Assembly: GCA_027484685.1 (NCBI GenBank)
Contig: JAIXSO010000066.1
Location: 785-64,784, forward strand
Reading direction: 5' to 3'
Length of the DNA stretch: 64,000 nt
Source of the DNA: Bacteroidota bacterium
Lineage (GTDB): Bacteria > Bacteroidota > Bacteroidia > UKL13-3
Part shown: piece by piece, positions 1 through 64,000 of the stretch
How positions within the stretch are numbered: the stretch's first letter is position 1
How the letters are laid out: each line of letters opens with the position of its first letter
Translations under genes and position numbers: made by a program
Notes under the pieces: model-generated
Seen by the model: the letters and a program-made list of their open reading frames with translations, nothing else
What the model was told of the DNA's origin: nothing
The model's database searches: none

Positions 1-219
1 TATATGTTGTCATATCCGAACTTGCAGGTATAACTAGCTCTAGTTTTCCTTCGTGACCTAAAACTCTGCCTAATCGATAGCCATTACTTACATCACAATG
101 AATAATGGTTCTGCCTTCATTATGCTTTCTAAGCTAAGTTTTAATATTTCTTGATAGCCATTTTTTCCATTTGCTATCTCATCAAATATTTCTGTTATTT
201 GTGTTTGTGTAAAGTTCAT
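1..219 (-). pseudogene. IS256-family (mutator-type) transposase, N-terminal fragment, frameshifted and truncated at the window edge
   Basis: Reverse-strand translation from the ATG at 217-219 gives MNFTQTQITEIFDEIANGKNGYQEILKLSLESIMKAE, then a stop. A second frame gives HCDVSNGYRLGRVLGHEGKLELVIP. These match the conserved N-terminal transposase motifs of the IS256 family ('GK(D)G...LLESIL.AE' and 'NGY..R.L.T..G.LEL.VPR'). They are split by a frameshift, and the rest of the gene runs off the window. Confidence 0.4.
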
Positions 220-372
220 ATATTTTCAATTTTTGCGTTTCAATTACAAAAATCGTCTTTTTTGAGCTTTACACACTTTTTTGTACAGTATCAACAAATT
301 TGCTTTTTTCGTATTACAAATATTAATAATATGAAATGAGGTTTGCAAAACCTCACTAGCGTGTAAAAAAGA

Positions 373-407
373 AAATAAAAAAAGCGACCTAAGCCGCTTT
401 TTTTATT
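373..407. terminator. Bidirectional rho-independent terminator downstream of guaB
   Basis: A8 run, then hairpin agcgac/ctaa/gccgct (6-bp stem with one mismatch), then T8 run. It sits immediately 3' of the guaB stop on the minus strand. Confidence 0.6.
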
Positions 408-421
408 AATCTAATTATCAA

Positions 422-1894
422 TTAATTTCTTGAATAATTTGGTGATTCTTTGGTAATTTTTACATCGTGTGCATGGCTTTCTTTAACACCTGCTGAAGTA
501 ATTTTTACAAATTTAGCTTGTTGCAAGTCGGCTATAGTAGCTGCACCACAGTAACCCATACCTGCACGTAAACCACCCACAAACTGATACACTACTTCTT
601 TTAAAGTTCCTTTAAACGGAACTATACCTACTATACCTTCTGGTACTAATTTAGCAATTTCATCTTCAGTATCTTGGAAATAACGGTCTTTACTACCTTC
701 TTTCATGGCTTCAATACTACCCATACCTCGGTATGATTTAAATTTACGTCCTTCGTAAATTACAGTTTCTCCTGGGCTTTCTTCTACTCCGGCAAAAATA
801 GAACCCGACATAATAGAACTTGCACCTGCAGCTATGGCTTTTACCAAATCGCCACTGTATCTTATTCCACCATCGGCTATAATTGGAACACCACTGCCAG
901 CTATGGCTTTTGCACTTTCGTAAACTGCTGTTAATTGTGGAACGCCAATACCTGCTATAATACGTGTAGTACAAATAGAGCCTGGACCAACTCCCACTTT
1001 TACAGCATCTACCCCTGCATCAACCAAAGCACGTGCGCCACTGCCTGTAGCTACATTGCCTGCAATGATATCAATATTGCTAAACAATTTTTTGATACGC
1101 GCTACTTCGTTTAAAACACCTCTTGAATGCCCATGTGCAGTGTCAATAATTACTACGTCCACTCCAGCTTTAACCAATGCATGTATTCTTTCTTCAGTAT
1201 CGGCAGTTACCCCCACAGCAGCTCCCGCAAGTAAACGTCCATGTTTATCTTTACAAGCCGATGGATGTGCTTTTACCTTTAAAATATCTTTGTAAGTAAT
1301 TAATCCTTTTAAAAGATTGTCTTTATCTATTACAGGTAATTTTTCAATTTTATATTGTTGTAAAATTAGTTCTGCTTGTTTAAGGTCAGTTCCTTCAGGT
1401 GCAGTAATAATTTTATCTTTGGTCATTATATCACTCACACATTTGTTCATGTCGGTTTCAAAGCGTAAGTCTCTATTGGTTAAAATACCCACTAATTTAC
1501 CATTATCGTTAATAATTGGAATACCACCAATTTTATTTTCGGTCATTAGTTTATGTGCATCGCGCAATGTAGCCGAATCGTGTAATGTTACAGGATCAAG
1601 TATTAAACCACTTTCGCTACGTTTTACCTTACGCACCTCGGCAGCTTGGCGCTCAATACTCATGTTTTTATGCATAATACCAATTCCACCTTCTTGCGAA
1701 ATAGCAATAGCTAATTTGCTTTCGGTTACTGTATCCATGGCAGCAGTAACAATTGGAATTTTAATTTGAATATTGCGTGAAAGTTGGGTAGTAGTATTTA
1801 CTTCGCGCGGCAGTATTTCAGAATAAGCGGGTAAAACTAAAACGTCATCGTAGGTTAAACCTTCGGTGTAAAATTTATCAGATTGATTAAGCAT
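422..1894 (-). CDS. guaB: Inosine-5'-monophosphate dehydrogenase
   Basis: 490 aa with an ATG start. IMPDH catalytic-loop region GSICTTR. The CBS pair is inserted in the TIM barrel ([24 protein letters not shown]). The C-terminal [12 protein letters not shown] motif is typical of IMPDH. Confidence 0.95.
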
Positions 1895-1986
1895 GGCAAA
1901 TAAAGATAGGTATTCTATTTGCGGTGCAAGTTTAAGGTTATTAGTTTAATTAATTGTAAAAAAATTAAATAATTTCCGTTAGTTTT

Positions 1987-4479
1987 TTATGCCAACGATT
2001 CGTTAATGGCTCTAATCATCTTTTCTTGCAACTGTTCTGGCTCAAATGGTTTTAGAATATAATCGTTCATTCCGGCTGCATAGGCCGCATCGCGCATGGT
2101 ATTTTCGTTGGCAGCAGTTAAGGCTATAATGGGTACTTTTTTGTAATAACTATCGGCCAACGCTCTTATTTCGCGAGCACAGGTAATACCATCCATTTCG
2201 GGCATTTGCAAATCCATTAAAATTAAATCGTATTGGCTTTGTTTGGCTAACTCTAAACCCTTAACACCATTGTCGCCTACAACGGTGTTACAGCCCCATT
2301 TTTTTAGAAATTGTTTTAAAATAATTACGTTCACAAACGAATCTTCTACTACCAAAATGTTTTTTCCCTCTAAATTGGTAATAGTAGTTTTTTCAAAACT
2401 TAAATTATTAATATGTTTTGTTTCAACTATATCCAAACCAAGTTCAAATGAAAAAGTGCTTCCTTTACCCACTTCGGATTGTAACATAAGTTTACCACCC
2501 AAGCCTTCCACTATTTTTTGGCAAATAGATAATCCTAAACCTGCACCATCTTTTTTACGTGTGTTCGAAATATCAACTTGCGAAAAAGCTTCAAAAATAT
2601 CTGTTTGTTTTTCAATTGGAATACCCACTCCCGAATCAGAAACCTCAAACCTAACGGTTGATTTAAAAAAGCTAAAGTTGGTTTCTTTTATGCTCATTTT
2701 TACATAACCACTTTCGGTAAAATTAATGGCATTGGTAATAAGGTTTGATAATACTTGTGCTATGCGCAACGCATCCGATTTATAAGTATTTAGCTTATCT
2801 ACATCGCAATCTACAATAAATTCAAGGCCTTTATTTTTAACTTTTTCGGTAAAAATATCAACCAATCCATTTACCAATTGCTGCAATTTAAAATCGTTTT
2901 GGTTAAACTCATTATTACCACTTTCCAGGTTATTAAAGTCTAAAATATCGTTTACCAAATCAATTAACTTATGGGTTGATTGTTTTAAAATTACTAGGTT
3001 TTGAGCTTGTTCATCTCCCCCGTGGTTTTCCTTTATTAAATCGGCTATTCCATTGATGGCGTTTAGAGGCGTTCTAATTTCATGGCTGATATTTCTGATA
3101 AAACTAGCTTTGGCTTTTAATGCTTGCTTGGCCAACTCCTGCGATTTTAAAATTTGCTCATTTTGTTTTACCAAAGCATCGTTTTTAAGCGTAAGTTGTA
3201 TTTGATTATTTTTAAGTATAGCATTGGTTTTACGAATATTGTAAATGGTAAAAATTAAAAATAGCAAAATAGCCAACACCAATAAAATACCTGTAATAAT
3301 TAAGCCTGTAGTAATAGTTTTATTTTTACGCTTTTGCAGAGCCACTTCGGTTTCAGCTTCTTTTTGTTTAGCTAATGATTGCGATTGCAAGTCCTTTAAT
3401 TTTACCAAACTTTCGGCTGAACTAATGGCTTGCAAAACATTCATTTTTTGTTCGGTATAAATCAATGCATTTTTATAATCGTTTTGGGCTTTATAACAAT
3501 CAATATAAGTATCGTAAATGTTTACTTCAGCAACTTTATTATTGGTTTTTTTAGCTAAACTTTCGGCTTTGGCCAAAAAACTTATGGCTTTGGCGTATTG
3601 TTTATTTTTTATGTGCAAATCGGCCAAATCGGTAAACGAACTTCTAAGCCCATTTTCATCGTTAATTTTCTCTCTGATATCAAATGCTTTATTTAAATAA
3701 TTTTCAGCAATGCCCAATTGGTTTAAACCCAAATAACACATGCCAATATTATCGTAAGTTTCGGCTATATTTTTTAAGTTATTGCTTTTTAAATCATCTT
3801 CAAGCACCAATTCATATTTATCCAAAGCTTTGGCAAATTGTTTTCTTTCTAAATAAATAGATGCTAAATTATAGTGAATCAGGCTTAACTCAACATTCAG
3901 CTTTATGGCGATTGGCAAGGCTTGTAATAAAAATTTTTCAGCCAGAGTAAATTCTTTTTTTAAAAAATAAACCACTCCAATATTGTTCAACGATTTAAGA
4001 ACATAAGCCGAATCGTGTATTTGATTAGATAAATTTAATGCTTGAAAATAGTACCAAAGTGCCTTTGAGTAATTGGTTTTACTTTCATAAGAAATACCTA
4101 AATAATTATTACACCTAATTATTTTAGCGTTGTTATTGGTTTTAAAATAAAAAGTAATGGCATGTTGCAGGTAATAAATTGCCGAATCGAAATTACGGTT
4201 TTCGCAGTGGCCCACACCCAAACTTAAGTAAGAATCGTAAATGCCTTTTTCATAACTTACTTTTCTTGCAAGTTCAATTGATTTATGAGCATATTCAATG
4301 GCTTCGGAGCCATTTTCAACAAACAAAGTAAGGTTGTTGTTAAATAAATCTACCCTTTGCTGAACATTATTTTCGTTAGAAATGGCTTTTAAAACACTGT
4401 CTTTTTTAATCAAGTCGTTAGCTTGCACCGAAAAAATGGCACCTATTACAAAAAATAATATGTAAAGCTTTTTAACCAA
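1987..4479 (-). CDS. Hybrid sensor histidine kinase/response regulator with N-terminal TPR-repeat sensor domain
   Basis: 830 aa. Signal/TM, then about 350 aa of TPR-like repeats, then a TM helix (GLIITGILLVLAILLFLIF). H-box ISHEIRTPLNAI. HATPase G-boxes DSGVGI and GAGLGLSICQKIV. C-terminal receiver domain with ILVVEDS and the LILMDLQMPEMDG phospho-acceptor region. Apparent TTG start. Confidence 0.9.
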   Translation of the reverse strand: MVKKLYILFFVIGAIFSVQANDLIKKDSVLKAISNENNVQQRVDLFNNNLTLFVENGSEAIEYAHKSIELARKVSYEKGIYDSYLSLGVGHCENRNFDSAIYYLQHAITFYFKTNNNAKIIRCNNYLGISYESKTNYSKALWYYFQALNLSNQIHDSAYVLKSLNNIGVVYFLKKEFTLAEKFLLQALPIAIKLNVELSLIHYNLASIYLERKQFAKALDKYELVLEDDLKSNNLKNIAETYDNIGMCYLGLNQLGIAENYLNKAFDIREKINDENGLRSSFTDLADLHIKNKQYAKAISFLAKAESLAKKTNNKVAEVNIYDTYIDCYKAQNDYKNALIYTEQKMNVLQAISSAESLVKLKDLQSQSLAKQKEAETEVALQKRKNKTITTGLIITGILLVLAILLFLIFTIYNIRKTNAILKNNQIQLTLKNDALVKQNEQILKSQELAKQALKAKASFIRNISHEIRTPLNAINGIADLIKENHGGDEQAQNLVILKQSTHKLIDLVNDILDFNNLESGNNEFNQNDFKLQQLVNGLVDIFTEKVKNKGLEFIVDCDVDKLNTYKSDALRIAQVLSNLITNAINFTESGYVKMSIKETNFSFFKSTVRFEVSDSGVGIPIEKQTDIFEAFSQVDISNTRKKDGAGLGLSICQKIVEGLGGKLMLQSEVGKGSTFSFELGLDIVETKHINNLSFEKTTITNLEGKNILVVEDSFVNVIILKQFLKKWGCNTVVGDNGVKGLELAKQSQYDLILMDLQMPEMDGITCAREIRALADSYYKKVPIIALTAANENTMRDAAYAAGMNDYILKPFEPEQLQEKMIRAINESLA

Positions 4480-4525
4480 GTGTTGAGTAAAATGAGTGAG
4501 TTAACAATATTAGTAATTTTTAAAT

Positions 4526-5356
4526 TTAATTCAATATAATTTGGGCAGGTTCTAACGTAATTAGTTTTTGGCGATACAAAATACCTACTGCCTTTTTAAA
4601 AGTTTTTTTGCTCATTCCTAATTGGCGCTTAATATCTTCGGGATCGCTACCATCGTGAAGTGCTAGTTTTCCTCCTTGTTTTTTAAGCAAATCTAAAATC
4701 ATTTGCGAGTTAATATCCACATTTTCAAAACCAATTTTTTGCAAACTTACATCAATTAAATTGCCTTCTTTTATTTGCTTAACGTAGCCTTTTAATTGAT
4801 CGCCAATTTGCACATCGGTATAAATTTCGTTTTTATAAACCAAGCCTTTATATTTGTTATTTATAATTACAAAATAACCCAAGTCAAAATCTTCGTAAAC
4901 CATTAAATCTACTTCATCGTTATGCTTTAAATCGCAATCAGTATTATCTAAATAGCGGTTAATTTTGGTAGTTCCTACTAACCTGTCCGAAGTTTCATCG
5001 TGATACAAATACACCACGTAATATTTGCCTGTGTACATTTTTTTTGCTTGTTCTTTAAATGGAACTAGCAAATCTTTATCTAAACCCCAATCCATAAAAG
5101 CACCAAAACTGGCAGCATCAACTACTTTTAGTAAAGCAAAAGTATTTAGTAAAATTTTGGGTGTTTGGGTAGTAGCTATTAACCTATCTTCAGAATCGTT
5201 GTAAACAAATACATCAATATTATCGTGCAATTGCAAGCCTGCAGGCGCATATTTATTATGTAACAACACTTCTTCTCCATCGTTATCTACTAAAAAAAAT
5301 CCTACAGCACTGCCTCTGCTTACTGTTAAATTGCTAACTACGCCTAATTGAATCAT
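4526..5356 (-). CDS. S1-like RNA-binding domain protein (CvfB/YitL family)
   Basis: 276 aa. Tandem S1-like barrels followed by a C-terminal winged-helix-like region. The domain architecture is that of CvfB-family proteins. Confidence 0.6.
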   Translation of the reverse strand: MIQLGVVSNLTVSRGSAVGFFLVDNDGEEVLLHNKYAPAGLQLHDNIDVFVYNDSEDRLIATTQTPKILLNTFALLKVVDAASFGAFMDWGLDKDLLVPFKEQAKKMYTGKYYVVYLYHDETSDRLVGTTKINRYLDNTDCDLKHNDEVDLMVYEDFDLGYFVIINNKYKGLVYKNEIYTDVQIGDQLKGYVKQIKEGNLIDVSLQKIGFENVDINSQMILDLLKKQGGKLALHDGSDPEDIKRQLGMSKKTFKKAVGILYRQKLITLEPAQIILN

Positions 5357-5457
5357 GTTTATTCTAAAATATTTTTCAAAACTATTTAAAATTATACAGC
5401 CTACTTCATTTTATTTAGTAAAATTGTAAACACTATTAACCCATAAAACTAATAATT

Positions 5458-6174
5458 TTGACTAAGTTAAGCGTTAACATCAATAAATTTGCTACTATAA
5501 GAAATGCCCGAGGAGGCAATAACCCAAACTTGGTGCAGGTTGCCATAGATTGTGAAAAATTTGGAGCCGATGGCATTACTGTTCATCCAAGGCCCGATGA
5601 ACGCCACATTCGTTATGCCGATGTGGTAAATTTAAAACAAGTTTTAACTACAGAGTTTAATATTGAAGGCAATCCCCTTGAAGATAAATTTGTGCAATTG
5701 GTATTGGATACCAAACCTGCTCAAGTTACTTTAGTGCCCGATGCGTTGAACCAAATTACCAGCAACCACGGTTGGGATACCATTAAAAACTATCAATTTT
5801 TAAATGATATCATCAAAGTTTTTAAAAATGCTGGAATCCGTACTTCTATTTTTGTAGACCCAGTTTTAGAAATGATAGAAGGAGCCAAACTCACCGGAAC
5901 TGATAGAATTGAACTTTATACCGAAAGTTACGCTCATCATTATCACACCAATAAAGAAACAGTTATAAAACCATATACAGCAGCAGCCATTAGAGCCCAT
6001 GAGTTAGGTTTGGGTATAAATGCTGGTCATGATTTAGATTTACACAATTTACATTTCTTTAATCAAAACATTCCTAATCTAGCAGAGGTTTCTATAGGAC
6101 ATGCCCTTGTATGCGATGCCATTTATTTAGGCTTGCACAATACCATTCAAATGTATAAACAAAAATTGCAATAA
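5458..6174 (+). CDS. pdxJ: Pyridoxine 5'-phosphate synthase
   Basis: 238 aa. The N-terminus LSVNINKFATIRNARGG and the motifs DGITVHPRPDERHI and TLVPD match the PdxJ TIM-barrel family. Apparent TTG start. Confidence 0.9.
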   Translation: MTKLSVNINKFATIRNARGGNNPNLVQVAIDCEKFGADGITVHPRPDERHIRYADVVNLKQVLTTEFNIEGNPLEDKFVQLVLDTKPAQVTLVPDALNQITSNHGWDTIKNYQFLNDIIKVFKNAGIRTSIFVDPVLEMIEGAKLTGTDRIELYTESYAHHYHTNKETVIKPYTAAAIRAHELGLGINAGHDLDLHNLHFFNQNIPNLAEVSIGHALVCDAIYLGLHNTIQMYKQKLQ

Positions 6175-6177
6175 TTT

Positions 6178-7203
6178 ATGAATTCGAGTAGCAGAAATTG
6201 GCTTTATTTATTAAGTTTTTTACCAAGTTTTTTTGCCATTTATGGCAATTTAATGGGCGGGTATTTTGCCTTTGGCAATTTTGTATTTTCGTTAGGTGTT
6301 TTAGCCACTTTCGAATGGATTACCAATGAATTTTTATCTAATCAAGCCTCCGAAAAAGACGATGCAATACCAAAGTTTATTTTACTGCTGCATATTCCTT
6401 TGCAACTTATTTCAGTGGGCAGTTTATTTTATGGCATTTATAGCCATTCGTTAACAGATTATTTTATAATTGGCGCAGCTTTAAGTACAGGTTTAAATTC
6501 TGGATCTTCGGCCATAATAGTTTCGCACGAATACATTCATAGAAAAGTAAAATACGAGCGTATGTTGGGCAAACTTTTATTGTTTTCAGCAGGCAATATG
6601 TATTTTTATATCGACCATTTGAAAGTACATCACAAATGGGTTGGTACTGATAAAGACCATGCGACAGCCAAGTATGGCGAAAACTTATACCAATTTTTTA
6701 TCCGCTCGGTTTCAGGGCAGTTTTGGGGAGCTATTGCCATTGAAGCACAACGTTTAAAAGCCGAAAATAAAATGGCATACGGGTTTGAGAATTATGTGAT
6801 TCGTCAATTAATTTTACAAGTTTTATTACTAATAAGTATTTATTATTTAATTGGTGTTGATGCCATTATTGCTTGGGGCTTACAATGTTTTTTTGCTAAT
6901 TTTTTATTAGAGTATGTAAACTATATTCAGCATTATGGTTTGAGCCGCGATTATACAGAACGTGTAACCGAAGAACACAGTTGGCAAAGCGACCGTTTTA
7001 TTAGCAGGTTTGTTTTGGTAGATTTATCGCGCCATGCCGACCATCATTATTATGCTTCAAAACCTTATCATACTTTAATAACTTACCCTAATAGTCCTAT
7101 TTTACCTGCTGGTTATGCTGGATTGTTTTTTATAGCTGCGGTGCCTCCATTATGGTTTAAACTCATGCACCCCAAAATAGCGCAATTAAAAGTATCGGCA
7201 TGA
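6178..7203 (+). CDS. AlkB-type integral-membrane alkane 1-monooxygenase / fatty-acid desaturase family hydroxylase
   Basis: 341 aa with multiple TM helices. All signature histidine boxes are present: HEYIHRK, DHLKVHHKW, the HYG motif NYIQHYGLSRD, and LSRHADHHYYASKPYH. No rubredoxin or reductase gene is adjacent. Confidence 0.75.
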   Translation: MNSSSRNWLYLLSFLPSFFAIYGNLMGGYFAFGNFVFSLGVLATFEWITNEFLSNQASEKDDAIPKFILLLHIPLQLISVGSLFYGIYSHSLTDYFIIGAALSTGLNSGSSAIIVSHEYIHRKVKYERMLGKLLLFSAGNMYFYIDHLKVHHKWVGTDKDHATAKYGENLYQFFIRSVSGQFWGAIAIEAQRLKAENKMAYGFENYVIRQLILQVLLLISIYYLIGVDAIIAWGLQCFFANFLLEYVNYIQHYGLSRDYTERVTEEHSWQSDRFISRFVLVDLSRHADHHYYASKPYHTLITYPNSPILPAGYAGLFFIAAVPPLWFKLMHPKIAQLKVSA

Positions 7204-7787
7204 AATTTACTTTAATTGAATTGCTTGAAATAATAGTAATTATAACCACTTTACTTTACAATTACTTTTTAATTAAACAGCAAATAATCTGTTGGCTTTT
7301 TGGCTTTTTATCATCTGTAACAGGTTTGGTTATTTTTTACGAAAAACAGTTGATTGGGCAAGTAATTTTGCATGTGTTTTATGCTTTAATGGCTGTTTAT
7401 GGTTGGTATATTTGGGATAAAAACAAACAAGAATTAAAAGTAAAAAAATGGACCATAACCATGCAAACTTATACCCTTGCTTTTGGTTTTATCATCAGTT
7501 TTGTATTGAGTTATTTTGTGCTTAATCAGTTTATTGAAAATATAAATGTGCTGGATATTTTGATAACTGTTTTTTGTTTTATAGCTACTTTTAAAGAAAC
7601 CCATAAAATAGTAACCGCTTGGATTTATTGGATAATACTTAACGCAGCTAGCTTTGCACTTTATTTGCAATCAGGCTTATTTATTTATGCTTTGCTGATG
7701 CTTATTTACACCGCATTGTCAATAAAAGGTTATTTGGCTTGGAGTAAAGAGTTAAAAAACTACAGCAGTGTTAAAAATGCTGATTAG
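7200..7787 (+). CDS. pnuC: Nicotinamide riboside transporter PnuC-like membrane protein
   Basis: 195 aa, 6-7 TM helices, Trp-rich (WYIWDKNKQ motif region). The size and topology are typical of PnuC. It overlaps the upstream gene by 4 bp (ATGA). Confidence 0.6.
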   Translation: MKFTLIELLEIIVIITTLLYNYFLIKQQIICWLFGFLSSVTGLVIFYEKQLIGQVILHVFYALMAVYGWYIWDKNKQELKVKKWTITMQTYTLAFGFIISFVLSYFVLNQFIENINVLDILITVFCFIATFKETHKIVTAWIYWIILNAASFALYLQSGLFIYALLMLIYTALSIKGYLAWSKELKNYSSVKNAD

Positions 7788-7799
7788 TGTGTTATCAAA

Positions 7800-8459
7800 T
7801 CAATTAACAATATTGCCTATTTTAGCATTTTTGTACTTGCTTTGTGGTAATAAAGTTTTCATTTTTAAAATAGTTTGGTAAGGGCCTTCGGTGGCAAATA
7901 GATTGATAAGCCAACTTGGAACACTGCCTCCAGGATTTAAGTATAAATAATAAACACCTTCAACCATACCATTGCCTTTAGGCGTAAAAACCCACGAGGC
8001 AGTTAATTTTTCTACCTCTACTTTATCTTCTTGTTTGGGAGTCATGCCAAACACTTCGTGCGATTCAATGGTAACAACTTTGGTGGTAGGATCTTGTTTT
8101 ATTTTGTAATAAATTACACCATACCTATTTTGAACAGGCCAAGGAGTTTCGGTTTCGTGGTAGTAATATAATTCGTATTCGTTAACCACCTTTAGTATTT
8201 TAGCCGATTTACACCTGTAAATGTATTGAGGATGCGCTGGAATATCGTAAATAAAAGCCACCAAACTATTTAAAGTTGCATTGAAATTGGTAACACATTT
8301 TATTTCTCTAATGCTCGAAAATGAAGCCTCACGGGTATAAACCAAAATATCATCACTGTTCTTTTTTAGCTCCCAATTTTTTTCAACACCAAAACTGGTA
8401 TTTACAACAAAACCGAAAAGCAAAAAGCACCAATAATATTTTTTAAAAAAAGTAATCAT
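7800..8459 (-). CDS. Secreted START/SRPBCC-like lipid-binding domain protein
   Basis: 219 aa with an N-terminal signal peptide. The core has a START-like beta-grip signature (WELKKNSDDILVYTRE ... YYHETETPWPVQNRYGV). Confidence 0.45.
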   Translation of the reverse strand: MITFFKKYYWCFLLFGFVVNTSFGVEKNWELKKNSDDILVYTREASFSSIREIKCVTNFNATLNSLVAFIYDIPAHPQYIYRCKSAKILKVVNEYELYYYHETETPWPVQNRYGVIYYKIKQDPTTKVVTIESHEVFGMTPKQEDKVEVEKLTASWVFTPKGNGMVEGVYYLYLNPGGSVPSWLINLFATEGPYQTILKMKTLLPQSKYKNAKIGNIVN

Positions 8460-8473
8460 AGCAACATATTAAG

Positions 8474-8986
8474 CTATAAAAGCTCCCAAAATTTTTCGGA
8501 AATAATGGTAAACCAAGCCGTATAATCAGCAGGATTTTGTTTCATATCTGCTTTTAGCCAATCAATATCAACCCATTTGTAACTGGCTACTTCATCAAGG
8601 TTTATATCAATTTTACCTTCATAATTTCCCACCAAAATATAGTCCAACTCGTGCTCGGTTAAACCGTTGTCAAACTCGGCTTTATAAATAAAATTGGTTC
8701 TAATGCTTAAATCACAATCAAAGCCCATTTCCTCTTGCAGCCTTCTGTGGGCAGCTTTTTCAATGGTTTCGCCTACACGTGGATGGCTGCAGCAAGTGTT
8801 TGTCCAAAGGCCAGCACTGTGGTATTTGGTTAAAGCGCGCTGTTGTAATAAAAGTTGGTGTTTATTATTAAAAACAAAAACCGAAAAAGCCCTGTGCAAC
8901 AAGCCTTTTTCGTGGGCTTCTTGCTTTTCCATTTTACCAATTTCTTGGTCGTTTTCGTTTACTAAAATTACGTATTCTAATTCCAT
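8474..8986 (-). CDS. idi: Isopentenyl-diphosphate delta-isomerase, type 1 (Nudix fold)
   Basis: The conserved IDI-1 motifs are present: HRAFSVFVFN, QQRALTKYHSAGLWTNTCCSHP, and the Nudix box GETIEKAAHRRLQEEMG. The start was moved to the in-frame ATG (MELEYVIL...). The track ORF begins at an upstream TTG. Confidence 0.9.
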   Translation of the reverse strand: MELEYVILVNENDQEIGKMEKQEAHEKGLLHRAFSVFVFNNKHQLLLQQRALTKYHSAGLWTNTCCSHPRVGETIEKAAHRRLQEEMGFDCDLSIRTNFIYKAEFDNGLTEHELDYILVGNYEGKIDINLDEVASYKWVDIDWLKADMKQNPADYTAWFTIISEKFWELL

Positions 8987-9097
8987 TTTCCTCTTCAAAC
9001 ATAAGAACAGAATTTTAGTTTTTTATAATAATATTACAAGTAGTTATTGTTTTAGTTCCGAAACCTTAGCTTCAAGCTAAGGTTTCGGTATTATGTT

Positions 9098-11614
9098 TTA
9101 ATTCTTCACCAATTTAAATGATGGACTATAACCACTATTACTTTCTAATCGAGCAAAATAAATACCTGAGTTGAGGTTGGTCATTTCATCAATGATGATG
9201 TTATTATTTCCAATATTGCTTTGAATAGTTTTAACAAAAACTTCTTTACCTACAGCATCTATAATCACCAATTTGGTATTTTCTTTTGTGTTGCTCATAA
9301 AATCAATTTCAATTTGGCTGCTAAATGGATTTGGTTTGATATTGATATTTGAAAAGGTATTTACATTAATAGGTTTTATAGATACAGGTGAATTAACAGT
9401 TAAAGTGAAATTTGTTGTGGTACTTCCTCCACTGTTTGAACCAGTAATGGTAAAAATAGTTTGAGCTATATTTACAGTTGGTGTTCCACTAATTAAACCA
9501 GTGGTAGTATTTAAACTTAAGCCATTTGGCAGCACAGGAATGATGCTAAAATTAGTAATTGAATCTCCTGAATAAGTTACTGAACTATTTATGTTGGTAA
9601 TGGTTCTAGTTGCAACAATACTTGAGTCATTGTATTTTAAATTATTAGGTGCAATGCTATTTACAGTTAACCTAAAACTAGCGGTTGTGCTTCCACCGTT
9701 ATTTGTTCCTGTAATTGTAAATGTTGTTTGTGGTAATGTTACCAATGGTATTCCACTTATCAAACCAGTCGAAGTATTTAAACTTAAACCTAAAGGTAAA
9801 CTTGGAGTAATACTAAAACTAGTAATTGAATCTCCTGAATATATTACTGAACTATTTATGTTGGTAATGGTTCTAGTTGCAACAATATTTGAGTCATTGT
9901 ATTTTAAATTACTAGGTGCAATGCTATTTACAGTTAACCTAAAACTAGCTGTTGTGCTTCCACCATTATTTGTTCCAGTAATTGTAAAAACAGTTTGTGG
10001 TATTGATACCTTTGGAATTCCACTAATTCTTCCTGTTGAGGTATTTAAACTAACGCCAGTTGGTAAACTTGGAGAAATACTAAAACTAGTTATTGAATCT
10101 CCTAAATAAGTTACAGAACTGTTTATATTAGTAATGGTTCTAGTTGCAATAACAATTGATGGAGAATAAATTAATGAACTTGGAGAAACAGATAACGCTT
10201 TAAAAGCATTAATTCTTCCATAGCCATAATATTGATCCCATCCTAAAGTATCTTCACTTAAGTTACCAACTCTATCTTTTGCGGTTCTTTCTATTATTGA
10301 TTTAATCTGTGCAGGTGTTCGGTTTGGATTTTGAGCTAATAACAAAGAAGCAAGACCTGATACTAGTGGTGTTGCTTGTGATGTTCCACCCCAATAAGAA
10401 TTATAATTGGTATTTGATTGATAATTTAAACCATAAATATAGTTACCAGGAGCAACAACAGAAATATGACTTCCATAATTACTTCCACTTGTTGAACTCC
10501 AAAAAAATGGGTTAGACCTTGTGTCATTTGAATTAGTTGAACCTACTGCAATAACACCTGTATATGCTGCTGGATAATAAACTGTATTTGAATTTGTATT
10601 CATCATACAGGCAACGATTATTACGTTATTATTTAAAGCATAAGTAACAGCATTTTGCAATGTAGTTGAAGTGCCTGTCCCGCCTAATGACATATTAATG
10701 ACATTTGCCCCATTATCTACTCCATAATAAATAGCATCGGCAAACCATGAATAATATCCTAAATTAGTATTATCAAGTCCTTTTAAAGTCATTAGTTTGC
10801 AATTCCAGTCTACACCAGCATAACCAATTGAATTATTTCCATTAGCCCCAATAATACCTACAACATTGGTTCCGTGTCCATGGTCATCAGAAGGATTATT
10901 GTCTGTATTTGCAAAATCCCACCCTTTCACGTCATCAACATATCCATTGCTGTCATCATCTAATCCATTACTAGGAATTTCATTATAATTTATCCAGATT
11001 CTATTTGTAAATTCGGGATGGTCTAATTTTGTTCCGCTATCTATGATACCAACAACTATATTGCTATCACCTTGCTCTATATTCCAAGCTTTTTCCATAT
11101 CAATATCAGCACCTGCAATAGAAGGCGATAAAGAAAATGTTCCATTATTTTTTAGTCCCCATTGTCTTAAATAGTGTTGGTCATTGGGAGTAACAGTTTC
11201 CCCTCCTCCTGAACCTTTATAGTCTGGTTCGGCATATTCAATTTCACCTGTATTGTAATATTCATCTATTACCTGCTGAACATTTGTTCCAATTGGAAAA
11301 GTAATAATAAAAATATGTTGTTTGTTTTTTTTTCCTATTGTTTGTTTTTTAATTTTAATAGGATTAAATTTTTGAGTAATGGAGTCAACTTTGTTGTTTC
11401 CAGTTATTTCGTGATTGTAAAGTGATTTGTTTAATAAAATTTTGCTTTTTAATTTTATTATGATTTGTTTTGTCTCTTCTGGTTTTTTTACTGACCAACT
11501 ATCAGGGTTAAAAGAGGTTATGGTGGGAGCTTGTGCAAAGACAGCTTTTCCAAACATTAGTAATACCATAACCATTAGTAGGTTATGAAATATTTTTTGT
11601 AAAGTATTTTTCAT
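9098..11614 (-). CDS. S8 family serine peptidase (subtilase) with three tandem Ig-like (He_PIG-type) repeats and a T9SS type A C-terminal sorting domain
   Basis: 838 aa with a signal peptide. Subtilase catalytic triad regions: DSGT (Asp), HGTNVVGII (His) and GTSQATPLVSGLASLL (Ser). There are three ~90-aa repeats with the motif LP.G(L/V)SLNT(S/T)TG.ISG(I/T)P. The C-terminal ~80 aa (KPNPFSSQIEIDF...GIYFARL...) resembles the Por secretion tail. Confidence 0.9.
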   Translation of the reverse strand: MKNTLQKIFHNLLMVMVLLMFGKAVFAQAPTITSFNPDSWSVKKPEETKQIIIKLKSKILLNKSLYNHEITGNNKVDSITQKFNPIKIKKQTIGKKNKQHIFIITFPIGTNVQQVIDEYYNTGEIEYAEPDYKGSGGGETVTPNDQHYLRQWGLKNNGTFSLSPSIAGADIDMEKAWNIEQGDSNIVVGIIDSGTKLDHPEFTNRIWINYNEIPSNGLDDDSNGYVDDVKGWDFANTDNNPSDDHGHGTNVVGIIGANGNNSIGYAGVDWNCKLMTLKGLDNTNLGYYSWFADAIYYGVDNGANVINMSLGGTGTSTTLQNAVTYALNNNVIIVACMMNTNSNTVYYPAAYTGVIAVGSTNSNDTRSNPFFWSSTSGSNYGSHISVVAPGNYIYGLNYQSNTNYNSYWGGTSQATPLVSGLASLLLAQNPNRTPAQIKSIIERTAKDRVGNLSEDTLGWDQYYGYGRINAFKALSVSPSSLIYSPSIVIATRTITNINSSVTYLGDSITSFSISPSLPTGVSLNTSTGRISGIPKVSIPQTVFTITGTNNGGSTTASFRLTVNSIAPSNLKYNDSNIVATRTITNINSSVIYSGDSITSFSITPSLPLGLSLNTSTGLISGIPLVTLPQTTFTITGTNNGGSTTASFRLTVNSIAPNNLKYNDSSIVATRTITNINSSVTYSGDSITNFSIIPVLPNGLSLNTTTGLISGTPTVNIAQTIFTITGSNSGGSTTTNFTLTVNSPVSIKPINVNTFSNINIKPNPFSSQIEIDFMSNTKENTKLVIIDAVGKEVFVKTIQSNIGNNNIIIDEMTNLNSGIYFARLESNSGYSPSFKLVKN
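9270..10150. repeat. Three tandem ~270-bp coding repeats (two nearly identical at the DNA level) inside the subtilase gene
   Basis: Units begin near 9270, 9541 and 9811. The second and third units are about 95% identical over 270 bp. The spurious plus-strand ORF 9591..10109 with an internal protein duplication is an artefact of this repeat. Confidence 0.9.
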
Positions 11615-11762
11615 AATTTTTGTTGAGGCGAAAATATATTAATTTATTTTAAAAATTAAAATTTCTTGTGAATAATTAATTTTTATATCGTTTACTTAAC
11701 TAATTCTATTCTTTCCACTTCTTTCACATCCATTTCATTTTCTTTCTTTCTTCTTGTTCACA

Positions 11763-11820
11763 GAAGGCTTCTAGCTATCTCAGGAAGCATTATTTTTATT
11801 CAAGGAAGGCTTCCAGCTAT
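11763..11820. promoter_or_regulatory. Pair of 16-bp direct repeats (gaaggcttcYagctat) with 42-bp spacing, upstream of the subtilase gene
   Basis: Repeat copies lie at 11763-11778 and 11805-11820 with one mismatch. They are 150-200 bp upstream of the minus-strand start at 11614. The 4-helical-turn spacing is typical of response-regulator direct-repeat sites. Confidence 0.3.
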
Positions 11821-12246
11821 ATATTTTGATGTTATTTATACATAAAACGGTTTTTTTAAATGCTAAAAGTGTGGATGTATATAAACAAAATCTAAATGGC
11901 TGAAAATAGAATTTTATACTTTTTAAAATAATAATTCTTTAGGTATTTGGTTAGACCATAAACAGGAGCATTAGTAATGCTTATGGAAAAAGTCATGCAG
12001 TGCATCTCCTTAATTTGGCAACCAACACTCCGTTAGCTATGCTGGTTGCGAAGGAAAGAGGATTCCTGCGGAATGACTTTTATTTTTATTATGCGTTATC
12101 CAGCGTATATCTTTGGTATGGTAACCGTTGTAACTTCCTTGCATTTTTTAATAAAGTAGACACTATCATAAAAATAATTGATTAGGCATAGCTATGCTTT
12201 GCATATTTTTTACATTTTTGCACCATTAAAACTAAAATACAAAAGT

Positions 12247-13650
12247 ATGTACGTAATAAAATTTGGAACTGATGGTTGGCGAGGTATTATAGCCGATGAA
12301 TTTACTGTTGAAAATGTTAAGCGTGTAGCGCAAGGAACAGCAGCATACGTTAAAGCAAATTTTGCTAATAACTTAACCGTGGTGTTGGGCCACGATTGCC
12401 GTTTTGCAGGTGAGCTTTTTGCTGAAACTACCGCAAAAGTTTTATGTGCCAATGGCATTAAAGTAATAATGGCTAAAGGTTTTGTGAGCACTCCTATGAT
12501 TAGTTTAGGTGCTGTAAAACATGGTGCAGCATTAGGAGTAATTATTACTGCTAGTCATAATCCACCGGCTTATAATGGTTTTAAACTAAAAGCACATTAT
12601 GGCGGACCAAGCAGCCCTGCCGTGATTGATGCAGTAGAAAATGCAATTCCCGAAACAGTAAGTTTACCTTTAAAAAGCATTGATACTTTGGTAAGCGAAG
12701 GCATGATAACTTATGCCGACCTTGAAACCATGTATGTAAACGAGGTAGAAAGCAAATTTGATTTAAAATTAATAAAAGAAAGCAAGTTTGAATTTGCTTA
12801 CGATGCCATGTATGGTGCAGGACAAAATGTAATGCGTAGGGTTTTTCCTGAAATTACCATGTTGCATTGCGATTATAACCCAGGTTTTGATGGACAAGCA
12901 CCTGAACCAATCCATAAAAATTTAACTGAGTTCAGCGAGTTAATTCGCATCAGCGAAGAAATTGATTGCGGTTTGGTAACTGATGGCGATGCTGATAGAA
13001 TTGGTTTATACAATGGCAAAGGTGAGTTTGTAGATTCGCACCATATTATTCTTTTATTGGTTCATTACTTGCATAAATACAAAGGCATGGATGGTAAAGT
13101 AATTACTACTTTTAGTGCTACTTCAAAAATTACCAAACTAGCCGAAGCTTATGGTTTGCCAATAGAAATTACCAAAATTGGGTTTAAATACATTTGCGAA
13201 AAAATGGTTACCGAAAATGTATTAGTAGGTGGCGAGGAAAGTGGTGGAATTGCTATTAAAGGCTTTATTCCTGAGCGTGATGGTATTTGGATTGGCTTAA
13301 CCCTTTGGGAATTTATGGCTAAAACCGGCAAAACCTTAGACGAATTAATTCAAGAAGTTTATGATGTAGTTGGCAGTTTTGCTATGGGCAGAATTGACTT
13401 ACACATTACCGAAGAAATTAAACAAACGGTATTAGCTAATTGCAAAGCAGGAAAATACACTCAATTTGGAAGCTATAATATAGAAAAAACCGAAGACTTA
13501 GATGGTTATAAATTCCATTTAGGAAATGGCGAATGGGTAATGATTCGTGCAAGTGGAACCGAGCCTGTATTACGCGTGTACAGTGAGTCGAGCACTAACG
13601 ATAAAGCAACTGCCATTTTAGAAGCAACCAAAGCAGTTTTATTAGCTTAA
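12247..13650 (+). CDS. Phosphoglucomutase/phosphomannomutase family (alpha-D-phosphohexomutase) protein
   Basis: The N-terminus FGTDGWRG, the active-site phosphoserine loop TASHNP, the metal-binding loop DGDADR and the sugar-binding GEESGG loop are all present. The start was set to the ATG at 12247 (MYVIKFGTDGWRG). The track ORF starts at an upstream TTG. Confidence 0.9.
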   Translation: MYVIKFGTDGWRGIIADEFTVENVKRVAQGTAAYVKANFANNLTVVLGHDCRFAGELFAETTAKVLCANGIKVIMAKGFVSTPMISLGAVKHGAALGVIITASHNPPAYNGFKLKAHYGGPSSPAVIDAVENAIPETVSLPLKSIDTLVSEGMITYADLETMYVNEVESKFDLKLIKESKFEFAYDAMYGAGQNVMRRVFPEITMLHCDYNPGFDGQAPEPIHKNLTEFSELIRISEEIDCGLVTDGDADRIGLYNGKGEFVDSHHIILLLVHYLHKYKGMDGKVITTFSATSKITKLAEAYGLPIEITKIGFKYICEKMVTENVLVGGEESGGIAIKGFIPERDGIWIGLTLWEFMAKTGKTLDELIQEVYDVVGSFAMGRIDLHITEEIKQTVLANCKAGKYTQFGSYNIEKTEDLDGYKFHLGNGEWVMIRASGTEPVLRVYSESSTNDKATAILEATKAVLLA

Positions 13651-13677
13651 AACAAAAAATCAATATTAATCAACTTA

Positions 13678-13706
13678 AAGCTTAGCCCTTGTGCTAGGCT
13701 TTTTGC
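13678..13706 (+). terminator. Rho-independent terminator after the phosphohexomutase gene
   Basis: Hairpin gcttagc/ccttgt/gctaggc followed by TTTTT. Confidence 0.55.
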
Positions 13707-13790
13707 TTTTACTCCCTTAACAATAATTCTTTTAAAACTAATATTCATTTTTTAGTTTCCTAATTTAAAAATTTTTAAGTAAAATTGCTC

Positions 13791-15311
13791 ATGCCTATCG
13801 TAAACTCATTAGTAAGCTGGTACTTAAAAAAACGGGTTCCGTTTATTGATAGGATAATGCTTGAACCACATGCCGTTCAAGAAGAACAACTTACTAAACT
13901 GCTGCGCCATGCAGAGCTAACTTACTTTGGAAGTAAAGCCAATTTTAGTAAAATTAGAAATTACGAAGACTTTAAAAAACAAGTTCCAGTAACCAATTAC
14001 GATGGGTTTAAACCTTATATCGATCAAATATTGCAAGGCAAACAAAATGTAGTTTGGCCAAGCGATACCAGGTGGTTTGCCAAATCATCGGGAACTACCA
14101 GCGATAAAAGTAAATTTATTCCTGTTACTCACGAAAGTTTAGATGAATGCCATTTTCAAGGTGGTAAAGATGCTTTGCTGTTTTATTTGCTTCAAAATAC
14201 TGATAGTAATCTGTTTGATGGTAAAGGTTTAGTAGTTGGTGGAAGCAATAATGTAAACAAACTGAACGATGAAAGTTTTTATGGCGATTTATCGGCAGTT
14301 ATGATGCAAAACATGCCTTTTTGGGCTCAATATTTACGCACGCCTGAGTTGGCTATTGCGCTTATGAATAATTGGGACGAAAAAGTAGAAAAAATGGCCA
14401 AAGCTACTTTAAACGAAAATGTTACCAATATGTCGGGGGTGCCCACTTGGACAGCTGTTTTAATTGAAAAACTGTATGAACTAACAGGCAAAAATTGCCT
14501 TACCGATATTTGGCCAAATATGGAGCTTTATATTCATGGTGGTGTAAGTTTTACACCTTACCGCGAACGTTTTAGGCGTTTAATCAAATCGAACCAAGTA
14601 AATTATTTAGAAACTTACAATGCTTCGGAAGGATTTTTTGGTATTCAAGACGATTTAAACCGAGATGATATGTTGCTCATGTTGGATTATGGTGTGTTTT
14701 ACGAGTTTATGCCTATGAGCGAATATGGCAAAGAAAACCCAAAAACACTGAGCATAGGCGAGGTACAAACAGACGAAAATTATGCTTTGGTTATTAGTAC
14801 CAATGCTGGCCTTTGGCGATACATAGTTGGCGATACCATTAAGTTTACCTCAACCAAACCTTACAGGTTTAAAATAACTGGCCGAACCAAACATTTTATT
14901 AATGCATTTGGCGAGGAATTAATGATTGAAAATGCGGATAACGCCATTAGCAGAGCTTGCAAAAATTTGGGTGCGCACATAGTTGATTATACCGCTGCAC
15001 CCATTTATATTGATGAAAACCAAAAAGGTGGACACGAATGGTTAATTGAGTTTGATAAAATGCCAGAAAATTTGGAGCAGTTTACCATTTACTTAGATAA
15101 TTATTTAAAAGAAAACAACAGCGATTACGAAGCCAAACGTTACAAAGACATGGCTATGTTATTGCCTAAAATACACGCTTTGCCTAGAGGCACTTTTAGC
15201 AATTGGCTTAAAAATAAACAAAAACTAGGTGGTCAGCATAAAGTACCGCGCCTAAGCAATAACCGCGATATTTTAGAAGAAATTTTAGGAACAATGAGTT
15301 TGGCGGGTTAA
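13791..15311 (+). CDS. GH3-family (auxin-responsive promoter family) adenylate-forming protein
   Basis: About 507 aa. The GH3 N-terminal region and adenylation motifs SSGTTSDKSKFIP and the YNASEGFFG region are present. This family is common in Bacteroidota. The start was set to the ATG at 13791. Confidence 0.85.
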   Translation: MPIVNSLVSWYLKKRVPFIDRIMLEPHAVQEEQLTKLLRHAELTYFGSKANFSKIRNYEDFKKQVPVTNYDGFKPYIDQILQGKQNVVWPSDTRWFAKSSGTTSDKSKFIPVTHESLDECHFQGGKDALLFYLLQNTDSNLFDGKGLVVGGSNNVNKLNDESFYGDLSAVMMQNMPFWAQYLRTPELAIALMNNWDEKVEKMAKATLNENVTNMSGVPTWTAVLIEKLYELTGKNCLTDIWPNMELYIHGGVSFTPYRERFRRLIKSNQVNYLETYNASEGFFGIQDDLNRDDMLLMLDYGVFYEFMPMSEYGKENPKTLSIGEVQTDENYALVISTNAGLWRYIVGDTIKFTSTKPYRFKITGRTKHFINAFGEELMIENADNAISRACKNLGAHIVDYTAAPIYIDENQKGGHEWLIEFDKMPENLEQFTIYLDNYLKENNSDYEAKRYKDMAMLLPKIHALPRGTFSNWLKNKQKLGGQHKVPRLSNNRDILEEILGTMSLAG

Positions 15312-15396
15312 AAGATGACAAGGTTGGAAAGATTACAAAGATTGGAAAATTAGTTGAGCTTATTGTCTACTTCGCCTAGGATTACACGCATTTCAC

Positions 15397-15429
15397 TTAC
15401 TTCGCATTTTTGTCACTTCGCATTCCGCA
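15397..15429. repeat. 33-bp perfect direct repeat, copy A (ttacttcgcatttttgtcacttcgcattccgca)
   Basis: Identical to 16213-16245. A partial extra copy of 'tacttcgc' lies at 15369-15376. It is 14 bp from the stop of the 15443..16198 gene. Confidence 0.9.
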
Positions 15430-15442
15430 TTTCAAAAATCCA

Positions 15443-16198
15443 TTACTTATTTTTCAACTCAATATTGAATTTATCTTTAAGGTATTTATTACAATCACCT
15501 CTTAAAAATTTATAACTTATATTGTAGGGTTCTTGATTGGGGAAATCAGTCGAAATATCTCCAATTCCTTTTAAATAACAAATTTTACCTGAACCAAAGC
15601 TGCAACCATCAACCCATACAAACTGGTTGGTTATAGAATCATTCCATGACTCGGCAAACCCAATTTTACTTAAATTAGTTGAGATTAAATCAATTGACTT
15701 GTAAACTCCTTTATAACGAAATTTATTACTATTAAAGCAATTGCACATGATGCCATTTACTTTTTCTTGTTCCTCAAATTTAAATTTTTCGGCAAATAAA
15801 AAGGAATCATTAAAACCACTTTCCTTACCTAAATAAAACACAATTAAACTATCGAATTTATTCATTTTTTTGTTTGGTAAAACCAACAAATTTTCTTTAA
15901 TAAATTTTTGTGTTATACCTTCTTTGGTAACCAAATATTGCTTTATTCTGCCAAACTTGTAATTAATTGGATTAAGAAAATAATCAATTGATTTGCTTGC
16001 TCTCAAAAAACTGAAAAGAGAATCTCTGATGATTCTTCCATCAATAATTGTTAGTAAGGAATCATGATGATAAGTTCTTATAGTGGCATATTCATAATTA
16101 CCTTCAATTAATTCACATTGACAGGTGTCGTTTTTTTGAGCTGTTAGACTTAGTCCAATCAAAAAATGAAATATAATAAACAACACAATCTTTTTCAT
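15443..16198 (-). CDS. Hypothetical secreted protein (251 aa), AT-rich
   Basis: ATG start and an N-terminal signal peptide (MKKIVLFIIFHFLIGLSLTAQ). Several Cys pairs. No recognisable family. It is precisely bracketed by the 33-bp direct repeats. Confidence 0.6.
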   Translation of the reverse strand: MKKIVLFIIFHFLIGLSLTAQKNDTCQCELIEGNYEYATIRTYHHDSLLTIIDGRIIRDSLFSFLRASKSIDYFLNPINYKFGRIKQYLVTKEGITQKFIKENLLVLPNKKMNKFDSLIVFYLGKESGFNDSFLFAEKFKFEEQEKVNGIMCNCFNSNKFRYKGVYKSIDLISTNLSKIGFAESWNDSITNQFVWVDGCSFGSGKICYLKGIGDISTDFPNQEPYNISYKFLRGDCNKYLKDKFNIELKNK

Positions 16199-16212
16199 TC
16201 AACATTCAAAAT

Positions 16213-16245
16213 TTACTTCGCATTTTTGTCACTTCGCATTCCGCA
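16213..16245. repeat. 33-bp perfect direct repeat, copy B
   Basis: Identical to 15397-15429. It is 15 bp upstream of the start of the 15443..16198 gene and just 3' of the DEAD-box helicase stop. Confidence 0.9.
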
Positions 16246-16253
16246 GTTAATAG

Positions 16254-17600
16254 TTACTTATTCTTCCTCTTCATAGCTCTATTGCGTTCTACAGCGCGGT
16301 TTCTTGGCTTTGTTTTATTAGGGTTTCTGCGTCTAGGGCCTCCTAAATTTTCTTTCGTGTTTTTAGCTTTCTTTTCGTGAAACGATGGATTGGCGTTTTT
16401 ATTTTTCTTTATTTTTAAATAATTCTTTGCACCTACTTCAGGTTTTTCGTCAGCGGCAAAAACCGTTGAAATTACCACTTCCTTTGGCATTTCTACCAAC
16501 GGAATTTCCATTTTCATTAATGTTTCAATATTGTATTTATATTCTTCTTCTACCTCGTTTACAAAAGTTATTGCCAAACCATCTTTGCCTGCGCGGCCTG
16601 TTCTACCAATTCTATGCAAATAATCTCCAGGTGTATCAGGCGTATCAAAGTTTATTACATGGCTTACATCCACTATATCCAATCCCCTTGCAGCTATATC
16701 AGTAGCTATTAAAATACGGAATTTACCCTCCTGAAACTTTTTTAAAGTAGCAAACCTCACCGTTTGCGATTTAGCAGAATGAATAACCATTACCTCATCT
16801 GTAAACTTGGTAACCATTTGCTCAAATAACCTATCGGCCATTTTTATACTCTTTACAAAAACCATTACTTTATTGATACTTTCGTTTTGGTTCAATAAAT
16901 GCTCTAATAAATTAACCTTGGTATTGTAGTTTGGCACCAAATAAGCCGATTGACCAATTTGAGCTAAAGGCGTTCCATGAGCTGCTATTTCTATTTTTTT
17001 AGGATTGGTAAAAAAAGTATGAATCAATTTTTCCACCTCGGGAGTCATGGTAGCCGAAAACAAAATATTTTGGTGTTTTGGCATCAAATCTAAAATGGTG
17101 GTAAGCTGTGCTCTAAAACCTTGGTCAAGCATTTCATCTACCTCATCTATTACCAATTGTTGAGCTAACTTTAATTTTAAATGACCAATTCCAGCCAAAT
17201 CAATTAAGCGGCCCGGAGTTGAAACCAAAATATCTAATCCATCAAAAACCAATTGGCGCTGCGGGTTGATATTAGCACCACCATAAATACCACCATAACG
17301 AACAGTAATGTATTTGCTCAGTTTTTCAATTTCTTGTACCACCTGTAATACCAACTCGCGCGTTGGAACTAAAATAATAGCTCTTGGATGTTTTTCGTGG
17401 CTAAATTTCATTTGCCTTAAAATAGGCAATAAATAAGCAAAGGTTTTACCTGTTCCAGTTTGGGCCACACCTATTACATCGCTACCAGACATGATTACCG
17501 GAAAAGCTTGTTCTTGAATAGGTGTTGGGTGTATATATTCTAAATCGCTTAAGGCATTAAGCAAAGGAGCATTTAAATTTAAATCTTCGAAGTTTAGCAT
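16254..17600 (-). CDS. DEAD-box ATP-dependent RNA helicase with basic C-terminal tail
   Basis: Q-motif, Walker A AQTGTGKT, motif Ia PTRELV, DEVD (DEAD-box variant), SAT, and motif VI HRIGRTGRAG. The C-terminal tail is Arg/Lys-rich. Confidence 0.95.
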   Translation of the reverse strand: MLNFEDLNLNAPLLNALSDLEYIHPTPIQEQAFPVIMSGSDVIGVAQTGTGKTFAYLLPILRQMKFSHEKHPRAIILVPTRELVLQVVQEIEKLSKYITVRYGGIYGGANINPQRQLVFDGLDILVSTPGRLIDLAGIGHLKLKLAQQLVIDEVDEMLDQGFRAQLTTILDLMPKHQNILFSATMTPEVEKLIHTFFTNPKKIEIAAHGTPLAQIGQSAYLVPNYNTKVNLLEHLLNQNESINKVMVFVKSIKMADRLFEQMVTKFTDEVMVIHSAKSQTVRFATLKKFQEGKFRILIATDIAARGLDIVDVSHVINFDTPDTPGDYLHRIGRTGRAGKDGLAITFVNEVEEEYKYNIETLMKMEIPLVEMPKEVVISTVFAADEKPEVGAKNYLKIKKNKNANPSFHEKKAKNTKENLGGPRRRNPNKTKPRNRAVERNRAMKRKNK

Positions 17601-18020
17601 GTTGTAAGTATGTAACTGTTTTTCAGTTATTTATAATTAATTGTTTTATAAATAGTTATTTATAAATTACTGCAAATTAAGCCTAAAAGCCTTACAATAG
17701 CTAAATGAAAATTTTTGGTTGTTCGTTGTCCGTTTTTCGTTGCTCTTTGCTTTGCTTATCTTTTATTAATTTTAACCACATAGAACATAGAAAAATAGTT
17801 TTCAGGTTTGTTTTTCATGCTTGGTGTTTCATTTATCGTGCATTGCCCATCAACTATTTATTTATGCCCGAGCTTGAAGTCATCACTAATCCACCTTTCA
17901 ATTGGAGAGAACAACCGAGAACAAATATCATCTAAAATTGATGTGATATCACCTAGATAATTACCAATACCTAAAGGTAAATCATTGGGGGATATTAATT
18001 TGGTTATGCTTTAATAGTTA

Positions 18021-19883
18021 TTAGTCATTTAAATAATATGGAATTGATTCTTTAAAGTCATGAAGTATTTTTATTCTTTTTTTTGAGGTAAACAGTCTTA
18101 CTACTCTAGTTTCGGCTTTATTTTTTTTAATAAATTCTTTTTGAAAAAAATTATAGTTGGACTTATTGCTCTCATAGTAATTTGATGGAATTTCTACCAC
18201 TTTAATAACATTAAGTTTTTTTGCATTTTTTAAATTTAAATGTGCCAATGAATAGTGGTCGAAAGAGCAATAGTTTATTTTTCTGAGTATTTTTCTTGGA
18301 GTATTCTGTATTATATAATTTACATCACTATTGATAAATAGCACTCTTAACTCATCGCTTTTTAATTCATGTATATTGTTTAAATTTTTCCCTTTAGTAG
18401 CAGCTAAAGTATTTGAATCAATAAAATTTATAATAATAGTATTTATATTTTTCCTTTTTATTAAACTTAATGGTAAAAGGGAGTCTTTTGATAATAAAAT
18501 ATCATTGCCATTGGCCAAATAGTTTTCATATTCAAACGAATCAGGTTTTTGATATAATTCTCGGTAGTATTCTTGCTCTGATTTTTTTTTTGTAATTCCA
18601 TACTCAATGTCAGTAATAATTTGATAATCTGTTTTTGGAACTAAATAGAAATAATGAGTTGCTTTTTCTTCTTTACGAATAATTTTATTTTGCATTAACA
18701 AATAAAATTCTTGGTCTGAAAAATTAATTGTATCAGTTTTATAGTATACGGTACATACTAAGCAAGGTAAATTATACCAACATTTTTCATTATAAATTTT
18801 ATAGTCATAAACCCCATAATTGTATGTATCAAAGTATAAGTCAACATCAAATTCATTTACTATCCGACATCTATAATTTAGTTTAGCCTTATTTAAAATA
18901 TTTCCAAAATACTTTATTTGGCCATATATGTTATATTCTTCACATTTTAAGTTAGATGGTAAGCTGTCGAAACATAAATCTAGAATATCCATTTTTTTTA
19001 TGTTCAAGTATTCAAGACCTTTTGGTAAGTTTTTAAAACCTTCTACCTTTAATTTAAATTCTTCAAATGGAACTTTGTTTTGTTTAAAACAGGAATCAAA
19101 TGAAATAGGCATAGGTATTAAACTATCTAAATAAAAATTTTGGCTAGTTAGTTCTAAAATATCTTTACAATCTACTTTTTTATTCTTTTTAGGGTATATA
19201 AAATCAGAGTATTTATTTAATATAGAGGTATCAACTATTTTAAAACCATTCGCCATTTCAATATATATTTTGGTTAAGTTTTTAAAGCCTTTGAAATGGT
19301 ATTTAAAAGGATGGTCTGCATAAATATTAATTGTAGATACATTACTATTACTAACCATATCAAGTATTTGGGTTGCTAAAATATCGCATTGTGGTATTGA
19401 ATTGGTATCTTTAAAATCGCTTAAATTACCAGTGTATTTTGTTACGTATAAATCTAAATAACTTAAATTAGATATGTCAAAGTTGTAGATGGTCGACCAT
19501 ATAGAAGCTATTTCTTTTGGGATTTCTAATTTTCGCTTTCTAAAATATGCTAAAGTGTCTGTAATAGAATCAGCAACCATTCTAGGTTTTTTAAATCCTA
19601 ATCTTTCTTCTATTTCAACTTGTCTAAATCTACTCCAATTAGTAAAAGTATCTTTAGTAAATGTGTAAAACTCTGAAGTAATTCTTTTATCAAGTAAAAA
19701 TTCAGAAGTGTCAAACGCCATTGTACGTATTATTAAAGTAGAAATATCATTGTTATAGCCAAGCTTAAATAACTTTTTATATTCTAAGAAGTTACTATTA
19801 GGAATAGGTCTGTTAATTACATCTTGTCCATTGGTATTTAAGTATATAATAGTGTAAATAAGTATGGTTAAATATTTTTTCAT
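18021..19883 (-). CDS. Hypothetical secreted protein (620 aa), very AT-rich, possible leucine-rich-repeat-like segments
   Basis: ATG start and a signal peptide (MKKYLTILIYTIIYLNTNGQ). Strongly A/T-skewed codon usage relative to its neighbours. It contains LxxLxL-like segments (LEYLNIKKMDILDLCFDSLPSNLK). There are no enzymatic motifs. Confidence 0.55.
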   Translation of the reverse strand: MKKYLTILIYTIIYLNTNGQDVINRPIPNSNFLEYKKLFKLGYNNDISTLIIRTMAFDTSEFLLDKRITSEFYTFTKDTFTNWSRFRQVEIEERLGFKKPRMVADSITDTLAYFRKRKLEIPKEIASIWSTIYNFDISNLSYLDLYVTKYTGNLSDFKDTNSIPQCDILATQILDMVSNSNVSTINIYADHPFKYHFKGFKNLTKIYIEMANGFKIVDTSILNKYSDFIYPKKNKKVDCKDILELTSQNFYLDSLIPMPISFDSCFKQNKVPFEEFKLKVEGFKNLPKGLEYLNIKKMDILDLCFDSLPSNLKCEEYNIYGQIKYFGNILNKAKLNYRCRIVNEFDVDLYFDTYNYGVYDYKIYNEKCWYNLPCLVCTVYYKTDTINFSDQEFYLLMQNKIIRKEEKATHYFYLVPKTDYQIITDIEYGITKKKSEQEYYRELYQKPDSFEYENYLANGNDILLSKDSLLPLSLIKRKNINTIIINFIDSNTLAATKGKNLNNIHELKSDELRVLFINSDVNYIIQNTPRKILRKINYCSFDHYSLAHLNLKNAKKLNVIKVVEIPSNYYESNKSNYNFFQKEFIKKNKAETRVVRLFTSKKRIKILHDFKESIPYYLND

Positions 19884-19986
19884 TCTAGTTTATAACTAAG
19901 TTTACCTCAAATTAACGTGAAAAAGTTTAAATATATTCACTCATAAAATATAAAGCAATATAAGTTATTTGGATAAATTTTAAAAA

Positions 19987-20100
19987 ATGGCGGGACGCCT
20001 ATCAAACTCACACTCGCAAGATGCGAGCGAGTGCGAAGGGGTGTGAGATTGCTTCGTATCCGATAGCTATCGGACTCGCAATGACGTTATTATTGTATAT
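19987..20100. other. GC-rich, highly structured ~110-nt element in an AT-rich spacer (candidate ncRNA, 5' leader or terminator complex)
   Basis: Nested hairpins: ggcg/gga/cgcc; then ctcacac-tcgca-agatgcgagcgag-tgcga-agggg-gtgtgag; then the perfect 16-bp palindrome tccgatagctatcgga. The actcgcaa motif is repeated. It lies between the 3' end of the FG-GAP gene and the 5' end of the 620-aa gene. Confidence 0.35.
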
Positions 20101-20160
20101 CGTTTTATAATTTATCATTCCTACGGTCTATCAACTATGGTCTATCGTCTATCAACTAAC

Positions 20161-21966
20161 TTACTCTTTCACCAATTTTTTTACCAACACGCCCATTTCT
20201 GTTTGAACATGTATTTGATACAAACCTTGTGGTAAATGGCTTATATTTATTTCGTCTGTTCGGCTATTGGGTTCTTGTTGTAACAATTGTTTACCAGTTA
20301 TATCAAAAACCAAAATGCTTTGCATGCTAACAGGGCTTTGTATTTGTACCAAACCGCTAGTTGGGTTAGGGAAAATGCTAATTGCTGCGCTGTTTTTTGT
20401 TAAATTATTAATGCCTACAGTTTGTATATTTATATAACTGCTGCGTAATAATGAATCTGAATTAAAAGGATTGGTAACTTTAAGCTGCACGCTGTAATTA
20501 GCCGTTTGATTAAACTTGACAATGGGGTTAGCACTGGTATCTGAAGTACCGTTTTGGTAAGTAAAAGTATTGGGTGTAATGCTCCATTTATAAGTACTAG
20601 AAAAACCGGTACTGTATTGGGTAAAGTTAAACACCGTATTTTGGTTACCACTGGTGGTATTAACCCGCCACAAAGCTTTAGGTGGGGTAGGGTGAACAGC
20701 ACCATCTAGGCTTAGTAAGTAAATGGCGCCTTTGTCTGTGCCGCCATCGTCTGTACCAAATGCTCCAACAATCAAATCATTTTTAAAATCGCCATCTAAA
20801 TCAAAACCACCCGATAAGCCAGAACCAAAGTAATCGCCATCTTTTAATACTCCTGAAAAATTTAATGAATTATTATCAATACGTTTTATTGATTTAACAG
20901 TTCCATTACTATTTAAAAACAAAATGCGTACTCTTCCAGTATTAATACTATTTACATTATCAGTTACTGATGAAACAGCTAAATCTGGAATTGAATCATT
21001 GTCTAAGTCACCTAAATTTGTAATATTACTACCAAATAATTCCCCACTTTTGATTGTGTCAGTGTAATTTCCAGAATCAGAATCAATCTTTTGAAATGCT
21101 TTAACTTTAGCGGAACTATCTAACATTAAAACCCATAAAGGTTCAAAAGAACCAACAATTAAATCTTCAATTTTATCTTTGTTTATATCTCCTGCATTTA
21201 CAAGAGTTTTACCAAATAATGCACCCCCACTAAGAACCCCTTTGAAATTCCCATTTGTACTACTAATTTTTTGTGTTTTTTTAATTACAAGCTGTTTATC
21301 TAAAAAAATAATATAAACAATTCCATAGTAACCACCCCCATCATTATTACCTGTTGACCCAACAACAATTTCATTTAAATTATCACCATCAATATCTTTA
21401 AGTGATGCTACTGATGACCCAAAATATTCATCGTTGTTTAGGACAAAGTCATTTGAACCTAAAATTTTATATGATTTTACCATACCTTGTTCTGTCAGCA
21501 TTAATATATAAATTTCCCCTTTACTGTTGCCTCCACCTGAACTATTTCCTACAATAATATCATTTATGCCATCGTCATTTAAATCTCCAAGAGTTGATAT
21601 TGATTGGCCAAAACTTTGCATTGAATTGTTAAAAGTGCCATTAAGCCCTCCGATATTAGGACCAATCCTTGTAAAAGATTTTACTGTTTGATTTTTATTT
21701 ATAAAAAGTATAAATATATTTCCCGTCTGATTAGCTATATCATAGGCGGATACAGCTAAATCTGCTATCCCATCTTTGTCTATATCACCTATATTTATAA
21801 TACAAGTTCCAAGTCTCTGAAGATTTGAACTCATGCCTGAAAACATCCCGCTTGTAGAACTAATTTTAGAATATTTATTTATATTATAATTTTGACTATA
21901 GATTTTGGTGATACATATAAATATCACAGCTAAAATTAATATACTTTTTTTTATATTTGACATCAT
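20161..21966 (-). CDS. FG-GAP/VCBS repeat-containing secreted protein with T9SS type A C-terminal sorting domain
   Basis: 601 aa with a signal peptide. Repeated DxDGDG/DLNDDGINDIIVG integrin-alpha FG-GAP-like calcium-binding motifs are followed by a PKD-like segment. The Por-secretion-tail-like C-terminus is AISIFPNPTSGLVQIQ...LPQGLYQIHVQ. Confidence 0.8.
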   Translation of the reverse strand: MMSNIKKSILILAVIFICITKIYSQNYNINKYSKISSTSGMFSGMSSNLQRLGTCIINIGDIDKDGIADLAVSAYDIANQTGNIFILFINKNQTVKSFTRIGPNIGGLNGTFNNSMQSFGQSISTLGDLNDDGINDIIVGNSSGGGNSKGEIYILMLTEQGMVKSYKILGSNDFVLNNDEYFGSSVASLKDIDGDNLNEIVVGSTGNNDGGGYYGIVYIIFLDKQLVIKKTQKISSTNGNFKGVLSGGALFGKTLVNAGDINKDKIEDLIVGSFEPLWVLMLDSSAKVKAFQKIDSDSGNYTDTIKSGELFGSNITNLGDLDNDSIPDLAVSSVTDNVNSINTGRVRILFLNSNGTVKSIKRIDNNSLNFSGVLKDGDYFGSGLSGGFDLDGDFKNDLIVGAFGTDDGGTDKGAIYLLSLDGAVHPTPPKALWRVNTTSGNQNTVFNFTQYSTGFSSTYKWSITPNTFTYQNGTSDTSANPIVKFNQTANYSVQLKVTNPFNSDSLLRSSYINIQTVGINNLTKNSAAISIFPNPTSGLVQIQSPVSMQSILVFDITGKQLLQQEPNSRTDEINISHLPQGLYQIHVQTEMGVLVKKLVKE

Positions 21967-22287
21967 AATTAAATCAACATATCGTTAGAATGAATAAATA
22001 TTCTTGAAGGTTTTTGATATACGGCATAAGCCATATCAAGAAACAATTATAACCAAACATTTAGGTTTTTAAAAACCATTTAAACAAAAAATAATTGGTT
22101 TTATATCCATCCTATTTTTAAATGGCTTTTGAGTTGGGTTAGGTAACTTGGTTAGTTAATGGCAAAAAACCTAATAAATATTAACTATTTAAGGCTTAGT
22201 AAAATTTACACTAGCAAAAACGCTACAAAAAATTATTTTTGCTCGATTTATAATCACTAATAAAAACAAAAAACACTCTAAAATCCT

Positions 22288-23637
22288 ATGGCCGAATTTC
22301 AACTAGTAATGCCTAAAATGGGCGAAAGTATTGCCGAAGCAACCATTATTAAATGGCTAAAAAACGAAGGTGATGCCATTGCTGCCGATGAAACTGTATT
22401 AGAAATAGCTACCGATAAAGTAGATAGCGAAGTACCAAGCCCTAAAGCTGGTATTTTGAAAAAGAAATTATACAATGATGGTGATGTAGTGGCTGTAAAT
22501 ATGCCAATTGCTATTTTAGAACTAGAAGGAACTGCTGGCGCAACGCCAAGTGCTCCTGCTGCTCCTGTGGTAGAAACACCAAAAGTGGTAACTCAAATAG
22601 AAGCTACTGTTCAGCATGCTGTAAATACTGCTGCACCTGCGGCTAATGCTGGAAGCAATAAATTTTATAGTCCGTTGGTATTAAACATAGCTCGCGAAGA
22701 AAACGTAAGCATGGCGGAATTAGAAACCATAAGCGGAAGCGGAAACGAAGGCCGCGTAACCAAACGCGATATTTTAAATTATGTAAGCAATAGAGCAAAT
22801 GGAACGGTTTCTGCATCAGCAGTTACCAGCACTCCAGCTGCTATTCCTGCACAAATAGTGGAAGCGAAAGTAGAAGCTCCAAAACCTACAGCACCTGCTG
22901 CGCCTAAAGCTGCACCAAGTGTTAGCGGTGGCGATGAAATCATAGAAATGGATCGTATGCGTAAACTTATTGCCGACCACATGGTAATGAGTAAACACAC
23001 CAGTCCACATGTTACTAGCTTTGTAGAAGCTGATGTAACCAATATGGTTTTATGGCGCGAGAAAAACAAAAAAGCATTTGAAAAACGTGAAGGTGAAAAA
23101 ATTACATTTACACCATTATTTATAGAGTGTGTAGCACGAGCTATTAAAGATTACCCAATGATTAATTGCAGTGTAGATGGCACTAATATCATTAAGAAAA
23201 AAGCCATTAATATTGGCATGGCGGCTGCTTTGCCAAGCGGCAACTTAATAGTTCCAGTAATTAAAAATGCTGACACCATGAACTTAATTGGAATTACCAA
23301 ACAAGTAAATGATTTGGCTAACAGAGCAAGAGCTAACCAATTAAAACCAGACGAAATTCAAGGTGGAACATTTACGTTAACTAATGTTGGTGGTTTTGGA
23401 AACGTAATGGGAACTCCTATTATTAACCAACCTCAAGTAGCTATTATGGCTACTGGTGTAGTTAAAAAGAAACCTGCTGTTATAGAAACAGAATATGGCG
23501 ATGTAATAGCCATCCGTCATATGATGTTTTTATCTTTAAGCTACGACCATAGAGTAGTAGATGGTTCATTAGGCGGTAGCTTTTTACGCAGAGTTGCGGA
23601 TTACATGGAACAATGGGATGTTAACAGAGAATCGTAA
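22288..23637 (+). CDS. Dihydrolipoamide acyltransferase (E2) component of a 2-oxo acid dehydrogenase complex
   Basis: N-terminal lipoyl domain (ETDKVDSEVPSP with the lipoyl-Lys context). Ala/Pro-rich linkers. A peripheral subunit-binding domain (SPLVLNIAREENV). C-terminal catalytic domain with the DHRVVDG active-site motif. Confidence 0.9.
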   Translation: MAEFQLVMPKMGESIAEATIIKWLKNEGDAIAADETVLEIATDKVDSEVPSPKAGILKKKLYNDGDVVAVNMPIAILELEGTAGATPSAPAAPVVETPKVVTQIEATVQHAVNTAAPAANAGSNKFYSPLVLNIAREENVSMAELETISGSGNEGRVTKRDILNYVSNRANGTVSASAVTSTPAAIPAQIVEAKVEAPKPTAPAAPKAAPSVSGGDEIIEMDRMRKLIADHMVMSKHTSPHVTSFVEADVTNMVLWREKNKKAFEKREGEKITFTPLFIECVARAIKDYPMINCSVDGTNIIKKKAINIGMAAALPSGNLIVPVIKNADTMNLIGITKQVNDLANRARANQLKPDEIQGGTFTLTNVGGFGNVMGTPIINQPQVAIMATGVVKKKPAVIETEYGDVIAIRHMMFLSLSYDHRVVDGSLGGSFLRRVADYMEQWDVNRES

Positions 23638-23658
23638 GATTTTAAATTTTATATTTGA

Positions 23659-23691
23659 AGCCATCAACCTAAAAGTTGATGGCTTTTTTTG
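23659..23691 (+). terminator. Rho-independent terminator after the E2 gene
   Basis: Hairpin agccatcaac/ctaaaa/gttgatggc followed by T7. Confidence 0.7.
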
Positions 23692-23878
23692 TTCGTTAAA
23701 CACACATTTTTGCTCACACAAACCAAGACAGTACTCAATTTAAATACATAATTAGGTCATTTAAACAATAAATAACACCATTTATCTGATTAAATCTTTT
23801 TCATGCTATTGTTTTTCCAAAATTTTTTACTTCCTTCCCTAAAATTTGTTGTATATTACATTTTTAAATAAACACAAA

Positions 23879-23917
23879 TTATCCCAAAAAGAAACAATAT
23901 GCCATTTTTGGGATATT
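23879..23917. promoter_or_regulatory. Inverted repeat (tatcccaaaaa N13 tttttgggata) upstream of the LruC-domain gene
   Basis: 11-12-bp perfect arms, about 85-120 bp upstream of the ATG at 24002. It is followed by duplicated TTGACTTTT motifs at 23943-23970. Confidence 0.3.
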
Positions 23918-24001
23918 ACAAATAGCCTGTTTTTACATAAATATTTGACTTTTAAATACTTGACTTTTTTGGAGCAATTATAGCTTACATAATATTATAA
24001 C

Positions 24002-26014
24002 ATGAAAACAATTAATAAAATATACAATATGAAAAGTTTAATTATTACAGCAGCAGTAGCCATTACTTTTGCATCATGCCAAAAAGTAGTAAAAGAAACT
24101 ACAGTTGTTACCCCAACCAATGTAACCAACATTGACCAAATGGTGGTTCCTGAAAACTTTAATTATAACACCACTGTTTCAACGCAGGTAAGCGTTAAAC
24201 TACTAACTAATGACGATAAGCCAATTTCAGGTGTTAGAGTAGATATTATGGATGGTGCTAGCGACTTGAATAGTAAAACCTATTTAACAGGTTCAACAGA
24301 TGCAAACGGTATATTTAATGCTACACTTGAACTACCTACAGCAGTTAGCCAAGTAATAGTAAATACAGACTATATTGGAATTCCTAACGATGTTATTTTA
24401 GATGTAAATAATGCAACGGCTTCAGTGGTGTTAGGTGGTTCTGCTCCTCAAAAAATAATAACTGCTGTTGGTAAAGTAACTAATGTAAAAACAACAAGCT
24501 TAGGAAAAGCTACTGATTTTTCATTCCGTTTAGGAACTTGGAACTCAAGTGGAGTACCCAACTATTTAGAAACACCGAGAGATGTAATTTCAAGTGCATT
24601 TTTAGCAGATGTAAATGCTACATTACCGGAATACAGACCTGTACCAACTTTTAATCCAGAATATTTAAGCAATTCAGTAGAAAGAAACTTAAAGATTACG
24701 GCCTTATCTGATGTTTGGATAACTTTTGTTCATGAGGGTGCAGGAAATTTAAATGCTCTATTTTACTATGTTTATAATAAAAACACACCGCCTGCAACAC
24801 CAAACGATATAGATTCATTGATTGCTATTTTCCCTAATTTCTCTTATTCAGGAAGTGGAGGAGGATTAACAAGTGGCGATAGAGTGAGAATAGGTCGTTT
24901 TGGTGCTGATACAGTTATTGGTTTTGCCATTTCATCTAACGGATATAAAGGTGCAACCATTAGTACAAGCCCTTTATATTTTTCTGATAAAAACTTAAAC
25001 ACAACAGAATTAGATCCGAATAAAAAAGAACATTCAGTATTATTTTACGATAATGTAGCTAACAGATTCTTGTTTGGTTTTGAAGATTTACCAAGAACAA
25101 CAGGTGACAATGATTTTAACGATGCTATTTTCTTTGCTAAAGCAAATCCGGTAACAGCTATTTCGCAAACTAATGTATTGCCAATGAAACCTTCGGTTGA
25201 TGCTGATAATGATGGTGTTTCTGACGAACAAGATGATTACCCAAATGATGGAACTAAAGCATTTAACAACTATTATCCATCAATTAGTGGCGGAGCAAGT
25301 GTAGCATTTGAAGACCAATGGCCAAGTAAAGGCGATTACGATATGAACGATGTAGTTGTAGATTACAGATACAAAGTAATTACCAACGCATCTAATAGAG
25401 TAGTAAGAGTTGAAGGTAAATTTAAACCAAGAGCAGCAGGTGGTGTTTATAAAAATGGTTTCGGAGTTGAATTCCCGGCTTTAAGATCAAATATTAAAAA
25501 CATGACAGGTGCTACTTTAGAAGAAGGACAAACCAACGGTGTAGCTATAATTTTTACCAACTCAAGAGCTAAACTTAACAATTGGTTTAACACTGTTAGT
25601 TCAGAGCCATTCCAAAACACCGATACCATTGAAATGAGTTTTGAATTAAATACACCAATTGCATTAACAACCTTTACATTGGGCTCTTACAATCCGTTTA
25701 TATATGTTGATGAGGTTGGCAAAGGTAGAGGATTTGAAATACATTTAGCTGGCAAAACTCCTACTTCGTTGGCTAATAAATCAATATTTGGAACCGGAAG
25801 CGACAATACAAACCAAAGTACAGTATTTTATAAAACTAAAAATAACTTACCGTTTGCTATCAATATTCCTGAAAGCTTCAAATATCCAAAAGAAAAGGTT
25901 CAAATTATCAATGCATACAATTTCTTTGTTACTTGGGCACAATCTGGAGGAACAACAAGAACTGATTGGTACAAAAACACATCGGGCTACAGAAATAATG
26001 CAAATATTTATTAA
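24002..26014 (+). CDS. LruC domain-containing lipoprotein
   Basis: 670 aa. Lipoprotein signal (ITFASCQ). Characteristic LruC-domain acidic motifs: TGDNDFNDAIFF, DADNDGVSDEQDDYPNDG and DYDMNDVVVDYRY. Confidence 0.8.
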   Translation: MKTINKIYNMKSLIITAAVAITFASCQKVVKETTVVTPTNVTNIDQMVVPENFNYNTTVSTQVSVKLLTNDDKPISGVRVDIMDGASDLNSKTYLTGSTDANGIFNATLELPTAVSQVIVNTDYIGIPNDVILDVNNATASVVLGGSAPQKIITAVGKVTNVKTTSLGKATDFSFRLGTWNSSGVPNYLETPRDVISSAFLADVNATLPEYRPVPTFNPEYLSNSVERNLKITALSDVWITFVHEGAGNLNALFYYVYNKNTPPATPNDIDSLIAIFPNFSYSGSGGGLTSGDRVRIGRFGADTVIGFAISSNGYKGATISTSPLYFSDKNLNTTELDPNKKEHSVLFYDNVANRFLFGFEDLPRTTGDNDFNDAIFFAKANPVTAISQTNVLPMKPSVDADNDGVSDEQDDYPNDGTKAFNNYYPSISGGASVAFEDQWPSKGDYDMNDVVVDYRYKVITNASNRVVRVEGKFKPRAAGGVYKNGFGVEFPALRSNIKNMTGATLEEGQTNGVAIIFTNSRAKLNNWFNTVSSEPFQNTDTIEMSFELNTPIALTTFTLGSYNPFIYVDEVGKGRGFEIHLAGKTPTSLANKSIFGTGSDNTNQSTVFYKTKNNLPFAINIPESFKYPKEKVQIINAYNFFVTWAQSGGTTRTDWYKNTSGYRNNANIY

Positions 26015-26045
26015 TCAAATACCTTAAAATTCATATATCCTTTAA

Positions 26046-26082
26046 AAACCTTCTTGAGCAAATGCTCAAGAAGGTTTTTTGC
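26046..26082 (+). terminator. Rho-independent terminator after the LruC-domain gene
   Basis: Hairpin aaccttcttgagca/aat/gctcaagaaggtt followed by a T-run. Confidence 0.7.
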
Positions 26083-26261
26083 TTTTAAGTTATTAATATA
26101 TACCTCAACCAATTAGCTATTTAACAAATAATCAATTTTTTATAAATAATTGGTATAATAAACCTACCTTTGAAAACCTTTAATTTTTTTCATCGCTAAA
26201 TCTTAATTACAAGCCAAAGCCCTGCAAAAACATTCAGGGCAATAACAATTAATAATAAATA

Positions 26262-26801
26262 ATGGCTAAATCACAAGAAACTTTCAGTAAAAAAGAAAAA
26301 GAAAAATTAAAACTTAAAAAAAGAAAAGAAAAAGAGGAAAAACGCGAAGAGCGCAAAGCTAATGCCGTAAAAGGCCAAAGCCTTGAAGAGATGTTTGCTT
26401 ACGTTGACGAAAATGGTAACATTACCACCACCCCTCCCGATCCTAAAAAACGCAGGGTAGTAAATGCTGAAGACATGCTTATTGGTGTGGCTAAACAAGC
26501 AGCTGCCGAACCTCAAGATTTAATTCGTAAAGGAGTAATAACGTTTTTTAACGAATCGAAAGGATACGGATTTATTAAAGACTTAAAAAGCCAAGAAAGT
26601 GTATTTGTGCATATAAATGGTATTTTAGACCAAGTAAAAGAAGGTGATAAAGTAACCTTTGAAACCGAAATGACTCACAAAGGTGCTAGCGCTGTTAAAG
26701 TAAAACTTGAAGTAGTAGAAAAAGTAAAACCTGCTGCTAAAGTTGAAGAAACTAAAACAGTAGATACCACTGAACTTAAAGTTGACAAACCAACAGAATA
26801 A
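26262..26801 (+). CDS. Cold-shock domain (CSD) protein with Lys/Glu-rich N-terminal extension
   Basis: 179 aa. The central CSD carries the RNP1-like GYGFIKD motif and VFVHINGI. The N-terminal 40 aa are KEKEKLKLKKRKEKEEKREERK. Confidence 0.8.
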   Translation: MAKSQETFSKKEKEKLKLKKRKEKEEKREERKANAVKGQSLEEMFAYVDENGNITTTPPDPKKRRVVNAEDMLIGVAKQAAAEPQDLIRKGVITFFNESKGYGFIKDLKSQESVFVHINGILDQVKEGDKVTFETEMTHKGASAVKVKLEVVEKVKPAAKVEETKTVDTTELKVDKPTE

Positions 26802-26819
26802 TTTTATTTATACCACAAA

Positions 26820-26856
26820 AAAAGCCTACTTAAGTAAACTTAAGCAGGCTTTTTAA
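26820..26856. terminator. Bidirectional terminator between the convergent csd gene and accC
   Basis: Hairpin agcctacttaag/taaa/cttaagcaggct (one mismatch), flanked by an A-run and a T-run. Confidence 0.55.
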
Positions 26857-26874
26857 TTTAAAATTATTTGGTAA

Positions 26875-28221
26875 TTATTTATTTATATCAAATGTATTCA
26901 TAAAAGCAGTTGTAAAATTACCTGCTTTAAAATCCTCGTTTTGCATTAATTTCATTTGCAAAGGAATAGTGGTTTTTAAACCTGGCCCTTCAATAATAAA
27001 CTCACCTAATGCACGTTCCATTTTAATAATTGCTTCTTCGCGTGTTTGCGCACTTACAATCATTTTGGCAATCATACTATCGTAGTTTGAAGGAATGGTA
27101 TAACCTGCATAAACGTGTGTATCTACCCTTACTCCATGTCCACCTGGTTTGTGTAAATAGTCAATTCTTCCTGGAGTTGGTCTAAAGTTATTATAAGGAT
27201 CTTCTGCATTGATACGAACCTCAATACAATGCTTAGTTGGATAATGATCTTTACCACTAATTGGTTGGCCAGCCGCAATTAATATTTGCTCTTTTACTAA
27301 ATCATAATTAATTACTTCTTCAGTAACAGGATGCTCCACTTGAATACGCGTATTCATTTCCATAAAATAGAAATTTCGGTGTTTATCAACCAAAAACTCA
27401 ATAGTACCTAAACCTTCGTATCCAATAGCTGATGCACCTTTTTTAGCTGCCTCACCCATTTTTTCTCTTAACTCTGGAGTCATAAATGGCGAAGGAGACT
27501 CTTCAATTAACTTTTGATGTCTACGTTGAATAGAGCAATCTCTTTCGCTTAAATGGCAAACTTTACCATATTGATCGCCCGCTAACTGAATTTCGATATG
27601 ACGAGGTTCCTCTACATATTTTTCCATGTAAATTCCATCGTTTCCAAAAGCCGCCTTCGATTCTTGTTTGGCACTATCCCAATTTTTTTCAAAATCTTCC
27701 GATTTCCAAATAATACGCATACCTCTTCCACCACCACCGGCAGTAGCTTTAATAATTACAGGATAACCAATTTCCTCGGCTAACTTAATCCCTTCTTCAA
27801 AACTGCCTAATAAACCATCAGAACCAGGAATTACAGGAACTCCAGCTTTTTTCATGGTGTCTTTAGCGTTCGATTTATCGCCCATGGCATTAATCATTTC
27901 TGGGCTTGCGCCAATAAATTTAATACCGTGGTCTTTACAAATTTGGCTGAACTTTGCATTTTCACTTAAAAAACCATAACCCGGATGAATCGCATCAGAA
28001 TTGGTAATTTCGGCTGCAGCTATAATATTAGCCATATTCAAATACGATTGTTGCGAGGGTGGAGGTCCAATACAAACTGCCTCATCAGCAAAACGTACAT
28101 GTAAACTTTCTTTATCGGCAGTACTGTAAACAGCTACTGTTTTAATGCCCATTTCGCGTGCAGTTCTTATTACACGTAAGGCTATTTCGCCTCTATTGGC
28201 AATTAGAATTTTTTTAAACAT
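26875..28221 (-). CDS. accC: Acetyl-CoA carboxylase, biotin carboxylase subunit
   Basis: 448 aa. ATP-grasp fold with GGGGRGM, and [14 protein letters not shown]. The gene is immediately upstream of accB. Confidence 0.95.
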
Positions 28222-28311
28222 AAAGTTTGGTTTGATATTATTTATTAATACAATTAGCCCATAATCAATTGATTAAAGGCTAATAATAAAGGTTTTTTCT
28301 ATGCAATTGAA

Positions 28312-28797
28312 TTACATAGGTTCTACTAAAAACAATGGTTGATCGTACTCTACTGGAGAAGCATTTTCAACTAATATTTTTACTATTTTACCAGAAACTT
28401 CTGATTCAATTTCGTTAAATAATTTCATTGCTTCAACTATACACAAAACTTGACCAACTTTAATTTCATCACCAACATTTACAAAAGGTGGCTTATCAGG
28501 ACTAGGAGTTTTGTAATAAGTTCCAATCATTGGCGATTTGATAGTAATTAAATTACTAGCCGCAGGAGCGGGAGCCGAAGTAACTGCGGGTGTGTGCAAT
28601 GTATTTACAGGTGCTGTTGCAACTGGCGCAGCAGGAGCAATTGCTTGAACCACAGGAGCGGCTGCTTGTTGAATAATGGTAGTTTTTTCTTCTACTTTTT
28701 TAATAGAAACTTTAAAATCACCACGTTCTACCTCTACTTCCGATACGCCACTTTCTGAAACTAATTTGATTAGTTCTTTTATTTCTTTTAATTCCAT
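28312..28797 (-). CDS. accB: Acetyl-CoA carboxylase biotin carboxyl carrier protein
   Basis: 161 aa. Ala/Pro-rich linker. C-terminal biotinyl domain with EAMKLFNEI (the biotinyl-lysine motif). Confidence 0.95.
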
Positions 28798-28903
28798 GTT
28801 CTTCTTTTTTATTTCTAATTGTAAAACTATTTTTTAAAATGTAAATATCAATATTTTTTACAAAATACTTATATAATTATTTAATAATGAGCACAATATT
28901 ATA

Positions 28904-29890
28904 TTAGTAAGCCCACTTTAAATAAATAGCCCCCCAAGTAAAACCACCACCAAAGGCAGCTAATACCAAATTATCACCTTTTTTCAATTTGTTTTCCCAT
29001 TCCCAAAGTAACAAAGGCAATGTTCCACTTGTGGTATTACCAAAATGATCGATGTTAATCATTACTTTTTCTTTAGCAAGGCCCATTCTGTTCGCAGTAG
29101 CATCTATAATTCGTAAATTAGCTTGATGTGGAACCAACCAAGCTACATCATCGGCAGTTAAGTGATTACGTTCCATAATTTCGGCACTTACATCGGCCAT
29201 TCCTTTAACTGCAAATTTAAAAACTGTTTGCCCTTCTTGATACACAAAATGTTCGCGAGCATCAACAGTTTCATGGCTTGCAGGCTTAATGCTTCCGCCA
29301 GCTTTTTGGTGTAAAAAATGACGACCTGATCCATCCACTTTTAAAACCGAATCAATTAAGCCTAAGCCTTCTTCGTTAGGTTCTAACAATACACATCCAC
29401 ATCCATCACCAAAAATTACACAAGTATTTCTTTCGGTATAATCAATAATTGACGACATTTTATCGCCACCAACTACTAATACTTTTTTATAAGCACCGCT
29501 TTGTATAATACGGCTTCCAGTTTCTAAACCAAATAAAAATCCTGAACAAGCAGCTCCTAAATCGTATCCAAAAGCATTGGTAGCACCAATTTTATCGGCC
29601 AATATACAAGCTGACGAAGGAAAAACCATATCAGGGGTTACAGTACAAAAAATGATTAAATCAATTTCTGCAGCTGTTATTCCTCGTTTTTGTAATAAAC
29701 CATTAACCGCTTCTACGGCCATATCTGATGTGCCTAAACCATCAGCCAAAATTCTTCTTTCTTTAATTCCTGTTCTGCTTACAATCCATTCATCGTTGGT
29801 ATCAACCATTTTTTCCAAATCTTTGTTGGTTAAAACTCTAGGTGGTACGTAACCATTAACGGCTGTAATTGCTGCGGTAATTTTTGTCAT
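28904..29890 (-). CDS. fabH: 3-oxoacyl-ACP synthase III
   Basis: 328 aa. Active-site Cys in AACSGFLFG, and His/Asn in HQANLRI and GNTTSGTLP. Confidence 0.95.
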
Positions 29891-29994
29891 TGAATAATAT
29901 TTTTTGCTAAAATAAACTTTATATTCATTTTTTAGAATAAAATTTATTTAACCTATTTATAAAAAAACACCCCTTTTCAGGGGCGATTTTAATT

Positions 29995-30951
29995 TTATTG
30001 AATTGGAACTAAGTTTTTAAACTGTTCACGAATAATATTGCATAAGTCAGATTTTACCACATCACGCGCTGTAAAAATCATATTTTTAAATGCTTTTGCA
30101 TTAGAAATTCCATGACCAATGATAACCGGTGCATTAACTCCTAAAATTGGAGTTCCACCATAATTTTCATAATCAAATCTATCTAAAAAGGCATCTTGGA
30201 TACCTCGTTTTTTCATCACATAATAAAATGATTCGTAAGCTTTTAAGGTTACATTTCCAGTAAAACCTTCACAAACTATCACATCCGATTTATCAGTTAA
30301 CAAATCTCTACCTTCTACATTTCCTACAAAGTGAAAAGCGTTTGACTCTTCCATTAATTGGTGGGCAGAAATGGTAACTAGATTACCTTTTTCTTTTTCT
30401 TCGCCAATGCTTAATAAACCAATACGTGGATCAGAGTAGCCATGAACGTGTTTCATCATTAAACTACCTAATACTGCAAACTGGTACAATACGTCTGGCT
30501 TGCAATCGGCATTGGCACCTACATCTAACAATAATCCAAATTTGCCATTTGGTTTAGGAATAGTGGCTGTAATTGTTGGGCGTATAACACCTTCAATTGG
30601 CTTTACGGTAAACATTGAACCAACTAACATGGCACCAGTATTACCAGCACTCACAAAAGCATCAACTTGTTTACTTGCTAAAAGCTTAAAACCAACAGAA
30701 ATACTTGAATCCTTTTTTTGAGAAATTGCTTTGGTGGGGTGTTCTCCCATTCCAATAACTTCAGTAGTATGCACAAATTCAAACCTTGAATCGCTCACAC
30801 CTTGAGATTGCAATAACTTTTCGGCCTGCTCTTTATCGCCAATTAGCACTATGGTATCATCAGCACCAAGCTCTGCTAAAGCTAAGATAGCGCCTAAAAT
30901 AGCTTCTTTGGGCGCAAAATCGCCACCCATAATATCAAAACCAATTTTCAT
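29995..30951 (-). CDS. plsX: Phosphate acyltransferase
   Basis: 318 aa, PlsX family (MKIGFDIMGGDFAP, HGYSDPRIGLLSIGEE). Conserved plsX-fabH arrangement. Confidence 0.95.
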   Translation of the reverse strand: MKIGFDIMGGDFAPKEAILGAILALAELGADDTIVLIGDKEQAEKLLQSQGVSDSRFEFVHTTEVIGMGEHPTKAISQKKDSSISVGFKLLASKQVDAFVSAGNTGAMLVGSMFTVKPIEGVIRPTITATIPKPNGKFGLLLDVGANADCKPDVLYQFAVLGSLMMKHVHGYSDPRIGLLSIGEEKEKGNLVTISAHQLMEESNAFHFVGNVEGRDLLTDKSDVIVCEGFTGNVTLKAYESFYYVMKKRGIQDAFLDRFDYENYGGTPILGVNAPVIIGHGISNAKAFKNMIFTARDVVKSDLCNIIREQFKNLVPIQ

Positions 30952-31043
30952 TTGCTTGTTGTTTGGGGTTAATTTAAAAAACGAAAAACGAAAACGCTTT
31001 AAAAAAGCACTTTCGTTTTTAGTATTTGATTTAAGCTAAGTGC

Positions 31044-31229
31044 TTAAACATCTGATTTCATATCAGGGAAAACATGTTTTCCGCGGTAGAAACCATCAGC
31101 AGTAACGCGGTGGCGCATGTGAACTTCACCCGATGTTGAATCGATTGACAATGTTGGAACAGCACCTTTATAATGTGTTCTGCGCTTATCGCGTCTTGCT
31201 TTTGAGATTTTTCGTTTAGGATTTGGCAT
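31044..31229 (-). CDS. rpmF: 50S ribosomal protein L32
   Basis: 61 aa, MPNPKRKISKARRDKRRTHYK. Conserved position upstream of plsX. Confidence 0.95.
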   Translation of the reverse strand: MPNPKRKISKARRDKRRTHYKGAVPTLSIDSTSGEVHMRHRVTADGFYRGKHVFPDMKSDV

Positions 31230-31250
31230 TTTACTTCTCTCCTCGTGTTA

Positions 31251-31781
31251 TCAGTTTTTGTTGTAAAAATTTTTTAATGCATCCCAGCGTGGGTCTGATT
31301 CAGGATTTTCATCTTCTTCCTCATCGCCTTCATCGGTTTTTATTTTGTCAATGAATGCTTGGTTGTGTTCTTTATCGGCATCCTCACAACTAATTTTGGT
31401 TGGAATAGCTAATAAAAAATAATCATATATAAATTGCTTAAAATCAAACTCATGTAAGCCTTTTGGTAAATAAATGATTTCATCGTCATTTAAATTTTCA
31501 GGCCCATCAATTAATTTTATCAATAAATAATACGTTTTATCTAAAGGTAAATCAAATTCATCTAAGCAAGTATCGCAAGTAGTAAATACGCTGCCAGTAA
31601 TTGTAAACTGCATTTCGTACATACTTTCTTTTTTATCAAGCATAACCTCACATTGCGCGTTTGCGCTCACAAAAGGCTTATCTGTAACTTCATCGTACAA
31701 ATCGGCACCAATTGGAAACGTAAATTCGTTTTTTCCAAAACGGAGTTTATTGAACTCAACTATGTATGTTTTTGTTTTCAA
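31251..31781 (-). CDS. YceD/DUF177 family protein
   Basis: 176 aa with the C-terminal CxxC pair (CDTCLDEF...) typical of YceD. Conserved yceD-rpmF-plsX-fabH synteny. Apparent TTG start. Confidence 0.8.
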   Translation of the reverse strand: MKTKTYIVEFNKLRFGKNEFTFPIGADLYDEVTDKPFVSANAQCEVMLDKKESMYEMQFTITGSVFTTCDTCLDEFDLPLDKTYYLLIKLIDGPENLNDDEIIYLPKGLHEFDFKQFIYDYFLLAIPTKISCEDADKEHNQAFIDKIKTDEGDEEEDENPESDPRWDALKNFYNKN

Positions 31782-32127
31782 CCTTAAAATAAAGCCTACA
31801 AATGTAATTTTTTGTGAATAAAATATTAGCTTTTTTTTTAAAAAATATAAAAAAAAGTAGTTATTGAGCCCGTTTTCAGAATTAGCACCTGATTTTCATA
31901 TAATTACAGAAACATCTTTATTTGCTTACAAATTTAGTTTGTACTAAGCCATACTATAAAATTAACAACATATTCAAAATATTAAAACCTTAAAACTACC
32001 CCGTACTAAAAGCAAACTATATTTTATTACCAAATTTTTATAATTAACCAAATGTATAACAACTAAAACACCTATTAAAACATTACTTTTGAAAACTATT
32101 TCAAACCCCTTTTGTTTTAAGCATTAA

Positions 32128-34341
32128 ATGAAACATAATCACCAAATTGTTAGATTAATTGAAGAGTTTTCAAAAGCATCTAACCATATTATTGACCACG
32201 TAGAATTACAAAAAGCGAAAGCTAGATACCAGCAAAACCTGTCGAATAATTTCGATACTTTTTTTGAGCAATTAATCAATATTGGAACTTTTGCAAAATA
32301 TGCCTTTGAAATAAGAACGGCAACTAAAGCTGATTTGGAAGCATTTTTAACTAAAAACACTTTCCCGATAATTTATTTTAAAAAAAATCAGCAAGTATTA
32401 ACTCCAGTTTTACTAAAGCATTTTCAAACTGAAAGTTACCAAACAATAGCTTTTGAAGATGATAAAGAACAAAGCACCAATTACAAAAACATTGCCGATA
32501 TAGGCAACGATGCAAAAACCATTAATCAATTGGTTTTAGAGAACAATTATATAAACCATGATGGAGAAAATGAACATATTTTATTTATTACAGGTTTTCA
32601 TATTAGTTCAATGCTTAACTTAGAGCATAAAAAAGACCTGACTCCATTTCAACGATTTGTGAGTTTACTAAAAGCTGAAAAGCGCGATATTAAATACATT
32701 TATTTCTTTGCTATATTAATAGCTATAATTAATTTAGCATTGCCGCTCGGAGTGCAGGCCATAGTTGGTTTAATATCTGGTGGTTTATTATTAGAATCGG
32801 TTGTTATATTAATAGCCTTAGTTATTGCGGCTACTGGTCTTTCGGGTTATTTGCAAATTCAACAATTAAAAATGGTAGAAATACTCCAACAGCGGGTATT
32901 TGCCAATGTAACTTTTGAATTTGCATGGCGATTGCCTCGCATAAAAATTGAAAGTTTGCTTAAGCATTATACACCTGAAATGGTAAACAGATTTTTTGAT
33001 GTGTTAAATGTTCAAAAATCTTTACCTAAAATTTTGATTGATTTAACTGCTGCTTTAATTCAAATTTTGTTTGGCTTATTACTTTTGTCACTTTATCATC
33101 CTGTATTCATTGGTTTTGGCCTTTTTATTTTAGTAATCATCCTAATTATATTTTACACCACAGGGAAAAAAGCCCTTGAAACCAGTATTTACGAATCGAA
33201 ATACAAGTACAAAGTGGCTTATTGGTTACAAGAAATTGGCAGGAGCATTACCTCATTTAAACTAGCGGGAAACTCAAATTTACCCATACAAAAGGCTGAC
33301 AACTTATTGGCTAATTATTTAAAATACAGAAATAAACATTTTGCTATTTTGGTAAAACAATATGCAGCAATTGTTTCGTTTAAAACATTAATTACAGCTT
33401 CTTTATTAATTTTGGGTAGTTTTTTGGTGGTAAATAGGCAAATAAACCTAGGTCAGTTTGTAGCTGCTGAATTAATTATAGTTTTAATTATTAATTCTGT
33501 AGAAAAATTAATTTCAACACTAGAAGTAGCTTATGATTTATTAACGGCTTTAGATAAAATAGGCCATGTAACCGATTTAGAGACTGAAAGCAATGCAGGA
33601 CGTGAATTATACGACATAGGAATAGAAGAAAAACTTTTGTTAAAAACTACTAACCTAAGTTTTAAATACCCAAGTAGTAAAAAAAGCACCTTAACCAATG
33701 TAAATTTTGAAATTGGAAAAGGCGAAAGAATTGCTATAACTGGCCACAACGATAGTGGAAAAACAACTTTTATTAAAACCTTATCGGGCTTGTATTGCAA
33801 CTTTGAAGGATCGTTTACCTTAAATGGTGTTTCATTACGTGAGTTAAATATTGATTCTTATAGAGGCATTGTTGGTGATAATTTATCGCAAGATGATGTG
33901 TTTGAAGGCACTATTGAGGAGAATATTGTAATGGGACGTGCTGGAATTTCTTTTAAAGATGTAATGAATGCAGTTGAAAAATCGTGTTTAACAGAGTTTT
34001 TAGCACAATTAGAAGATGGATTGCAAAGCAATGTAAATCCAGGTGGAACTAATTTTCCTAAAAGTGTTATTCAGAAAATATTATTGGCACGCAGTTTTGT
34101 GCAAAAACCAAAGCTATTAATTATTGACGACTTTTTTTATAATATGAACCAAAAAGAAAGCTTGACTTTGGTAAACAATATTTTTGAAAATCCTGATTGG
34201 GCAATAATTATTGTTTCATCGCAAATAGGTATTTTGCAAAAATGCAACCGTGTTTATTTAATGCAAAATGGTACATTTACTCAAAACGATACTTATCAAA
34301 ACTTGAGTCAAAATAACATGTTAAGCCCGTTTATCAATTAA
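32128..34341 (+). CDS. ABC exporter (N-terminal C39-like domain without catalytic Cys, then TMD, then NBD) with degenerate ATPase motifs
   Basis: 737 aa. An N-terminal ~170-aa cytoplasmic domain, a 6-TM exporter domain, then an NBD. Walker A is present (GHNDSGKTT). The signature is NPGGT instead of LSGGQ. Walker B is LLIIDD-F, so the catalytic Glu is replaced. The D-loop and the H-loop His are not conserved. Confidence 0.85.
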   Translation: MKHNHQIVRLIEEFSKASNHIIDHVELQKAKARYQQNLSNNFDTFFEQLINIGTFAKYAFEIRTATKADLEAFLTKNTFPIIYFKKNQQVLTPVLLKHFQTESYQTIAFEDDKEQSTNYKNIADIGNDAKTINQLVLENNYINHDGENEHILFITGFHISSMLNLEHKKDLTPFQRFVSLLKAEKRDIKYIYFFAILIAIINLALPLGVQAIVGLISGGLLLESVVILIALVIAATGLSGYLQIQQLKMVEILQQRVFANVTFEFAWRLPRIKIESLLKHYTPEMVNRFFDVLNVQKSLPKILIDLTAALIQILFGLLLLSLYHPVFIGFGLFILVIILIIFYTTGKKALETSIYESKYKYKVAYWLQEIGRSITSFKLAGNSNLPIQKADNLLANYLKYRNKHFAILVKQYAAIVSFKTLITASLLILGSFLVVNRQINLGQFVAAELIIVLIINSVEKLISTLEVAYDLLTALDKIGHVTDLETESNAGRELYDIGIEEKLLLKTTNLSFKYPSSKKSTLTNVNFEIGKGERIAITGHNDSGKTTFIKTLSGLYCNFEGSFTLNGVSLRELNIDSYRGIVGDNLSQDDVFEGTIEENIVMGRAGISFKDVMNAVEKSCLTEFLAQLEDGLQSNVNPGGTNFPKSVIQKILLARSFVQKPKLLIIDDFFYNMNQKESLTLVNNIFENPDWAIIIVSSQIGILQKCNRVYLMQNGTFTQNDTYQNLSQNNMLSPFIN

Positions 34342-34368
34342 TTATTCACCCCAATTTAAATTTAAACA

Positions 34369-35739
34369 ATGGACCAAAATCCTTATAACAATACCTTAAA
34401 AGAACTGAAAGGAAGTAATCTTTACACTGTTCAATTGGTAAATACACCTAAAAAATTTAAAACCATTAGAAACTGGCTCCTAGGAATTTTTTCGCTATTG
34501 TTTCTTTGTTTGTTTTTACCGTGGCAACAAAACATAAACGGAAAAGGAAAAGTTACGCCATTTGCACCCGAAGATAGACCACAAAATGTACCTTCAATTA
34601 TTGGTGGAAGAATTGAAAAATGGAAAGTAGTAGAAGGTCAATTTGTAAAAAAAGGAGATACTTTAGTAATTATTAGTGAGGTAAAAGAAAAGTTTTTTGA
34701 TCCTGAATTATTGGTAAGGACTCAAAAGCAAATTGCCAACAAAGAAGATGGACTAAAAGCTAAAAACCGAAAAATAGTTGCTTTAGAAAAACAAATAGAT
34801 GCACTTAAAAACAGTGTGGCCATTAAACTTAAAATGGCTAAAAACAAAGTTTTGCAAGCACAGTATGGTGTAAAAGCTGAAAAAGCCAATTTTGATGCTG
34901 CTAAAACCAACGAAGAACTTTCGCGTAACCAATTTGAGCGATTGAACGAGTTGTATAAAAAAGGTTTGGCATCGTTAACCGAAATTCAGAACAGAACCAA
35001 TAAAATGCAAGAGGCAAAATCGAAAGCTATAGAAAGTGAAAATAAATACGACAAGGCTCAAAATGAATTGATAAATGCCCGTATAGATTTAAACTTTATA
35101 GAGGCAGAATATTTAGATAAAATTTCGAAAGCTGAAAGTATTTTAGAAGAAACTGCAGGTGAACTTTTTGAAAGTCAAGCTGAACTTATAAAGTTAAGAA
35201 TTGAATACAGTAATTTACAATTAAGGAGTGGATTTTATGCCATTAAAGCTCCTCAAGATGGTTATTTAGTGCAAGTGTTAAAAGCAGGTATTGGCGAAAC
35301 CATAAAAGAAAATGAAAACTTAGCAACCATAGTTCCGGCTAATACCAAAACAGCCGTTGAAATGACCGTAAGAGCCTTAGATATGCCCCTTTTATATAAG
35401 GGCTGTAAGGTTCGTATCCAATTTGATGGGTGGCCCGCTTTGGTATTTAGTGGATGGCCAAGTGCAAGTGTTGGAACTTTTGGAGGCGTAGTGCAAGCCA
35501 TAGATAGAAATGCTGACGAAAAGGGTAATTTTAGAATTTTAGTTACACAAGATCCTAACGATGTGCCATGGCCTGAGCTAATACGTGCAGGTGGCGGAGT
35601 TTATGGTTGGGCTATGCTTAACAGTGTGCCTGTTTGGTATGAATTATGGCGCCAATTTAACGCTTTTCCGCCTAATTTTATGGACGAAGCAAATCAAATG
35701 AAAAAAGATGCAGATAACAAAACCAAGAAAGATAAATAG
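34369..35739 (+). CDS. HlyD-family membrane fusion (periplasmic adaptor) protein
   Basis: 456 aa. N-terminal TM anchor, long coiled-coil region, and beta-barrel/lipoyl-like C-terminal domains. It is immediately downstream of the ABC gene. Confidence 0.9.
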   Translation: MDQNPYNNTLKELKGSNLYTVQLVNTPKKFKTIRNWLLGIFSLLFLCLFLPWQQNINGKGKVTPFAPEDRPQNVPSIIGGRIEKWKVVEGQFVKKGDTLVIISEVKEKFFDPELLVRTQKQIANKEDGLKAKNRKIVALEKQIDALKNSVAIKLKMAKNKVLQAQYGVKAEKANFDAAKTNEELSRNQFERLNELYKKGLASLTEIQNRTNKMQEAKSKAIESENKYDKAQNELINARIDLNFIEAEYLDKISKAESILEETAGELFESQAELIKLRIEYSNLQLRSGFYAIKAPQDGYLVQVLKAGIGETIKENENLATIVPANTKTAVEMTVRALDMPLLYKGCKVRIQFDGWPALVFSGWPSASVGTFGGVVQAIDRNADEKGNFRILVTQDPNDVPWPELIRAGGGVYGWAMLNSVPVWYELWRQFNAFPPNFMDEANQMKKDADNKTKKDK

Positions 35740-35741
35740 CT

Positions 35742-37184
35742 ATGAAATTTAAATTGATTCCATTAGGCTTATTTCTTTGCATTTGCAATGCAATTTGGGC
35801 ACAAGATTCCTCTGTATTTTCATTTCAAGACTTTTACATACAAGTAACCAATTATCACCCAGTTTCAAAACAAGCAAACCTACTTTCTCAAAGCGCTAAA
35901 GCTGAATTGCTAGCAGCACGTGGAGCCTTTGACCCTGTAATTAGCACCACATACCAAAACAAAACTACTGATGGTAAAAACAGTTTCACTTATTTTGAAC
36001 CGCAAATAAAAATACCAACTTTAATTGGGGTAGATGTAAAAGCAGGATACGACCAAAGTGATGGAATAGCAGTAAGTAACGATAGAATAAAAATAATTGA
36101 AAATAATGGCCAATTTTCACCTCAATTTGGCGAATATGGAATGCTTTATGCAGGAGTTAATGTGCCTATTTTACGTGGTTTGCAAACTGATAGCCGCAGA
36201 GCTGTATTGCGCCAAGCACAGTATTTACAAGGACTGAATGAGGCCGAGCGTGTGAAAGTAATTAATAAATTACTTTTAAGTGCAGCCAAAGATTATTGGG
36301 AATGGCAATTGGCTTACGAAAAACTTAAATTGATGCAGCTTAGTTATAATTTAGCCGAAAACCGATTTAACTTTATAAGCAGCCGCATAAAAGGTGGCGA
36401 AGACAAACCTATTGATAGTGTAGAAGCTTTGATTGAATTAAAACGCAGAGAAACGCTTTTATTAGAAACAGAAGTTGAATTTAAAAATGTTAGTTTAAGC
36501 ATAAGCAATTATTTATGGAGTAACAAAAATGAACCTTTACAATTAAAAGCAACCGTTTATCCTTCGGCAATCGGAACTGAACTAAAAAAGATAAGTAGTG
36601 ACTCATTGCAACGCATGGTTAACTATACCGAAGGTAATCATCCTGAATTGATGAAATTGCAGTTTAAAAACAAGCAATTACAAATTGATAGAAAATTAGC
36701 TATTGAAAACATAAAGCCTCAACTTAATATTGAATATTATCCTTTTCAAACCTACAGCAAAGGCACTCAAAACGATGTAAACAATATTTTTAACCGACAG
36801 TATAAATTTGGTGCAAGTTTTTACAGTAGTTTGTTTTTACGTAAAGAAAGAGGAAAACTACAACAAGCCAATTTAAAACTAAAAAATATTGATTTTGAAA
36901 CTCAATTAACCAAACGTGAATTGGTAAACGAGGTTTTTGCTAACTACAACAATCTTTTAAACTTAGAACAGCTTATAGGTATTCAGGAAGTTTTGGTTAA
37001 AAATGCTTCCACACTGCGCGATGCAGAACAAACTAGATTTGAAAATGGAGAAAGTTCACTTTTTTTAGTGAATACCCGCGAACGTAGCTTAATTGATGCC
37101 CAAATAAAACAAGCTGAAATTAAAAGCAAATACGCCAAAGCCAAGGTTCAACTGCAATGGGCTAGCGGAATTAGGCTCTTTTAA
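35742..37184 (+). CDS. TolC-family outer membrane efflux protein
   Basis: 480 aa. Signal peptide and two tandem repeats of the TolC alpha-helical/beta-barrel architecture. It completes the ABC-MFP-OMF tripartite set. Confidence 0.85.
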   Translation: MKFKLIPLGLFLCICNAIWAQDSSVFSFQDFYIQVTNYHPVSKQANLLSQSAKAELLAARGAFDPVISTTYQNKTTDGKNSFTYFEPQIKIPTLIGVDVKAGYDQSDGIAVSNDRIKIIENNGQFSPQFGEYGMLYAGVNVPILRGLQTDSRRAVLRQAQYLQGLNEAERVKVINKLLLSAAKDYWEWQLAYEKLKLMQLSYNLAENRFNFISSRIKGGEDKPIDSVEALIELKRRETLLLETEVEFKNVSLSISNYLWSNKNEPLQLKATVYPSAIGTELKKISSDSLQRMVNYTEGNHPELMKLQFKNKQLQIDRKLAIENIKPQLNIEYYPFQTYSKGTQNDVNNIFNRQYKFGASFYSSLFLRKERGKLQQANLKLKNIDFETQLTKRELVNEVFANYNNLLNLEQLIGIQEVLVKNASTLRDAEQTRFENGESSLFLVNTRERSLIDAQIKQAEIKSKYAKAKVQLQWASGIRLF

Positions 37185-37467
37185 AGCGATAGTATAAGCT
37201 AAAAATAAGCGCAGTTACTAAATTAAAAAACAGTCCATCTGCAATTAGTGAATAAACAAACCAATTGGTGTTTGGAAACGAATTGCCACCAACCCAAAAT
37301 TGCTGATAATAAGTAAATGGAAAACCAATTTTTAGCAGATAGTATTCATCTTTACTAAAATGATGAAATGGATTGGTATAAGCTAAAAATTGAATAAATG
37401 AGGTGCTTAAAAACAATAAACCAGCAATTGTTGATACACAAAATGCTGGTTTAAAAAATAATTTCAT
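37171..37467 (-). CDS. Small hypothetical membrane protein (98 aa)
   Basis: Three predicted TM segments. It converges on and overlaps the TolC stop by 14 bp. No family recognised. Confidence 0.35.
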   Translation of the reverse strand: MKLFFKPAFCVSTIAGLLFLSTSFIQFLAYTNPFHHFSKDEYYLLKIGFPFTYYQQFWVGGNSFPNTNWFVYSLIADGLFFNLVTALIFSLYYRFKRA

Positions 37468-37484
37468 AAATAAATTAATGCAAC

Positions 37485-39617
37485 TTATTTTCCAAATGCT
37501 GCTTTTCCGTCATCTAAGAATTTAACAAAGGCAGCTTCGTCAGTATCAAAAAAACGTGGGCCTGAAAGTTGTTTTTCGTCCCCATCAATTACTATATATT
37601 GTGGCTGTGCAGCAAAATGATATTTTGTAATTTGCAAATCACTGTTTTGCTCTGCAATAGTCTGCTTCAACTTACCATCTCTTGCTGAAGTGTACCATTC
37701 ATTTTCGGGCAATTCAAAACGTTCATCTACATATAACGAAACTATTATAAAATCGTTTTTCAGACGTTTTAACACCTCGGGTTTGGCCCAAACATATTCT
37801 TCCATTTTACGACAATTTACGCAAGAATGACCTGTAAAATCAATAAATATTGGTTTGCCAGTTGCTTTTGATGCAGCTAAAGCTTCTTTGTAATCAAAAT
37901 AACCTGTTAAGCCATGAGGTAAATGAAGGAAATCAGAATGTTTGGTTTTAGGTGCTGAATTGCTGGATGGTTGAATGGTTGAATGGTTGTTATCATTTCC
38001 CAAAATAAAATCCTGTGTACTCATTGGGGGCAATAAACCCGAAAGCGCTTTTAAAGGCGCACCAAACAGACCCGGAATCATGTAAACAGCAAAACAAAAC
38101 GAAAGGCAGGCCAATAAAAATCTTGGAACACCTACATAAGGCATATCGCTATCGTGGCTAAATTTAATTTTACCCAATAAATAACAACCTAACAAAATAG
38201 CAAGTACAATCCAAATGGCTAAATAAATTTCTCTATCTAATATTCTCCAATGGTAAACTACATCAGCATTTGAAAGGAATTTAAATGCAAAAGCAAGTTC
38301 TACAAAACCCAAAACTACTTTAACTGAATTTAACCAACTTCCACTTTTTGGCATGCTTTGTAACCAACTTGGAAATATAGCAAACAATGTAAATGGTAAT
38401 GCAAATGCTAAAGAAAAACCAAACATGGCTACAATTGGTCTTAAAAACTCACCTTTAGTAGCTGCTTGTCCTAATACTGCGCCTGCAATTGGACCAGTGC
38501 ATGAAAACGAAACTAAAGTTAGCGTAAAGGCCATAAAAAATATACCACCAAAACTTCCTAAACTCGATTTTTTATCAATAGAATTAACAAAACCGCTTGG
38601 TAATGTAATTTCAAATAATCCTAAAAATGAAATACCAAAAACGAAGAAAATTGCAAAAAACAACAAATTGGGAAGCCAATGCGTACTTATAATATGACCA
38701 GCATTTTCGCCAAATATAACAGATACAATGAGTCCAATAACAGTGTAAATAAATATAATAGACCCTCCAAAAGTTAAACCTTTTAAAATACCTTCCATTT
38801 TGGTAGCACTTTTTTTGGTAAAAAACGAAACCGTCATAGGAATCATAGGGTAAACACAAGGAGTGGCTAAGGCTGCAAAACCAAAACCAAATGACAATAA
38901 AAATAATGCAAGCAAGCTTGAGTTTTTTATTTTATCTTCTAAATTATCTTCCGTTTTACTTGCTGACACAGCTGTTATAGCAGCTTTATCAGAATTAGTT
39001 GATACATTGATATCCTTCTGTTTTATTGGAGTTTCTGCTCCTACTAATTCGGCTGGTTTTGTTTCGGCTGATGCTTCAATTACTTCAGGAGTTGTCTCAG
39101 GTGTTGCTGGTGTTTCAGCCGAGGCAGTAACTTGTAATCCTTTTAACTCATATTCTTGCTCGTAAGGAGGCATACACATACCTGTAACCTCTGAACATTC
39201 TTGAAAATAAATGCCCACTTTTACTTTAGGTTTAGCCGAAAGTAACTTAATTTTTTGAATGAATTTAGCAGTACCTTTCATTACACTTACTGTACCTTTC
39301 CAAACTTCTTCGTAATGTTTATGGCTACCCACAGGTTTGGTTTTGCCAACCAAGGCATAACTTGGGTCTTTTTTCCAAGTAAATTCAGCAGCTATTGGCC
39401 CCAAATTAGGGTCCATATCATTGCTATACATGTACCAATCTTTTTCAATTACACTGGTTAAAACAATTTCTATTTCATCACCAATTTTAGCAGTTGGTTT
39501 GCTGCTAACCATTTTCCAAACAGGTTCTTTTTTAAGCTGCGCAAAAACAGCCATAGATGAAATACTGAATAACAGTACAAGGAGTAAAAATTTGTTTCTT
39601 AAACTAATCATATGCAT
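37485..39617 (-). CDS. dsbD: Thiol:disulfide interchange protein DsbD (protein-disulfide reductase)
   Basis: N-terminal DsbD-alpha domain after the signal peptide MISLRNKFLLLVLLFSISSMAVFAQ. Ala/Glu/Pro/Thr-rich linker. An 8-TM cytochrome-c-biogenesis-type core with a CxxxxP-type Cys (ATPCVYPMIP). C-terminal thioredoxin domain with CVNC. The start was moved to an internal ATG that gives a proper signal peptide. Confidence 0.85.
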   Translation of the reverse strand: MHMISLRNKFLLLVLLFSISSMAVFAQLKKEPVWKMVSSKPTAKIGDEIEIVLTSVIEKDWYMYSNDMDPNLGPIAAEFTWKKDPSYALVGKTKPVGSHKHYEEVWKGTVSVMKGTAKFIQKIKLLSAKPKVKVGIYFQECSEVTGMCMPPYEQEYELKGLQVTASAETPATPETTPEVIEASAETKPAELVGAETPIKQKDINVSTNSDKAAITAVSASKTEDNLEDKIKNSSLLALFLLSFGFGFAALATPCVYPMIPMTVSFFTKKSATKMEGILKGLTFGGSIIFIYTVIGLIVSVIFGENAGHIISTHWLPNLLFFAIFFVFGISFLGLFEITLPSGFVNSIDKKSSLGSFGGIFFMAFTLTLVSFSCTGPIAGAVLGQAATKGEFLRPIVAMFGFSLAFALPFTLFAIFPSWLQSMPKSGSWLNSVKVVLGFVELAFAFKFLSNADVVYHWRILDREIYLAIWIVLAILLGCYLLGKIKFSHDSDMPYVGVPRFLLACLSFCFAVYMIPGLFGAPLKALSGLLPPMSTQDFILGNDNNHSTIQPSSNSAPKTKHSDFLHLPHGLTGYFDYKEALAASKATGKPIFIDFTGHSCVNCRKMEEYVWAKPEVLKRLKNDFIIVSLYVDERFELPENEWYTSARDGKLKQTIAEQNSDLQITKYHFAAQPQYIVIDGDEKQLSGPRFFDTDEAAFVKFLDDGKAAFGK

Positions 39618-39764
39618 TTGTTTTAAAAAATTGGGTAAGGGCAAATGTAAAAGTATTTTACAAAACACAATTATCAATATTTGCTTAAATTGACATATTG
39701 ATGTCAAATCATAAAAAAACCCCGAACTTTTTCAAATTCGAGGTTTTAAATATTTATAGGTTAA

Positions 39765-40328
39765 TTATTTTTTAGGTGCAACTGGAGGTGCAGCTTTTGG
39801 AGCAGGTGGCGCTTCAACAATTCCTAATTTCTTTTTTACCATGGCTGTAACATCATCGCCTTCTGGTTTGTAAAGCATTCCAGCTGTATTGCTATCAAAA
39901 ACATAAGCATAACCTGATTCTTTAGCTACTTGAGCAATTGCAGCTTTTGCTTTGTCAACTATCGGCTTTAATAATTCAGATTCTTTTTTACGACTGTCTT
40001 CTACAGCCGATTGTTGAAACTCTTGAATACGCTCTTGTAATTGGCGTAATTCTTTTTCTTTAAACTCGCGCATTGTAGGGCTCATAGTACCTTGATTTTT
40101 TTCATATTCTTTGTACTTAATTTGAAACTCTTCTTGTAATTTACCTAAATCATCTTCTAACTGTTTTTGGTATTTTTCCATATCAGCATTTGCTTTTTTA
40201 TACTCTGGCATTGCTACCATAACTTCTTGCAAATCTACATAACCTAATTTTTGAGCATTTGCTACAAATACTCCACCGCAAAGCGCAAATACCATTGCCA
40301 ATGCAAATTTTCTAATGATGCTTTTCAT
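39765..40328 (-). CDS. OmpH/Skp-family periplasmic chaperone
   Basis: 187 aa with a signal peptide. Coiled-coil OmpH fold. Ala/Pro-rich C-terminal tail. Confidence 0.85.
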   Translation of the reverse strand: MKSIIRKFALAMVFALCGGVFVANAQKLGYVDLQEVMVAMPEYKKANADMEKYQKQLEDDLGKLQEEFQIKYKEYEKNQGTMSPTMREFKEKELRQLQERIQEFQQSAVEDSRKKESELLKPIVDKAKAAIAQVAKESGYAYVFDSNTAGMLYKPEGDDVTAMVKKKLGIVEAPPAPKAAPPVAPKK

Positions 40329-40356
40329 TTCTGTTTATTATTTATTGTTTTTAAAA

Positions 40357-40941
40357 TTATCGTTTACCTCCACCCGTGTTTGGAGCCGGATTTTCAGGTT
40401 TTAATTGGTTTTTAGTTGGTTTATCAATTGCTATGCCAAGTTCTTTTAAAACTTCATCGCTCATATCGTATTTAGAATTGGTGTAAAGCATTACTACCTC
40501 GCCACCTTTAGCAAATATAAAGTCGTAAGCACGAGCTTTGGCCACTTTTTGAACTGCATCGTAAACTTTATCTTGAATAGGTTTTACCAATTCCTGACGT
40601 TTTTTAAACAATTCTCCTTCGTAACCAAACTTTTTATTTCTAAAATCTCTCAATTCATCTTGCTTAACTTTTAATTCTTCAGCGCGTTTCTTTTTCATTT
40701 CATCGCTCATTAAAATTTGCTCAGCATTAAACTCCTTTTCAGCCTTTTCAAGTTCTTGCATTTTACGCTCCATTTCTTTTTGCCAATCTTCGCTCATGGC
40801 ATCTAATTGCTTTTGGGCCGAACGATACTCAGGCAACAAATCTAAAATATACTCTGTATCTACATAAGCAAATTTTTGAGCATAAACTTTGCTAGCACCA
40901 AGTGTTAGCAAAACTGTAAACAAAACAAATATTTTTTTCAT
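40357..40941 (-). CDS. OmpH/Skp-family periplasmic chaperone (second paralogue)
   Basis: Start moved to the ATG that gives the signal peptide MKKIFVLFTVLLTLGASKVYAQ. Tandem skp paralogues downstream of bamA are typical of Bacteroidota. Confidence 0.85.
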   Translation of the reverse strand: MKKIFVLFTVLLTLGASKVYAQKFAYVDTEYILDLLPEYRSAQKQLDAMSEDWQKEMERKMQELEKAEKEFNAEQILMSDEMKKKRAEELKVKQDELRDFRNKKFGYEGELFKKRQELVKPIQDKVYDAVQKVAKARAYDFIFAKGGEVVMLYTNSKYDMSDEVLKELGIAIDKPTKNQLKPENPAPNTGGGKR

Positions 40942-40981
40942 AATAGCTAAAACAATTTTTAGTGTTTTTAGTATAATTTTT

Positions 40982-43486
40982 TTAAAACTGTTGTCCAATT
41001 AAGAAATGGAAATTACCTCCATTAACACCTTGACGCAATGGAACATCATCAATACCCCATCCATAATCCAAACCAATCATACCAAACATTGGCAAGAAAA
41101 TGCGAACACCCATACCATAACTTCTGTATAATTTAAAAGGGTTAAAATCTTTAAACTGCAATTGCGCATTTCCAGCTTCAACAAATACTAACGGAAACAC
41201 AGTTGCCTGAGGATTTAAAGAAATTGGATAACGCAACTCCATGGTATATCTATTATAAACTGTGGCACCTTTAGGTGCAGTTTGTCCCGTATTTGGATCA
41301 GTATATAATGGAGTTAAAGTATTGTCTTGGTAACCACGTAAAGCTACTAACTCACGGCCATCTAAATTAAAACCAGTAAGACCTGCACCACCAACCCAAA
41401 AGCGTTCAAAAGGTGTTATTCCTAAACTGCTGTTATAATTTCCAATGGCACCAAAGTTAACGCGGGTCATAAATACTAAATCGCCAAAAATTCTATTAAA
41501 AAACGTAGCATCAAATTTCCATTTATGAAACTCTAACCAGCGCATGTTTTGCGATGTATTAACATTGGTAAATAATGAATATGGAGGTGTAAGTTGTAAC
41601 GACAACGAAATATTTGAACCAGAACGTGGATAAATAATTTGGTCGGTAGAGTTTCGCCCTAATATCATCCTAAAGCTAATATTGTTTGAAACACCCTGTG
41701 CAATAGACGAAATATAAGGCAATCCAGTTGAGCTATACTTGTGATCGTATTGCTGAAAACTACCTTGATATTGTAACACAAAATAATCATCAGGCCATTT
41801 TAAACGTTTACCTAAACCTACAGTTAAACCAGTAGTAAATAAACCTGTACTACGCGAATCTTCGCTTGAAAAACCATTGGTTTGACGAGAATGGAAAACT
41901 GAAACACTTAAAGCATTTGGTTTTTTACCACCTAGCCAAGGTTCAGTGAAAGATGCTGAGTAAGATTGAAAAAAGGTTCCATTGGTTTGCGCTCTTAACG
42001 AAATACGTTGACCATCGCCACTAGGAATTGGATTCCAAGAGCTAGCTCTTGAAACTTTACGTGCTGAAAAATTATTAATGGTTAAACCCAAAGTACCAAT
42101 AATCATACCTGCTCCCCAACCACCCGAAAGCTCAATTTGGTCGTTTGCACGCTCTTCCACTTTATACTCAATATCAACAGTTCCTGTTGCTGGGTTTGGA
42201 ACAGGATTAACACCTAAAGCTTCGGGGTTAAAGTATCCAATTTGGCTTAATTCACGCAAACTTCTGGTAATATCAGAACGACTAAATAATTGACCTGGTT
42301 TAGTACGCAATTCGCGTAGAATAACGTGGTCACTAGTTTTGGTATTTCCCTTAACAGTTACCTTATTAATTCTTGCTTGTTCGCCTTCGGTAATTCTAAT
42401 TTCCAAATCAATACTATCGTTTTCAATTAAAACTTCTACAGGTTCAATTCTAAAAAACAAGTAGCCATCGTCCATATACAAGGTACTAACATCCAACCCT
42501 TGCTGACTCATGTTCAAGCGTTCATCAAGCAAGGTTTGATCGTAAATATCGCCTCGCTTAATATTTAAAACCCTATGTAAATCAGCATCCTTATACTTAG
42601 AATTACCAATAAACTTAATGTTTCTAAAATAATATTTTAAACCTTCGTTTATTACCATTTTTATGTTCACATTTTGGTCTTTTCCTCTCCAAACTGAATC
42701 AGACACAATTTGAATATCGCGGTAACCCAAACTCAAATATTTTTCAATAATCTTCTGTTTATCGTCACTGTAATTGTCTTCAATAAACTTTGATTTGGCA
42801 AAAAGTCTTTTTTTCCATTTAGTTTCTTTCATTTGAGCCCTAACTTGTTTATCGGTTAAAGCCGTATTACCTTCAATAATTATGTTATCAATTTTTATTT
42901 TAGGCCCAGGAGTAACAAATATTTTTAAACGATTGGTATTTTTTACAGCATTGTAATCAACCAATTCAAATTTAACTTTTGTATCAGAACGGCCTTTGTC
43001 AGAGTAAAATTTCTTAATTTCACGCTCTACAGTTACCAATAAATTTTGATTGATGATTTGACCCGATTTCATGGTAAGCGCTTCGCTAATGTCTTCGGCC
43101 TTACCCTTTCTTACACCAATAATACTAAAAGTAGATAATCGAGGTTTTTCTTTTAAAGCTAATTCCAACCAAATTTTTTCATCTTCAATTTTCTGGACTT
43201 TTAGCTTAATATCATCAAATAGTTTTTGTTTCCAAAGAGAAGTAATGGCCTTTGTAACATCATCAGAAGGAATTTTAATTTTTTGCCCAATAGAAATACC
43301 TGCTATAATTTGAATAACACTTTTGTCGTAATAGCTAGTACCTGTTACCTCAAAACCTGCTACAATATAAGTTTTTGCTGCACCATAATCAATTGTTGCA
43401 TAGTTATTTACCGAATCAGCTTGAGAAAAGCCAACCTTTGTAAAACCTAAAATTATTAATGCAATTAATGCAATTTTTTTTATCAT
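40982..43486 (-). CDS. bamA: Outer membrane protein assembly factor BamA
   Basis: About 834 aa. Five POTRA-like domains, then an Omp85 C-terminal beta-barrel ending ...HFLIGQQF. Start set to MIKKIALIALIILG. Confidence 0.95.
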   Translation of the reverse strand: MIKKIALIALIILGFTKVGFSQADSVNNYATIDYGAAKTYIVAGFEVTGTSYYDKSVIQIIAGISIGQKIKIPSDDVTKAITSLWKQKLFDDIKLKVQKIEDEKIWLELALKEKPRLSTFSIIGVRKGKAEDISEALTMKSGQIINQNLLVTVEREIKKFYSDKGRSDTKVKFELVDYNAVKNTNRLKIFVTPGPKIKIDNIIIEGNTALTDKQVRAQMKETKWKKRLFAKSKFIEDNYSDDKQKIIEKYLSLGYRDIQIVSDSVWRGKDQNVNIKMVINEGLKYYFRNIKFIGNSKYKDADLHRVLNIKRGDIYDQTLLDERLNMSQQGLDVSTLYMDDGYLFFRIEPVEVLIENDSIDLEIRITEGEQARINKVTVKGNTKTSDHVILRELRTKPGQLFSRSDITRSLRELSQIGYFNPEALGVNPVPNPATGTVDIEYKVEERANDQIELSGGWGAGMIIGTLGLTINNFSARKVSRASSWNPIPSGDGQRISLRAQTNGTFFQSYSASFTEPWLGGKKPNALSVSVFHSRQTNGFSSEDSRSTGLFTTGLTVGLGKRLKWPDDYFVLQYQGSFQQYDHKYSSTGLPYISSIAQGVSNNISFRMILGRNSTDQIIYPRSGSNISLSLQLTPPYSLFTNVNTSQNMRWLEFHKWKFDATFFNRIFGDLVFMTRVNFGAIGNYNSSLGITPFERFWVGGAGLTGFNLDGRELVALRGYQDNTLTPLYTDPNTGQTAPKGATVYNRYTMELRYPISLNPQATVFPLVFVEAGNAQLQFKDFNPFKLYRSYGMGVRIFLPMFGMIGLDYGWGIDDVPLRQGVNGGNFHFLIGQQF

Positions 43487-43590
43487 TTGTTTATAACGAA
43501 AATACAAGTGTTAAGTTACTTTATGCAACCTATTTCATGTTAAATTTTTATTGCTAAAACATTTACCACTTTCACTATTTCTCTATTTTT

Positions 43591-44337
43591 TTAGTTTGTA
43601 ATTAATTGTTCAGAGGTTTTTCCAAACCTTCTTTCTCTTTGCTGATAGTTTAAAATGGCTTCATACAAATCTTCCTCTTTAAAATCAGGCCAAAGTTTAT
43701 CGGTAAAATAAAACTCAGAATAAGCTAACTCCCATAACAAGAAATTACTCACCCTTTGTTCTCCACTGGTTCTAATCATTAATTCAGGATCAGGCACACC
43801 CTTAGTAGAAAGCTCATTATCAAGCATTTCAGAGGTTATATTATCAACCAATATGTCACCATTTTTTACTTTAGTAGCAATATTTTTAATGGCATTAACT
43901 ATATCCCACTTAGCGCTATAACTTAGCGCTAAAACCATAGTCAAACCTGTATTAGATTTAGTTGCGTCAATCGTTTCTTGTAATTGCAAATAGCATTTTT
44001 CAGGTAAATCTAAAGTGTTACCAATTGACATTAACCTGATATTGTTTTTTTGTAAAGTTGGTGTTTCCTTTTTAATGGTGTCAACCAATAACTCCATCAA
44101 ATCATCGACCTCTGTTTTTGGCCTATTCCAATTTTCGGTACTAAAAGCATAAAGCGTTAAATATTTAATACCAATTTCTGCTGCGGCTTCTACAGTAGTT
44201 TTTACTGCTTTTACACCATTATAATGCCCAAAAATTCGGAATTTACCAAATCCTTTAGCCCAACGGCCATTTCCATCCATAATGATGGCAATATGTTTTG
44301 GTAATTTAGTTGTATCTATTTGGTCTTTTTTTGACAT
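43591..44337 (-). CDS. uppS: Isoprenyl transferase (undecaprenyl diphosphate synthase)
   Basis: 248 aa with the cis-prenyltransferase motifs HIAIIMDGNGRWA and YAFSTENWNRP. Conserved uppS-bamA-skp synteny. Confidence 0.95.
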   Translation of the reverse strand: MSKKDQIDTTKLPKHIAIIMDGNGRWAKGFGKFRIFGHYNGVKAVKTTVEAAAEIGIKYLTLYAFSTENWNRPKTEVDDLMELLVDTIKKETPTLQKNNIRLMSIGNTLDLPEKCYLQLQETIDATKSNTGLTMVLALSYSAKWDIVNAIKNIATKVKNGDILVDNITSEMLDNELSTKGVPDPELMIRTSGEQRVSNFLLWELAYSEFYFTDKLWPDFKEEDLYEAILNYQQRERRFGKTSEQLITN

Positions 44338-44434
44338 GTGTTGGTTTTAGCAAAATCGGACGAAAATAACGAAATTGTTTGAATCAAAAAGCAGAAAAAT
44401 AAAGCCAATATAACCATAATGCATTTTAAGTGCT

Positions 44435-45565
44435 TTACATCATTATATCAGCCAATTGTTTGGCAATATTACTACCTAAAGCAACACCCATCCCATTTAA
44501 CCTAGCTCCAATGAAAATATGATTATCAATTTCTTTTACAATTGGGGATTTATCATTTCCAAAAGCCATAATACCAGCCCACTGCCTATCTATCGCAAAA
44601 TCAATATTTGGCAATATTATGCTTTGTAAATAGTCAATCAATTTTAATTGAATGGTTTCATTTCGTTCGAATTTGGTAGTATTTTCTGTTTCAAAATCAA
44701 CATTTCTTCCGCCACCAAACAAAATTCTATTATGAATATTTCTAAAATAATAAAAACCCTCATCAAAACTAAAAGTACCTTTAATTTTTAAATTTTCAAT
44801 TGGCTTTGTTACCAAAACCTGTCCTCTTCCAGGATTTATAGTCAATTCAGGAAAAATATTTTTTGTGAAAGCATTGGTACAAAATGCTACTTTATTTGCT
44901 ACAAAATGACAATTTAATCCATCAGATGATTGACAATTTAAAGAAACCTGTCCATTATTAATCGAATAATTTTCAACCAAAGCTCCGGTTATTATTTTTA
45001 CACCTAAATTAGTTACATAATTTATTAAGGAGTTCATCATCAAACCGGTATCAATTTGCCCTTCAAACGAGTTGAAAATAACTGAATTTATTTTCTCAGT
45101 TGAAAAACCAAATCTTGAAACAGCTTTACTATCTTCTGAAAAAACATTTTGATTAAATATTGGATAAAGTAAATTATTAATAATTGGTAATTTTTCCAAA
45201 ACATTATTTGAACTATCATTTAAAACAAGCTCATAACCACCATTATTTTGAAAATCTATATTTATATCTCCTAGTCTGTTCCTTAATGCAACCAAACCAT
45301 TTATTCTACTATTCACCAATTCAAGGAGTGCTTTTTCTCCCATGATTTTTAAATCGTAAGCAAGTTCAGAAACAGATCCAAAACAAGCAAAACCAGCGTT
45401 TTTAGTAGAAGCACCTGTAGGCAATAATCCTTTCTCTAAAACCAAAATCTTAGCACTATTCTTTCGCTCTTTAATTTCGGCAGCTAACGAAAGTCCCGTA
45501 ATACCCGAACCAACAATTATAAAATCATATTCAGTAAAATATTGCTGTTCCCAATAACTAATCAT
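44435..45565 (-). CDS. FAD-dependent oxidoreductase (DAO/glycine-oxidase-like)
   Basis: Rossmann dinucleotide-binding motif DFIIVGSGITGLSLA at the N-terminus. Start set to the ATG for MISYWEQ.... The track ORF begins at a TTG inside the upstream terminator hairpin. Confidence 0.7.
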   Translation of the reverse strand: MISYWEQQYFTEYDFIIVGSGITGLSLAAEIKERKNSAKILVLEKGLLPTGASTKNAGFACFGSVSELAYDLKIMGEKALLELVNSRINGLVALRNRLGDINIDFQNNGGYELVLNDSSNNVLEKLPIINNLLYPIFNQNVFSEDSKAVSRFGFSTEKINSVIFNSFEGQIDTGLMMNSLINYVTNLGVKIITGALVENYSINNGQVSLNCQSSDGLNCHFVANKVAFCTNAFTKNIFPELTINPGRGQVLVTKPIENLKIKGTFSFDEGFYYFRNIHNRILFGGGRNVDFETENTTKFERNETIQLKLIDYLQSIILPNIDFAIDRQWAGIMAFGNDKSPIVKEIDNHIFIGARLNGMGVALGSNIAKQLADIMM

Positions 45566-45581
45566 AATTTCAATTATAAAT

Positions 45582-45618
45582 AAAAAAGCTGCCTTCAGCA
45601 ATGTGAAGGCAGCTTTTT
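45582..45618 (-). terminator. Rho-independent terminator ending the sigma / anti-sigma / giant-adhesin transcription unit
   Basis: Hairpin agctgccttca/gcaatg/tgaaggcagct. On the minus strand it is followed by a T-run, 20 bp past the stop of the 1984-aa gene. Confidence 0.7.
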
Positions 45619-45636
45619 AAGTGTGTTACAACTAAT

Positions 45637-48600
45637 TTATTGTCTAATTAAAGTAATTGAACCTCTTACGGTTTTTTCTTCGCCACCACGCAATTGGTAA
45701 GTGAACAAGTAGTAATAAGTTCCAGCAGGATTTTCAGCACCATCATTATTGGTTTTTCCGTTCCACATTTTTTCAGCGTTATCGCTTTCAAAAATAGTGT
45801 TACCCCATCTGTTCCAAACAATTAAACTATATTTTTTGTATCCAACAATTTCAATTTTGAACTCATCGTTCTTACCGTCACCATTTGGAGTAAATACATT
45901 TGGAATATTGATTTTACTCTTAGGTAAAATAACTTGAATTATTTTACAAACTGAATCAGGACAACTTTGTGTACCAGCCACATCAGCTATAATACACACA
46001 TTGAACGATCTTGAAGAATCAATATTAAAGGTTTGAATAAAGTCATTCAAATCGCTTGATTCATCGAAATCTTTAGGGAAACCTTCGTAAAGACTTCCAT
46101 CAGGATTGTAGATTTTCCAAGTGTATTTATCTGATATAACTGTATCAGAGGTATTAACCAATCTAAATCTAGCTTCGCCAGCTTCAGTGGCTGTAAAGTC
46201 TGCTTTTGATTTAGCAGCTACCATAGTAATTGTATCGTAATTAGCACAAGGAGAATACTTGTTATCAAACCTAGTTGAATTTAACACCAATTTATATTGT
46301 CCTACTGCATTAAATTTATACTGCCAACTTGTATCGGTAATATAATTTGTTTTCAGTAATGAATCTATTCTTGTACCAAAATTGGCATCAAATACATCCA
46401 TTCTATACCTAGTAATAGTATCTCGGTCTGAATTGTTAGTTAACCTAAACACTTCACCAACACAAACCGTATCCTTACTTGATAACATATTTACTTTATA
46501 AGGTACATTCACTGATATTATGATTGGTTTTTCAAAACCGTCCACTGTATCAGGGGTAAATACTGGTCTACATGCACTGGCACTTCCATCTTCTGTATTA
46601 TATGCTTCAGCACTTATATAATAAGTACCTGGTTGATCGTAAAAGAATACAGCAGTATCTATTCGAGAGTATTTAATAGGCACAAAATATTTATCTGGAC
46701 GACCAGAACGTATAATAGTTAATTTGGTTGGGGTATCAATGGTAGGGTCACTCCATGGTTCTCTTTCTGGAATACTAACAACTCTAACTCTATGCGGCAC
46801 ACAGCCTAAAGTATCATCTAAAATTACCAAATGAGGACGAGGACCAGCAATAAAGATATCTTTTAATGCAGTGTCAGTACATCCTTGTTCTGTATTAATG
46901 GCAATTCTAAGTGTATATTTACCATTTCTTCTGTAGTCATAAATAGGGTCTTTTAAAATAGACTGAGGCAATTTTGAGTTATAAACTTTATCACCAAACC
47001 ACCATTTCCAACCAGCAATTCTATCTAAAGTGTCTGAAACATCTGCATAATTTTGTAAAACTTGAGTTGAATCTTTGAATATAAATTTATCACCACAAGC
47101 ATAGTAATCTTTTGCATCAATTTTAGCTATTGGCTTCACTACATTCACATATTGAACACAAGTATCCCAACGTCCTGTACTATCAATAGAATACATAGAA
47201 ACCTTATATCTACCATATTTAGGATATTTATGGGTTACTGTAGAAACTTCATTTCCTGTAATTGGAGTATTTGGACGCAAATGATCAATTACACCATCAC
47301 TTTCAAAATCCCAATATACACGTTCGTAGAAATATGTTTTCTCTTTATAACAACGTGCCAGTGGAGTTCCTTGGTCATTATTGATTATAACAGGCGTTCT
47401 AGGATTAGCATTAGTTGTTCCGTATCCAGTTGGGCAAACGGTTAAGGTAGCAGGGAAAACTTTATAATCTGTGAAATCATAAATAGGCGTTGGTCTGATT
47501 GAATCAAGAGGATAATTTGTTCTGGTATATGCCCATTGGTGCATATTTCCTCGGTCATGATGCAATAAATCATTCTCTTGAGCTGGAATATTCAACGGAC
47601 GAGAACAATTGGTTGATGGATACCAATACCTAACAGAATCTCTAAAAAAGACTGTTTGACCTTCACAGAAAACAGTATCCAATTGGCCATCACCATTTAA
47701 TATGTCGAATGTATCAATTACACCAATAACAAGATTCGATTTAGCAAAACTTTGGCAACGTGAATAGGTATTGGTAACCATGATATGATTAACTTCTGTA
47801 ATGTCGCCTTTTCTTTCTAAATTTCCACTTCCACCAATTATCATTTGTTCAAATGAAGATTTATAGTACCTATGAGTAATTGGAGTAAACAATAAACTTG
47901 AATCCCTCACATTGATAGTAGTATCATATTTAGGAAATAATTTATTTACATCATCGCAAGCATATTTTATTTCAATAATAGTATCTTTTCTTAATCTAGT
48001 ACCAACATTAAAATATTCAGCATATTGGAATTCCCATGGCAGCGTTAAAGCATTAAAGTGGTATCTAATTCTATTATAAGGAATATCTTCACCAGGTTGG
48101 TAGTAGAACGAATCAACTGTAGCTGTTCCATCACCCCAATTCCAAATATCAGCGATTACATTGTCTTGTTGTTCTACTTTGTAATGAAATGTAACATCGT
48201 CTCCCTTACCTCTTAAATAACACATTGAATTTTTGTTATTAAAATCAACATTTTCATATGTAAAGTTTGCAGTAGTATATGCAGCCTCTAATTCAATGAA
48301 TCTAAAGAAATTATGATACCAAACTGTATCACTTATACAACCTGGCAAATTACAATTCGTTGGAGTTAAACAACCTGTTCCTACAATTAATCCAATAGTC
48401 ACAAATCCTTTTTTATCATAAGGCATATTAGTTGCACCAACTGGGCTGCCTCCATTTGGATAATAATAAACAAAGGTAGATCCGCCAGATGCGCTAGTCC
48501 AAGCTTGTGGAGGAGGATTGTAATTTGGGCTATTCCACATAGGAGGCATATTAGTACCACCTGGTGTTAAACCACCTCCAAAACCAACAAATTGATCCAA

Positions 48601-51591
48601 TACACAGGGGGTATTATCATGTCTGTCTAACAAGGAGTCATAATTTATTTGCAAGAAAGTCCTTGAACTACTTGGTAAGATACCTGGTGACTGAACAGAC
48701 CTTGTAGTGTCCATGTAACCATTTCTGTCAAAAATAATTTTAGCGGTACCACCAAACACCCCGTTGGTTCTTCCTGGACATATTCTTCCATCTTGTGCCA
48801 TACCATAAGCATCTGGACGGGTAAATGATAAAGTTACAGTGCTTGAAGCGCTACAATCCCAATCATCTAACATCAAAGAATCAAAAACTATTGAATCTTT
48901 CATTGTTTTAGTAAATGGATCATAAACTTTTAATGTATCAGGCTTTGTTTTTACCAATCGGTAATCAGGATCAGCGGAAATATTATTCAATGAATCCTTT
49001 TCTTTTAAAGTAACAGTAATATCTTGGATTACTTGACGTTTGAATGCATATTCATACAATGTAGTTGGTGGTGTTAAACCAGGGATAATATCATTACCTT
49101 TATAACGTCTTAGACGTTTATCATTAGCGATAGTTAAATTTACGTTCAGTAATCCCGTATCAATTCTAGTTCCAGCTGGAATCAAATCCATCCAATTACC
49201 CCTTGCAGCAGAAATAGGATCTGGAATACCTCTATTTAAAGTAATTACTGTATTAGGATTAATATCTGGAGGCCAAATATTTAACATCGTATCTAAGCGA
49301 GTAGGTGTAGGACCAACTGCTAAAACAGGTTTATTCCAAGTTAAGGTATCACTAGGATGAACCCAATTCATACCAACAGGTGGTGGACCAGATGGAGGCC
49401 AACTAGTATAATTTTTTGACCATCTGGTGGTATCATAAGGTGGAAAATCATGACCATATTTATTCCAAATTAATACCTTATCCCAATTTACATATTGATG
49501 TGTTGGAAGTGTATCATGAGAGAAATTACAACCATTGAATCTTCCTAGATAGTTGCGTCCGTTGGCAACAAAAGCTCCAATAGTCCTGTTTTGTAAATCT
49601 GCAGCGTCAGAGTAAGGCTCTAAACCACCATTAGCTGCTGAAGGATTTGGAATAGAATATGAAGTACAAGCAGGTGCATACGATTGTTCACCAAAATCCC
49701 AATTTATCCATAACCTATCAGATTGATAAGTTAATGTATTATTTGTAAATTGAACAGGGAATGACGGTCCACATTGTAATTTTTGCCACTGAACTATTTC
49801 TCTAGGAGGACCTGGAGGTGGGGGATTTTCAATCCTAGCATCTGGACCTAAAATATTTACACCTAATGCAATTAAATCATGGTTTAGTGCTGAGGACACA
49901 GGATTACAATATTCCTTATTAAAAGGTACAGTTATTAATGTGCTTGTAAAAGGATTTCTAAAAGTAATATTTGTAGTGGTGGTGTATTTATTAACACAAT
50001 CAAATGAACCATTATTAAAGAAATCCCAATTTGAACTCATTGAATCTGACCAACCAATATGACGGGCAGTTACACTTAATATTAATGTTGGATCAACAGG
50101 ACTAACAGCCGTATCATAAGCATACTCTGAAATTTTTCCATTGTAATTATAATATTGCGGATTAGCTGGAGTATTAGGAGTTAGTAATCTACCATTTCTA
50201 GTATAAAGAATTGGATTAACTATATAACTGTTTTGATTAGAAGCCGTTCCATTGGGTATAAAATAATCTTGGTATTGATATCTATTTTTGTCTTTTGGCA
50301 GTGTATCTATCCTTGAATAAAAAGTATATGTTTTAGGAAGTGCTCCAGGACAAACTACCGTTAATGTAGGGAAAAACTGACCTAAGCCTTTGTATTTATA
50401 AGTAGGCTGATCAACACTTGGAAAAATATAATTAGTAGCATTAGGTTCATATGGATCGTTAAAACTCCATACAAAATTAAGTTTAGTTCCACCTTTTCCA
50501 GCAAGTTCCCCATTGTTATAAAGGGTTACAGCAGCCTCACCCGGTTTTTTAAAGCAAACTGAGTCTGCTATCGAGTCATTTTGAATATCACGTTTAGTTA
50601 ATAATTCAATTTGATAAATAATATTTTCAGGTAATTGTAAACCCGTAGATTTATAATAGAATGTATCTGCACACCTTTGGGTTTGCACTATTAAATATGG
50701 ATAAAAAACATTATTATCATAATATGTATGAATAAATGGCCTTGTCCATATATTTAAATCACTTGTAACAGTATTTGGTGGACCTTTCTCATATTTTTTA
50801 CCATCACCAAAATCAAATATAAATTTTGTTACTGCTGAAAAGCCTAATGGAGTGGTATTGGTAAAAATATATCTCGAACTATCACATCTTGGTGAACCAG
50901 TAATAGTAAAGCTCGGTTTTAAATCAGGGGCAATTGAAATAGCTCTCGCACTTAAAGCGTCAATTAGAGGATCGGTAGTACAACCAACCGAATCTGTTAC
51001 TTTTAAACCAACATTGAACGAAGGATTACTAATAGCATATTTATGGCAAACCAAACGTGCATTGGTATCGGTTTGGGTTAAGGCATTACCATCCCCAAAA
51101 GTCCATTCATATCTAACCAAAGGCGCTGTACCTTGTTTTGATGTATTGGTAAAACAATACTCATTATTTTTAAAACATTGGGTATCTCTACTCGCCATTA
51201 CAAACTTGGTAGTTGGTCTTTCCCAAATTTTACGTTGTTTGGTTACCACAATGTCTGGACCATTGGTTCTTTTTACAATAACGGTTACAGTGTAAATGCC
51301 ACCGTTCATGTATGTTTTTAAAAAATTGGGACTTGGTGCTTGAGTTACAATTCTGTTATTTACCGCAGTATCATTAGGTATACCCCAACGAATGGTATAC
51401 GAAATTACATCTGCAGGAGCAATACCTGGAGTAATATTAACCGTGGTTAAATCCACTCCTGCACAAGGATTTGCGGGGGACATTGTAAAATCAGCTTGGG
51501 CTTTAGCCATTACTGACACAAACAATAGAAAGACCAAAACAGCACTCTGCCTCAGTTTTCGTGTTGATAGTTTAAAGTACATATATTTCAT
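45637..51591 (-). CDS. Giant (1984 aa) secreted cell-surface protein with T9SS type B (gliding-motility-associated) C-terminal domain
   Basis: Signal peptide, then about 1850 aa of beta-rich PKD/Ig-like repeats with many Cys pairs. The C-terminus IPNVFTPNGDGKNDEFKI...WNRWGNTIFE...WNGK...GTYYYLF is the hallmark of the type B sorting domain. Confidence 0.9.
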   Translation of the reverse strand: MKYMYFKLSTRKLRQSAVLVFLLFVSVMAKAQADFTMSPANPCAGVDLTTVNITPGIAPADVISYTIRWGIPNDTAVNNRIVTQAPSPNFLKTYMNGGIYTVTVIVKRTNGPDIVVTKQRKIWERPTTKFVMASRDTQCFKNNEYCFTNTSKQGTAPLVRYEWTFGDGNALTQTDTNARLVCHKYAISNPSFNVGLKVTDSVGCTTDPLIDALSARAISIAPDLKPSFTITGSPRCDSSRYIFTNTTPLGFSAVTKFIFDFGDGKKYEKGPPNTVTSDLNIWTRPFIHTYYDNNVFYPYLIVQTQRCADTFYYKSTGLQLPENIIYQIELLTKRDIQNDSIADSVCFKKPGEAAVTLYNNGELAGKGGTKLNFVWSFNDPYEPNATNYIFPSVDQPTYKYKGLGQFFPTLTVVCPGALPKTYTFYSRIDTLPKDKNRYQYQDYFIPNGTASNQNSYIVNPILYTRNGRLLTPNTPANPQYYNYNGKISEYAYDTAVSPVDPTLILSVTARHIGWSDSMSSNWDFFNNGSFDCVNKYTTTTNITFRNPFTSTLITVPFNKEYCNPVSSALNHDLIALGVNILGPDARIENPPPPGPPREIVQWQKLQCGPSFPVQFTNNTLTYQSDRLWINWDFGEQSYAPACTSYSIPNPSAANGGLEPYSDAADLQNRTIGAFVANGRNYLGRFNGCNFSHDTLPTHQYVNWDKVLIWNKYGHDFPPYDTTRWSKNYTSWPPSGPPPVGMNWVHPSDTLTWNKPVLAVGPTPTRLDTMLNIWPPDINPNTVITLNRGIPDPISAARGNWMDLIPAGTRIDTGLLNVNLTIANDKRLRRYKGNDIIPGLTPPTTLYEYAFKRQVIQDITVTLKEKDSLNNISADPDYRLVKTKPDTLKVYDPFTKTMKDSIVFDSLMLDDWDCSASSTVTLSFTRPDAYGMAQDGRICPGRTNGVFGGTAKIIFDRNGYMDTTRSVQSPGILPSSSRTFLQINYDSLLDRHDNTPCVLDQFVGFGGGLTPGGTNMPPMWNSPNYNPPPQAWTSASGGSTFVYYYPNGGSPVGATNMPYDKKGFVTIGLIVGTGCLTPTNCNLPGCISDTVWYHNFFRFIELEAAYTTANFTYENVDFNNKNSMCYLRGKGDDVTFHYKVEQQDNVIADIWNWGDGTATVDSFYYQPGEDIPYNRIRYHFNALTLPWEFQYAEYFNVGTRLRKDTIIEIKYACDDVNKLFPKYDTTINVRDSSLLFTPITHRYYKSSFEQMIIGGSGNLERKGDITEVNHIMVTNTYSRCQSFAKSNLVIGVIDTFDILNGDGQLDTVFCEGQTVFFRDSVRYWYPSTNCSRPLNIPAQENDLLHHDRGNMHQWAYTRTNYPLDSIRPTPIYDFTDYKVFPATLTVCPTGYGTTNANPRTPVIINNDQGTPLARCYKEKTYFYERVYWDFESDGVIDHLRPNTPITGNEVSTVTHKYPKYGRYKVSMYSIDSTGRWDTCVQYVNVVKPIAKIDAKDYYACGDKFIFKDSTQVLQNYADVSDTLDRIAGWKWWFGDKVYNSKLPQSILKDPIYDYRRNGKYTLRIAINTEQGCTDTALKDIFIAGPRPHLVILDDTLGCVPHRVRVVSIPEREPWSDPTIDTPTKLTIIRSGRPDKYFVPIKYSRIDTAVFFYDQPGTYYISAEAYNTEDGSASACRPVFTPDTVDGFEKPIIISVNVPYKVNMLSSKDTVCVGEVFRLTNNSDRDTITRYRMDVFDANFGTRIDSLLKTNYITDTSWQYKFNAVGQYKLVLNSTRFDNKYSPCANYDTITMVAAKSKADFTATEAGEARFRLVNTSDTVISDKYTWKIYNPDGSLYEGFPKDFDESSDLNDFIQTFNIDSSRSFNVCIIADVAGTQSCPDSVCKIIQVILPKSKINIPNVFTPNGDGKNDEFKIEIVGYKKYSLIVWNRWGNTIFESDNAEKMWNGKTNNDGAENPAGTYYYLFTYQLRGGEEKTVRGSITLIRQ

Positions 51592-51657
51592 TTTTATTTT
51601 TGTTTTAAACAGTTTGCTAACATAATATTATTTCATTCAATTACAAATTTTAAATCA

Positions 51658-52557
51658 TTAACGTATGAGTTTTATTTTGGTCATTTTGGTTTGCAATTTT
51701 TCACTATTCATAAATTTAAAATTCAAAACACCATAGTAAATACCACTATTACAAGCTTGTCCAGTTTTTTGACTTATACCATCCCAAGTAAAATTTTTAT
51801 CATTACTTTCAAAAACCAACTCATTGTTAAAATTGTAAATTTTTAAGTTAAATACCTTTTCGCCTTCAATTTCTATTACATACCTATCATTTGAGCCATC
51901 ACCATTTGGCGTTAATACATTAGGTATTTTAATATGTGATGATACATTTTTGTCTGTTTCGGTTGCTTCGGCATTATTTTCTGTATTTTCAATTGAATCA
52001 ATTTTATCATCCAAATCAATCTCAGGTATGGTTGGATTTGAAACTATTTCATTAACAACTTCGGGAGTAGAAGTATGTTCAAGATTTCTATTTGATAACC
52101 CTTCTTGCTGTTTATTCTCCACATTTAACTTATGCTCAATAAAGTTATCATTAATATAAGCCTCTTGGGTTTTAATTAAATTATTAGAACCATACTTTTC
52201 TTTATTTGTAAAAGTTTCTTTTGGCTTATTAGTTATATGTGTTTTGTCAAAACTAATTTCTGGAGAATTTACTTCAATTGGTACTTTTAATTCTGCAACT
52301 TTTGATTCGCTTTCAATATTTTCTTTTTTACTATTTTTTGTATAAAAATAAGTTGCTATTGAGGAAGGAATGGCCAAAATAGCTGCTACCTTAATTACAG
52401 TTAAAGCCACTTTACTTATAACAACTTTTCCTGCCACAGCACTGCTTTGCGCAGCAGCATTGGCTTGCACACCTTGCTCAATACCCACCCAAACGTTTGG
52501 CGCATCAGGAGCAAAATTTTGCATTTGTTGTTTTAATATTTCGTCTAAATTACTCAA
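51658..52557 (-). CDS. Anti-sigma-factor-like single-pass membrane protein carrying a T9SS type B C-terminal domain
   Basis: 299 aa. A ~45-aa cytoplasmic N-terminus, one TM helix (VVISKVALTVIKVAAILAIPSSIATYFY), an Asn/Glu/Lys-rich linker of about 140 aa, then IPNVLTPNGDGSNDRYVIEIEGEKVFNLKIYNFNNELVFE...WDGI...GIYYGVL, a type B CTD. The gene overlaps the stop of the ECF sigma gene by 4 bp. The start is either the TTG at 52557 or the ATG at 52524. Confidence 0.75.
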   Translation of the reverse strand: MSNLDEILKQQMQNFAPDAPNVWVGIEQGVQANAAAQSSAVAGKVVISKVALTVIKVAAILAIPSSIATYFYTKNSKKENIESESKVAELKVPIEVNSPEISFDKTHITNKPKETFTNKEKYGSNNLIKTQEAYINDNFIEHKLNVENKQQEGLSNRNLEHTSTPEVVNEIVSNPTIPEIDLDDKIDSIENTENNAEATETDKNVSSHIKIPNVLTPNGDGSNDRYVIEIEGEKVFNLKIYNFNNELVFESNDKNFTWDGISQKTGQACNSGIYYGVLNFKFMNSEKLQTKMTKIKLIR

Positions 52558-53090
52558 TTTTTTCTTTTATTATATTCTTTTAAAAAAGCAGCTCTTGCTC
52601 TTGCAAGTTGACTTTTTGATGTTCCTTCGTTTATTTGAAGCATTTCTGCAATTTCTGCATGCGAATATCCTTCAATGGCATATAAGTTTAAAACCGTTCT
52701 ATATCCTAAAGCTAATTTTTGCATGGTTTCCATAATTTCTTTTTGACTAATTTTATCTATTGTAAAATTATCAAAAACTAAATCATACTCATCAGCTATA
52801 TCAGTGATTTCAGTATAAAATTTATTTACCCTAATATTCTCTAAAGCACAATTAACAAAAATTCTCCTCATCCATGCTTCAATTACTCCTTTGCCTTCAA
52901 ATTGTTTTATTTTACTAAAAACCCTAATATAACCTTCTTGTAAAGTATCTCTAGCATCTTCAGGATTTTTACAATACCTTAAGCAGATACCATACATTTG
53001 TTTTGATGTAAATTCATACAATTGTTTTTGGGCTCGCGCCTCACCTTGTATGCATTTATCTATCAATTCTTGGCTTATGTTTTGGCTCAC
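52554..53090 (-). CDS. RNA polymerase sigma-70 factor, ECF subfamily
   Basis: 178 aa. A sigma-70 region 2 (DTLQEGYIRVF) and a region 4 helix-turn-helix (YSHAEIAEMLQINEGTSKSQLARAR). Apparent GTG start. Confidence 0.9.
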   Translation of the reverse strand: MSQNISQELIDKCIQGEARAQKQLYEFTSKQMYGICLRYCKNPEDARDTLQEGYIRVFSKIKQFEGKGVIEAWMRRIFVNCALENIRVNKFYTEITDIADEYDLVFDNFTIDKISQKEIMETMQKLALGYRTVLNLYAIEGYSHAEIAEMLQINEGTSKSQLARARAAFLKEYNKRKN

Positions 53091-53217
53091 TTTTATATTG
53101 CTGTTGGGTTTGATTAAAGAATTTATTTTATAGTTGCATGTTAAAGTAAAAAAAACTTAAATTTTTCTAAATGCTTTTATTACAAGTAATTTAATTTGCG
53201 TTTTTGTTTATTTTGTT

Positions 53218-56007
53218 TTGTTTATTTTGCAAAACTTGTCTGCTAAAAATATACATATCATTATTTTAACATTTTTGCTTTTAAGCTCACTGCCAAAATT
53301 ATATTCTCAAATAAGTGACCTTAGCGAAAACACAAATAACAGCATTTACTTTACCGAAAACAAAGGACAGTGGGATAATGACATAAAATTTAAATTTTGG
53401 AATGCCAATAACCATATTTTATTTAATCAAAACAACATTGGTTATTATTTTTTAAATGAAAACCAAGTGGCTCATGAAAACCAACATTTAAAAAAAGATA
53501 AGTTTAAAAATAATTCAATTGATGGGCATTTTATAACACTAAAATTTGTAAGTGCTAACGAAAATCCTAACATAATTTCGAATGGTAAACCTGCTCCTTT
53601 TTACAAAAATTTTTTTTTAGGCAGTAAACCTCAAAAATGGCAATCTAAAGTGCAATCGTTCACTCAAATAACTTACCAAAACTTATATAAACATATTGAT
53701 TTAAAAATTTCAGCTAAAAACAACTCCACTTTAAAATACGATTGGATTATAAAACCAATGGGAAATTTAGAAAACATAAAACTTGATTTTAAAGGGGCCG
53801 ATTCCGTTTATATTCAATACAACGAATTGTATATTGCGCATAGCCAAGGCATTTTAAAAGAACAAAAACCATTTGCGTACCAAATAATTAATGGCAAGCA
53901 AGTAAGAGTTGATGTTATTTACTGCATCACTAATAAAATAATTAGTTTCAAATCAAATAATTACAATAAAAACTACGATTTAATTATAGACCCAGATTTA
54001 ATTTTTAGCACTTACAGCGGTGCTACTGATGATAATTTTGGTTTTACAGCAACTTACGATAGTGAAGGAAATTTATTTTCGGGAGGGGTAAGTGGTGATG
54101 CTTTTGCAGGTAAATATCCTGTAACGCCAGGTGCATTTCAATTAACTTATAAAGGTGGCAATCAAGAAGCACCAGTAAATTTGGCTTGCGACATTACCAT
54201 AAGCAAATACAGCAGCGATGGTAAACAACTGATTTATGCTACTTATTTAGGCGGCTCAAAAAACGAATATCCGCACAGTTTGGTAGCCGACAATAACGAC
54301 AATTTGGTAATAATGGGAACCAGCAAATCAATTGATTTTCCGATGAGTTCTGACTCATACGATAATTCGCAAAATGGAGATATTGACATAATTGTAACCA
54401 AATTAAGCAAAGATGGAACTACACTGCTAGGCTCTACTTTTATTGGCGGTTTAGGCAGTGATGGACTGAATATAAAACCGTTTTTAAATACCTTTTATGC
54501 CGATGAATTTAGGGGAGACGTTACTATTGATAAGCAAAACAATATTATAGTTGGCAGTTGCAGTTTTTCAACCGATTTTCCTTTTACATCAGGTTCGTTT
54601 GGTGCATCCATTCCAAGTGCTATTCAAAAAGGAGTGGTTTTTAAACTTTCACCTACTTGCAATAATTTGCTATTTAGTGCTGCCATGCCAAGTAATAGCG
54701 AAGATGTTATTTACAGCGTTGACTTGAACCAAACTGACGATATTTTTATAGCGGGAACTACTACAGGCAATATGCAAATTCCAACTGCGACAAATTCATT
54801 TATAGGAGGAAATTCTGATGGTTTTTTTGCTAAAATAAAGTTTGATGGTTCGACTATTTTAAAAGCAAAATATTTTGGCACTACTCAAAACGACCAAGTG
54901 TTTAGTTTAGAATTAGACAATAATGAGGACATTTATATTGTTGGAAATTCGTTGGGCAATATTGCACCGATTGGAAATGTATATTCAGTTGCCAATGGAA
55001 AACAATTTATTAGCAAAATAAACAACGATTTTAGTACCATTAATTTTATAAGCACTTTTGGGCGAGGAGCGGCAGATGTTGATTTAAGTATAAACGCATT
55101 TTTGCTAGATGACTGCGGACGTTTATACATTAGTGGTTGGGGCTGCAACGACTCTCGATTTGGTCTTGGAGGAAATACACAGGGATTGCCAATTACCAAT
55201 GATGCATTTCAAAAAACTACCGATGGCAACGACTTTTATTTAATGGTGTTAGGCCAAAATGCTGAAAAAATATTGTATGCCACATTTTTTGGAGGAAATA
55301 GCTCACCTGACCATGTAGATGGAGGCACGAGTAGGTTTGACAAAAGGGGTTATATTTACCAATCAGTTTGTGCAAGTTGCCCAGCCAATGGCAACTTTTT
55401 AAGTGATTTTCCAACTAATACCGATGCAGTTTTTAAAACAAATGTGAGTCCGCGTTGCAGCAATGCAGCTTTTAAAATGTCGTTTAGGTTTAAAGAAGCT
55501 GCCATTGAAATGAATATAGATACTTGCGCCAAAACAGTTACACTTGGAACACCAACCGAAAATGCATTGAATTATTTATGGTTACTGCCAAACGGAAAAA
55601 CTAGTGTTTTAAAAAACCCAACTGTAACCATTGATGAAATAAACAATAAAGAGGTAGTGTTAATTTTAAATGCGAATACCAATTGTGCCGACACTGCCAA
55701 ACAAACCTTAAGCTTTAACGAATTATTTAATAAGGTGGATTTTAGTAATGCCTTTACACCAAACAACGATGGTGCAAACGATATGTTCTTTATTGATGGC
55801 ATTAGCCAATGTGGTGAATATGAATTAACCATTTTTAACCGGTGGGGGCAAGAAATATATAAAACCACTTCAAATCAACCCAAATGGGATGGAAAAACAA
55901 GTAATGGACAAGATGCGTTAGCGGGCGTTTATTATTATTTAGGTTATTATAAAAAACAAAATGAGCCCGAAGTAAAACTCCATGGAACAGTTACTTTAAT
56001 TAGGTAA
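53218..56007 (+). CDS. Secreted beta-propeller (SBBP-repeat-like) protein with T9SS type B C-terminal domain
   Basis: 929 aa. Signal peptide. Repeated YATYLGGS.../FIGG.../YFGT... beta-propeller repeats. The C-terminus FSNAFTPNNDGANDMFFIDGI...ELTIFNRWGQEIY...WDGK...GVYYYL is a type B CTD. Apparent TTG start. Confidence 0.85.
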   Translation: MFILQNLSAKNIHIIILTFLLLSSLPKLYSQISDLSENTNNSIYFTENKGQWDNDIKFKFWNANNHILFNQNNIGYYFLNENQVAHENQHLKKDKFKNNSIDGHFITLKFVSANENPNIISNGKPAPFYKNFFLGSKPQKWQSKVQSFTQITYQNLYKHIDLKISAKNNSTLKYDWIIKPMGNLENIKLDFKGADSVYIQYNELYIAHSQGILKEQKPFAYQIINGKQVRVDVIYCITNKIISFKSNNYNKNYDLIIDPDLIFSTYSGATDDNFGFTATYDSEGNLFSGGVSGDAFAGKYPVTPGAFQLTYKGGNQEAPVNLACDITISKYSSDGKQLIYATYLGGSKNEYPHSLVADNNDNLVIMGTSKSIDFPMSSDSYDNSQNGDIDIIVTKLSKDGTTLLGSTFIGGLGSDGLNIKPFLNTFYADEFRGDVTIDKQNNIIVGSCSFSTDFPFTSGSFGASIPSAIQKGVVFKLSPTCNNLLFSAAMPSNSEDVIYSVDLNQTDDIFIAGTTTGNMQIPTATNSFIGGNSDGFFAKIKFDGSTILKAKYFGTTQNDQVFSLELDNNEDIYIVGNSLGNIAPIGNVYSVANGKQFISKINNDFSTINFISTFGRGAADVDLSINAFLLDDCGRLYISGWGCNDSRFGLGGNTQGLPITNDAFQKTTDGNDFYLMVLGQNAEKILYATFFGGNSSPDHVDGGTSRFDKRGYIYQSVCASCPANGNFLSDFPTNTDAVFKTNVSPRCSNAAFKMSFRFKEAAIEMNIDTCAKTVTLGTPTENALNYLWLLPNGKTSVLKNPTVTIDEINNKEVVLILNANTNCADTAKQTLSFNELFNKVDFSNAFTPNNDGANDMFFIDGISQCGEYELTIFNRWGQEIYKTTSNQPKWDGKTSNGQDALAGVYYYLGYYKKQNEPEVKLHGTVTLIR

Positions 56008-56056
56008 AATAAATTTTATTTTCGATTATTGATTTTTATAACTTTAATATTTTTAC

Positions 56057-56869
56057 TTGAAGCTCCTTTTAAAAATAGTACTACTGATAATTGCATTTCA
56101 AAAAGTGAATGCGCAAATAGTGCATGACCCAATTGGCGCTAGGGCTTGGAGTTTAGGAGGAAGCAGTACTGCGGAAAGTAATGTATTTGCTATAAACAAC
56201 AATATGGCTAGCTCGGCCGAGTTAAAGCAATACCAAATTGGTATTTATAATCAAACTCGTTTCAGTATAAAAGAGCTTAATTTAATTAATTCAAGCATAT
56301 TAATTCCTACAAAACTATTTCATGTTGGAGCAAGTATAAACCACTTTGGTTACGATAAATACAACCAACAAAACATCAGCTTAGGAATTGCAAAAAAACT
56401 TAACAACAATTTTAACTTAGGTATTACGCTTAATTACCTTACCATTAACATTGCAGAGCAGGAAAATACAGGCGCTTTAACTGGAAGCTTAAGTGCCTTT
56501 TATAAAATTAATAAAAACTTGCAACTGGGTGTTTTATTATTCAATCCAACTTTAAGCAATTACTCAATTAATGGTTATGGAAAAATAAATACTTTTGGAA
56601 GAATTGGTGTAAAATACCAAGTAAACAAAAGCGTATATTTAATTGGCGATTTAGATAAAACACTAGAACAAGAAACCATTTTGAGAGGTGGTATTAATTA
56701 TGCTCTTCACCCCAATTTTGACTTAAGTTTAGGATATGCCAATAACCCTAATTATTTAACTTTTGGGTTTAATGCTAAAATAAAACAAATGGACTTGGCC
56801 TTTGCTGCTAGCATTCATGAAATATTGGGTTTTACACCACATATTGGTTTGATATTTTATGGCAAATAA
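56057..56869 (+). CDS. T9SS-associated outer-membrane beta-barrel protein (PorQ/PorV/PorP-SprF-like)
   Basis: 270 aa with a signal peptide. The N-terminal motif GARAWSLGGSSTAESNVFAINNNMA is of the FadL/PorV/PorQ type ('GARA.GMGGA....D.SA...NPA'). The beta-strand periodicity is barrel-like. It sits directly downstream of a type-B-CTD gene, as PorP/SprF-like genes usually do. Apparent TTG start. Confidence 0.55.
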   Translation: MKLLLKIVLLIIAFQKVNAQIVHDPIGARAWSLGGSSTAESNVFAINNNMASSAELKQYQIGIYNQTRFSIKELNLINSSILIPTKLFHVGASINHFGYDKYNQQNISLGIAKKLNNNFNLGITLNYLTINIAEQENTGALTGSLSAFYKINKNLQLGVLLFNPTLSNYSINGYGKINTFGRIGVKYQVNKSVYLIGDLDKTLEQETILRGGINYALHPNFDLSLGYANNPNYLTFGFNAKIKQMDLAFAASIHEILGFTPHIGLIFYGK

Positions 56870-58949
56870 AAGGTTTGTTTTTATAAAATTTTTAGGTGCT
56901 TTGGCAATGGTATTTTATAGCAAAATATTGTTAGCGCAAAAATTGCAAAGCAAAACCGAAATTATTTCAACCATTATTGAAAAATTAGTTGAAAACACAG
57001 AATCTACGATAGATTACACCGATTTGCAAGCCCAACTTGAATACTTGTACGACAATAAAATCAACCTGAACAAAGCGACCGATAATGAATTAAGGCAACT
57101 TATTTTTTTGAAACAAACCGATATTTTAAGCATTTTAAAACACCAAAAACTATACGGTAATTTTGAAAGTATTTATGAGCTGCAAGCCATTGATAATTTA
57201 AGTGACGAAAGCATTTATTTTTTAAAGCATTTTGTAAGTATAAATGAAGGTAACAAGCAACTAAAATTAAGCGAAATAAAACAAGTTGGCAAAACCGAAA
57301 TTGTACTACAACATGAAAACGATTTTCAGCAACGGTTAGGTTATAAAACAGATGAACTAAAAGCACAAAACAAACAATATTATTTAGGTTCGCCCTACCG
57401 ATATGTGGTAAGAGCTAAACAAAAATTAGGGAAAAATATTGACTTAGGATTTACTGCTGAAAAAGATGCTGGTGAACAGTTTTTTGAAGGTGAACAAAGG
57501 AATGGTTTTGATTTTTATTCAGCACATATTCATATAAAAAATGTGTGGCGTTTTAGCCAAATAATTATTGGCGATTACCAAGCTAATTTTGGGCAAGGAC
57601 TGACCTTTGGTAGTGGACTTTCTGCTCGAAAATCGGCTTTTGTGTTGAATGTAAATAGGTATTTTCAAAATATAAGGCCTTACCGAAGTGTAAACGAATT
57701 TGAGTTTATGCGCGGAGCTGCCATAAACTATCAATATAAAAATTGGACCATAATTGGTTTTGTATCAAGCAAAAAAATAAACACCAATTTTCAAACTGCC
57801 GATACCAACCAAATAAACACTTTTGATGGTTTTACAGGTTTTAATGTAACAGGCTTTCACCGCACGGCCAATGAAATTGCTGATAAAGAAAATGTAAATC
57901 AAACCATTTTAGGAATTCATATACAACATGATTTTAAATTTTTACAAGTAGGATTTACAGGAATAAAAACCAATTACAGCAGTCCATTTTTACCTAGCAA
58001 TGCCTTGTACCAAAAATATAATTTTACCGGAACACAACTTATAAATGCTGGTGTAGATTATAAATTAGCCTTAGGAAATGCTTTGTTAAGTGGCGAATTT
58101 TCGAGTAGCGATAATGGTGCATTTGCCACTACTCACTCACTTTTAATTGCTTTAGATAATAAACTAGACCTTTGTTTATTATACAGAAATTTTGATAAAA
58201 ATTACCAAGTAACTTATAATAATCCATTTGCCGAAAACAGCGATGGGAGAAATGAAACAGGATTTTATTTTGGCATAAGTTATAAACCTAAAAAAGCTTT
58301 GGTATTTAATCAATACATCGATTTTTATCAATCAAAATGGCTGCGTTTTTTGGTAGACGCACCAAGTAAAGGATATGATGTTTTGAATGAAATACAGTAC
58401 AATCCTTCCAAAAATTTAAATATGTATGTGAGGTATAGATTTGAAAGCAAAGAAAAAAATGAAATTAATAATAATGAAGCACTTAACGATGTATTGGCAG
58501 TGCAAGAAAAACAGCAATTTAGATTTCATATCAAGTACAAATTGAGCCTTTTGTTAGAAGCTGAAACAAGGTTAGAACAATCATTTTTTACTACAAAAAA
58601 TATTTCGCCTAGCAATGGAACTTTAATTTACCAAGATTTAAAATTCAAAAGTAATGGGGGCAAATGGACTTTCACCACTCGATTAGCACTATTTAGTATT
58701 AACGATTACAATGCAAGAATTTATGCTTATGAAGATAATTTGCCTTATACTTTTAGCGTACCTTTATATCAAAATAGTGGCAGCAGATTTTACCTAATGG
58801 CTAAATACCAAATAAATAAAAAAGTAAAACTTTTTGCGCGTTATGCGCAAACCAAATACAATAATGTAAACATCATTGGCAGCGGATTAGAGCAAATTAA
58901 TGGAAACACCCAAAGCGATTTAAGTATACAATTACAAGTAAGTTTTTAA
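56859..58949 (+). CDS. Outer-membrane beta-barrel protein with N-terminal ComEA-like tandem helix-hairpin-helix domain
   Basis: 696 aa. Signal peptide. Two HhH motifs (LNKATDNELRQLIFLKQTDILSILK and GNFESIYELQAIDNLSDESIYFLK). About 550 aa of amphipathic beta-strands rich in Y/F/N/G, ending in a C-terminal Phe (QLQVSF). It overlaps the upstream gene by 11 bp. Confidence 0.7.
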   Translation: MANKRFVFIKFLGALAMVFYSKILLAQKLQSKTEIISTIIEKLVENTESTIDYTDLQAQLEYLYDNKINLNKATDNELRQLIFLKQTDILSILKHQKLYGNFESIYELQAIDNLSDESIYFLKHFVSINEGNKQLKLSEIKQVGKTEIVLQHENDFQQRLGYKTDELKAQNKQYYLGSPYRYVVRAKQKLGKNIDLGFTAEKDAGEQFFEGEQRNGFDFYSAHIHIKNVWRFSQIIIGDYQANFGQGLTFGSGLSARKSAFVLNVNRYFQNIRPYRSVNEFEFMRGAAINYQYKNWTIIGFVSSKKINTNFQTADTNQINTFDGFTGFNVTGFHRTANEIADKENVNQTILGIHIQHDFKFLQVGFTGIKTNYSSPFLPSNALYQKYNFTGTQLINAGVDYKLALGNALLSGEFSSSDNGAFATTHSLLIALDNKLDLCLLYRNFDKNYQVTYNNPFAENSDGRNETGFYFGISYKPKKALVFNQYIDFYQSKWLRFLVDAPSKGYDVLNEIQYNPSKNLNMYVRYRFESKEKNEINNNEALNDVLAVQEKQQFRFHIKYKLSLLLEAETRLEQSFFTTKNISPSNGTLIYQDLKFKSNGGKWTFTTRLALFSINDYNARIYAYEDNLPYTFSVPLYQNSGSRFYLMAKYQINKKVKLFARYAQTKYNNVNIIGSGLEQINGNTQSDLSIQLQVSF

Positions 58950-58960
58950 AAAGAAAAAAC

Positions 58961-59266
58961 ATGACAGAAGAACAATACAATGCCATTACAACTTGGCAAA
59001 ATAATACATTTACGCAGGCCACTGCACTTTCAAAAATTGTGCATTTAAGGCAAGAAATAGAAGAACTAGCAGATGATGTAAAAAACAATAATCCAAACCA
59101 AAACTTAGAGTTTGCAGATTGTTTTATATTGCTTTTTGGCGCAGCTAATTCGGCTGGAATGAGTTATCAAAATATTATTGATGCCATTAACCAAAAAATG
59201 GAAATTAACTACCAACGCAAATGGGGTAAACCCAATGAAGACGGGGTTGTTAACCATGTAAAGTAA
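58961..59266 (+). CDS. MazG-like nucleotide pyrophosphohydrolase domain protein (DUF550-like)
   Basis: 101 aa. All-alpha MazG-like EExxE/D region (RQEIEELADD ... EFADCFILLF). Confidence 0.55.
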   Translation: MTEEQYNAITTWQNNTFTQATALSKIVHLRQEIEELADDVKNNNPNQNLEFADCFILLFGAANSAGMSYQNIIDAINQKMEINYQRKWGKPNEDGVVNHVK

Positions 59267-59268
59267 AA

Positions 59269-60279
59269 TTAAACTAATTCTCTAAAAATATCGCGTTTTA
59301 AGCGAAACAGCACTTTTGCATCGTACATAAAAGTATCAGTTATTACTTCCATTTCTTCTTTTACTTGCTTTGGAGAACGTTTGGTATTTCCTAGTATTTT
59401 AATAACCAGTTTTTGTGTTTCAGCTTCACTCTTTCCTAGTTCGGCCATAGCGGTTTCAAGGCAAACAGTTCCTAAACCTTCATCTTTTAATTTTCCGCTT
59501 TCAGCAATCATCCAACTAAGTGCATAAAAATTAGCCGATTGAAAACAAATTGATTTGGAAATAGAAGCCACTTCGGGCATTTTATTAAATGGACTTTCTA
59601 AAACTTGTTTTGTTAAATAAAAATTTAAAGTAGGATGTGAATTTTCAATGGGTTTTAGTTGAATTAAACCATTTAAAGCTTGTGCGTAAATACTTATCCA
59701 ACGCAATTGTCTTCTAAACTCGTGCACTCCATGTTCTAAATCGTTAAAATTTAAAATGCCAATTTCGTATTTGTATTCTATTTCTTCTATGTGCTTAATA
59801 AAAACTTGCGCCATAGCGCTTCTCTCCTCCTCTACTTTTTTCCAACTTGCAGTAGCCAACTCATTTTGAATATTGGCTATTTTAGGCTTTTCAGCATTTA
59901 TCCAATTGTGTTCAATAAGCAATTCATTAAGGTTATTTAATTCCAAATTGTAATGCTGTTTTAGGTTTTGAATAATAGACTTAGGAACAGCTTTATTTTT
60001 AGAAAATAATTTTATAAAACCATCATAATAATCAATTTTACCTAATTGATCTTCGAGCATTTTAAAGGCCAAACGCATTTTTTCAAAACGTTTTTTATTA
60101 TGAATCTCTTTGTAAATTCGAGCCAATGCTTGCAAATAAAAAAGCGATTGCCTAGCATTAGATTTAAATACAACCAAAGCGGGCTCATTGGATAATTGTG
60201 CAGCTTCTAAAGTGTCATTTAAAGCATTTAAATGAATTTGAAAACGGTTATAGCCTTCGGGAAAAAGTTTATTTTTCAT
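59269..60279 (-). CDS. Hypothetical protein (336 aa), all-alpha
   Basis: ATG start and no signal peptide. Predicted helical. No confident family assignment. Confidence 0.5.
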   Translation of the reverse strand: MKNKLFPEGYNRFQIHLNALNDTLEAAQLSNEPALVVFKSNARQSLFYLQALARIYKEIHNKKRFEKMRLAFKMLEDQLGKIDYYDGFIKLFSKNKAVPKSIIQNLKQHYNLELNNLNELLIEHNWINAEKPKIANIQNELATASWKKVEEERSAMAQVFIKHIEEIEYKYEIGILNFNDLEHGVHEFRRQLRWISIYAQALNGLIQLKPIENSHPTLNFYLTKQVLESPFNKMPEVASISKSICFQSANFYALSWMIAESGKLKDEGLGTVCLETAMAELGKSEAETQKLVIKILGNTKRSPKQVKEEMEVITDTFMYDAKVLFRLKRDIFRELV

Positions 60280-60402
60280 TATGAATTATTTTAAAATGTA
60301 ATTTATTTATTTTTATGTAACAAAATACCTTTTAAAGTAAAGGTTACCTAATTCCTTACCGATTGCTGAACCACAAACATTTTGAATGGTTAAATTTTAC
60401 TT

Positions 60403-61002
60403 TTAACTCAATTTTTTATTGTTGTATTGATTGGCTCTGATATTTTGTTCTGCCAAAGCTACAGTTTCAGCAATTCTTTTTTGTTTGGTAGCGTTTTGTT
60501 TTGCATTTATTATCCATTCTAAAATTCCTCTTTTAACCGAAGGCGGAAAATTCTGCCAATTAGAAAAAGCTTGTGGGTTATTATCAAATGCCTGTTGCAA
60601 ATCGGTTGGTAGTTCTAAGTTACTTATTTTATCTAATGCATTCCAAGTACCGTTTTGCTTTGCAATTTCTATTGCATTTAAACCAGCTTGCGCCATTAAA
60701 CCTTGTTGCAATAATTTTTCAACTTTTACTTTATTTACTGCACTCCAATTGCTTTTAGGATTTCGTTTCGAAAAAAATTGATAATAACTTTCATCATCTC
60801 TTTTATTGGGCTTGCTATCAATCCAACCAAAACAAAGTGCTTCATCTACAGCCTCAGGATAATACACACTATTTACCTTACTTTCTTTTCTGTAAATAAT
60901 TAACCAAACTGAGGTTTCGGATAAATGGTTATTTGTAAGCCAATTGCGCCATTCGTTCCTACTTGTAGCATGAAAAGTTTTTATTCCATCTTTTAATTCC
61001 AT
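60403..61002 (-). CDS. YdeI/OmpD-associated family protein
   Basis: 199 aa. N-terminal WRNWL...VWLIIYRK...ALCFGWIDS and a C-terminal region typical of the YdeI / 'bacteriocin-protection' family. Confidence 0.65.
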   Translation of the reverse strand: MELKDGIKTFHATSRNEWRNWLTNNHLSETSVWLIIYRKESKVNSVYYPEAVDEALCFGWIDSKPNKRDDESYYQFFSKRNPKSNWSAVNKVKVEKLLQQGLMAQAGLNAIEIAKQNGTWNALDKISNLELPTDLQQAFDNNPQAFSNWQNFPPSVKRGILEWIINAKQNATKQKRIAETVALAEQNIRANQYNNKKLS

Positions 61003-61050
61003 CAGGTTAATTTTTAAATAAATTATCCAAAAAAAATTAATAAAAAGTGT

Positions 61051-61551
61051 TTACCACGCTTTAGATTCTTGGCTCCAAAACTCTACCCTTACTCCAGCAC
61101 TAACTACATTAGCCAACACTTCATCGCGCATGTTTTGCTCTAAACTAAAAGTATAAATTCCTTTTTGTTTAAATTTGATACGTGGTTTGTATTGCAATTG
61201 GTATTCGTAAATATCACCTAAACCTTTTCCAAACCATTTTCCCCGCTCATCTTGTAAAGTAAATTCCATTCTTTCTTTCTGAGTGGTTTTATCGGGCAAG
61301 GTTTCAGTAACCCACATAAATAAATTGCTGTATTTGTAATCACCTGTAATACGCAAGTTTATGTACATATTGCAATACTTAGTGGTATCAGCAATATTTA
61401 CATCAAACACCACCGGATTTTTATAATCCCAATTATGTTCGGTTATGTCTTTGTTTTCTTCAAAAATGGGTGGCTCAGCACACGATTGAAAATAAAAAAC
61501 TACATACAACAATGCAATTATTGAAAAAACAGATTTACTCTTTCTTATCAT
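61051..61551 (-). CDS. gldH: Gliding motility lipoprotein GldH
   Basis: 166 aa. Lipoprotein signal with a Cys in FYFQSCAEP. The size, and the position immediately downstream of the PSP1/RicT-like gene and of holB, match the gldH locus described in Flavobacterium. Confidence 0.7.
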   Translation of the reverse strand: MIRKSKSVFSIIALLYVVFYFQSCAEPPIFEENKDITEHNWDYKNPVVFDVNIADTTKYCNMYINLRITGDYKYSNLFMWVTETLPDKTTQKERMEFTLQDERGKWFGKGLGDIYEYQLQYKPRIKFKQKGIYTFSLEQNMRDEVLANVVSAGVRVEFWSQESKAW

Positions 61552-62971
61552 TGGGTTTTGGTGTATTTGGTCGGTTATTGTTATTGCGGTTTTTATTAAA
61601 CCTTGGCTTATTATTTTGTGGCTTTTCGCCTCCTTCAGCTACCGGTTTATTGTTGTTATTTGGTACTCTTTCCTCGGCAGGTTTATTAGGGTTGTTGGGC
61701 CTATTGGGTTGCTGAGGTTTTGGATTATTATTTACCGGTTTTGCATTGTTGTTATTGTTAACAGGCCTTGGTTGTTGAGGTCGGTTATTATTTACATTTT
61801 GCGGCTTACCTTCTGCATTGGCATTGCGGTTAGCATTATTTCGGTTATTATTTTTATTGCGGTTATTGTTATTACGCTTTCTATCTTTATCATCTAAACG
61901 GGTAAGGCTATCCATTCCCATATCGTTTTTAAAGTCAAGCTCAACTACTTTTTTAGGTTCGGCTTTAGGTTTTATAACCAATTCTGGTTTAACACCATCT
62001 TTATTTAAGGCCAAATATTCGTTTACTTTATCTACCCCAAGTTCAATCCACTCTCCAGCTATTTCGCCCATTGGCGCAAAAAATAATACACGTTTTAAAA
62101 TATCTGTTTTAACTTGTCGGTAACGTACATCACCCGCAAATTCCAATATGTTATTTTCTTTATCAGGAAAATCTTTTAGTGATTCTTGGTAAACATCTAA
62201 CTCAAAATTTAAGCAGCATTTTAATTTACCGCATTGGCCAGAAAGTTTAAGTTGATTAATAGATAAATTTTGGTAACGCGCGGCATTGATATGAACCATT
62301 TTAAAATCGGTAAGCCAAGTACTGCAACACAACTCGCGGCCACAGCTACCAATAGCACCAAGCCTACCTGCTTCTTGGCGGTAACCAATTTGTTTCATTT
62401 CAATCCTTACTTTGAACTCATCGGCTAATTTTTTTATCAACTCTCTAAAATCTACACGATCTTCGGCTGTATAATAAAAAGTAGCTTTACGTCTATCGCC
62501 TTGGTATTCCACATCGCTTAGTTTCATGTTTAACCCCAACTGCAATGCATGTGTTCTGGCTTTAAACATGGTTGGAATTTCTAATTCCTTGTTTTCTTTT
62601 TGCCTGGCAATGTCGGCCTCATTAGCTCTGCGCAACACACGTTTAATATGCTCGCTTTCGGGCGAAAGTCCTGCTTTTTTAAGCTGAAGTTTTACCAACT
62701 CGCCTTTTAAATTTACTTTACCAATATCGTAACCATTTTCCAATTCAACCACTACCAAATCGCCATTGGTTATATCTAAATTATTGGTATTGCGATAATA
62801 TTCTTTACGTGTACCTTTAAAACTAACTTCTACTACATTAAATAATTGAGTGTTAGGCGGCATTACTAACTCGCTTAACCAATCGTAAGTATTTAATTTA
62901 TTGCACCCTCCGGTGCTACACCCTCCGCTTGAGCAACCACCGGTGCTGCATCCTCCGCTTGAACATCCCAT
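61535..62971 (-). CDS. PSP1 C-terminal domain protein (RicT/YaaT-like) with N-terminal Cys/Gly pentapeptide repeat and Asn/Pro/Lys-rich C-terminal tail
   Basis: 478 aa. The N-terminus is MGCSSGGCSTGGCSSGGCSTGGC. The conserved PSP1 core carries Cys clusters (GSCGRELCCSTW, GQCGKLKCC). The C-terminal 130 aa are a low-complexity N/P/K/R-rich tail. Confidence 0.8.
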   Translation of the reverse strand: MGCSSGGCSTGGCSSGGCSTGGCNKLNTYDWLSELVMPPNTQLFNVVEVSFKGTRKEYYRNTNNLDITNGDLVVVELENGYDIGKVNLKGELVKLQLKKAGLSPESEHIKRVLRRANEADIARQKENKELEIPTMFKARTHALQLGLNMKLSDVEYQGDRRKATFYYTAEDRVDFRELIKKLADEFKVRIEMKQIGYRQEAGRLGAIGSCGRELCCSTWLTDFKMVHINAARYQNLSINQLKLSGQCGKLKCCLNFELDVYQESLKDFPDKENNILEFAGDVRYRQVKTDILKRVLFFAPMGEIAGEWIELGVDKVNEYLALNKDGVKPELVIKPKAEPKKVVELDFKNDMGMDSLTRLDDKDRKRNNNNRNKNNNRNNANRNANAEGKPQNVNNNRPQQPRPVNNNNNAKPVNNNPKPQQPNRPNNPNKPAEERVPNNNNKPVAEGGEKPQNNKPRFNKNRNNNNRPNTPKPNDKKE

Positions 62972-63071
62972 TTTATATTTATTTCTTTAAAAAATAATTT
63001 AACATTTAAAAAATTGATTTATTGGCCTAAAACAAAAATGCTTTAACCCAAAATATGGCCCTTCAAAAAGT

Positions 63072-64000
63072 TTATTTTTTGACAGTAGCCATTTGTAATT
63101 GTTTGCCAATATACATAGAAAGATTTAAATACATAATCTTTACACTTGCATTGCGCTCTACATGAAAAATTGCTTCGTCAATTGCGGTAGTAATTAAGCT
63201 CAAATTATTGGGCGTAAATACTGCACTGAATTGATTTAAAAAAGCCAACTCGGCTTCGGTATTTTTACGCAACGATGGATGGCCATATTTGTAAATAAAA
63301 GCCGACCTAATCATTTGACTGCTGTAAGTTAAAAAGCTTTTTACTTGCTCGCGGCCCACCATGGAAAGTCTATCAATTAGTGCAGTTAAATCATCTGGCT
63401 GACCTACTTGCATAGGTTTGTTATAAGCAAACGATTTACGCATCCATTCAATAAAAGTATTTAAATAATCGCCATGTTCAATATCAATTAAACTCAAAGC
63501 CAAATTGTAATTGCCACTTACCAAGCGGGCTATGGCTTGCGCTTTTTCACCTTCTATTTGATGGTTTTGAACCAAACTTTGCTCAATATCTTCATCTAAA
63601 ACCTTTGGAACTTTTATTAACTGTGTTCGCGATAAAATGGTAGCCAATACTTTTTCACTATCGTTAGCCACTAAAATAATTAAAGTATTTTCAGGTGGTT
63701 CTTCCAACAATTTTAAAATAATATTGCCTTCGGCTTTCATATACTCAGGCATCCAAATAATAAGCGTTTTGTATTTAGCTTCGTAAGCTTTTAAGCTTAA
63801 TTTTCTAATAATATCGCGGCATTCTTCGGCAGTAATATTTCCTTGTTTATTTCCAGCACTATCTAAGTTACATAGCCAATCAAAATCGTTCATGTAAGGA
63901 TTGGCAATGATGGCTTCTCTAAAATCGGCCAACACATCAATACTTAGCTTAGTTGGCGAAATAGTTGGGTAAGTAAAATGCAAATCAGGATGAATGTATT
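63072..64000 (-). CDS. holB: DNA polymerase III subunit delta-prime (partial, N-terminus beyond the window)
   Basis: AAA+ clamp-loader lid and C-terminal domains. The reading frame continues upstream through ...YIHPD(L)HFTYP, the conserved HPD motif, to the window edge. The track start at 63983 is a TTG, not a real start. Confidence 0.8.
   Translation of the reverse strand, partial: YIHPDLHFTYPTISPTKLSIDVLADFREAIIANPYMNDFDWLCNLDSAGNKQGNITAEECRDIIRKLSLKAYEAKYKTLIIWMPEYMKAEGNIILKLLEEPPENTLIILVANDSEKVLATILSRTQLIKVPKVLDEDIEQSLVQNHQIEGEKAQAIARLVSGNYNLALSLIDIEHGDYLNTFIEWMRKSFAYNKPMQVGQPDDLTALIDRLSMVGREQVKSFLTYSSQMIRSAFIYKYGHPSLRKNTEAELAFLNQFSAVFTPNNLSLITTAIDEAIFHVERNASVKIMYLNLSMYIGKQLQMATVKK

Follow-up and report, generated by a model that had tools for sequence, protein, structure and literature searches.

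Among the described systems with which the present locus may be compared, insertion with long target duplication comes first; it was reportedly also treated by Nobusato et al. in 2000. In the cases described by Furuta, Abe and Kobayashi (2010; PMC2853133), direct repeats of more than 30 bp lie on both sides of an insert that has no mobility genes, and the uninterrupted site has a single copy of the repeat. The cases in H. influenzae have 46-bp repeats at the 3′ ends of genes and an insert with lower GC (PMC2853133). Known cases of this class carry restriction-modification genes, and the DNA breakage that these cause is regarded as contributing to the mechanism. Campbell-type or 'ends-in' integration via short dispersed repeats likewise gives the order repeat-insert-repeat, with identical direct copies and one copy at the empty site, and a dedicated recombinase is unnecessary for it. 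Other systems to be considered are integron cassettes (attI/attC), whose distinct attC sites form an imperfect palindrome (R''-L''/L'-R') and have only core sites in common; attL/attR integrative elements, which encode a tyrosine or serine recombinase and for which a tRNA gene is often the target; Xer/dif modules (IMEX, pdif), with a 28-bp site made of inverted 11-bp arms and a 6-bp centre; and the REP/BIME and MITE families of short dispersed intergenic repeats.

The window, by which we mean the whole 64-kb stretch of DNA that was analysed, contains a single gene lying between two perfect 33-bp direct repeats in the spacer that separates a GH3-family gene from a DEAD-box RNA helicase gene. 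We refer to the bracketed gene as the cargo gene. The features of the locus are as follows, L030 (GCA_964529175.1, 735 kb; the contig of P0003) and the Logan contigs L031-L033 being sequences of relatives.

13791..15311, plus strand: GH3-family gene; a conserved flank, convergent with the cargo gene; homology to L030 ends at 15298.
15366..15396, minus strand: degenerate run-on of ACTTCGC and of the 16-nt array beside the GH3-side repeat copy, with ACTTCGC at 15369-15375; native spacer that aligns to the empty site of L030.
15397..15429, minus strand: GH3-side 33-bp copy, 13 nt past the stop codon of the cargo gene.
15430..16212, minus strand: inserted unique segment of 783 bp, GC 27.1%, missing from L030-L033.
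15443..16198, minus strand: cargo gene of 251 aa, with a signal-peptide-like N-terminus and six invariant Cys.
16213..16245, minus strand: helicase-side 33-bp copy, 8 nt past the helicase stop and 14 nt before the ATG of the cargo gene; its right flank is homologous to L030.
16254..17600, minus strand: DEAD-box RNA helicase gene; a conserved flank; homology to L030 resumes at 16226, inside the repeat.

The 33-mer TTACTTCGCATTTTTGTCACTTCGCATTCCGCA occurs with 0 mismatches at 15397-15429 and 16213-16245; on the sense strand, which is that of the cargo gene, it reads TGCGGAATGCGAAGTGACAAAAATGCGAAGTAA. The initial annotation had described perfect 33-bp repeats bracketing one gene, and its coordinates were right. 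The gaps that it gave, 14 bp past the stop and 15 bp before the start, were each one too large, the actual distances being 13 nt and 14 nt. When up to three mismatches were allowed, no further copy of the 33-mer was found in the 64-kb window, nor did the 33-mer match in any of the dinucleotide shuffles (0/100). According to the repeat finder, the pair grows to 36 nt if one mismatch is accepted. Inside the unit, where a duplication had been noticed previously, the 9-mer ACTTCGCAT is present twice in each 33-bp copy, 16 nt apart. In the window, exact ACTTCGCAT is confined to the two 33-bp copies, and at up to one mismatch the 9-mer is not enriched (11 matches versus 11.1 expected). An array of 16-nt period was reported by TRF at 15387-15424, slightly overrunning the GH3-side copy; this copy is embedded in a longer, decayed array of the same period. 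It may be noted that a separate tandem motif of 17-18 nt, AAAGATTACAAGATTGG, lies just past the GH3 stop (window 15311-15352), and that in L030 (11560-11600) a small hairpin, tcccgataaatcggga, is flanked by the same 'agattacaa' motif.

The cargo ORF (15443..16198) is the sole ORF between the two copies. It starts with ATG, and its hydrophobic N-terminus resembles a signal peptide. The GC content of the 783-bp segment, 27.1%, compares with 36-37% in the flanking genes and falls in the lowest 4.7% of 783-bp windows; likewise, GC3 is 23% in the insert versus 30-33% in the flanking genes. The cargo protein showed no match in Pfam, NCBIfam, PHROGs or PADLOC, and in a word-indexed search of 5.8 billion proteins it matched itself alone. 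When 1.84 billion representative proteins were searched exhaustively with phmmer, seven homologues of 29-34% identity were obtained. All of them are about 250 aa long, with an N-terminal signal-like segment, and they have six invariant cysteines in common. Judged by these sequences, the cargo gene belongs to a genuine but rare family, and the proteins of this family are probably secreted. AlphaFold models of the cargo protein were poor (pLDDT 35 with the single sequence, 58.6 with an 8-sequence alignment), and neither Foldseek against the PDB nor a profile search of PDB sequences produced a credible match. The locus of the nearest homologue (P0122, at L041) is not flanked by the 33-nt element. 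The element was not found in viral contigs, phages or plasmids, and viral contigs contained no relative of the cargo protein family; a phage, plasmid or viral origin was rejected on these grounds.

Relatives of the locus were gathered via homologues of the GH3 protein, and they form a graded series. In L030 and in the Logan contigs L031-L033, the GH3 gene adjoins the convergent helicase gene directly; the spacer between them is 164 bp long, has no ORF and contains one diverged copy of the element. By BLASTN, L030 matched the window at about 92-94% nucleotide identity in four blocks. The homology stopped at window position 15298 and restarted at 16226, within the helicase-side repeat. When 816 bp were taken out of the window so that one repeat copy was left, the remainder aligned to the L030 spacer. 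Beside the helicase gene this spacer reads, in the sense direction, TAAttaaaGAATGCGAAGT[tCGAAGT]GACAA[tcacgcaaggcgtga]GCGAAGTGAA, and its copy of the element has been changed by a tandem duplication of 7 nt and a palindromic insertion of 15 nt. The spacer of L030-L033 is a single-copy empty site, from another species-level lineage (~92% identity). The initial annotation had proposed a cassette inserted by duplication or recombination, and a comparison of related genomes in which its absence would leave a single copy of the repeat. The cassette proposal is supported by L030-L033, relatives of another species-level lineage in which the GH3 and helicase genes adjoin with one diverged copy and no gene between them. 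Excision of the gene as a circle, also proposed there, would be possible in principle.

More distant relatives have other genes beside GH3. In L043, where the helicase has 97% amino acid identity, the DNA past the stop codon (3317-3540) is unrelated and has no element; a 249-aa lipoprotein-like ORF and an ECF sigma factor are the neighbours of this helicase. The DNA downstream of the helicase gene differs among three relatives, and the stretch is a hot spot of rearrangement. With the gene neighbourhood changing in this way among the more distant relatives, no outgroup gives a polarity to the event. Since the insert is atypical in composition and its gene is rare, a gain is inferred rather than a loss.

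When 185,579 species genomes were scanned with the pattern ACTTCGCAT-N7-ACTTCGCAT, 27 hits were obtained, of which about 17 were estimated to occur by chance. True relatives of the element among the 27 were L012 and L019 alone, both Bacteroidia MAGs with one strict match each. A 28-nt core, GGAATGCGAAGTGACAAAAATGCGAAGT, is common to the window, L012 and L019, and a metagenome scan with the 22-nt centre added one further contig, L029, in which the core is identical as well. In L012 and L029 the element lies 4 nt past the RlmN stop codon. In L019 it lies 4 nt past a lipoprotein gene, in the spacer between convergent genes; L019 and L029 agree over 42 nt at 95% identity, the stop codon included. 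When a profile of the copies was run with nhmmer, three degenerate copies were found in L038/L039 (3455-3640), two direct and one inverted, between the stop codon of an ABC ATPase gene and a MacB/FtsX permease gene. L038 and L039 are relatives selected through GH3 and not for the element. The inverted pair of L038 folds as a long hairpin (-31.6 kcal/mol, z = -4.5), and one of the L038/L039 copies holds a 17-nt insertion flanked by GGAAT repeats.

In 5/5 independent loci, the element is positioned 1-13 nt past a stop codon in the sense orientation. Family copies from other species match the 33-mer at 28-31 of 33 positions, and the differences are in the 5′ part. The ends of the direct repeat in the window fall within 0-3 nt of where the family similarity begins and ends. 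As a rough tally, about 115 kb of non-redundant lineage DNA that was unselected for the element contained two loci with it. The duplicated sequence has two copies in the window and the same core at other loci in other genomes, and the 33-mer is a member of a sparse intergenic repeat family of low-GC Bacteroidia. The suggestion of a small intergenic repeat family made earlier holds in so far as core or degenerate copies are present at unrelated loci in L012, L019, L029 and L038. The family is sparse, though, and not one of hundreds of copies, with none else in the window and one strict match in each of two species genomes among the 185,579.

Seven Bacteroidota hits of the pattern scan were rejected as family members. 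In these (L004, L007, L008, L009, L010, L018 and L023), the dyad ATGCGAAGT-N7-ATGCGAAGT falls in coding DNA and is a false positive: it encodes the C-terminus ...YPGQIKVTVIREMRSVAYAK (IREMRSVAYAK) of a conserved protein, probably RNase Y. Most of the other hits were rejected as unrelated single matches at about chance level.

We favour, with belief and doubt about evenly balanced, the reading that the gene was acquired horizontally and was integrated by recombination at a resident copy of the sparse intergenic repeat family. The ancestral GH3-helicase spacer would have contained one short element, about 33-40 nt long, rich in purines and unstructured, with the pattern TGCGGA-ATGCGAAGT-N7-ATGCGAAGT-AA. 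Foreign DNA of lower GC, 783 bp in length and with one secreted-protein gene, would have integrated at this resident element. The likeliest route may be a homologous 'ends-in' or Campbell-type exchange between the resident copy and an identical copy beside the incoming gene, the incoming molecule being either circular, or linear and ending in the element. The outcome would be a gene between two identical copies of the element. The two copies may now be mainly a scar that permits precise loss via recombination between the repeats.

The main argument for whole-element recombination is that the ends of the repeat match the ends of the element, as is expected if whole elements recombined. The order repeat-insert-repeat, the identical direct copies and the one copy at the empty site agree with Campbell-type integration, which would not call for the recombinase that the insert lacks. 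The form of the donor in such a homology-driven mechanism would be as supposed above, and the homology here is 33 bp long, which is near the lower limit for RecA-type recombination. In other species the family copies diverge in the 5′ part, so that an incoming element matching at all 33 nt would have had to come from a very close or an intragenomic donor. The perfect identity of the two copies is explained more simply by a target duplication than by element recombination. Other points against element recombination are that L012 and L029 have no second copy, that L041 has no element, and that the L030 copy carries two indels. On balance, we rank whole-element recombination first, as a call that could go either way, and insertion with long target duplication second, as a possible but rather unlikely alternative.

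According to this second explanation, element-free foreign DNA would have been joined to the ends left by staggered or resected breaks, some 33 nt from one another, and the target would have been duplicated by fill-in. The membership of the target in a repeat family would then be incidental, or would reflect fragility of the sequence. The locus shows what Furuta and co-workers used as criteria for this class (PMC2853133): repeats longer than 30 bp (33 perfect, 36 with one mismatch) that immediately flank the insert, a small insert free of mobility genes, and an uninterrupted single-copy site in a related genome (~92% identity). The lower GC of the insert and its position at the 3′ end of a gene make the H. 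influenzae cases close parallels (PMC2853133). Identity of the two copies follows automatically from such a duplication. Moreover, native sequence continues from each of the copies, namely the 16-nt array from the GH3-side one and helicase-proximal sequence from the helicase-side one. Against this, both ends lie within 0-3 nt of the element ends, which is improbable for arbitrary breaks in a spacer of 130-190 nt; the duplicated stretch is exactly one element of a dispersed family and not unique DNA. The cargo also differs, being a secreted-type protein with no PADLOC match in place of a restriction-modification system.

A third explanation, which we regard as improbable, is that the element is a functional 3′-end module, either an RNA signal or a protein-binding signal, of which each gene has its own. 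The window would then simply have two co-directional genes with one module each, and gene conversion would keep the copies identical. The sense position just past a stop codon at all five independent loci speaks for a module of this kind, as does the identity of the core across species at non-orthologous loci. The structural data, however, were negative. Spacers that bear the element folded worse than their shuffles (z-scores +1.6 to +2.4). No terminator-like site, that is a GC-rich hairpin followed by a U tract, and no stable fold was found in 15200-16400. The best Rfam 15 hits scored 16-20 bits (E > 1), in each case well short of the gathering threshold. An identity as an RNA element was rejected on the Rfam result, the absent terminator and the absent structure, and for the same reasons the earlier proposal of terminators or paired regulatory elements is not supported. 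Matches resembling sigma-70 promoters were weak and about as frequent as in shuffles (9 versus a mean of 5.1, sd 2.2). The Bacteroidetes promoter motif is TAnnTTTG, and no exact occurrence was seen on inspection by eye.

In addition, constraint at a given locus is weak, as indicated by the decay of the orthologous L030 copy (7-nt and 15-nt indels) and by the absence of the element from L043, and this weighs against a functional module. The element accompanies just two of roughly 50 genes in the window. A module would also fail to explain why the sole two copies in 64 kb flank the one inserted gene.

The unit is a direct dyad without inverted symmetry and without terminal inverted repeats. The lack of inverted symmetry argues against attC, dif/Xer and typical recombinase core sites, and against REP and MITE sequences as well. 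With the REP/BIME and MITE families, the element shares its short dispersed intergenic nature, its location at gene 3′ ends, its occurrence in single, tandem or inverted form (L038) and the decay of older copies by indels. It differs in that its unit is non-palindromic, that it is consistently in the sense orientation relative to the upstream gene, and that few copies of it seem to exist (none besides the two in 64 kb). The locus differs from Xer/dif modules in having no dyad symmetry where these have inverted arms.

We consider it still less probable that the element serves as the attachment site of a recombinase or integrase whose gene lies elsewhere in the genome, and at which single-gene cassettes come and go in an integron-like manner or through cuts at the borders as at a CRISPR repeat. 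Several observations would fit an attachment site: the duplication comprises the whole element, three direct TGCGRA motifs within it are candidate protein-binding sites, and the DNA past the helicase gene varies among the relatives. At the RlmN locus, the element forms the edge of a fully divergent segment, since L012 and L029 (~94% nucleotide identity) carry unrelated DNA past RlmN and the element. On the reverse strand of L012, positions 2394-3076 of this DNA contain one 217-aa secreted/membrane ORF, and positions 2240-5365 of L029 contain five small ORFs. The homology of the two resumes at CCTACATCCCCTTA. Neither variable segment ends in a second copy of the element, which counts against an attachment site.

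The search for mobility functions was also negative. Based on the annotation of relatives and on the neighbour genes, there is no gene for an integrase, transposase or recombinase over about 15 kb to each side. No recombinase is encoded inside the 783-bp insert, the sole product of which is the 251-aa secreted-type protein, and the window has no tRNA gene; in these respects the locus differs from attL/attR integrative elements. Like an integron cassette, the insert consists of one gene, about 0.8 kb long and with very little non-coding DNA at its edges, that is placed between site-like repeats and co-directional with the upstream gene. It differs from a cassette in the absence of intI within about 15 kb, in the absence of a foldable, attC-like palindrome, and in having two identical 33-mers.

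Comparison with L030 revealed two more low-GC segments specific to the window, 9030-12141 and 17715-22165. Both were checked for bracketing direct repeats, and neither has them, which is a further point against an attachment site. The absence of copies from viral contigs, phages and plasmids, the element-free locus of the nearest cargo homologue (L041), and the finding of a single bracketed gene in all the data examined weigh in the same direction. As regards their content, 9030-12141 includes an ORF (9098..11614, minus strand) for an 838-aa T9SS-sorted subtilase, which has three 267-nt tandem repeats (9392-10159) corresponding to He_PIG Ig-like domains. The segment 17715-22165 includes a 620-aa ORF of 24.7% GC without Pfam match and a 601-aa FG-GAP protein with a T9SS sorting domain. 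In this lineage, strain-specific DNA seems to be made up of genes for secreted proteins that were dropped into spacers.

A bolder form of the same idea, which we find more doubtful again, would make the stop-proximal 33-nt element a dedicated integration site of these Bacteroidia. A remote enzyme would either cut at both borders, as Cas1-Cas2 does at the CRISPR repeat, or recombine copies, so that single accessory genes for secreted proteins are inserted and the element is duplicated. The result would be an integron-like cassette system with a distant recombinase.

The last explanation, an assembly artefact, bears on the Logan contigs of SRR16126889. One of these (L042) arrives from the GH3 side and another (L001) from the helicase side, and each ends 30 nt into the repeat, as is the behaviour of a k=31 graph at an exact 33-bp repeat. 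Had GH3-element-helicase been the only arrangement in the sample, the one contig would have run on into the other; the reads must therefore contain the repeat in a second context. That a repeated k-mer caused the 783-bp segment to be looped into the contig is hardly credible: the source is probably a metagenome-assembled genome, the Logan contigs break at the repeat from both sides and no independent contig with the ORF is on record, but the 33-bp repeat is shorter than the reads and than the final k of common assemblers, and the ORF is intact with the conserved signature of its family.

Returning to whole-element recombination as the preferred reading, the event is a clean but fairly ordinary footprint of gene gain, of a kind that is already known. 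It provides a natural example of a lone accessory gene without mobility functions entering a bacterial chromosome, for which both the filled and the empty sites are known, and the duplicated sequence is a complete unit of a short dispersed repeat. The presence of two perfect repeats predicts that the gene can be lost precisely and reversibly. If the pattern does not recur, the locus would be a Bacteroidota case, without restriction-modification genes, of the poorly understood class of insertions with long target duplication. If it recurs genome-wide, such elements would act as landing pads and thereby help to determine which secreted proteins make up the accessory secretome of uncultured Bacteroidia.

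Follow-up and report, generated by a model that had tools for sequence, protein, structure and literature searches.

A tripartite exporter locus of Bacteroidota, probably of type I secretion ancestry, with a degenerate nucleotide-binding domain

Here we describe a three-gene locus at positions 32128-37184 of the window, the 64,000-nucleotide stretch of Bacteroidota DNA that was analyzed. We favor the view, to which we assign a probability of roughly 0.55, that the locus specifies a complete tripartite exporter, maintained by selection and derived from type I secretion systems (T1SS), in which the nucleotide-binding domain (NBD) of the ABC protein would be a pseudo-ATPase that either binds nucleotide or is purely structural.

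The locus consists of three co-oriented open reading frames (ORFs) on the plus strand, 32128-34341 (737 aa), 34369-35739 (456 aa) and 35742-37184 (480 aa), separated by gaps of 27 and 2 bp. The order proposed by the initial annotation, an ABC-type exporter followed by a HlyD-type periplasmic adaptor (MFP) and a TolC-like outer-membrane factor (OMF), is borne out by these ORFs and their Pfam domains, which are ABC_membrane and ABC_tran, HlyD_3 and Biotin_lipoyl_2, and OEP (95.4 bits, two repeats), respectively. An inner-membrane transporter, an adaptor and an OMF are thus encoded together, as in tripartite efflux operons, and the combination of a HlyD-type adaptor with a TolC-type channel is that of type I secretion. 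This arrangement is conserved: among 81 species-level loci, the MFP gene lies 3' of the ABC gene in 79 and the OMF gene lies 3' of the MFP gene in 76. Based on Pfam, AlphaFold and Foldseek, the inner-membrane protein has an ABC-exporter fold made up of an N-terminal domain, a type IV exporter domain with six transmembrane (TM) helices and a degenerate NBD. It scores 34.7 bits with ABC_membrane and 63 bits with ABC_tran, the latter exceeding the cut-off of 25 bits, with residues 522-668 matching profile positions 1-134 of 137. Its full-length AlphaFold model (pLDDT 77), like our other models a monomer of moderate confidence, has PCAT1 and HlyB as its top Foldseek matches. The adaptor has one N-terminal TM anchor (residues ~32-51); it scores 84.8 bits with TIGR01843 (type_I_hlyD), under the cut-off of 208, and its only sequence relatives in the PDB are HlyD (8dck_C, E 7.8e-5) and LipC (5nen). 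The OMF starts with a signal-like sequence. The intergenic region upstream of the operon (31782..32127, plus strand) is the presumed promoter region, of which only the ~50 bp adjoining the ATG are conserved in an alignment of the window with its closest relative, locus L001, which served as the reference for this alignment and for dN/dS. A scan for sigma-70-type promoters upstream of the ABC gene, a type of scan that does not cover Bacteroidota promoters, gave no enrichment over shuffled sequences.

The NBD spans residues 504-728 (33637..34311, plus strand, as are all features below), and its motifs were positioned with HMMER, in eight domain alignments to each half of ABCB1 and P-gp that agreed with one another. 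The Walker A motif or P-loop, GHNDSGKTT (residues 539-547; 33742..33768), is intact, as the initial annotation had stated, and the A-loop Tyr514 (33667-33669) is kept. The same alignments agree with its description of Walker B: the LLIIDD sequence (residues 663-668) retains Asp667 and has Asp668 in place of the catalytic Glu, and it is followed by FF and by YNMN (residues 671-674), which replaces the SALD of the D-loop (34114..34149). They also agree that the H-loop His is missing, its position being occupied by Ser698 (34219..34221). In the Q-loop, Ser587 stands opposite the Gln and Gln588 is adjacent, neither position being conserved in the family. The signature motif, on the other hand, had been misplaced. 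All eight alignments place FPKSV (F643-P644-K645-S646-V647; 34054..34068) opposite LSGGQ, whereas NPGGT (residues 637-641; 34036-34050), which had been taken for the signature, lies six residues upstream and corresponds to the GxxG just before it; the signature is degenerate regardless. The possibility, raised at the outset, that canonical motifs had been overlooked was also addressed: apart from this one shifted assignment, the NBD has none of the canonical motifs (LSGGQ, hhhhDE, H-loop His) at another position. It contains no SGG, the sole SGG of the ABC protein being located in TM1, and no His follows Walker B in the protein. Judged from its Pfam match and these alignments, the NBD has the ABC_tran score, the Walker A G-x4-GK[ST] and the A-loop aromatic residue of a competent NBD, and lacks its signature, catalytic Glu, H-loop His and D-loop. 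These substitutions support the earlier suggestion that a homodimer would have two degenerate ATP sites.

The N-terminal domain (residues 1-172; 32128..32643) had been described as a C39-like domain without Cys, like HlyB's C39-like domain (CLD). The absence of Cys is clear, as there is none in the first 185 residues, but the likeness to C39 is weak and exists at the level of the fold, not of the sequence. Thus, a Pfam search of this domain at E<=10 returned no matches, PF03412 included, and a profile search against the PDB returned only spurious S100 matches. The AlphaFold model of residues 1-175 (pLDDT 85.7) matched PCAT1 best, in its peptidase domain (E 8e-3, TM 0.54), and its further hits included the peptidase domains of ComA, a C39-like domain from Vibrio (3b79) and other papain-like proteases; even these top matches are weak (E 8e-3 to 0.1, TM 0.36-0.54). 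The conserved residues are limited to P80, P93, F60, F84 and F157, and the alignment of the domain contains no conserved Cys or His column that could correspond to the catalytic residues of PCATs. The models therefore provide a weak yet consistent prediction of a C39/papain-like fold. Roughly half of the family members lack the domain.

The most conserved part of the ABC protein is the transmembrane and intracellular-helix domain (TMD; residues 185-482; 32680..33573). Mean pairwise identity across the 81 loci is 0.60 for the TMD versus 0.40 for the NBD, and 25% of the TMD columns versus 5% of those of the NBD are at least 95% invariant. Similarly, in 141 diverse representatives that are at most 50% identical to one another, 56 of 298 TMD columns are at least 90% conserved versus 5 of 224 NBD columns, and none of these five is a catalytic residue. 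Conservation is very high in the intracellular helical domain and in all three periplasmic turns. Taken at the level of sequence conservation, this pattern is the inverse of that of normal ABC exporters. A membrane-embedded acidic residue in TM6, Glu448 (33469..33471), is 99% conserved across the family and is a candidate proton- or substrate-coupling residue, a proposal based on the conservation of polar residues and on hydropathy. The dN/dS values relative to L001 are 0.014 for the TMD, 0.094 for the N-terminal domain and 0.053 for both the NBD and the whole protein; dS is ~1, near saturation, which makes these values approximate. Judged by these ratios, all three domains of the ABC protein are under purifying selection.

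The exporter belongs to a large and discrete family, found almost exclusively in Bacteroidota. There are at least 595 matches in species-representative genomes, and the best 80 loci are all labelled as Bacteroidota lineages except one; a search with the TMD alone against 1.84 billion proteins gave 2100 clusters at E<=1e-3 and 1182 at E<=1e-30. We found no published description of this exporter family. The comparison with orthologues that had been proposed for the degenerate motifs indicates that their degeneration is conserved in both the 81 loci and the 141 diverse representatives. The Gly-Gly of the signature is absent at the LSGGQ positions in all 81 loci, and SGGQ/E is present in none of the 141 representatives. 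The H-loop His is likewise found in none of the 81 loci (Asn in 57, Ser in 9) and in 16 of the 141, and in the Cytophagales clade a V-S-N-D-P sequence is conserved at this position. Position 668 is Asp in 67 and Glu in 4 of the 81 loci, and position 667 is Asp in 12 only (Asn in 41, Glu in 19). Hence, at the sequence level, degeneration of the NBD is a family trait and not a local accident.

The nucleotide-binding elements show a different distribution. In the subclade of the window protein, Lys545 of the P-loop is kept in 79 of the 81 loci and in 115 of 116 close homologues, and position 514 is Tyr or Phe in 76 of the 81. The near-invariance of the P-loop in this subclade shows, as a pattern of conservation, that nucleotide still matters there. 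Among the diverse representatives, the G-x4-GK[ST] motif is kept in 66 of 141 (47%). Two members without a P-loop, P0169 and P0222, align gap-free with the window protein across this region and reside in ABC-MFP-OMF operons; they are distantly related (~41% identity) and may function in another way. The initial proposal of a non-hydrolysing or regulatory ABC protein is strongly reinforced by the family-wide loss of catalytic motifs together with the loss of the P-loop in about half of the family.

The flanks of the operon in the window consist of housekeeping genes, with no linked gene for an RTX-type or other cargo with a C-terminal signal. No GG-leader-like ORF was found in these flanks, in line with the initial annotation, which had seen no substrate gene there, and the search extended to the 81 loci revealed no cargo-like or small substrate ORF conserved near the operon. 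The reading of the locus as T1SS- or bacteriocin-exporter-like has therefore held for its architecture and for its NCBIfam and structural matches, while a bacteriocin or RTX cargo has become less plausible because no substrate gene is conserved. The commonest neighbor in the relatives is a TetR-family regulator (TetR_N), which is located directly upstream in 51 of 80, and the entire 64-kb window contains no TetR gene, so that what this regulator suggests about efflux derives from the relatives. It may be observed, with respect to the bacteriocin or RTX reading, that TetR is the commonest neighbor in a family of which about half lacks the N-terminal domain.

How might such an exporter work? The inner-membrane component would most likely be a homodimer of the type IV ABC-exporter-fold protein. 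The catalytic base, H-loop His, D-loop, Q-loop Gln and LSGGQ are needed for closure of the ATP sandwich and for hydrolysis. Because the catalytic base, H-loop His, D-loop and LSGGQ have been lost from the sequence, a canonical power stroke by ATP hydrolysis is probably not operating. The window protein probably still binds nucleotide as a structural or regulatory ligand, since it retains its P-loop and also the A-loop, which stacks on adenine. In degenerate sites of known heterodimeric exporters, an Asp at the catalytic position and a Ser or Asn at the H-loop are associated with low residual ATPase activity; by analogy, the window protein may hydrolyze ATP slowly, because Walker A, the A-loop and Asp667 of Walker B are kept. 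The working part would be the highly conserved membrane and intracellular-helix domain, which would deliver the substrate to the adaptor and channel, and candidate energy sources other than canonical hydrolysis are a very slow non-canonical turnover, gating by binding only, or the proton gradient acting via invariant polar residues such as Glu448. The presence of a TetR gene directly upstream in about two thirds of the relatives suggests inducible efflux of a small or amphipathic molecule, rather than of a linked protein or peptide cargo. The dead, putatively C39-like domain would be an accessory module, with which about half of the family has dispensed.

Other explanations have to be weighed against this one. 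A rather unlikely one is that the locus encodes an exporter of the type I secretion or bacteriocin type that is functional and driven by ATP; it would hydrolyze ATP non-canonically with Asp668 as the base and a Ser or Asn in the H-loop, and its cargo would be encoded elsewhere in the genome. This would fit the T1SS/PCAT-like architecture and ancestry, the CLD-like N-terminal domain, the retention of the P-loop, A-loop and Walker B Asp in the window protein and its close relatives, and the purifying selection on the NBD; moreover, conserved replacement motifs such as V-S-N-D-P suggest a retained function, not decay. However, five elements for sensing or attacking the gamma-phosphate appear to be absent together and family-wide, the P-loop is lost in about half of the family although the tripartite operon is kept there, the CLD is missing from about half of the family, and no cargo gene is conserved beside the operon in the 81 loci. 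Quite improbable, in our opinion, is a trans-envelope complex with a regulatory, sensory or structural role, for instance a gated passive conduit or a tether between the inner and outer membranes; its scaffold would be provided by the ABC fold, and nucleotide would act as the switch, much as in CFTR and SUR. The strict retention of the domain architecture despite the loss of ATPase motifs would fit such a complex, as would the conservation of the intracellular helices and periplasmic turns, and at least one orphan member has neither an MFP nor an OMF gene nearby. Against this, the MFP and OMF genes are tightly conserved beside the ABC gene, a TetR regulator is a typical sign of an inducible efflux operon, and the protein carries no sensor or output domain.

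Heterodimeric exporters with one degenerate site, such as TM287/288, TmrAB, BmrCD and MsRv1273c/72c, are well known and carry substitutions similar to those described here (PMC12038006, PMC5216877). The initial annotation had considered an unlinked partner; in this reading, a canonical ABC half-transporter would supply the active ATP site. We regard this as very improbable. In the known pairs, one subunit has the defects of Walker B and the H-loop and the other that of the signature, and one consensus site survives; in the window protein a single chain has both kinds of defect, and therefore pairing with a canonical partner would still leave both composite sites non-canonical. Furthermore, the known partner genes are adjacent, whereas no second half-transporter or other ABC gene is conserved beside the operon in the 81 loci, and no other ABC NBD is present in the 64-kb window. 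We also considered a decaying pseudogene, or a loss of motifs through sequencing or assembly artefacts. The low Pfam scores of the ABC protein given above would agree with this, but the chance is practically negligible and the reading was rejected: the ORF is full-length, dN/dS is 0.014-0.09 across the three domains, and identical substitutions recur in hundreds of independent genomes.

Compared with known systems, the exporter most resembles those of type I secretion and of the peptidase-containing transporters in its ABC protein, whose best NCBIfam matches are bacteriocin and T1SS ABC models, all below cut-off (TIGR01846, 125.2 vs 725.55; TIGR03375, 158.8 vs 693.1; TIGR01193, 132.6 vs 523.85; TIGR03796, 174.8 vs 853.3), and whose full-length model comes closest in structure to PCAT1 and the HlyB/HlyD complex. 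With HlyB-HlyD-TolC of Escherichia coli it shares the type IV ABC-exporter fold (TM 0.74 over 741 columns with 8dck_A), a Cys-less N-terminal domain that is putatively C39-like here, a TM-anchored HlyD-type adaptor, of which 8dck_C is the best PDB relative, and a TolC-family channel. The NBD of HlyB is fully canonical and its ATPase activity is essential. By contrast, the NBD of the window protein lacks signature, catalytic Glu, D-loop and H-loop; the HlyB operon contains the HlyA cargo gene, whereas the window locus has no linked cargo gene and most of its relatives have a TetR regulator. PCAT1 is the best overall structural match (9azl_A, E 2.7e-30), the fold of the N-terminal domain best matches the peptidase domains of PCAT1 and ComA, and homologues carry the JGI label 'bacteriocin/lantibiotic exporter with double-glycine peptidase domain'. 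Unlike PCAT1, ComA and LahT (bacteriocin_ABC, TIGR01193), the window protein has no catalytic Cys/His or conserved residue there, its NBD is degenerate, and no gene for a double-glycine leader peptide is located near the operon.

The heterodimeric exporters TM287/288, TmrAB, BmrCD and MsRv1273c/72c likewise have Asp for the Walker B Glu, an H-loop without His and an aberrant signature, but their defects are distributed over two adjacent genes, an arrangement that the window does not have, and leave one consensus site. In the window protein all defects are in one chain, both sites of a homodimer would be degenerate, and in much of its family the P-loop is lost too. SbmA is a proton-driven importer with an ABC-exporter-like membrane fold that has lost the NBD, which its mycobacterial relative Rv1819c possesses. 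SbmA/BacA thus provide a precedent for such a fold working without ATP hydrolysis, although SbmA has no adaptor or outer-membrane partner, whereas the window protein keeps the NBD fold in a tripartite exporter. In CFTR and SUR, members of the ABCC family, nucleotide at the degenerate site serves gating or regulation instead of transport, as may be the case here; these are eukaryotic single-chain proteins with one competent site and no tripartite context. Like operons of the EmrAB-TolC and MacAB-TolC types, the locus combines an inner-membrane transporter, a HlyD-family adaptor and an OMF, and 51 of 80 relatives share the TetR gene; the window itself has none adjacent to the operon, and its transporter is not of the MFS, RND or MacB type. 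Taken together, the sequence and structural-model comparisons indicate that the exporter most likely derives from systems of the type-I-secretion/PCAT type.

The three genes of the exporter operon are co-oriented on the plus strand, are separated by spacers of 27 and 2 bp, and lie exactly where the initial annotation had placed them. The ABC gene (32128-34341) encodes a 737-aa protein, protein 1, with Pfam matches to ABC_membrane (34.7 bits) and ABC_tran (63 bits); the adaptor gene (34369-35739) encodes protein 2, of 456 aa, which matches HlyD_3 and Biotin_lipoyl_2 and has one N-terminal transmembrane segment; and the channel gene (35742-37184) encodes protein 3, of 480 aa, which matches OEP (95.4 bits). 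The top NCBIfam models for the ABC protein (NHLM_micro_ABC1, LssB, bacteriocin_ABC, PrtD and HlyB) describe ABC proteins of bacteriocin export or type I secretion, and the protein scores four- to six-fold under the curated cut-off of every one of them. The only solved sequence relatives of the adaptor are the type I secretion (T1SS) adaptors HlyD (8dck_C) and LipC. When the ABC protein was compared with its 89%-identical orthologue at locus L001, dN/dS came to 0.014 in the membrane domain, 0.053 in the nucleotide-binding domain (NBD) and 0.094 in the N-domain, values that are approximate because dS is about 1. Since these ratios are low, the ABC gene is not decaying, and they rule out a pseudogene or an artefact together with the finding that hundreds of genomes carry the same substitutions. 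The operon is intact, tripartite, under selection and of T1SS/PCAT ancestry. A sigma-70-type promoter and terminator scan, whose coverage does not extend to Bacteroidota promoters, gave no enrichment over shuffled sequences.

We examined the NBD motifs by aligning the full protein, and the NBD by itself, with both halves of ABCB1 and P-gp in HMMER, and the placement of the motifs was identical in all eight domain alignments. The A-loop Tyr (residue 514) and the Walker A sequence GHNDSGKTT (539-547) are kept. At the Q-loop, Ser587 is aligned to the Gln and a Gln adjoins it at 588; F-P-K-S-V (643-647) is aligned to the LSGGQ signature; Walker B reads LLIIDD (663-668), with Asp in place of the catalytic Glu; YNMN (671-674) replaces the SALD of the D-loop; and Ser698 replaces the H-loop His. 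The degeneration proposed in the initial annotation is therefore real, and what has to be amended is its signature, because the NPGGT that it had chosen (637-641) is the GxxG preceding the signature, six residues off. Since LSGGQ, hhhhDE and any His past Walker B are absent from the whole NBD of the window protein, no canonical motif lies elsewhere and the observation holds with this one correction. Judged by its sequence, a single ABC chain carries both classes of ATP-site defect.

The same defects are a family trait, found across 81 loci and 141 diverse representatives. Full-length homologues with 41-90% identity were numerous in a protein search, the named ones being from Bacteroidia, Cytophagales or Bacteroidota, and species-representative genomes yielded at least 595 confirmed matches when scanned. 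The 80 best of these loci belong to Cytophagales, Cyclobacteriaceae, Saprospiraceae, Chitinophagales and Flavobacteriales, with one metagenome-assembled genome labelled Akkermansia. This locus (L056, on the 924-kb contig CAZQKN010000001.1 of an 'uncultured Akkermansia sp.') has TetR, short-form ABC, adaptor and channel genes, and its label reflects either a binning or labelling error or horizontal transfer. When the membrane domain alone was searched against 1.84 billion cluster representatives, 2100 proteins matched at E<=1e-3 and 1182 at E<=1e-30; as there were only 2100 matches, the membrane domain defines a discrete family, with no cross-matching of ordinary ABC exporters. The family is essentially confined to Bacteroidota and comprises about 1200-2100 clusters at 50% identity.

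Within the 81 loci, the signature Gly-Gly and the H-loop His are never found, the latter being replaced by Asn in 57 and by Ser in nine. The catalytic Glu position holds Asp in 67 loci and Glu in four, and the Walker B Asp is kept in only 12, with Asn in 41 and Glu in 19. The P-loop Lys, on the other hand, is kept in 79 of the 81 and the A-loop aromatic in 76. Walker B typically reads 'LILND' in the Cytophagales/Cyclobacteriaceae branch (L003-L060), where a V-S-N-D-P motif conserved in place of the H-loop (window residues 696-700) suggests a new, selected function of the site; over all 81 loci, Ser697 is present in 74, Asn698 in 57 and Asp699 in 67. Among the 141 representatives, which were taken from those listed in the membrane-domain search and are at most 50% identical pairwise, SGGQ and SGGE are absent, a His occupies the H-loop position in only 16, and a strict Walker A is left in only 66 (47%), many P-loops being unrecognisable. 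The catalytic motifs are lost family-wide, and the P-loop itself is gone in about half of the family with the operon still present. P0169 and P0222, for instance, align without gaps across the P-loop, with 'MSADPEATV' and 'NSEDSDAYR' opposite the window's GHNDSGKTT, and each is followed downstream by an adaptor gene and then an OEP gene. A third protein with a destroyed P-loop, P0150, matches only ABC_membrane in Pfam and is an orphan, with no adaptor or channel gene nearby in its three loci (L082, 5797-8735; L083, 1581-4519; L084, 142-3080). It follows a PlsC-type acyltransferase gene after a gap of 15 bp, and two of the loci, L082 and L083, also have a gene for an EamA transporter upstream of the acyltransferase; these neighbours may point to a function connected with lipids in this branch. 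The contigs of two further members, P0208 and P0211, are too short to show a gene neighbourhood.

Conservation in ordinary ABC exporters is highest in the NBD. Here it is the reverse, with a hyper-conserved membrane domain. Across the 81 loci, the membrane domain has a mean pairwise identity of 0.60, the NBD of 0.40 and the N-domain of 0.26, and 25% of membrane-domain columns are at least 95% invariant, versus 5% for the NBD. Conservation of at least 90% among the 141 representatives is reached by 56 of 298 columns in the membrane domain and by five of 224 in the NBD (G561, N599, G631, R655 and P661), which are structural or interface residues, none of them catalytic. Conserved polar residues embedded in the membrane include Gln210, Lys419, Gln443, Glu448 (99%), Glu459 and Lys460; a periplasmic turn, Tyr323-His324, and a dense set of residues in the intracellular helices are conserved as well.

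The N-domain had been described as C39-like and Cys-less. It indeed has no Cys, and its likeness to C39 comes down to a weak fold match. Even at E<=10 it has no match in Pfam, and its family profile found no relative among PDB sequences, the only matches being spurious ones to S100-A4 (E>=0.025). Residues 1-175 gave a confident AlphaFold model (pLDDT 85.7, pTM 0.81), whose best Foldseek match in the PDB is the peptidase domain of PCAT1 (E 8e-3, TM 0.48/0.54), the other top matches being ComA peptidase domains, the Vibrio C39-like domain 3b79 and other papain-like proteases. Modelled at full length (pLDDT 77), the protein best matches full-length PCAT1 and HlyB, in alignments that span 700-741 columns and include the N-domain. 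Conserved residues of the N-domain family alignment are two Pro and three Phe only, with no candidate catalytic residue. The best reading of the model is that this is a dead C39-like domain; about half of the family has a short form of about 570 aa without it.

The most far-reaching reading, at a probability of roughly 0.3, is that the family gave up ATP hydrolysis and is driven otherwise, most plausibly by the proton gradient along a route through the invariant membrane-embedded Glu448, Lys419, Glu459/Lys460 and Gln443, with the NBD kept only as a structural or nucleotide-sensing pseudo-ATPase. The window protein would form a homodimer with two non-catalytic sites. In its subclade the NBD would still bind nucleotide, because the P-loop and the A-loop are nearly invariant there, and, to go by its residues, could not run the canonical cycle. 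Transport would then be coupled to something else, the most concrete candidate being the proton gradient, by way of Glu448 and the residues near it. A rival reading of the same retained nucleotide site is that of a slow, non-canonical ATPase exporting an unlinked cargo; the P-loop-less members that keep their operon partners speak against it. As to the cargo, the initial annotation saw no substrate gene in the flanks, and this agrees with the housekeeping genes found there and with the lack of a conserved small ORF across the 81 loci: when 1704 ORFs of 25-110 aa within 2.5 kb of the operons were clustered, all clusters present in at least seven loci were antisense shadows of the TetR gene, and the others were present in at most five, among them an ORF of about 100 aa just downstream of the channel gene. 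A 98-aa hydrophobic ORF in the window (37171-37467, minus strand), a putative gene overlapping the 3' end of the channel gene by 14 bp, has no Pfam match and no homologue in the 80 related loci.

A pairing of the chain with an unlinked canonical ABC partner is an unlikely alternative, since both classes of defect lie on one chain and neither composite site would be canonical. No second half-transporter gene is conserved next to the operon in the 81 loci, and none is present among the window ORFs. Two candidates were rejected: the only other P-loop protein in a regex scan of the window ORFs, an FG-GAP protein (20161-21966), is not an ABC protein, and small soluble ABC ATPases or second ABC matches found by BLAST in the 81 loci occur in five loci only, at variable positions. 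A third possibility is a non-transport role, as a scaffold or switch, to be weighed against a gene order of ABC, adaptor and channel that is kept in 76-79 of the 81 loci.

The only other recurrent neighbour is a gene for a TetR_N protein of about 227 aa (Pfam 28-31 bits), which in 51 of 80 loci immediately precedes the operon in the same orientation and is found with both the long and the short ABC form; no copy is present anywhere in the 64-kb window. This regulator would make an inducible small or amphipathic molecule a more likely substrate than a linked protein cargo. Some loci have a second, paralogous TetR copy a few kb away (L009, 3804-4484; L030, 15153-15836; L038, 233-916). In the window, the upstream flank carries accC, accB, fabH, plsX, rpmF and yceD on the opposite strand. 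Directly after the operon, and convergent with it, comes an envelope-biogenesis cluster (37485-43507, minus strand) made up of the genes for a DsbD-like thiol:disulfide interchange protein (740 aa), two OmpH/Skp-like proteins in tandem, and BamA. We take this fatty-acid and envelope neighbourhood as coincidental because yceD, plsX, fabH, DsbD, OmpH and BamA do not recur near the operon in any of the other 80 loci. Upstream of the operon, the closest relative, L001 (1-8913), and the window (20000-32127) have entirely different genes, with only about 50 bp before the ATG conserved, so the operon moved, or its surroundings were rearranged, between close relatives.

Elsewhere in the window, four large predicted type IX secretion cargo proteins confirm a Bacteroidota chromosome: a 1984-aa PKD protein with a CHU_C domain (45637-51591, minus strand), a DUF7948 protein with CHU_C (53218-56007, plus strand), the FG-GAP protein, with Por_Secre_tail (20161-21966, minus strand), and an S8 subtilase with He_PIG repeats and Por_Secre_tail (9098-11614, minus strand). 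A hybrid histidine kinase (1987-4479, minus strand), which has TPR repeats at its N-terminus and a receiver domain at its C-terminus, is unrelated to the exporter. The GC content of the window is low, about 0.33, and lowest at 18001-20000 (0.247), where an Asn/Lys/Tyr-rich 620-aa ORF with a hydrophobic N-terminus (18021-19883, minus strand) has no Pfam match and may be a foreign or fast-evolving gene.

NBD dimerisation driven by ATP is the defining feature of ABC exporters, and to our knowledge degenerate sites are known only alongside a second, competent site. In this family the catalytic motifs are all gone, often with the P-loop, the membrane domain is under stronger constraint than the NBD, and the adaptor and channel partners are kept. 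It is a tentative proposal that the family is mechanistically new as an ATP-independent 'ABC' tripartite pump; if true, it would be the first, and would show that the type IV exporter fold can be given a new power source or a new purpose. The family would also offer a natural system for telling nucleotide binding apart from hydrolysis, and it flags a conserved, uncharacterised envelope-spanning export route in Bacteroidota. Public homologues are named 'bacteriocin/lantibiotic exporter with double-glycine peptidase domain', 'peptidase domain-containing ABC transporter' or 'hypothetical protein', and the first two annotations are misleading.

We found no published description of this exporter family in full-text literature searches or in a Chem Rev review from 2021 on tripartite systems and T1SS, which mentions degenerate sites only for heterodimers. 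The HlyB/HlyD/TolC and PCAT-type systems are alike in architecture, but the family falls short of their curated scores and has neither their catalytic residues nor a linked cargo gene. The degenerate sites of heterodimeric exporters, finally, are similar in the kind of substitution, whereas here no consensus site could exist.

Follow-up and report, generated by a model that had tools for sequence, protein, structure and literature searches.

The window, by which we mean the whole stretch of 64,000 nucleotides that was analyzed, contains six neighboring open reading frames in two divergent groups (Table 1), all at the coordinates given by the initial annotation. The minus-strand group encodes a 178-aa sigma factor, a predicted membrane protein of 299 aa, and a 1984-aa protein; the plus-strand group encodes a 929-aa DUF7948 protein and two barrel proteins of 270 and 696 aa. 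The sigma stop codon and the start of the 299-aa gene overlap by 4 bp (TTGA at 52557–52554, read directly), an arrangement of translational coupling, and the two barrel genes overlap by 11 bp (56859–56869), as had been reported, with 49 nt separating the DUF7948 gene from the first of them. The hairpin previously described as a terminator was found between the stop of the 1984-aa gene and the start of the called oxidoreductase gene; it resembles an intrinsic terminator and would close the unit formed by the sigma, 299-aa, and 1984-aa genes. For the neighboring oxidoreductase, the longest ORF (44435–45601) reaches into this hairpin, the called gene being shorter (376 aa). The DUF7948 gene may start at 53236 (a 923-aa gene call) and not at 53218. 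A 14-bp tandem duplication lies there, and the divergent intergenic region accordingly measures 127–145 bp.

Table 1. Genes and sequence features of the locus, in window coordinates.
Feature	Position	Strand	Remarks
Terminator-like hairpin	45583–45618	−	15-bp stem, 6 G-C pairs, then T-run
1984-aa PKD/type B CTD protein gene	45637–51591	−	ORF
Conserved element upstream of the 1984-aa gene	51594–51647	−	TTTG 51647–51644, 19 nt, TATGTTAG 51624–51617
299-aa CTD membrane protein gene	51658–52557	−	ORF, TTG start
Type B T9SS CTD, aa 209–299	51933–51661	−	299-aa protein; ends KIKLIR
Disordered E/K/T/N/P/S-rich linker, aa 74–208	52338–51934	−	299-aa protein
Predicted transmembrane helix, ~aa 50–73	52410–52339	−	299-aa protein; single
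N-terminal conserved segment, aa 1–48	52557–52414	−	299-aa protein
ECF sigma gene, 178 aa	52554–53090	−	ORF, GTG start
Candidate ECF-type promoter of the sigma operon	53111–53138	−	Conserved sequence footprint; −35 TGCAAC 53138–53133, 16-nt spacer, −10-like TAATCA 53116–53111
Conserved block GCATTTAGAAAAATTTAAG	53156–53174	−	Divergent region, 15–17 nt upstream of the −35
Perfect tandem duplication of 14 bp (two copies of TTTTGTTTATTTTG)	53202–53229	+	Tandem Repeats Finder; spans the DUF7948 gene start
DUF7948/type B CTD protein gene, 929 aa	53218–56007	+	ORF
PorV/PorQ-like barrel gene, 270 aa	56057–56869	+	ORF
HhH-barrel gene, 696 aa	56859–58949	+	ORF

Three of the products were said to carry a C-terminal domain (CTD) of type B, and profile searches agree: the 1984-aa, 299-aa, and 929-aa proteins score 78.7, 57.3, and 75.9 bits, respectively, against Pfam CHU_C (cut-off 27). 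With TIGR04131 (cut-off 35) the two large proteins score 53.4 (1984 aa) and 56.8 bits (929 aa), and the 299-aa protein falls just under the cut-off at 33.0. Both large proteins carry typical signal peptides on inspection and are read as secreted surface proteins. In the 1984-aa protein the signal peptide, seen in the translation, is followed by PKD domains (PKD_4, 61 bits), a long middle part with no domain assignment, and the CTD at aa 1894–1984; the protein is presumably an adhesin, the name used below. The 929-aa protein matches DUF7948 at 193.7 bits and has its CTD at aa 841–929. Of the beta-propeller described earlier, it shows a borderline match to the SBBP repeat (20.4 bits versus 20.5), and propeller repeats are probable.

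The sigma gene, the 299-aa gene, the adhesin gene, and the divergent DUF7948 gene make up a conserved core, which we call Module 1. As far as each contig extends, this four-gene core is found in 27/27 recovered sigma-bearing loci, which include 15 GTDB species-representative loci (UKL13-3 being one complete genome) and 6 metagenome loci; because some of the 27 are the same contig or nearly identical, they amount to ~18 independent lineages. The sigma orthologues are 53–96% identical, and the next gene always encodes a 299-aa-type CTD membrane protein, the two genes abutting or overlapping in every locus. An adhesin orthologue comes after it in all loci, and a DUF7948 protein orthologue lies divergent from sigma in every core locus; the latter is longer in distant lineages (1542 aa for the gene called in L006). 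The core is kept down to 28–32% identity in the 299-aa protein, and the genes flanking it vary among lineages. The hosts of the sigma/CTD-membrane-protein pair are uncultured freshwater Bacteroidota.

The initial annotation treated all six genes as a single 13-kb island and asked whether they travel together. The core genes do so in all related loci examined, but the two barrel genes are separable. The six genes keep their adjacency and order throughout the clade in which the 299-aa proteins share 41% identity or more, even where the flanks differ (L004/L015, L016, L025). However, no barrel pair was present near the core within the recovered 5–10 kb flanks of L006/L021 and L026–L030. Conversely, the pair is widespread in Bacteroidota apart from sigma and CTD genes; in L022 and L023 no sigma or CHU_C gene lies near it, homologues of the 270-aa gene occur in unrelated gene neighborhoods, directly upstream of HhH-barrel genes, and the HhH-barrel family yields more than 2,834 matches against ~80 for the core family. 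Since the pair is missing beside the core in UKL13-3-like and more distant lineages, it is not dedicated to the core, contrary to what had been proposed. The region therefore consists of two juxtaposed modules, Module 1 at ~45.6–56.0 kb and Module 2 at 56.06–58.95 kb, and gene order across genomes marks Module 2 as an independent gene pair that happens to adjoin Module 1 in this clade.

The identity of the first barrel was also examined against the PorP/SprF, PorQ, and PorV families, and the result places it on the PorV/PorQ side. The 270-aa protein matches the PorV/PorQ family model (NF033709) at 36.1 bits, below the cut-off of 90, over positions 10–324 of 326. Among 28 members of its family, the NCBIfam PorV/PorQ model is matched by 27 (best E 2.7e-13), PorQ by 15, and PorP by none at E ≤ 1; in Pfam the window protein itself gave no PorP/SprF match at E ≤ 0.01. 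It is thus a distant PorV/PorQ relative and not an orthologue of PorV or PorQ. The AF2 model (pLDDT 80.6) has 14 strands, and its top Foldseek matches are PorV (6h3i_F, TMq 0.76; 8gl6_F, 0.74), then FadL and TodX, in good agreement with the barrel assignment already made; on this model the protein is predicted to be a PorV/PorQ/FadL-type outer-membrane barrel with 14 strands. The proposed analogy to sprB-sprF fails in this respect, as none of the 40 ORFs scanned over the whole window matched PorP_SprF (PF11751) or TIGR03519. The 696-aa protein is, as annotated, an HhH beta-barrel; it is read as an outer-membrane protein with a signal peptide, a ComEA-like HhH domain at ~aa 30–130, and a large barrel of roughly 22–26 strands. 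Its HHH_3 score lies slightly below the cut-off (25.9 bits versus 27), many homologues carry PF12836, and the family profile matches ComEA (8dss) with an E value of 7e-4, over aa 67–126 only. ComEA-like proteins that carry HhH are small and either periplasmic or membrane-anchored, whereas here the domain is fused to a barrel of ~560 aa.

The 178-aa protein contains only regions sigma-2 and sigma-4 (Sigma70_r2, 43.8 bits; Sigma70_r4_2, 56.8 bits) and passes TIGR02937 with 79.7 bits (cut-off 42.9); by its domain content it reads clearly as an ECF (group 4) sigma factor, as previously assigned. A search for an ECF-type promoter upstream of its gene uncovered a conserved motif, GCAAC-N18-ATC[AT], which is present in 27/27 sigma-bearing loci, ~48 nt upstream of the sigma gene's start, and in 0/3 control loci. 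The TGCAAC hexamer is invariant, as is the ATC that follows 18 nt later, and the spacer between them is variable. The more distant sigma of L031 (41% identical) is preceded by TGCAAC-N16-TAGTCA, and the related sigma of L032 has GGCAAC upstream. We infer that TGCAAC-N16-nnATCw is probably an autoregulated ECF-type promoter of the sigma gene. The block GCATTTAGAAAAATTTAAG, kept in all lineages although its surroundings diverge, is possibly an operator or activator site.

The notion of a self-regulated locus extends, on these grounds, to the sigma operon only. The sigma-type promoter has no second copy in a conserved position upstream of either the DUF7948 or the adhesin gene; both have conserved upstream elements of their own, which differ from it and resemble housekeeping or SM5-type boxes, so that these cargo genes may lie outside the regulon of the sigma factor. 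In the element preceding the adhesin gene, ATGTTAGC(A/G)A does not vary in any lineage, even at 28–32% protein identity, and the element fits the Bacteroidota promoter pattern TTG...TAnnTTTG, a consensus cited in PMC9723704, with one mismatch. The ATG at 51623 could alternatively be the start of a 9-codon leader ORF (MLANCLKQK and stop, 51623–51594); on inspection, the counterpart ATG is in frame with the adhesin in L004, L021, L026, L029, and L030. On the divergent side, the 14-bp duplication holds two TAnnTTGY boxes (53209–53216 and 53223–53230), where related loci of the clade have one TA(C/T)TTTG(C/T) box at a fixed offset. These boxes at the DUF7948 gene start are candidates for an element resembling the F. 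psychrophilum SM5 box, which drives remFG-sprCDBF (PMC9723704).

The notable product of Module 1 is the 299-aa protein. Its family comprises at least 48 clusters at 50% identity, three shorter fragments included, nearly all of 277–330 aa and with the same layout: a conserved N-terminus, one hydrophobic helix, a linker, and a CTD. Conservation of the N-terminus begins at residue 2, so that the TTG at 52557 is taken as the start. The N-terminal ~45 aa are the best-conserved part apart from the CTD, with F15, P17, P20, and W23 invariant. Following 45–50 conserved residues, the helix reads on inspection as a signal anchor and not as a cleavable signal peptide. Family-wide, the median length of the uncharged stretch is 20 aa, an aromatic residue is conserved where it ends, and the flanks are biased in charge (N-flank, K+R 2.24 and D+E 0.28; C-flank, K+R 1.83 and D+E 2.33), a bias that would place the N-terminus inside the cell. 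The window protein's own uncharged stretch measures just 17 aa, with a possible S-I-A cleavage motif after it. An Ala-rich QANAAAQ before the helix recalls, at the level of sequence, the degradation tags exposed by site-2 cleavage. The linker is variable, with a family median of 145 aa.

CHU_C is matched in 18/18 family members tested. The extreme C-terminal ...L(I/L)R and other CTD motifs are conserved in the family, and the ...KIKLIR end of the window protein resembles the ends of both cargo proteins. The CTDs form a separate orthologous class, with 50% identity within the class versus 34–41% to cargo CTDs; that of the window protein is without the NRWG motif present in the two cargo CTDs, and no co-variation with cargo CTDs of the same locus was seen (43% versus 41%).

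The gene had been annotated as an anti-sigma-CTD gene. The CTD was confirmed and the genetic context fits, but a Pfam scan of 18 members at E ≤ 1 detected no anti-sigma domain (class I ASD/zf-HC2, RskA, or FecR), only CHU_C. The context is nonetheless that of an anti-sigma gene, with the overlap with the sigma gene, the conserved adjacency, and the single-pass hydropathy and charge bias, and no other anti-sigma candidate adjoins the sigma genes in the loci examined. Moreover, the sigmas of L031 and L032 (41–45% identical) also precede proteins with one hydrophobic stretch and then a CTD; the L031 pair stands alone, and in L032 a 1634-aa PKD/CHU_C protein comes next. Similarity of the N-terminus to these two counterparts is weak (hhalign probability 16% and 58%, respectively). 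Context and topology together argue that the 299-aa protein is a putative anti-sigma factor.

We favor the reading, with a probability of roughly one half, in which the region is two modules and Module 1 contains a putative anti-sigma factor tied to the type IX secretion system. The short conserved N-terminus would hold sigma in the cytoplasm, one helix would span the membrane, and the disordered linker of ~145 aa would be long enough to cross the periplasm, thereby presenting a complete type B CTD at the periplasmic end of the protein. The T9SS translocon or a PorP-like shuttle would recognize this CTD as it does a cargo CTD, and engagement of the tethered pseudo-substrate would inactivate the anti-sigma, whether by pulling, by cleavage, or by sequestration. 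Sigma, once freed, would then transcribe its own operon from TGCAAC-N16-nnATCw, and, as there is no terminator before the adhesin gene, read-through would transcribe the adhesin too. By these steps sigma activity and at least part of the cargo supply would follow T9SS capacity. Against this reading stand the lack of a recognizable anti-sigma domain, the weak N-terminal similarity to the L031 and L032 proteins, the TIGR04131 score and missing NRWG motif of the CTD, the separate upstream elements of the two cargo genes, and the absence from the window of a PorP/SprF-like gene for the shuttle. A stronger version, in which the 299-aa protein founds an anti-sigma class of tethered T9SS pseudo-substrates that release sigma once the CTD is grabbed, is offered tentatively and is less likely than not.

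The direction of the regulatory logic could also be the opposite. The 299-aa protein may be an anti-sigma factor whose CTD is never engaged by the translocon and which acts as a periplasmic sensor of secretion stress with RseA/DegS-like logic, the CTD binding unsecreted cargo CTDs or competing for the shuttle so that sigma is turned on when cargo backs up. This explanation draws on the same architecture and linkage evidence as the one we favor, the stand-alone L031 pair shows that adjacent cargo is not needed, and the divergence of the CTD (no NRWG, lower HMM scores) would be expected if translocation were no longer required. However, the conserved C-terminal end and CTD motifs and the periplasm-spanning linker fit outer-membrane engagement better, and binding of cargo CTDs sits poorly with the lack of same-locus co-variation; we consider the stress sensor unlikely.

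It is improbable that the 299-aa protein is not an anti-sigma but a small T9SS cargo, secreted or on the surface, with an unusually long conserved signal-peptide extension, comparable to the extended signal peptides of autotransporters, merely co-transcribed with a sigma that is controlled otherwise. The possible cleavage motif after the short uncharged stretch of the window protein and the result of the Pfam scan are consistent with a cargo, and the characterized CTD proteins are all secreted (PMC9143113). On the other hand, the longer stretch typical of the family with its terminal aromatic residue, the positive-inside bias, the strong conservation of the N-terminus, the overlap with the sigma gene, which every lineage retains, and the absence of another adjacent anti-sigma candidate argue for an anchored partner of sigma.

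PorV is a CTD shuttle. The PorV/PorQ-like character of the 270-aa barrel, the short gap and overlap that would allow one operon on the plus strand, and the constant gene order within the clade would suit a single dedicated, self-regulated adhesin or motility system of six genes with the barrels as its private, SprF-like shuttle and anchor, but this is the least probable explanation, given the distribution of the barrel pair, the lack of any PorP/SprF model match, and type B secretion in F. johnsoniae, which is cited in PMC9143113 as independent of PorV.

Returning to the coupled anti-sigma reading, the constant pairing of an ECF sigma with a CTD-terminated membrane protein, beside two giant secreted surface proteins, suggests that a gene switch may be tied to the secretion machine. 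We found no published precedent for such a tie between an anti-sigma factor and type IX secretion. As the design recurs in the L031 and L032 sigma lineages, the stronger version may describe a general route of signaling from the T9SS to transcription.

Several known systems share parts of this arrangement. Module 1 resembles SprB-SprF and other pairs of a type B CTD protein and a PorP-like shuttle (PMC9143113, PMC12618676) in its large, CTD-bearing surface proteins, which have PKD or beta-propeller content and whose CTD motifs and ...TLIR end fit the CHU_C and TIGR04131 models, but has no adjacent PorP/SprF-like gene, and the neighboring barrel is PorV/PorQ-like and not locus-specific. In the P. 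gingivalis PorA-PorXY-SigP pathway a T9SS CTD protein signals back to an ECF sigma (PMC7712824), and the likeness lies in a CTD-bearing protein informing an ECF sigma about the secretion system. PorA, however, is soluble, secreted to the surface, binds PorV, and is attached to A-LPS, whereas the 299-aa protein is a predicted membrane protein whose CTD is of type B; SigP is reached by a two-component route and has no cognate anti-sigma, whereas Module 1 has a coupled membrane protein and no two-component system; and the two systems show no sequence relationship.

RseA/DegS/RseP offers a single-pass anti-sigma co-transcribed with an ECF sigma, but the 299-aa protein is without an RseA or zf-HC2 domain, no protease genes are linked, and the signal sensed would be a secretion signal borne by the anti-sigma itself. 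With FecI/FecR/FecA, Module 1 would share a single-pass anti-sigma, a periplasmic C-terminus proposed to touch an outer-membrane machine, and an autoregulated sigma operon. Unlike FecR, the 299-aa protein has no FecR domain, its periplasmic end would be a secretion signal on a disordered linker in place of a folded sensor domain, and the locus yielded no TonB-dependent transducer. The proposed logic is that of FlgM/sigma-28, in which the anti-sigma is itself a secretion substrate and expression follows secretion competence. FlgM is soluble, cytoplasmic, and exported whole by a type III system, whereas the 299-aa protein would be membrane-anchored, and there is no homology between them; since T9SS action is confined to the path from the periplasm outward, pulling or proteolysis would be required for release. 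If the stronger version is correct, Module 1 would be a Bacteroidota checkpoint of secretion competence in which the FlgM/sigma-28 logic is built from ECF and T9SS parts.

Re-reading of the window returned all six open reading frames of the initial annotation at exactly the positions proposed, and profile searches bore out its claim of three type B T9SS C-terminal domains (CTDs). The CHU_C (Pfam) and TIGR04131 (NCBIfam) models scored 78.7 and 53.4 bits with the 1984-aa PKD protein (hereafter the adhesin), 75.9 and 56.8 bits with the 929-aa DUF7948 protein, and 57.3 and 33.0 bits with the 299-aa protein, the last value lying slightly below the cut-off of 35. The ECF sigma factor was unambiguous in both profile collections, the 270-aa protein gave a weak but full-length match to the PorV/PorQ family, the 696-aa protein gave an HHH_3/ComEA-type match, and the SBBP propeller match in the 929-aa protein was borderline. 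The terminator proposed for the adhesin end of the cluster is present as a 15-bp hairpin with a T-run, and the 11-bp overlap between the 270-aa and 696-aa genes is real. The sigma stop codon and the start of the 299-aa gene overlap as TTGA, and because the N-terminus of the 299-aa family is strongly conserved from residue 2, we assign the TTG at 52557 as the start of the gene. The start codon of the DUF7948 gene is ambiguous (53218 or 53236) because of a perfect 14-bp tandem duplication, which among the loci compared occurs only in the window and in an identical Logan copy (L001).

Related loci were retrieved with the 299-aa protein and the sigma factor (21 loci) and with a narrower N-terminal profile (six further metagenome loci), and all of the window proteins were placed on these 27 loci by tblastn. 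The loci represent about 18 independent lineages, some being the same contig or near-identical. The order DUF7948-CTD protein, divergent sigma factor, 299-aa protein and giant PKD-CTD protein was found in every one of them, over as much of the core as each contig covers. It holds despite differing flanks (L004/L015; L007-9 and L012), and it holds where the identity of the 299-aa protein is 28-32% and that of the sigma factor 53-56% (L006/L021, L026-L030).

The 299-aa family was aligned with 18 members and then with 41. When 1.84 billion representatives were searched by phmmer with the N-terminal 80 residues, 48 clusters were obtained, nearly all of 277-330 aa with three shorter fragments, and the same architecture was present in all of the 41 aligned clusters. 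The N-terminal consensus is NIDELLKxxFxxFxPDAPDVWxGIxQGVQ, with F15, P17, P20 and W23 invariant; there is a single hydrophobic stretch (median 20 uncharged residues), a hypervariable linker rich in E, K, T, N, P and S (median 145 aa), and, at the C-terminus, a complete type B CTD ending in ...L(I/L)R. The charge bias of the residues flanking the hydrophobic stretch (K+R 2.24 and D+E 0.28 on the N-flank, 1.83 and 2.33 on the C-flank) predicts that the N-terminus lies inside the cell and the C-terminus outside. No known anti-sigma domain was detectable in the 299-aa protein. The three CTDs of the cluster form separate orthologous classes, with identities of 50%, 65% and 69% within and 34-41% between classes, and the CTD of the 299-aa protein had no excess of similarity to the cargo CTDs of the same locus (43% vs 41%). 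These sequence comparisons argue that the CTD fusion is ancient and not a recent copy of a neighbour's CTD.

Two distant proteins found via their CTDs, P0088 (277 aa, locus L031) and P0081 (467 aa, locus L032), are encoded directly after ECF sigma factors that are 41% and 45% identical to that of the window, and in both a single hydrophobic stretch close to the N-terminus is separated by a spacer region from a type B CTD. The P0088 pair stands alone at a locus without an adhesin, and the gene after that of P0081 encodes a 1634-aa PKD/CHU_C protein. Alignment of their N-termini with the family profile by hhalign placed P-x-x-W in register, in a weak alignment that we do not count as proof of homology. 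Given the two pairs, the design of a sigma factor with a CTD-bearing membrane protein extends beyond the window's own family.

The best-supported reading of these results is that the 299-aa protein is the cognate anti-sigma factor of the sigma factor, with a T9SS type B signal at its periplasmic end, borne on a linker whose length would suffice to reach the outer membrane. One could also envisage that the CTD serves in the periplasm as a sensor of stress and is never itself translocated; this shares the predicted topology and appears rather unlikely to us. The single hydrophobic stretch and terminal CTD might instead belong to a normal secreted cargo whose signal peptide is extended, an account to be weighed against the conserved N-terminus and the constant pairing with a sigma gene, and one that we hold to be less likely still.

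All 27 loci have an invariant TGCAAC 5' of the sigma gene, and an ATC that is likewise invariant follows it at 18 nt, whereas the 16-nt spacer varies. The ATC falls inside a -10-like TAATCA, and the motif was not found in three control loci; the L031 sigma gene is preceded by TGCAAC-N16-TAGTCA and that of L032 by GGCAAC. An AAC-type -35 with a short -10 is expected of an autoregulated ECF promoter. TGCAAC-N16-nnATCw fits a candidate promoter of this kind for the sigma operon (for ECF-type promoters, compare the discussion of SM6 in PMC9723704). No second conserved copy was found in the cluster 5' of the DUF7948, adhesin or barrel genes, and the sole other exact match in the window lies inside the 270-aa gene. 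A looser version inside the 299-aa gene was treated as chance, because it occurs in close relatives alone and its position shifts. A conserved 19-bp block upstream of TGCAAC holds two direct half-repeats of ~11 nt (TTTAGAAA / TTTAAG...). We rejected it as a -35/-10 pair in either direction, because the distance to TGCAAC is variable and the flanking bases lack conservation; an operator or activator site common to the divergent promoters is one possibility.

No terminator was found between the 299-aa and adhesin genes, and read-through from the sigma promoter into the adhesin gene is therefore possible. The gap between these genes also contains a ATGTTAGC(A/G)A box that does not vary even between lineages with proteins of only ~30% identity, and that reads as the -7 box of a putative housekeeping-type promoter (TTG...TAnnTTTG, one mismatch). 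Alternatively, the ATG of the box could open a short leader ORF, which would have nine codons in the window (MLANCLKQK followed by a stop); in L004, L021, L026, L029 and L030 this ATG shares the reading frame of the adhesin. Boxes of the form TAnnTTGY precede the DUF7948 gene and resemble the SM5 motif of F. psychrophilum, which drives the sprB operon in that organism (PMC9723704).

Positions of the features discussed, in the window unless a related locus is named
Feature	Position (strand)	Remarks
1984-aa PKD/CTD protein (adhesin)	45637-51591 (-)	core
299-aa protein	51658-52557 (-)	core
ECF sigma factor	52554-53090 (-)	core
929-aa DUF7948/CTD protein	53218-56007 (+)	core
Terminator	45618-45583	
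ATGTTAGC(A/G)A box, with TTG 19-20 nt before	51594-51647 (-)	in the 66-nt gap before the adhesin gene
TGCAAC	53138-53133	5' of the sigma gene
TAATCA	53116-53111	-10-like
Conserved 19-bp block, GCATTTAGAAAAATTTAAG	53174-53156 (-)	15-17 nt upstream of TGCAAC, all lineages
Perfect 14-bp tandem duplication, TTTTGTTTATTTTG x2	53202-53229	over the DUF7948 gene start; doubles a TAnnTTGY promoter-like box
Barrel pair (270-aa and 696-aa)	56057-58949 (+); L022 7082-10091; L023 7176-10076	tight linkage
Sigma + CTD-protein pairs	L031 5475-6834; L032 5458-12318	
MazG-like gene	58961-59266 (+)	
336-aa protein	59269-60279 (-)	
GldH	61051-61551	
Type A CTD (Por_Secre_tail) cargo genes, n=2	9098-11614 (-) and 20161-21966 (-)	S8 subtilase with He_PIG domains; FG-GAP repeat protein
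620-aa ORF	18021-19883 (-)	

The 270-aa and 696-aa genes had been joined with the other four into one self-regulated 13-kb island likened to sprB-sprF. They adjoin the core only within the clade in which the 299-aa protein keeps 41% identity or more, and were not found in the retrieved 5-10 kb flanks of the L006/L021 and L026-L030 cores. Homologues of the 696-aa family number more than 2,834, and in L022 and L023 (46-47% identity) a homologue of the 270-aa barrel lies directly 5' of a 696-aa-type gene (hhalign probability 99.9-100%), with neither a sigma nor a CHU_C gene found within 8 kb of the pair. The two genes overlap by 11 nt in the window vs a 3-4-nt gap in other loci. Since the pair is absent beside distant cores and present elsewhere without sigma or CHU_C genes, tblastn and locus comparison resolve the island into a four-gene core and an independent two-gene outer-membrane module that is widespread in Bacteroidota; a dedicated six-gene system is, in our view, about as unlikely as the secreted-cargo reading.

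Structure prediction for the 270-aa protein gave a 14-strand barrel (pLDDT 80.6), for which F. johnsoniae PorV (6h3i_F and 8gl6_F; TMq 0.76 and 0.74) is the best solved match, followed by FadL and TodX. When family members were compared with NCBIfam, 27 of 28 matched the PorV/PorQ family, 15 matched PorQ and none matched PorP. These matches uphold a PorV/PorQ-like assignment and not a PorP/SprF one: the protein is a distant, short-looped PorV/PorQ relative, and an orthologue of neither PorV nor PorQ. In the 696-aa protein, a signal peptide is followed by a helical HhH region (approximately residues 30-130) and then by a large barrel with some 22-26 strands (pLDDT 78.8), and this joining of a periplasmic DNA-binding-type domain to a large outer-membrane barrel is unusual. 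Identity with the R. anatipestifer competence HhH protein was rejected because the architecture differs, that protein being periplasmic with its HhH at residues 236-301 (PMC8459023). We found no literature on a pairing of PorV/PorQ-like and HhH-fused barrels, and regard the two as a separate, uncharacterised pair that merits its own study and corrects the picture of the locus. A gene for a MazG-like dATP/dGTP pyrophosphohydrolase begins 11 nt past the HhH-barrel gene; because this position is kept in several lineages (L003, L007-L012, L016 and L025, not L004/L015), the two may be co-transcribed. The observation behind the initial annotation therefore stands and its interpretation survives in part, the conserved four-gene core being retained and the single six-gene island given up. 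The locus is best restated as a conserved pair of ECF sigma factor and CTD-bearing anti-sigma-like protein with two type B cargo genes, beside an unrelated outer-membrane gene pair.

Outside the cluster the window carries ordinary chromosomal genes, among them those for IMPDH, PdxJ, fatty-acid synthesis, an ABC/HlyD/TolC exporter, DsbD and Skp-Skp-BamA-UppS to one side and GldH-PSP1 to the other. The window also carries two type A cargo genes, so the genome employs both CTD classes; no PorP/SprF-like gene was found in the 64 kb. The 336-aa protein, without a Pfam or NCBIfam match, is conserved beside the cluster in L003, L010, L011 and L025, and the 620-aa ORF, without a Pfam match, lies in the lowest-GC stretch of the window (18001-20000; GC 0.247 vs ~0.33). 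An Rfam search of 43-61 kb gave a sub-threshold carA, within coding sequence, as its sole match. The host is an uncultured freshwater Bacteroidota whose relatives are all lake MAGs or metagenomes, together with the complete genome UKL13-3, accession CP012155.1. Records L010, L011 and L014, named 'uncultured Bifidobacterium sp.', 'Candidatus Methylacidiphilales' and 'Chitinophaga pinensis', bear this Bacteroidota cluster (299-aa protein 44-79% identical, other cluster proteins up to 96%), and probably received these names through mistakes of binning or naming in public records.

To our knowledge, how Bacteroidota match the synthesis of giant surface proteins to T9SS capacity is poorly understood, and the sole studied route known to us is the indirect PorA-PorXY-SigP pathway, confined to Porphyromonas. 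If the sigma factor and the 299-aa protein are a cognate pair, the translocon or a PorP-like shuttle would engage the CTD of the latter as a tethered pseudo-substrate, and this engagement would inactivate the anti-sigma factor and free the sigma factor; we infer the anti-sigma activity, the topology, the engagement by the T9SS and the direction of the response. A membrane-anchored sigma partner with a bona fide T9SS signal would, if true, provide a direct, testable link between secretion and transcription. Sigma-dependent promoter activity would then be a simple reporter of T9SS engagement, and the pair would allow a test of whether the T9SS acts on an inner-membrane-tethered substrate. A literature search for an anti-sigma factor bearing a T9SS CTD, incomplete in coverage, gave only the PorA paper (PMC7712824). 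ECF sigma/anti-sigma signalling is of a known kind, and the variation proposed here is a T9SS signal as the sensing end. The proposed mechanism has its logic in common with the FlgM checkpoint and its geometry in common with FecR-type trans-envelope signalling, and its nearest biological precedent is PorA-PorXY-SigP (PMC7712824).

What the first reader, a model, noticed from the sequence alone, without database searches (positions are those of the whole stretch)
56859..58949. Outer-membrane beta-barrel fused to a ComEA-like helix-hairpin-helix domain, co-transcribed with a T9SS-type barrel
A tandem HhH motif of the kind found in ComEA (non-specific dsDNA binding in the periplasm) sits at the N-terminus of a large protein. 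That protein otherwise looks like a roughly 22-26-strand OM beta-barrel with a C-terminal Phe. A DNA-binding module attached to an OM channel suggests nucleic-acid uptake, eDNA binding or nucleotide scavenging at the outer membrane. The gene overlaps the PorQ-like gene, so it is probably co-expressed with the T9SS cargo island.
Basis: partly seen in the sequence, partly recalled or inferred. Interest (0 to 1): 0.65.

Follow-up and report, generated by a model that had tools for sequence, protein, structure and literature searches.

The report
Paired outer-membrane barrels, ComEA-like domain
The gene is real and encodes a large outer-membrane barrel with a ComEA-type domain at its start, always paired with a small PorV-like barrel gene across uncultured Bacteroidota; but the domain has lost the glycine hairpins that normally grip DNA, so a DNA-uptake role is unproven and the pair's function is still unknown.

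Summary
ORF 56859-58949 encodes a 696-aa protein with a signal peptide, an N-terminal ComEA-type (HhH)2 domain (Pfam HHH_3, residues 66-126), a predicted 26-strand outer-membrane barrel and a C-terminal Phe. It overlaps the upstream 270-aa gene by 11 nt. That gene encodes a 14-strand barrel of the PorV/PorQ/FadL superfamily.

New here: the two genes form a fixed, apparently translationally coupled pair in 61 of 61 loci with enough upstream sequence, down to about 30% identity. The family is large (4347 clusters at 50% identity), uniform in length, and no studied member turned up in eight full-text searches.

Both ComEA Gly-x-Gly hairpins are degenerate: 0/406 and 1/406 members have the hairpin-1 glycines, and the window protein has none of four. 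Acidic residues replace ComEA's lysines, and a very acidic helical pair precedes the domain.

The T9SS type B cargo gene is adjacent only in the window's own clade. Other clades have purE, hpt, adk, H+-PPase or pdxJ next to the pair.

Best reading: one two-barrel outer-membrane complex, built like SprA-PorV, substrate unknown. There is a weak contextual hint toward nucleotide or nucleic-acid acquisition.

The parts
56057..56869 (+). Partner gene: 270-aa outer-membrane protein with a signal peptide (…VNA|Q), an N-terminal hatch-like segment and a 14-strand barrel of the PorV/PorQ/FadL superfamily
   Evidence: ORF. AF2 model pLDDT 80.7, 14 strands. Foldseek: PorV 6h3i_F TMq 0.75, FadL/TodX E~1e-8. 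NF033709 PorV_fam scores 36 bits against a cutoff of 90 in the window protein, and 30/31 orthologues hit it. Found directly upstream of the big barrel in 61/61 loci with enough upstream sequence.
56859..58949 (+). Target gene: 696-aa outer-membrane protein, made of an N-terminal ComEA-type domain and a 26-strand barrel
56859..56869 (+). 11-nt overlap between the partner's stop codon and the target's ATG, the likely site of translational coupling
   Evidence: Sequence. The same -11 nt overlap occurs in 24 loci including ~34-37%-identity relatives, and -4 nt occurs in 12 more.
56859..56939 (+). Signal peptide (residues 1-27, MANKRFVFIKFLGALAMVFYSKILLAQ)
   Evidence: Read from the sequence. Predicted helix 4-25. 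293/406 members have an N-terminal hydrophobic stretch by a crude test.
56946..57053 (+). Conserved, strongly acidic pair of helices (residues 30-65, motif E-x-L-I-E-N-x-E-x-x-x-D-Y-T-D-L-Q-x-Q-L-E)
   Evidence: Helices 32-46 and 53-65. Net charge is -6 here and averages -8 in 406 members. E41 and D52 are >=95% conserved.
57054..57236 (+). ComEA-type (HhH)2 domain with degenerate hairpins (residues 66-126)
   Evidence: HHH_3. ComEA, EEPD1 and TEFM matches. Hairpin glycines 0/4 here, and 0, 1, 195 and 1 of 406 in the family.
57285..58946 (+). 26-strand beta-barrel (residues 143-696) ending in Phe
   Evidence: DSSP of the AF2 model. Foldseek matches only to OM barrels. No Pfam, NCBIfam or PDB sequence match for this part.
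57447..57716 (+). Most conserved part of the barrel: strand 3 through loop L3 (residues 197-286; G-D-Y-Q-A-N-F-G-Q-G-L-T-F-G-S-G…N-E-x-E-F-x-R-G). By strand parity the loops are on the extracellular side, so they probably fold into the lumen
   Evidence: Mean column conservation is 0.71 for L2 and 0.63 for L3, against 0.41-0.55 for most strands. There are many >=95% conserved residues. Model confidence is low here.
53218..56007 (+). Lineage-specific neighbour, not part of the conserved module: 929-aa T9SS cargo (DUF7948, beta-propeller repeats, type B CHU_C sorting domain), 49 nt upstream of the partner gene
   Evidence: Adjacent only in the >=70%-identity clade.
58961..59266 (+). Lineage-specific neighbour: 101-aa MazG-like dATP/dGTP pyrophosphohydrolase, 11 nt downstream on the same strand
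   Evidence: PF04447 E=1.8e-16. Present downstream in 11 places, all within the close clade.

Best explanation
The target gene and the gene upstream of it form one conserved two-gene module. It encodes two outer-membrane barrels that most likely work as a single complex.

The first protein is a 14-strand PorV/FadL-type barrel. The second is a 26-strand barrel. Its periplasmic N-terminus carries a very acidic helical pair followed by a domain derived from the ComEA (HhH)2 fold, which has lost the Gly-x-Gly hairpins.

Shown:
- Both proteins are predicted barrels.
- The pairing and the start/stop overlap are kept across the whole family.
- The N-domain is homologous to ComEA but degenerate at the DNA-contacting positions.
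- Loops L2/L3 are more conserved than most membrane strands.

Inferred:
- The large barrel is a conduit for a bulky substrate.
- Its conserved loops fold into the lumen as a constriction or binding site.
- The small barrel acts as a lateral partner or adaptor, as PorV does on SprA.
- The N-domain works as a periplasmic docking or gating module rather than a classical DNA clamp.

The substrate is not established. The only recurring contextual hint, genes of purine and nucleotide metabolism beside the pair in separate clades, points weakly toward acquisition of nucleotides or nucleic-acid fragments.
For: - Pairing: the partner lies directly upstream on the same strand in 61/61 loci with enough upstream sequence, at 29-94% barrel identity. 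The junction is -11 nt in 24 loci, -4 nt in 12, and at most +6 nt in nearly all.
- Family: 4347 clusters at E<=1e-30, and the top 150 are all 650-740 aa and match end to end.
- Large barrel: 26 strands, with OM-barrel-only fold matches, best MtrB at 4.6e-11.
- Partner: 14 strands, best TM-score to PorV in the SprA-PorV structure. PorV_fam hits in 30/31 orthologues.
- N-domain: HHH_3 and ComEA homology, but hairpin glycines present in 0, 1, 195 and 1 of 406 members, acidic residues after both hairpins, and a preceding helical pair of mean charge -8.
- Conserved L2/L3/L8 loops.
- Context: no other gene is conserved across clades. Neighbours are housekeeping genes: purE, hpt, adk, purH, H+-PPase, pdxJ, aminotransferases, MscS. 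purE abuts or overlaps the small gene (-4 to +64 nt) in 16 loci from three subclades whose barrels are only 36-45% identical.
Against: - No physical evidence that the two barrels interact. Conserved gene order and overlap show co-expression, not contact.
- I could not inspect the model coordinates. So the position of the N-domain (periplasmic rim or plug inside the lumen) and any lateral opening are unknown.
- Loops L3 and L4 have low model confidence.
- TM-scores to known large barrels are low (<=0.39), so the strand count rests on one AF2 model with pTM 0.64.
- The nucleotide-metabolism neighbours could be chance in housekeeping regions. Other clades have pdxJ or aminotransferases instead.
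- A degenerate HhH domain could still bind nucleic acid through other surfaces.
Confidence: 0.45

Rival explanations
1. The N-terminal domain is a working ComEA-like, sequence-independent DNA binder at the periplasmic mouth of the barrel. The protein, with its partner, takes up DNA or oligonucleotides across the outer membrane, for transformation or as a nutrient.
For: - The N-domain is a true homologue of ComEA HhH domains.
- A 26-strand lumen is wide enough for a polymer.
- Nucleotide-metabolism genes recur beside the pair: purE tightly linked in 16 loci across three subclades, with hpt, adk and purH nearby, and a MazG-like dNTP pyrophosphohydrolase 11 nt downstream in the window clade.
- About half the family keeps the first glycine of hairpin 2. 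EEPD1, the best PDB match, also has G-x-[T/S/N] hairpins.
Against: - Hairpin 1 has lost both glycines in essentially all 406 members, and hairpin 2 has lost its second glycine in 405. The window protein has none of the four.
- Asp/Glu or Gln, and rarely Lys/Arg, follow both hairpins, including where the two solved ComEA chains carry Lys.
- A -8 acidic helical pair is fused directly upstream.
- No comEC, comF or dprA nearby in the window or in the loci whose neighbours were scanned.
- The OM DNA transporter with genetic evidence in Bacteroidota is a different family, the TonB-dependent DdbC/RA0C_RS04915 with a DUF5689 lid (PMC12478041, PMC8459023).
- A single tethered domain cannot act as the multi-copy ratchet proposed for soluble ComEA (established model, my own knowledge).
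Confidence: 0.2
2. A type IX secretion accessory. The small barrel is the PorP/PorV-like anchor or shuttle for the adjacent type B CTD cargo (929 aa). The large barrel, which sits where porE-like genes often sit, completes a cargo-specific surface-attachment or secretion unit.
For: - The partner belongs to the PorV/PorQ superfamily.
- In the window clade the order is type B cargo, then 14-strand barrel, then second envelope gene, with gaps of 22-86 nt. This is kept in all 16 places with enough upstream sequence.
- The order resembles the cargo / porP-like / porE-like arrangement described for F. johnsoniae, where type B cargo binds a cognate PorP-like barrel (PMC9143113).
- None of the genes scanned next to the window's three type B CTD genes gave a PorP_SprF hit.
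- The genome has gliding and T9SS genes (GldH).
Against: - No type B cargo gene lies next to the pair in any of more than 40 loci below 51% identity, where the neighbours are housekeeping genes.
- Only 1/31 partners gives even a weak PorP_SprF hit, and PorV_fam scores are below the curated cutoff.
- The large barrel has no PorE-like domains.
- T9SS cargo genes are dense here, 5 in 64 kb, so adjacency is expected by chance fairly often.
Confidence: 0.15
3. A housekeeping envelope function unrelated to nucleic acids or T9SS, for example transport or insertion of a lipidated or hydrophobic envelope component. The FadL-type partner would provide lateral access to the membrane, and the HhH-like domain would be only a protein-protein contact module.
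For: - Very wide distribution, uniform architecture and housekeeping neighbourhoods. The window also carries uppS-bamA-ompH-ompH and gldH nearby.
- The degenerate hairpins and the hydrophobic Phe/Leu at hairpin 1 suit a protein contact.
- Non-DNA-binding uses of the fold are suggested by weak hits to TEFM and PsbU.
Against: - Nothing specific points to any lipid, LPS or lipoprotein pathway.
- No conserved periplasmic or inner-membrane partner is encoded nearby.
- No sequence similarity to LptD, BamA or other biogenesis barrels.
Confidence: 0.15

Closest known systems
ComEA (periplasmic or membrane-anchored competence DNA receptor; Pfam HHH_3, TIGR01259; PDB 8dss, 8dfk)
   Same: The N-terminal residues 66-126 are homologous to the ComEA tandem HhH domain. 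The structural core residues are shared: the N-x-N-x-A cap, the conserved Gly before helix 3, and the E-L motif.
   Different: - Both Gly-x-Gly hairpins are degenerate, and acidic or neutral residues replace ComEA's lysines.
- The TIGR01259 score is 24.6 against a cutoff of 152.
- The domain is fused to a 26-strand OM barrel and preceded by an acidic helical pair, whereas ComEA is a small soluble or anchored protein.
SprA-PorV translocon of the type IX secretion system (PDB 6h3i), and PorV/PorQ/PorP-type 14-strand barrels
   Same: A large OM barrel is encoded with a FadL-type 14-strand barrel. The partner's best structural match by TM-score is PorV itself (TMq 0.75), and its orthologues hit the PorV/PorQ family model.
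   Different: - The large barrel has 26 strands and 696 aa, not SprA's 36 strands and ~2400 aa, and SprA is not among its top fold matches.
- The partner has ~250 mature residues, against 345 for the PorV chain, and scores below the family cutoffs.
- No consistent link to T9SS genes outside one clade.
DdbC-DdbD / RA0C_RS04915-RA0C_RS04920 (Bacteroidota outer-membrane DNA transporter for DNA metabolism and natural transformation; PMC12478041, PMC8459023)
   Same: A two-gene OM unit in Bacteroidota proposed to move DNA across the outer membrane.
   Different: That system is a TonB-dependent transporter (carboxypeptidase-regulatory-like domain plus a 22-strand barrel) with a surface DUF5689 lid. 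The target has no Plug, TonB_dep_Rec, CarboxypepD_reg or DUF5689 hit, and its partner is a barrel, not a lid lipoprotein.
Other very large OM barrels: MtrB (26 strands, sheathes MtrA), LptD (26 strands, plugged by LptE), TonB-dependent transporters, and chaperone-usher ushers
   Same: Overall class and size. MtrB is the best Foldseek match (E=4.6e-11). All of these combine a wide barrel with an internal plug or partner (general knowledge).
   Different: TM-scores are only 0.26-0.39. There is no sequence similarity, no plug, beta-jellyroll or usher domains, and a different partner type.

Membership tests
ComEA family / Pfam HHH_3 | HHH_3 domain scoring at or above Pfam's gathering score (27 bits) | tested here: inconclusive
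   25.9 bits in the full-length protein. 30.2 bits when the N-domain is scored alone. 20/20 family N-domains match, best E=1.6e-12.
ComEA family / Pfam HHH_3 | Two canonical Gly-hydrophobic-Gly hairpins that contact DNA phosphates | tested here: not met
   ComEA LPGIG and TGIG align to L-I-F-L-K and I-D-N-L-S. Glycine counts at the four positions in 406 members are 0, 1, 195 and 1.
ComEA family (TIGR01259) | Score at or above the curated cutoff (152.35 bits), and a small periplasmic or anchored protein | tested here: not met
   24.6 bits. Best of 45 members is E=3.3e-8. The protein is 696 aa with a 26-strand barrel.
ComEA family | Sequence-independent dsDNA binding | not testable with these tools
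   Needs a binding assay on residues ~28-135.
Outer-membrane beta-barrel protein (general class) | Signal peptide, a closed barrel with an even number of strands, short periplasmic turns alternating with longer loops, and a C-terminal aromatic residue | tested here: met
   26 strands with short turns between even and odd strands. Only OM barrels among the listed fold matches. C-terminal Phe here and in 307/406 members.
PorV/PorQ family (NCBIfam NF033709, NF033710, NF033711), for the 270-aa partner | Score at or above the curated cutoff (90 bits for NF033709) | tested here: not met
   36.1 bits. Even so, 30/31 orthologues hit NF033709 at E<0.01 (best 7.1e-22), 16 hit PorQ and 11 hit PorV. This indicates a remote homologue, not a family member.
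PorV/PorQ/FadL superfamily, for the partner | 14-strand barrel with an N-terminal hatch-like segment | tested here: met
   14 strands plus an N-terminal segment at residues 20-58. PorV 6h3i_F TMq 0.75 and rmsd 5.1. FadL/TodX E~1e-8.
PorP/SprF family (PF11751), for the partner | Match to PorP_SprF, and a cognate type B CTD cargo gene adjacent | tested here: not met
   No hit in the window protein. 1/31 orthologues hits at E=0.0024. Type B cargo is adjacent only in one clade.
TonB-dependent transporter, including the DdbC/RA0C_RS04915 DNA transporter | Plug domain with TonB box, a 22-strand TonB_dep_Rec barrel, and (for DdbC) a CarboxypepD_reg domain with a DUF5689 lid partner | tested here: not met
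   No such Pfam or NCBIfam hit at E<=1. 26 strands. The partner is a barrel. Only generic fold similarity to TBDTs, TMq <=0.39.
Type IX secretion system component | Consistent genomic or phyletic association with T9SS genes or cargo | tested here: inconclusive
   Cargo adjacency is restricted to the >=70%-identity clade. The phyletic profile against T9SS core genes could not be computed with these tools.

The most novel reading that the evidence does not exclude
The pair is a previously unrecognised outer-membrane translocon that is widespread in Bacteroidota. A 26-strand conduit is gated or served by a PorV-like barrel, built on the same principle as SprA-PorV but independent of T9SS and of TonB. 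Its ComEA-derived periplasmic domain handles an anionic polymer or nucleotide-containing substrate, tying it to purine economy (a purE-partner-barrel operon in one large clade).
Probability: 0.2. Interest if true: 0.8.

Novelty: new variant of a known kind. Interest (0 to 1): 0.55.

Why it matters
Bacteroidota outer membranes hold several machines in which a FadL-type barrel serves a larger one, such as SprA-PorV and the PorP- and PorQ-type anchors. This pair looks like another such machine. It spans thousands of lineages and is uniform in architecture, and I found no characterised member.

Three things follow. [quoted passage not shown] That name probably over-reads a degenerate domain and misses the obligate partner. 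Second, if the pair is a conduit, it would add an entry or exit route across the Bacteroidota outer membrane. Third, the fixed two-gene unit gives a clean target for genetics and for complex structure prediction.

Tried and rejected
- Genome scan: the single genome-contig scan was run with the single protein and returned only 12 close relatives at 71-94% identity. Diversity came from the metagenome scan with the alignment and from contig look-ups.
- Taxonomy: cluster look-ups gave almost no names. All named relatives are MAGs of Bacteroidia, Bacteroidales, Marinilabiliales or Bacteroidota. I could not establish presence or absence in model species.
- PDB sequence searches with the protein and with the family profile found nothing for the barrel.
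- The partner search by word index found only close relatives, all named 'hypothetical'.
- Rfam gave no riboswitch or other RNA in the window or in four purE-linked loci.
- The promoter and terminator scan found no more sites than shuffles, and it does not model Bacteroidota promoters. Co-transcription therefore rests on spacing alone.
- Net charge of the HhH region was considered as an argument against DNA binding and dropped. The aligned ComEA fragments are also slightly acidic (-1 and -2), against a family mean of -2.6.
- Considered and rejected as memberships: TonB-dependent transporter, PorP/SprF, PorE-like, LptD. No defining domains were found.
- Eight literature searches found no paper on this architecture.


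Full report

Yes. An ATG-initiated ORF runs from 56859 to 58949 on the + strand and encodes 696 aa. Its start overlaps the stop of a 270-aa ORF (56057..56869) by 11 nt.

Pfam HHH_3 matches residues 66-126 at E=1.1e-5 and 25.9 bits, just under the 27-bit cutoff. Scored alone, the N-domain reaches 30.2 bits, and all 20 family N-domains tested match, best 1.6e-12. A family profile of the N-domain hits solved ComEA chains (8dss at 2.3e-5, 8dfk at 1.6e-3), EEPD1 (2.2e-9), TEFM and Tex.

The rest of the protein has no Pfam, NCBIfam or PDB sequence match. An AlphaFold2 model built on 45 homologues (pLDDT 76, pTM 0.64) shows 26 long strands after residue 143. Short turns fall between even and odd strands, so the N-domain and the C-terminus both lie on the periplasmic side.

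Foldseek against the PDB listed only outer-membrane or designed transmembrane barrels among its top 50 hits: MtrB 4.6e-11, BtuB and other TonB-dependent transporters, FimD/PapC, AlgE. TM-scores are low (<=0.39), so no specific family fits. The protein ends in Phe, as do 307 of 406 relatives.

**2. What surrounds it, and what is conserved?**

The window is from an uncultured freshwater Bacteroidia genome. The closest loci are MAG contigs at 92-94% identity.

The family is very large and uniform. A profile search of 1.84 billion representatives gave 4347 clusters at E<=1e-30, and the best 150 are all 650-740 aa and match end to end.

I collected 70 related loci at 29-94% identity and compared their neighbourhoods.

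- **The partner gene is always there.** A homologue of the 270-aa gene lies directly upstream on the same strand in every one of the 61 loci with enough upstream sequence. The junction is -11 nt in 24 loci, including relatives at ~34-37% identity. It is -4 nt in 12 loci and at most +6 nt in nearly all others. This is the signature of a translationally coupled, stoichiometric pair.
- **Nothing else is conserved across clades.**
  - The ECF sigma gene, the CHU_C membrane protein, the 929-aa type B cargo and the MazG-like gene occur only in the window's clade. A type B CTD gene lies directly upstream in all 16 places at >=70% identity with enough upstream sequence, and in none of more than 40 loci below 51%.
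  - The 43-50% clade has a divergent H+-pyrophosphatase gene (17 loci).
  - A Bacteroidales/Marinilabiliales-type clade has purE abutting or overlapping the small gene (-4 to +64 nt) in 16 loci. These come from three subclades whose barrels are only 36-45% identical. Nearby are hpt, adk, purH, MscS, ksgA and mreBC.
  - Other clades have hpt, pdxJ, a SAM hydroxide adenosyltransferase or aminotransferases.

**3. The partner**

Its AlphaFold2 model (pLDDT 80.7) is a 14-strand barrel with an N-terminal hatch-like segment. FadL and TodX give the best E-values (~1e-8). The best TM-score is PorV from the SprA-PorV structure (6h3i_F, TMq 0.75, rmsd 5.1 Å).

30 of 31 diverse orthologues hit NCBIfam PorV/PorQ family, 16 hit PorQ, 11 hit PorV, and only one hits PorP_SprF. 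The window protein scores 36 bits against a cutoff of 90. So 'PorQ-like' is right at the superfamily and fold level. The protein is not a member of the curated PorV, PorQ or PorP families.

**4. Is the N-domain a DNA binder?**

The homology to ComEA is real, but the DNA-contacting features are not kept.

- In the HMMER alignments, ComEA's hairpins LPGIG and TGIG correspond to L-I-F-L-K and I-D-N-L-S in the window protein.
- In 406 family members the four hairpin glycines are present in 0, 1, 195 and 1 sequences.
- The positions after each hairpin, which include those where the two solved ComEA chains carry Lys, are mostly Asp/Glu or Gln and rarely Lys/Arg.
- The residues that stay invariant (N71, G100, E107, L108) are the structural core of the fold.
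- Directly upstream is a conserved pair of helices with a mean net charge of -8.

Overall charge of the HhH region is not informative, because the aligned ComEA fragments are also slightly acidic.

I conclude that the domain derives from a ComEA-type fold, but that classical phosphate-backbone binding is unlikely. A protein-contact, docking or gating role is more likely. This is inference, and a binding assay would settle it.

**5. Features of the barrel**

Across 406 members, the loops that parity places on the extracellular side are more conserved than most membrane strands. L2 scores 0.71, L3 0.63 and L8 0.71, against 0.41-0.55 for most strands. There is a dense run of >=95% conserved residues between 197 and 286.

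Surface-exposed loops are normally the least conserved part of OM proteins. These loops probably fold into the lumen as a constriction or binding site. The model is of low confidence there, so this too is inference.

**6. How it most likely works**

I commit to this reading. The two genes encode one OM complex. The 26-strand barrel is a wide conduit with conserved internal loops. A PorV/FadL-type barrel serves as its lateral partner or adaptor, on the SprA-PorV principle. FadL-family 14-strand barrels are known partner subunits in Bacteroidota (PMC9143113). The periplasmic acidic-helix plus HhH-like module docks or gates. Confidence is about 0.45.

The substrate is unknown. Two independent lines hint at nucleotides or nucleic-acid fragments: the ComEA ancestry of the domain, and the recurring nucleotide-metabolism neighbours (purE, hpt, adk, purH, MazG-like). 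I rate the full DNA-uptake reading at about 0.2, for two reasons:
- the hairpins are degenerate;
- the OM DNA transporter with genetic support in Bacteroidota is a different family, the TonB-dependent DdbC/RA0C_RS04915 with the DUF5689 lid DdbD/RA0C_RS04920 (PMC12478041, PMC8459023).

The T9SS-accessory reading gets about 0.15. The gene order in the window clade mimics the cargo / porP-like / porE-like arrangement (PMC9143113), but the linkage vanishes outside that clade. Cargo genes are also dense here, 5 in 64 kb. A housekeeping envelope role gets about 0.15.

**7. Comparison with what is known, and novelty**

The protein is not a member of ComEA (cutoff and hairpins not met), of the TonB-dependent transporters (no plug, 26 strands), or of the PorE, LptD or MtrB families (no sequence similarity, low TM-scores).

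[quoted passage not shown] The partner is named 'hypothetical'. Eight full-text searches found no study of this architecture.

I class it as a new variant of a known kind: a Bacteroidota OM machine built from a large barrel and a FadL-type partner. Interest is 0.55. It is widespread, uniform, uncharacterised and directly testable, but the window copy is one ordinary member and no function is shown.

**8. Limits**

- I could not read the model coordinates, so the location of the N-domain and any lateral opening are unknown.
- No complex prediction was possible.
- Taxonomic spread rests on MAG labels.
- Co-transcription with the neighbours rests on spacing only.

Noticed in passing
window 51658-52557 (-), with 52554-53090 (-): A 299-aa protein overlaps the ECF sigma-factor gene by 4 nt, the position usual for an anti-sigma factor. 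It has one hydrophobic segment (about residues 44-72) and a C-terminal CHU_C type B T9SS sorting domain (E=1.7e-15). A membrane protein in the anti-sigma position carrying a T9SS sorting domain is unusual. It is conserved with the sigma gene in the close clade (42-83% identity).
   Followed up: partly
window 45637-51591 (-), 53218-56007 (+), 51658-52557 (-): Three type B (CHU_C) T9SS proteins lie within 11 kb. None of the genes scanned around them gave a PorP_SprF hit. The only FadL-type barrel nearby is the 270-aa PorV/PorQ-like partner.
   Followed up: partly
loci L039, L041, L042, L046-L048, L050-L053, L055, L056, L058-L060, L063: In a Bacteroidales/Marinilabiliales-type clade, purE abuts or overlaps (-4 nt in 8 loci) the small barrel gene, giving an apparent purE-partner-barrel operon. 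hpt and adk lie upstream, or purH, ksgA and mreBC downstream. No riboswitch was found by Rfam in four of these loci.
   Followed up: partly
loci L043/L044 and L057: pdxJ (pyridoxal phosphate biosynthesis) lies immediately downstream of the large barrel gene in two clades whose barrels are only about 32% identical.
   Followed up: no
window 18021-19883 (-): A 620-aa ORF with no Pfam match at E<=1e-5 sits in the lowest-GC stretch of the window (GC 0.247 at 18001-20000, against about 0.33 elsewhere). It may be a foreign or fast-evolving gene.
   Followed up: no
window 61535-62971 (-): A PSP1-domain protein (478 aa) starts with a Cys-Gly repeat (MGCSSGGCSTGGCSSGGCSTGGC) and ends in a ~130-residue Asn/Pro/Lys-rich low-complexity tail. 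It sits in a gldH-PSP1-holB arrangement that is kept in related loci.
   Followed up: no
window 39765-44337 (-): An ordinary envelope-biogenesis cluster, uppS-bamA-ompH-ompH, lies about 12 kb upstream of the pair.
   Followed up: no
loci L005, L006, L012 (record titles): Contigs carrying this locus at 81-94% identity are deposited under inconsistent organism labels ('Chitinophaga pinensis', 'uncultured Bifidobacterium sp.', 'Candidatus Methylacidiphilales'). These are probably binning or labelling errors.
   Followed up: no
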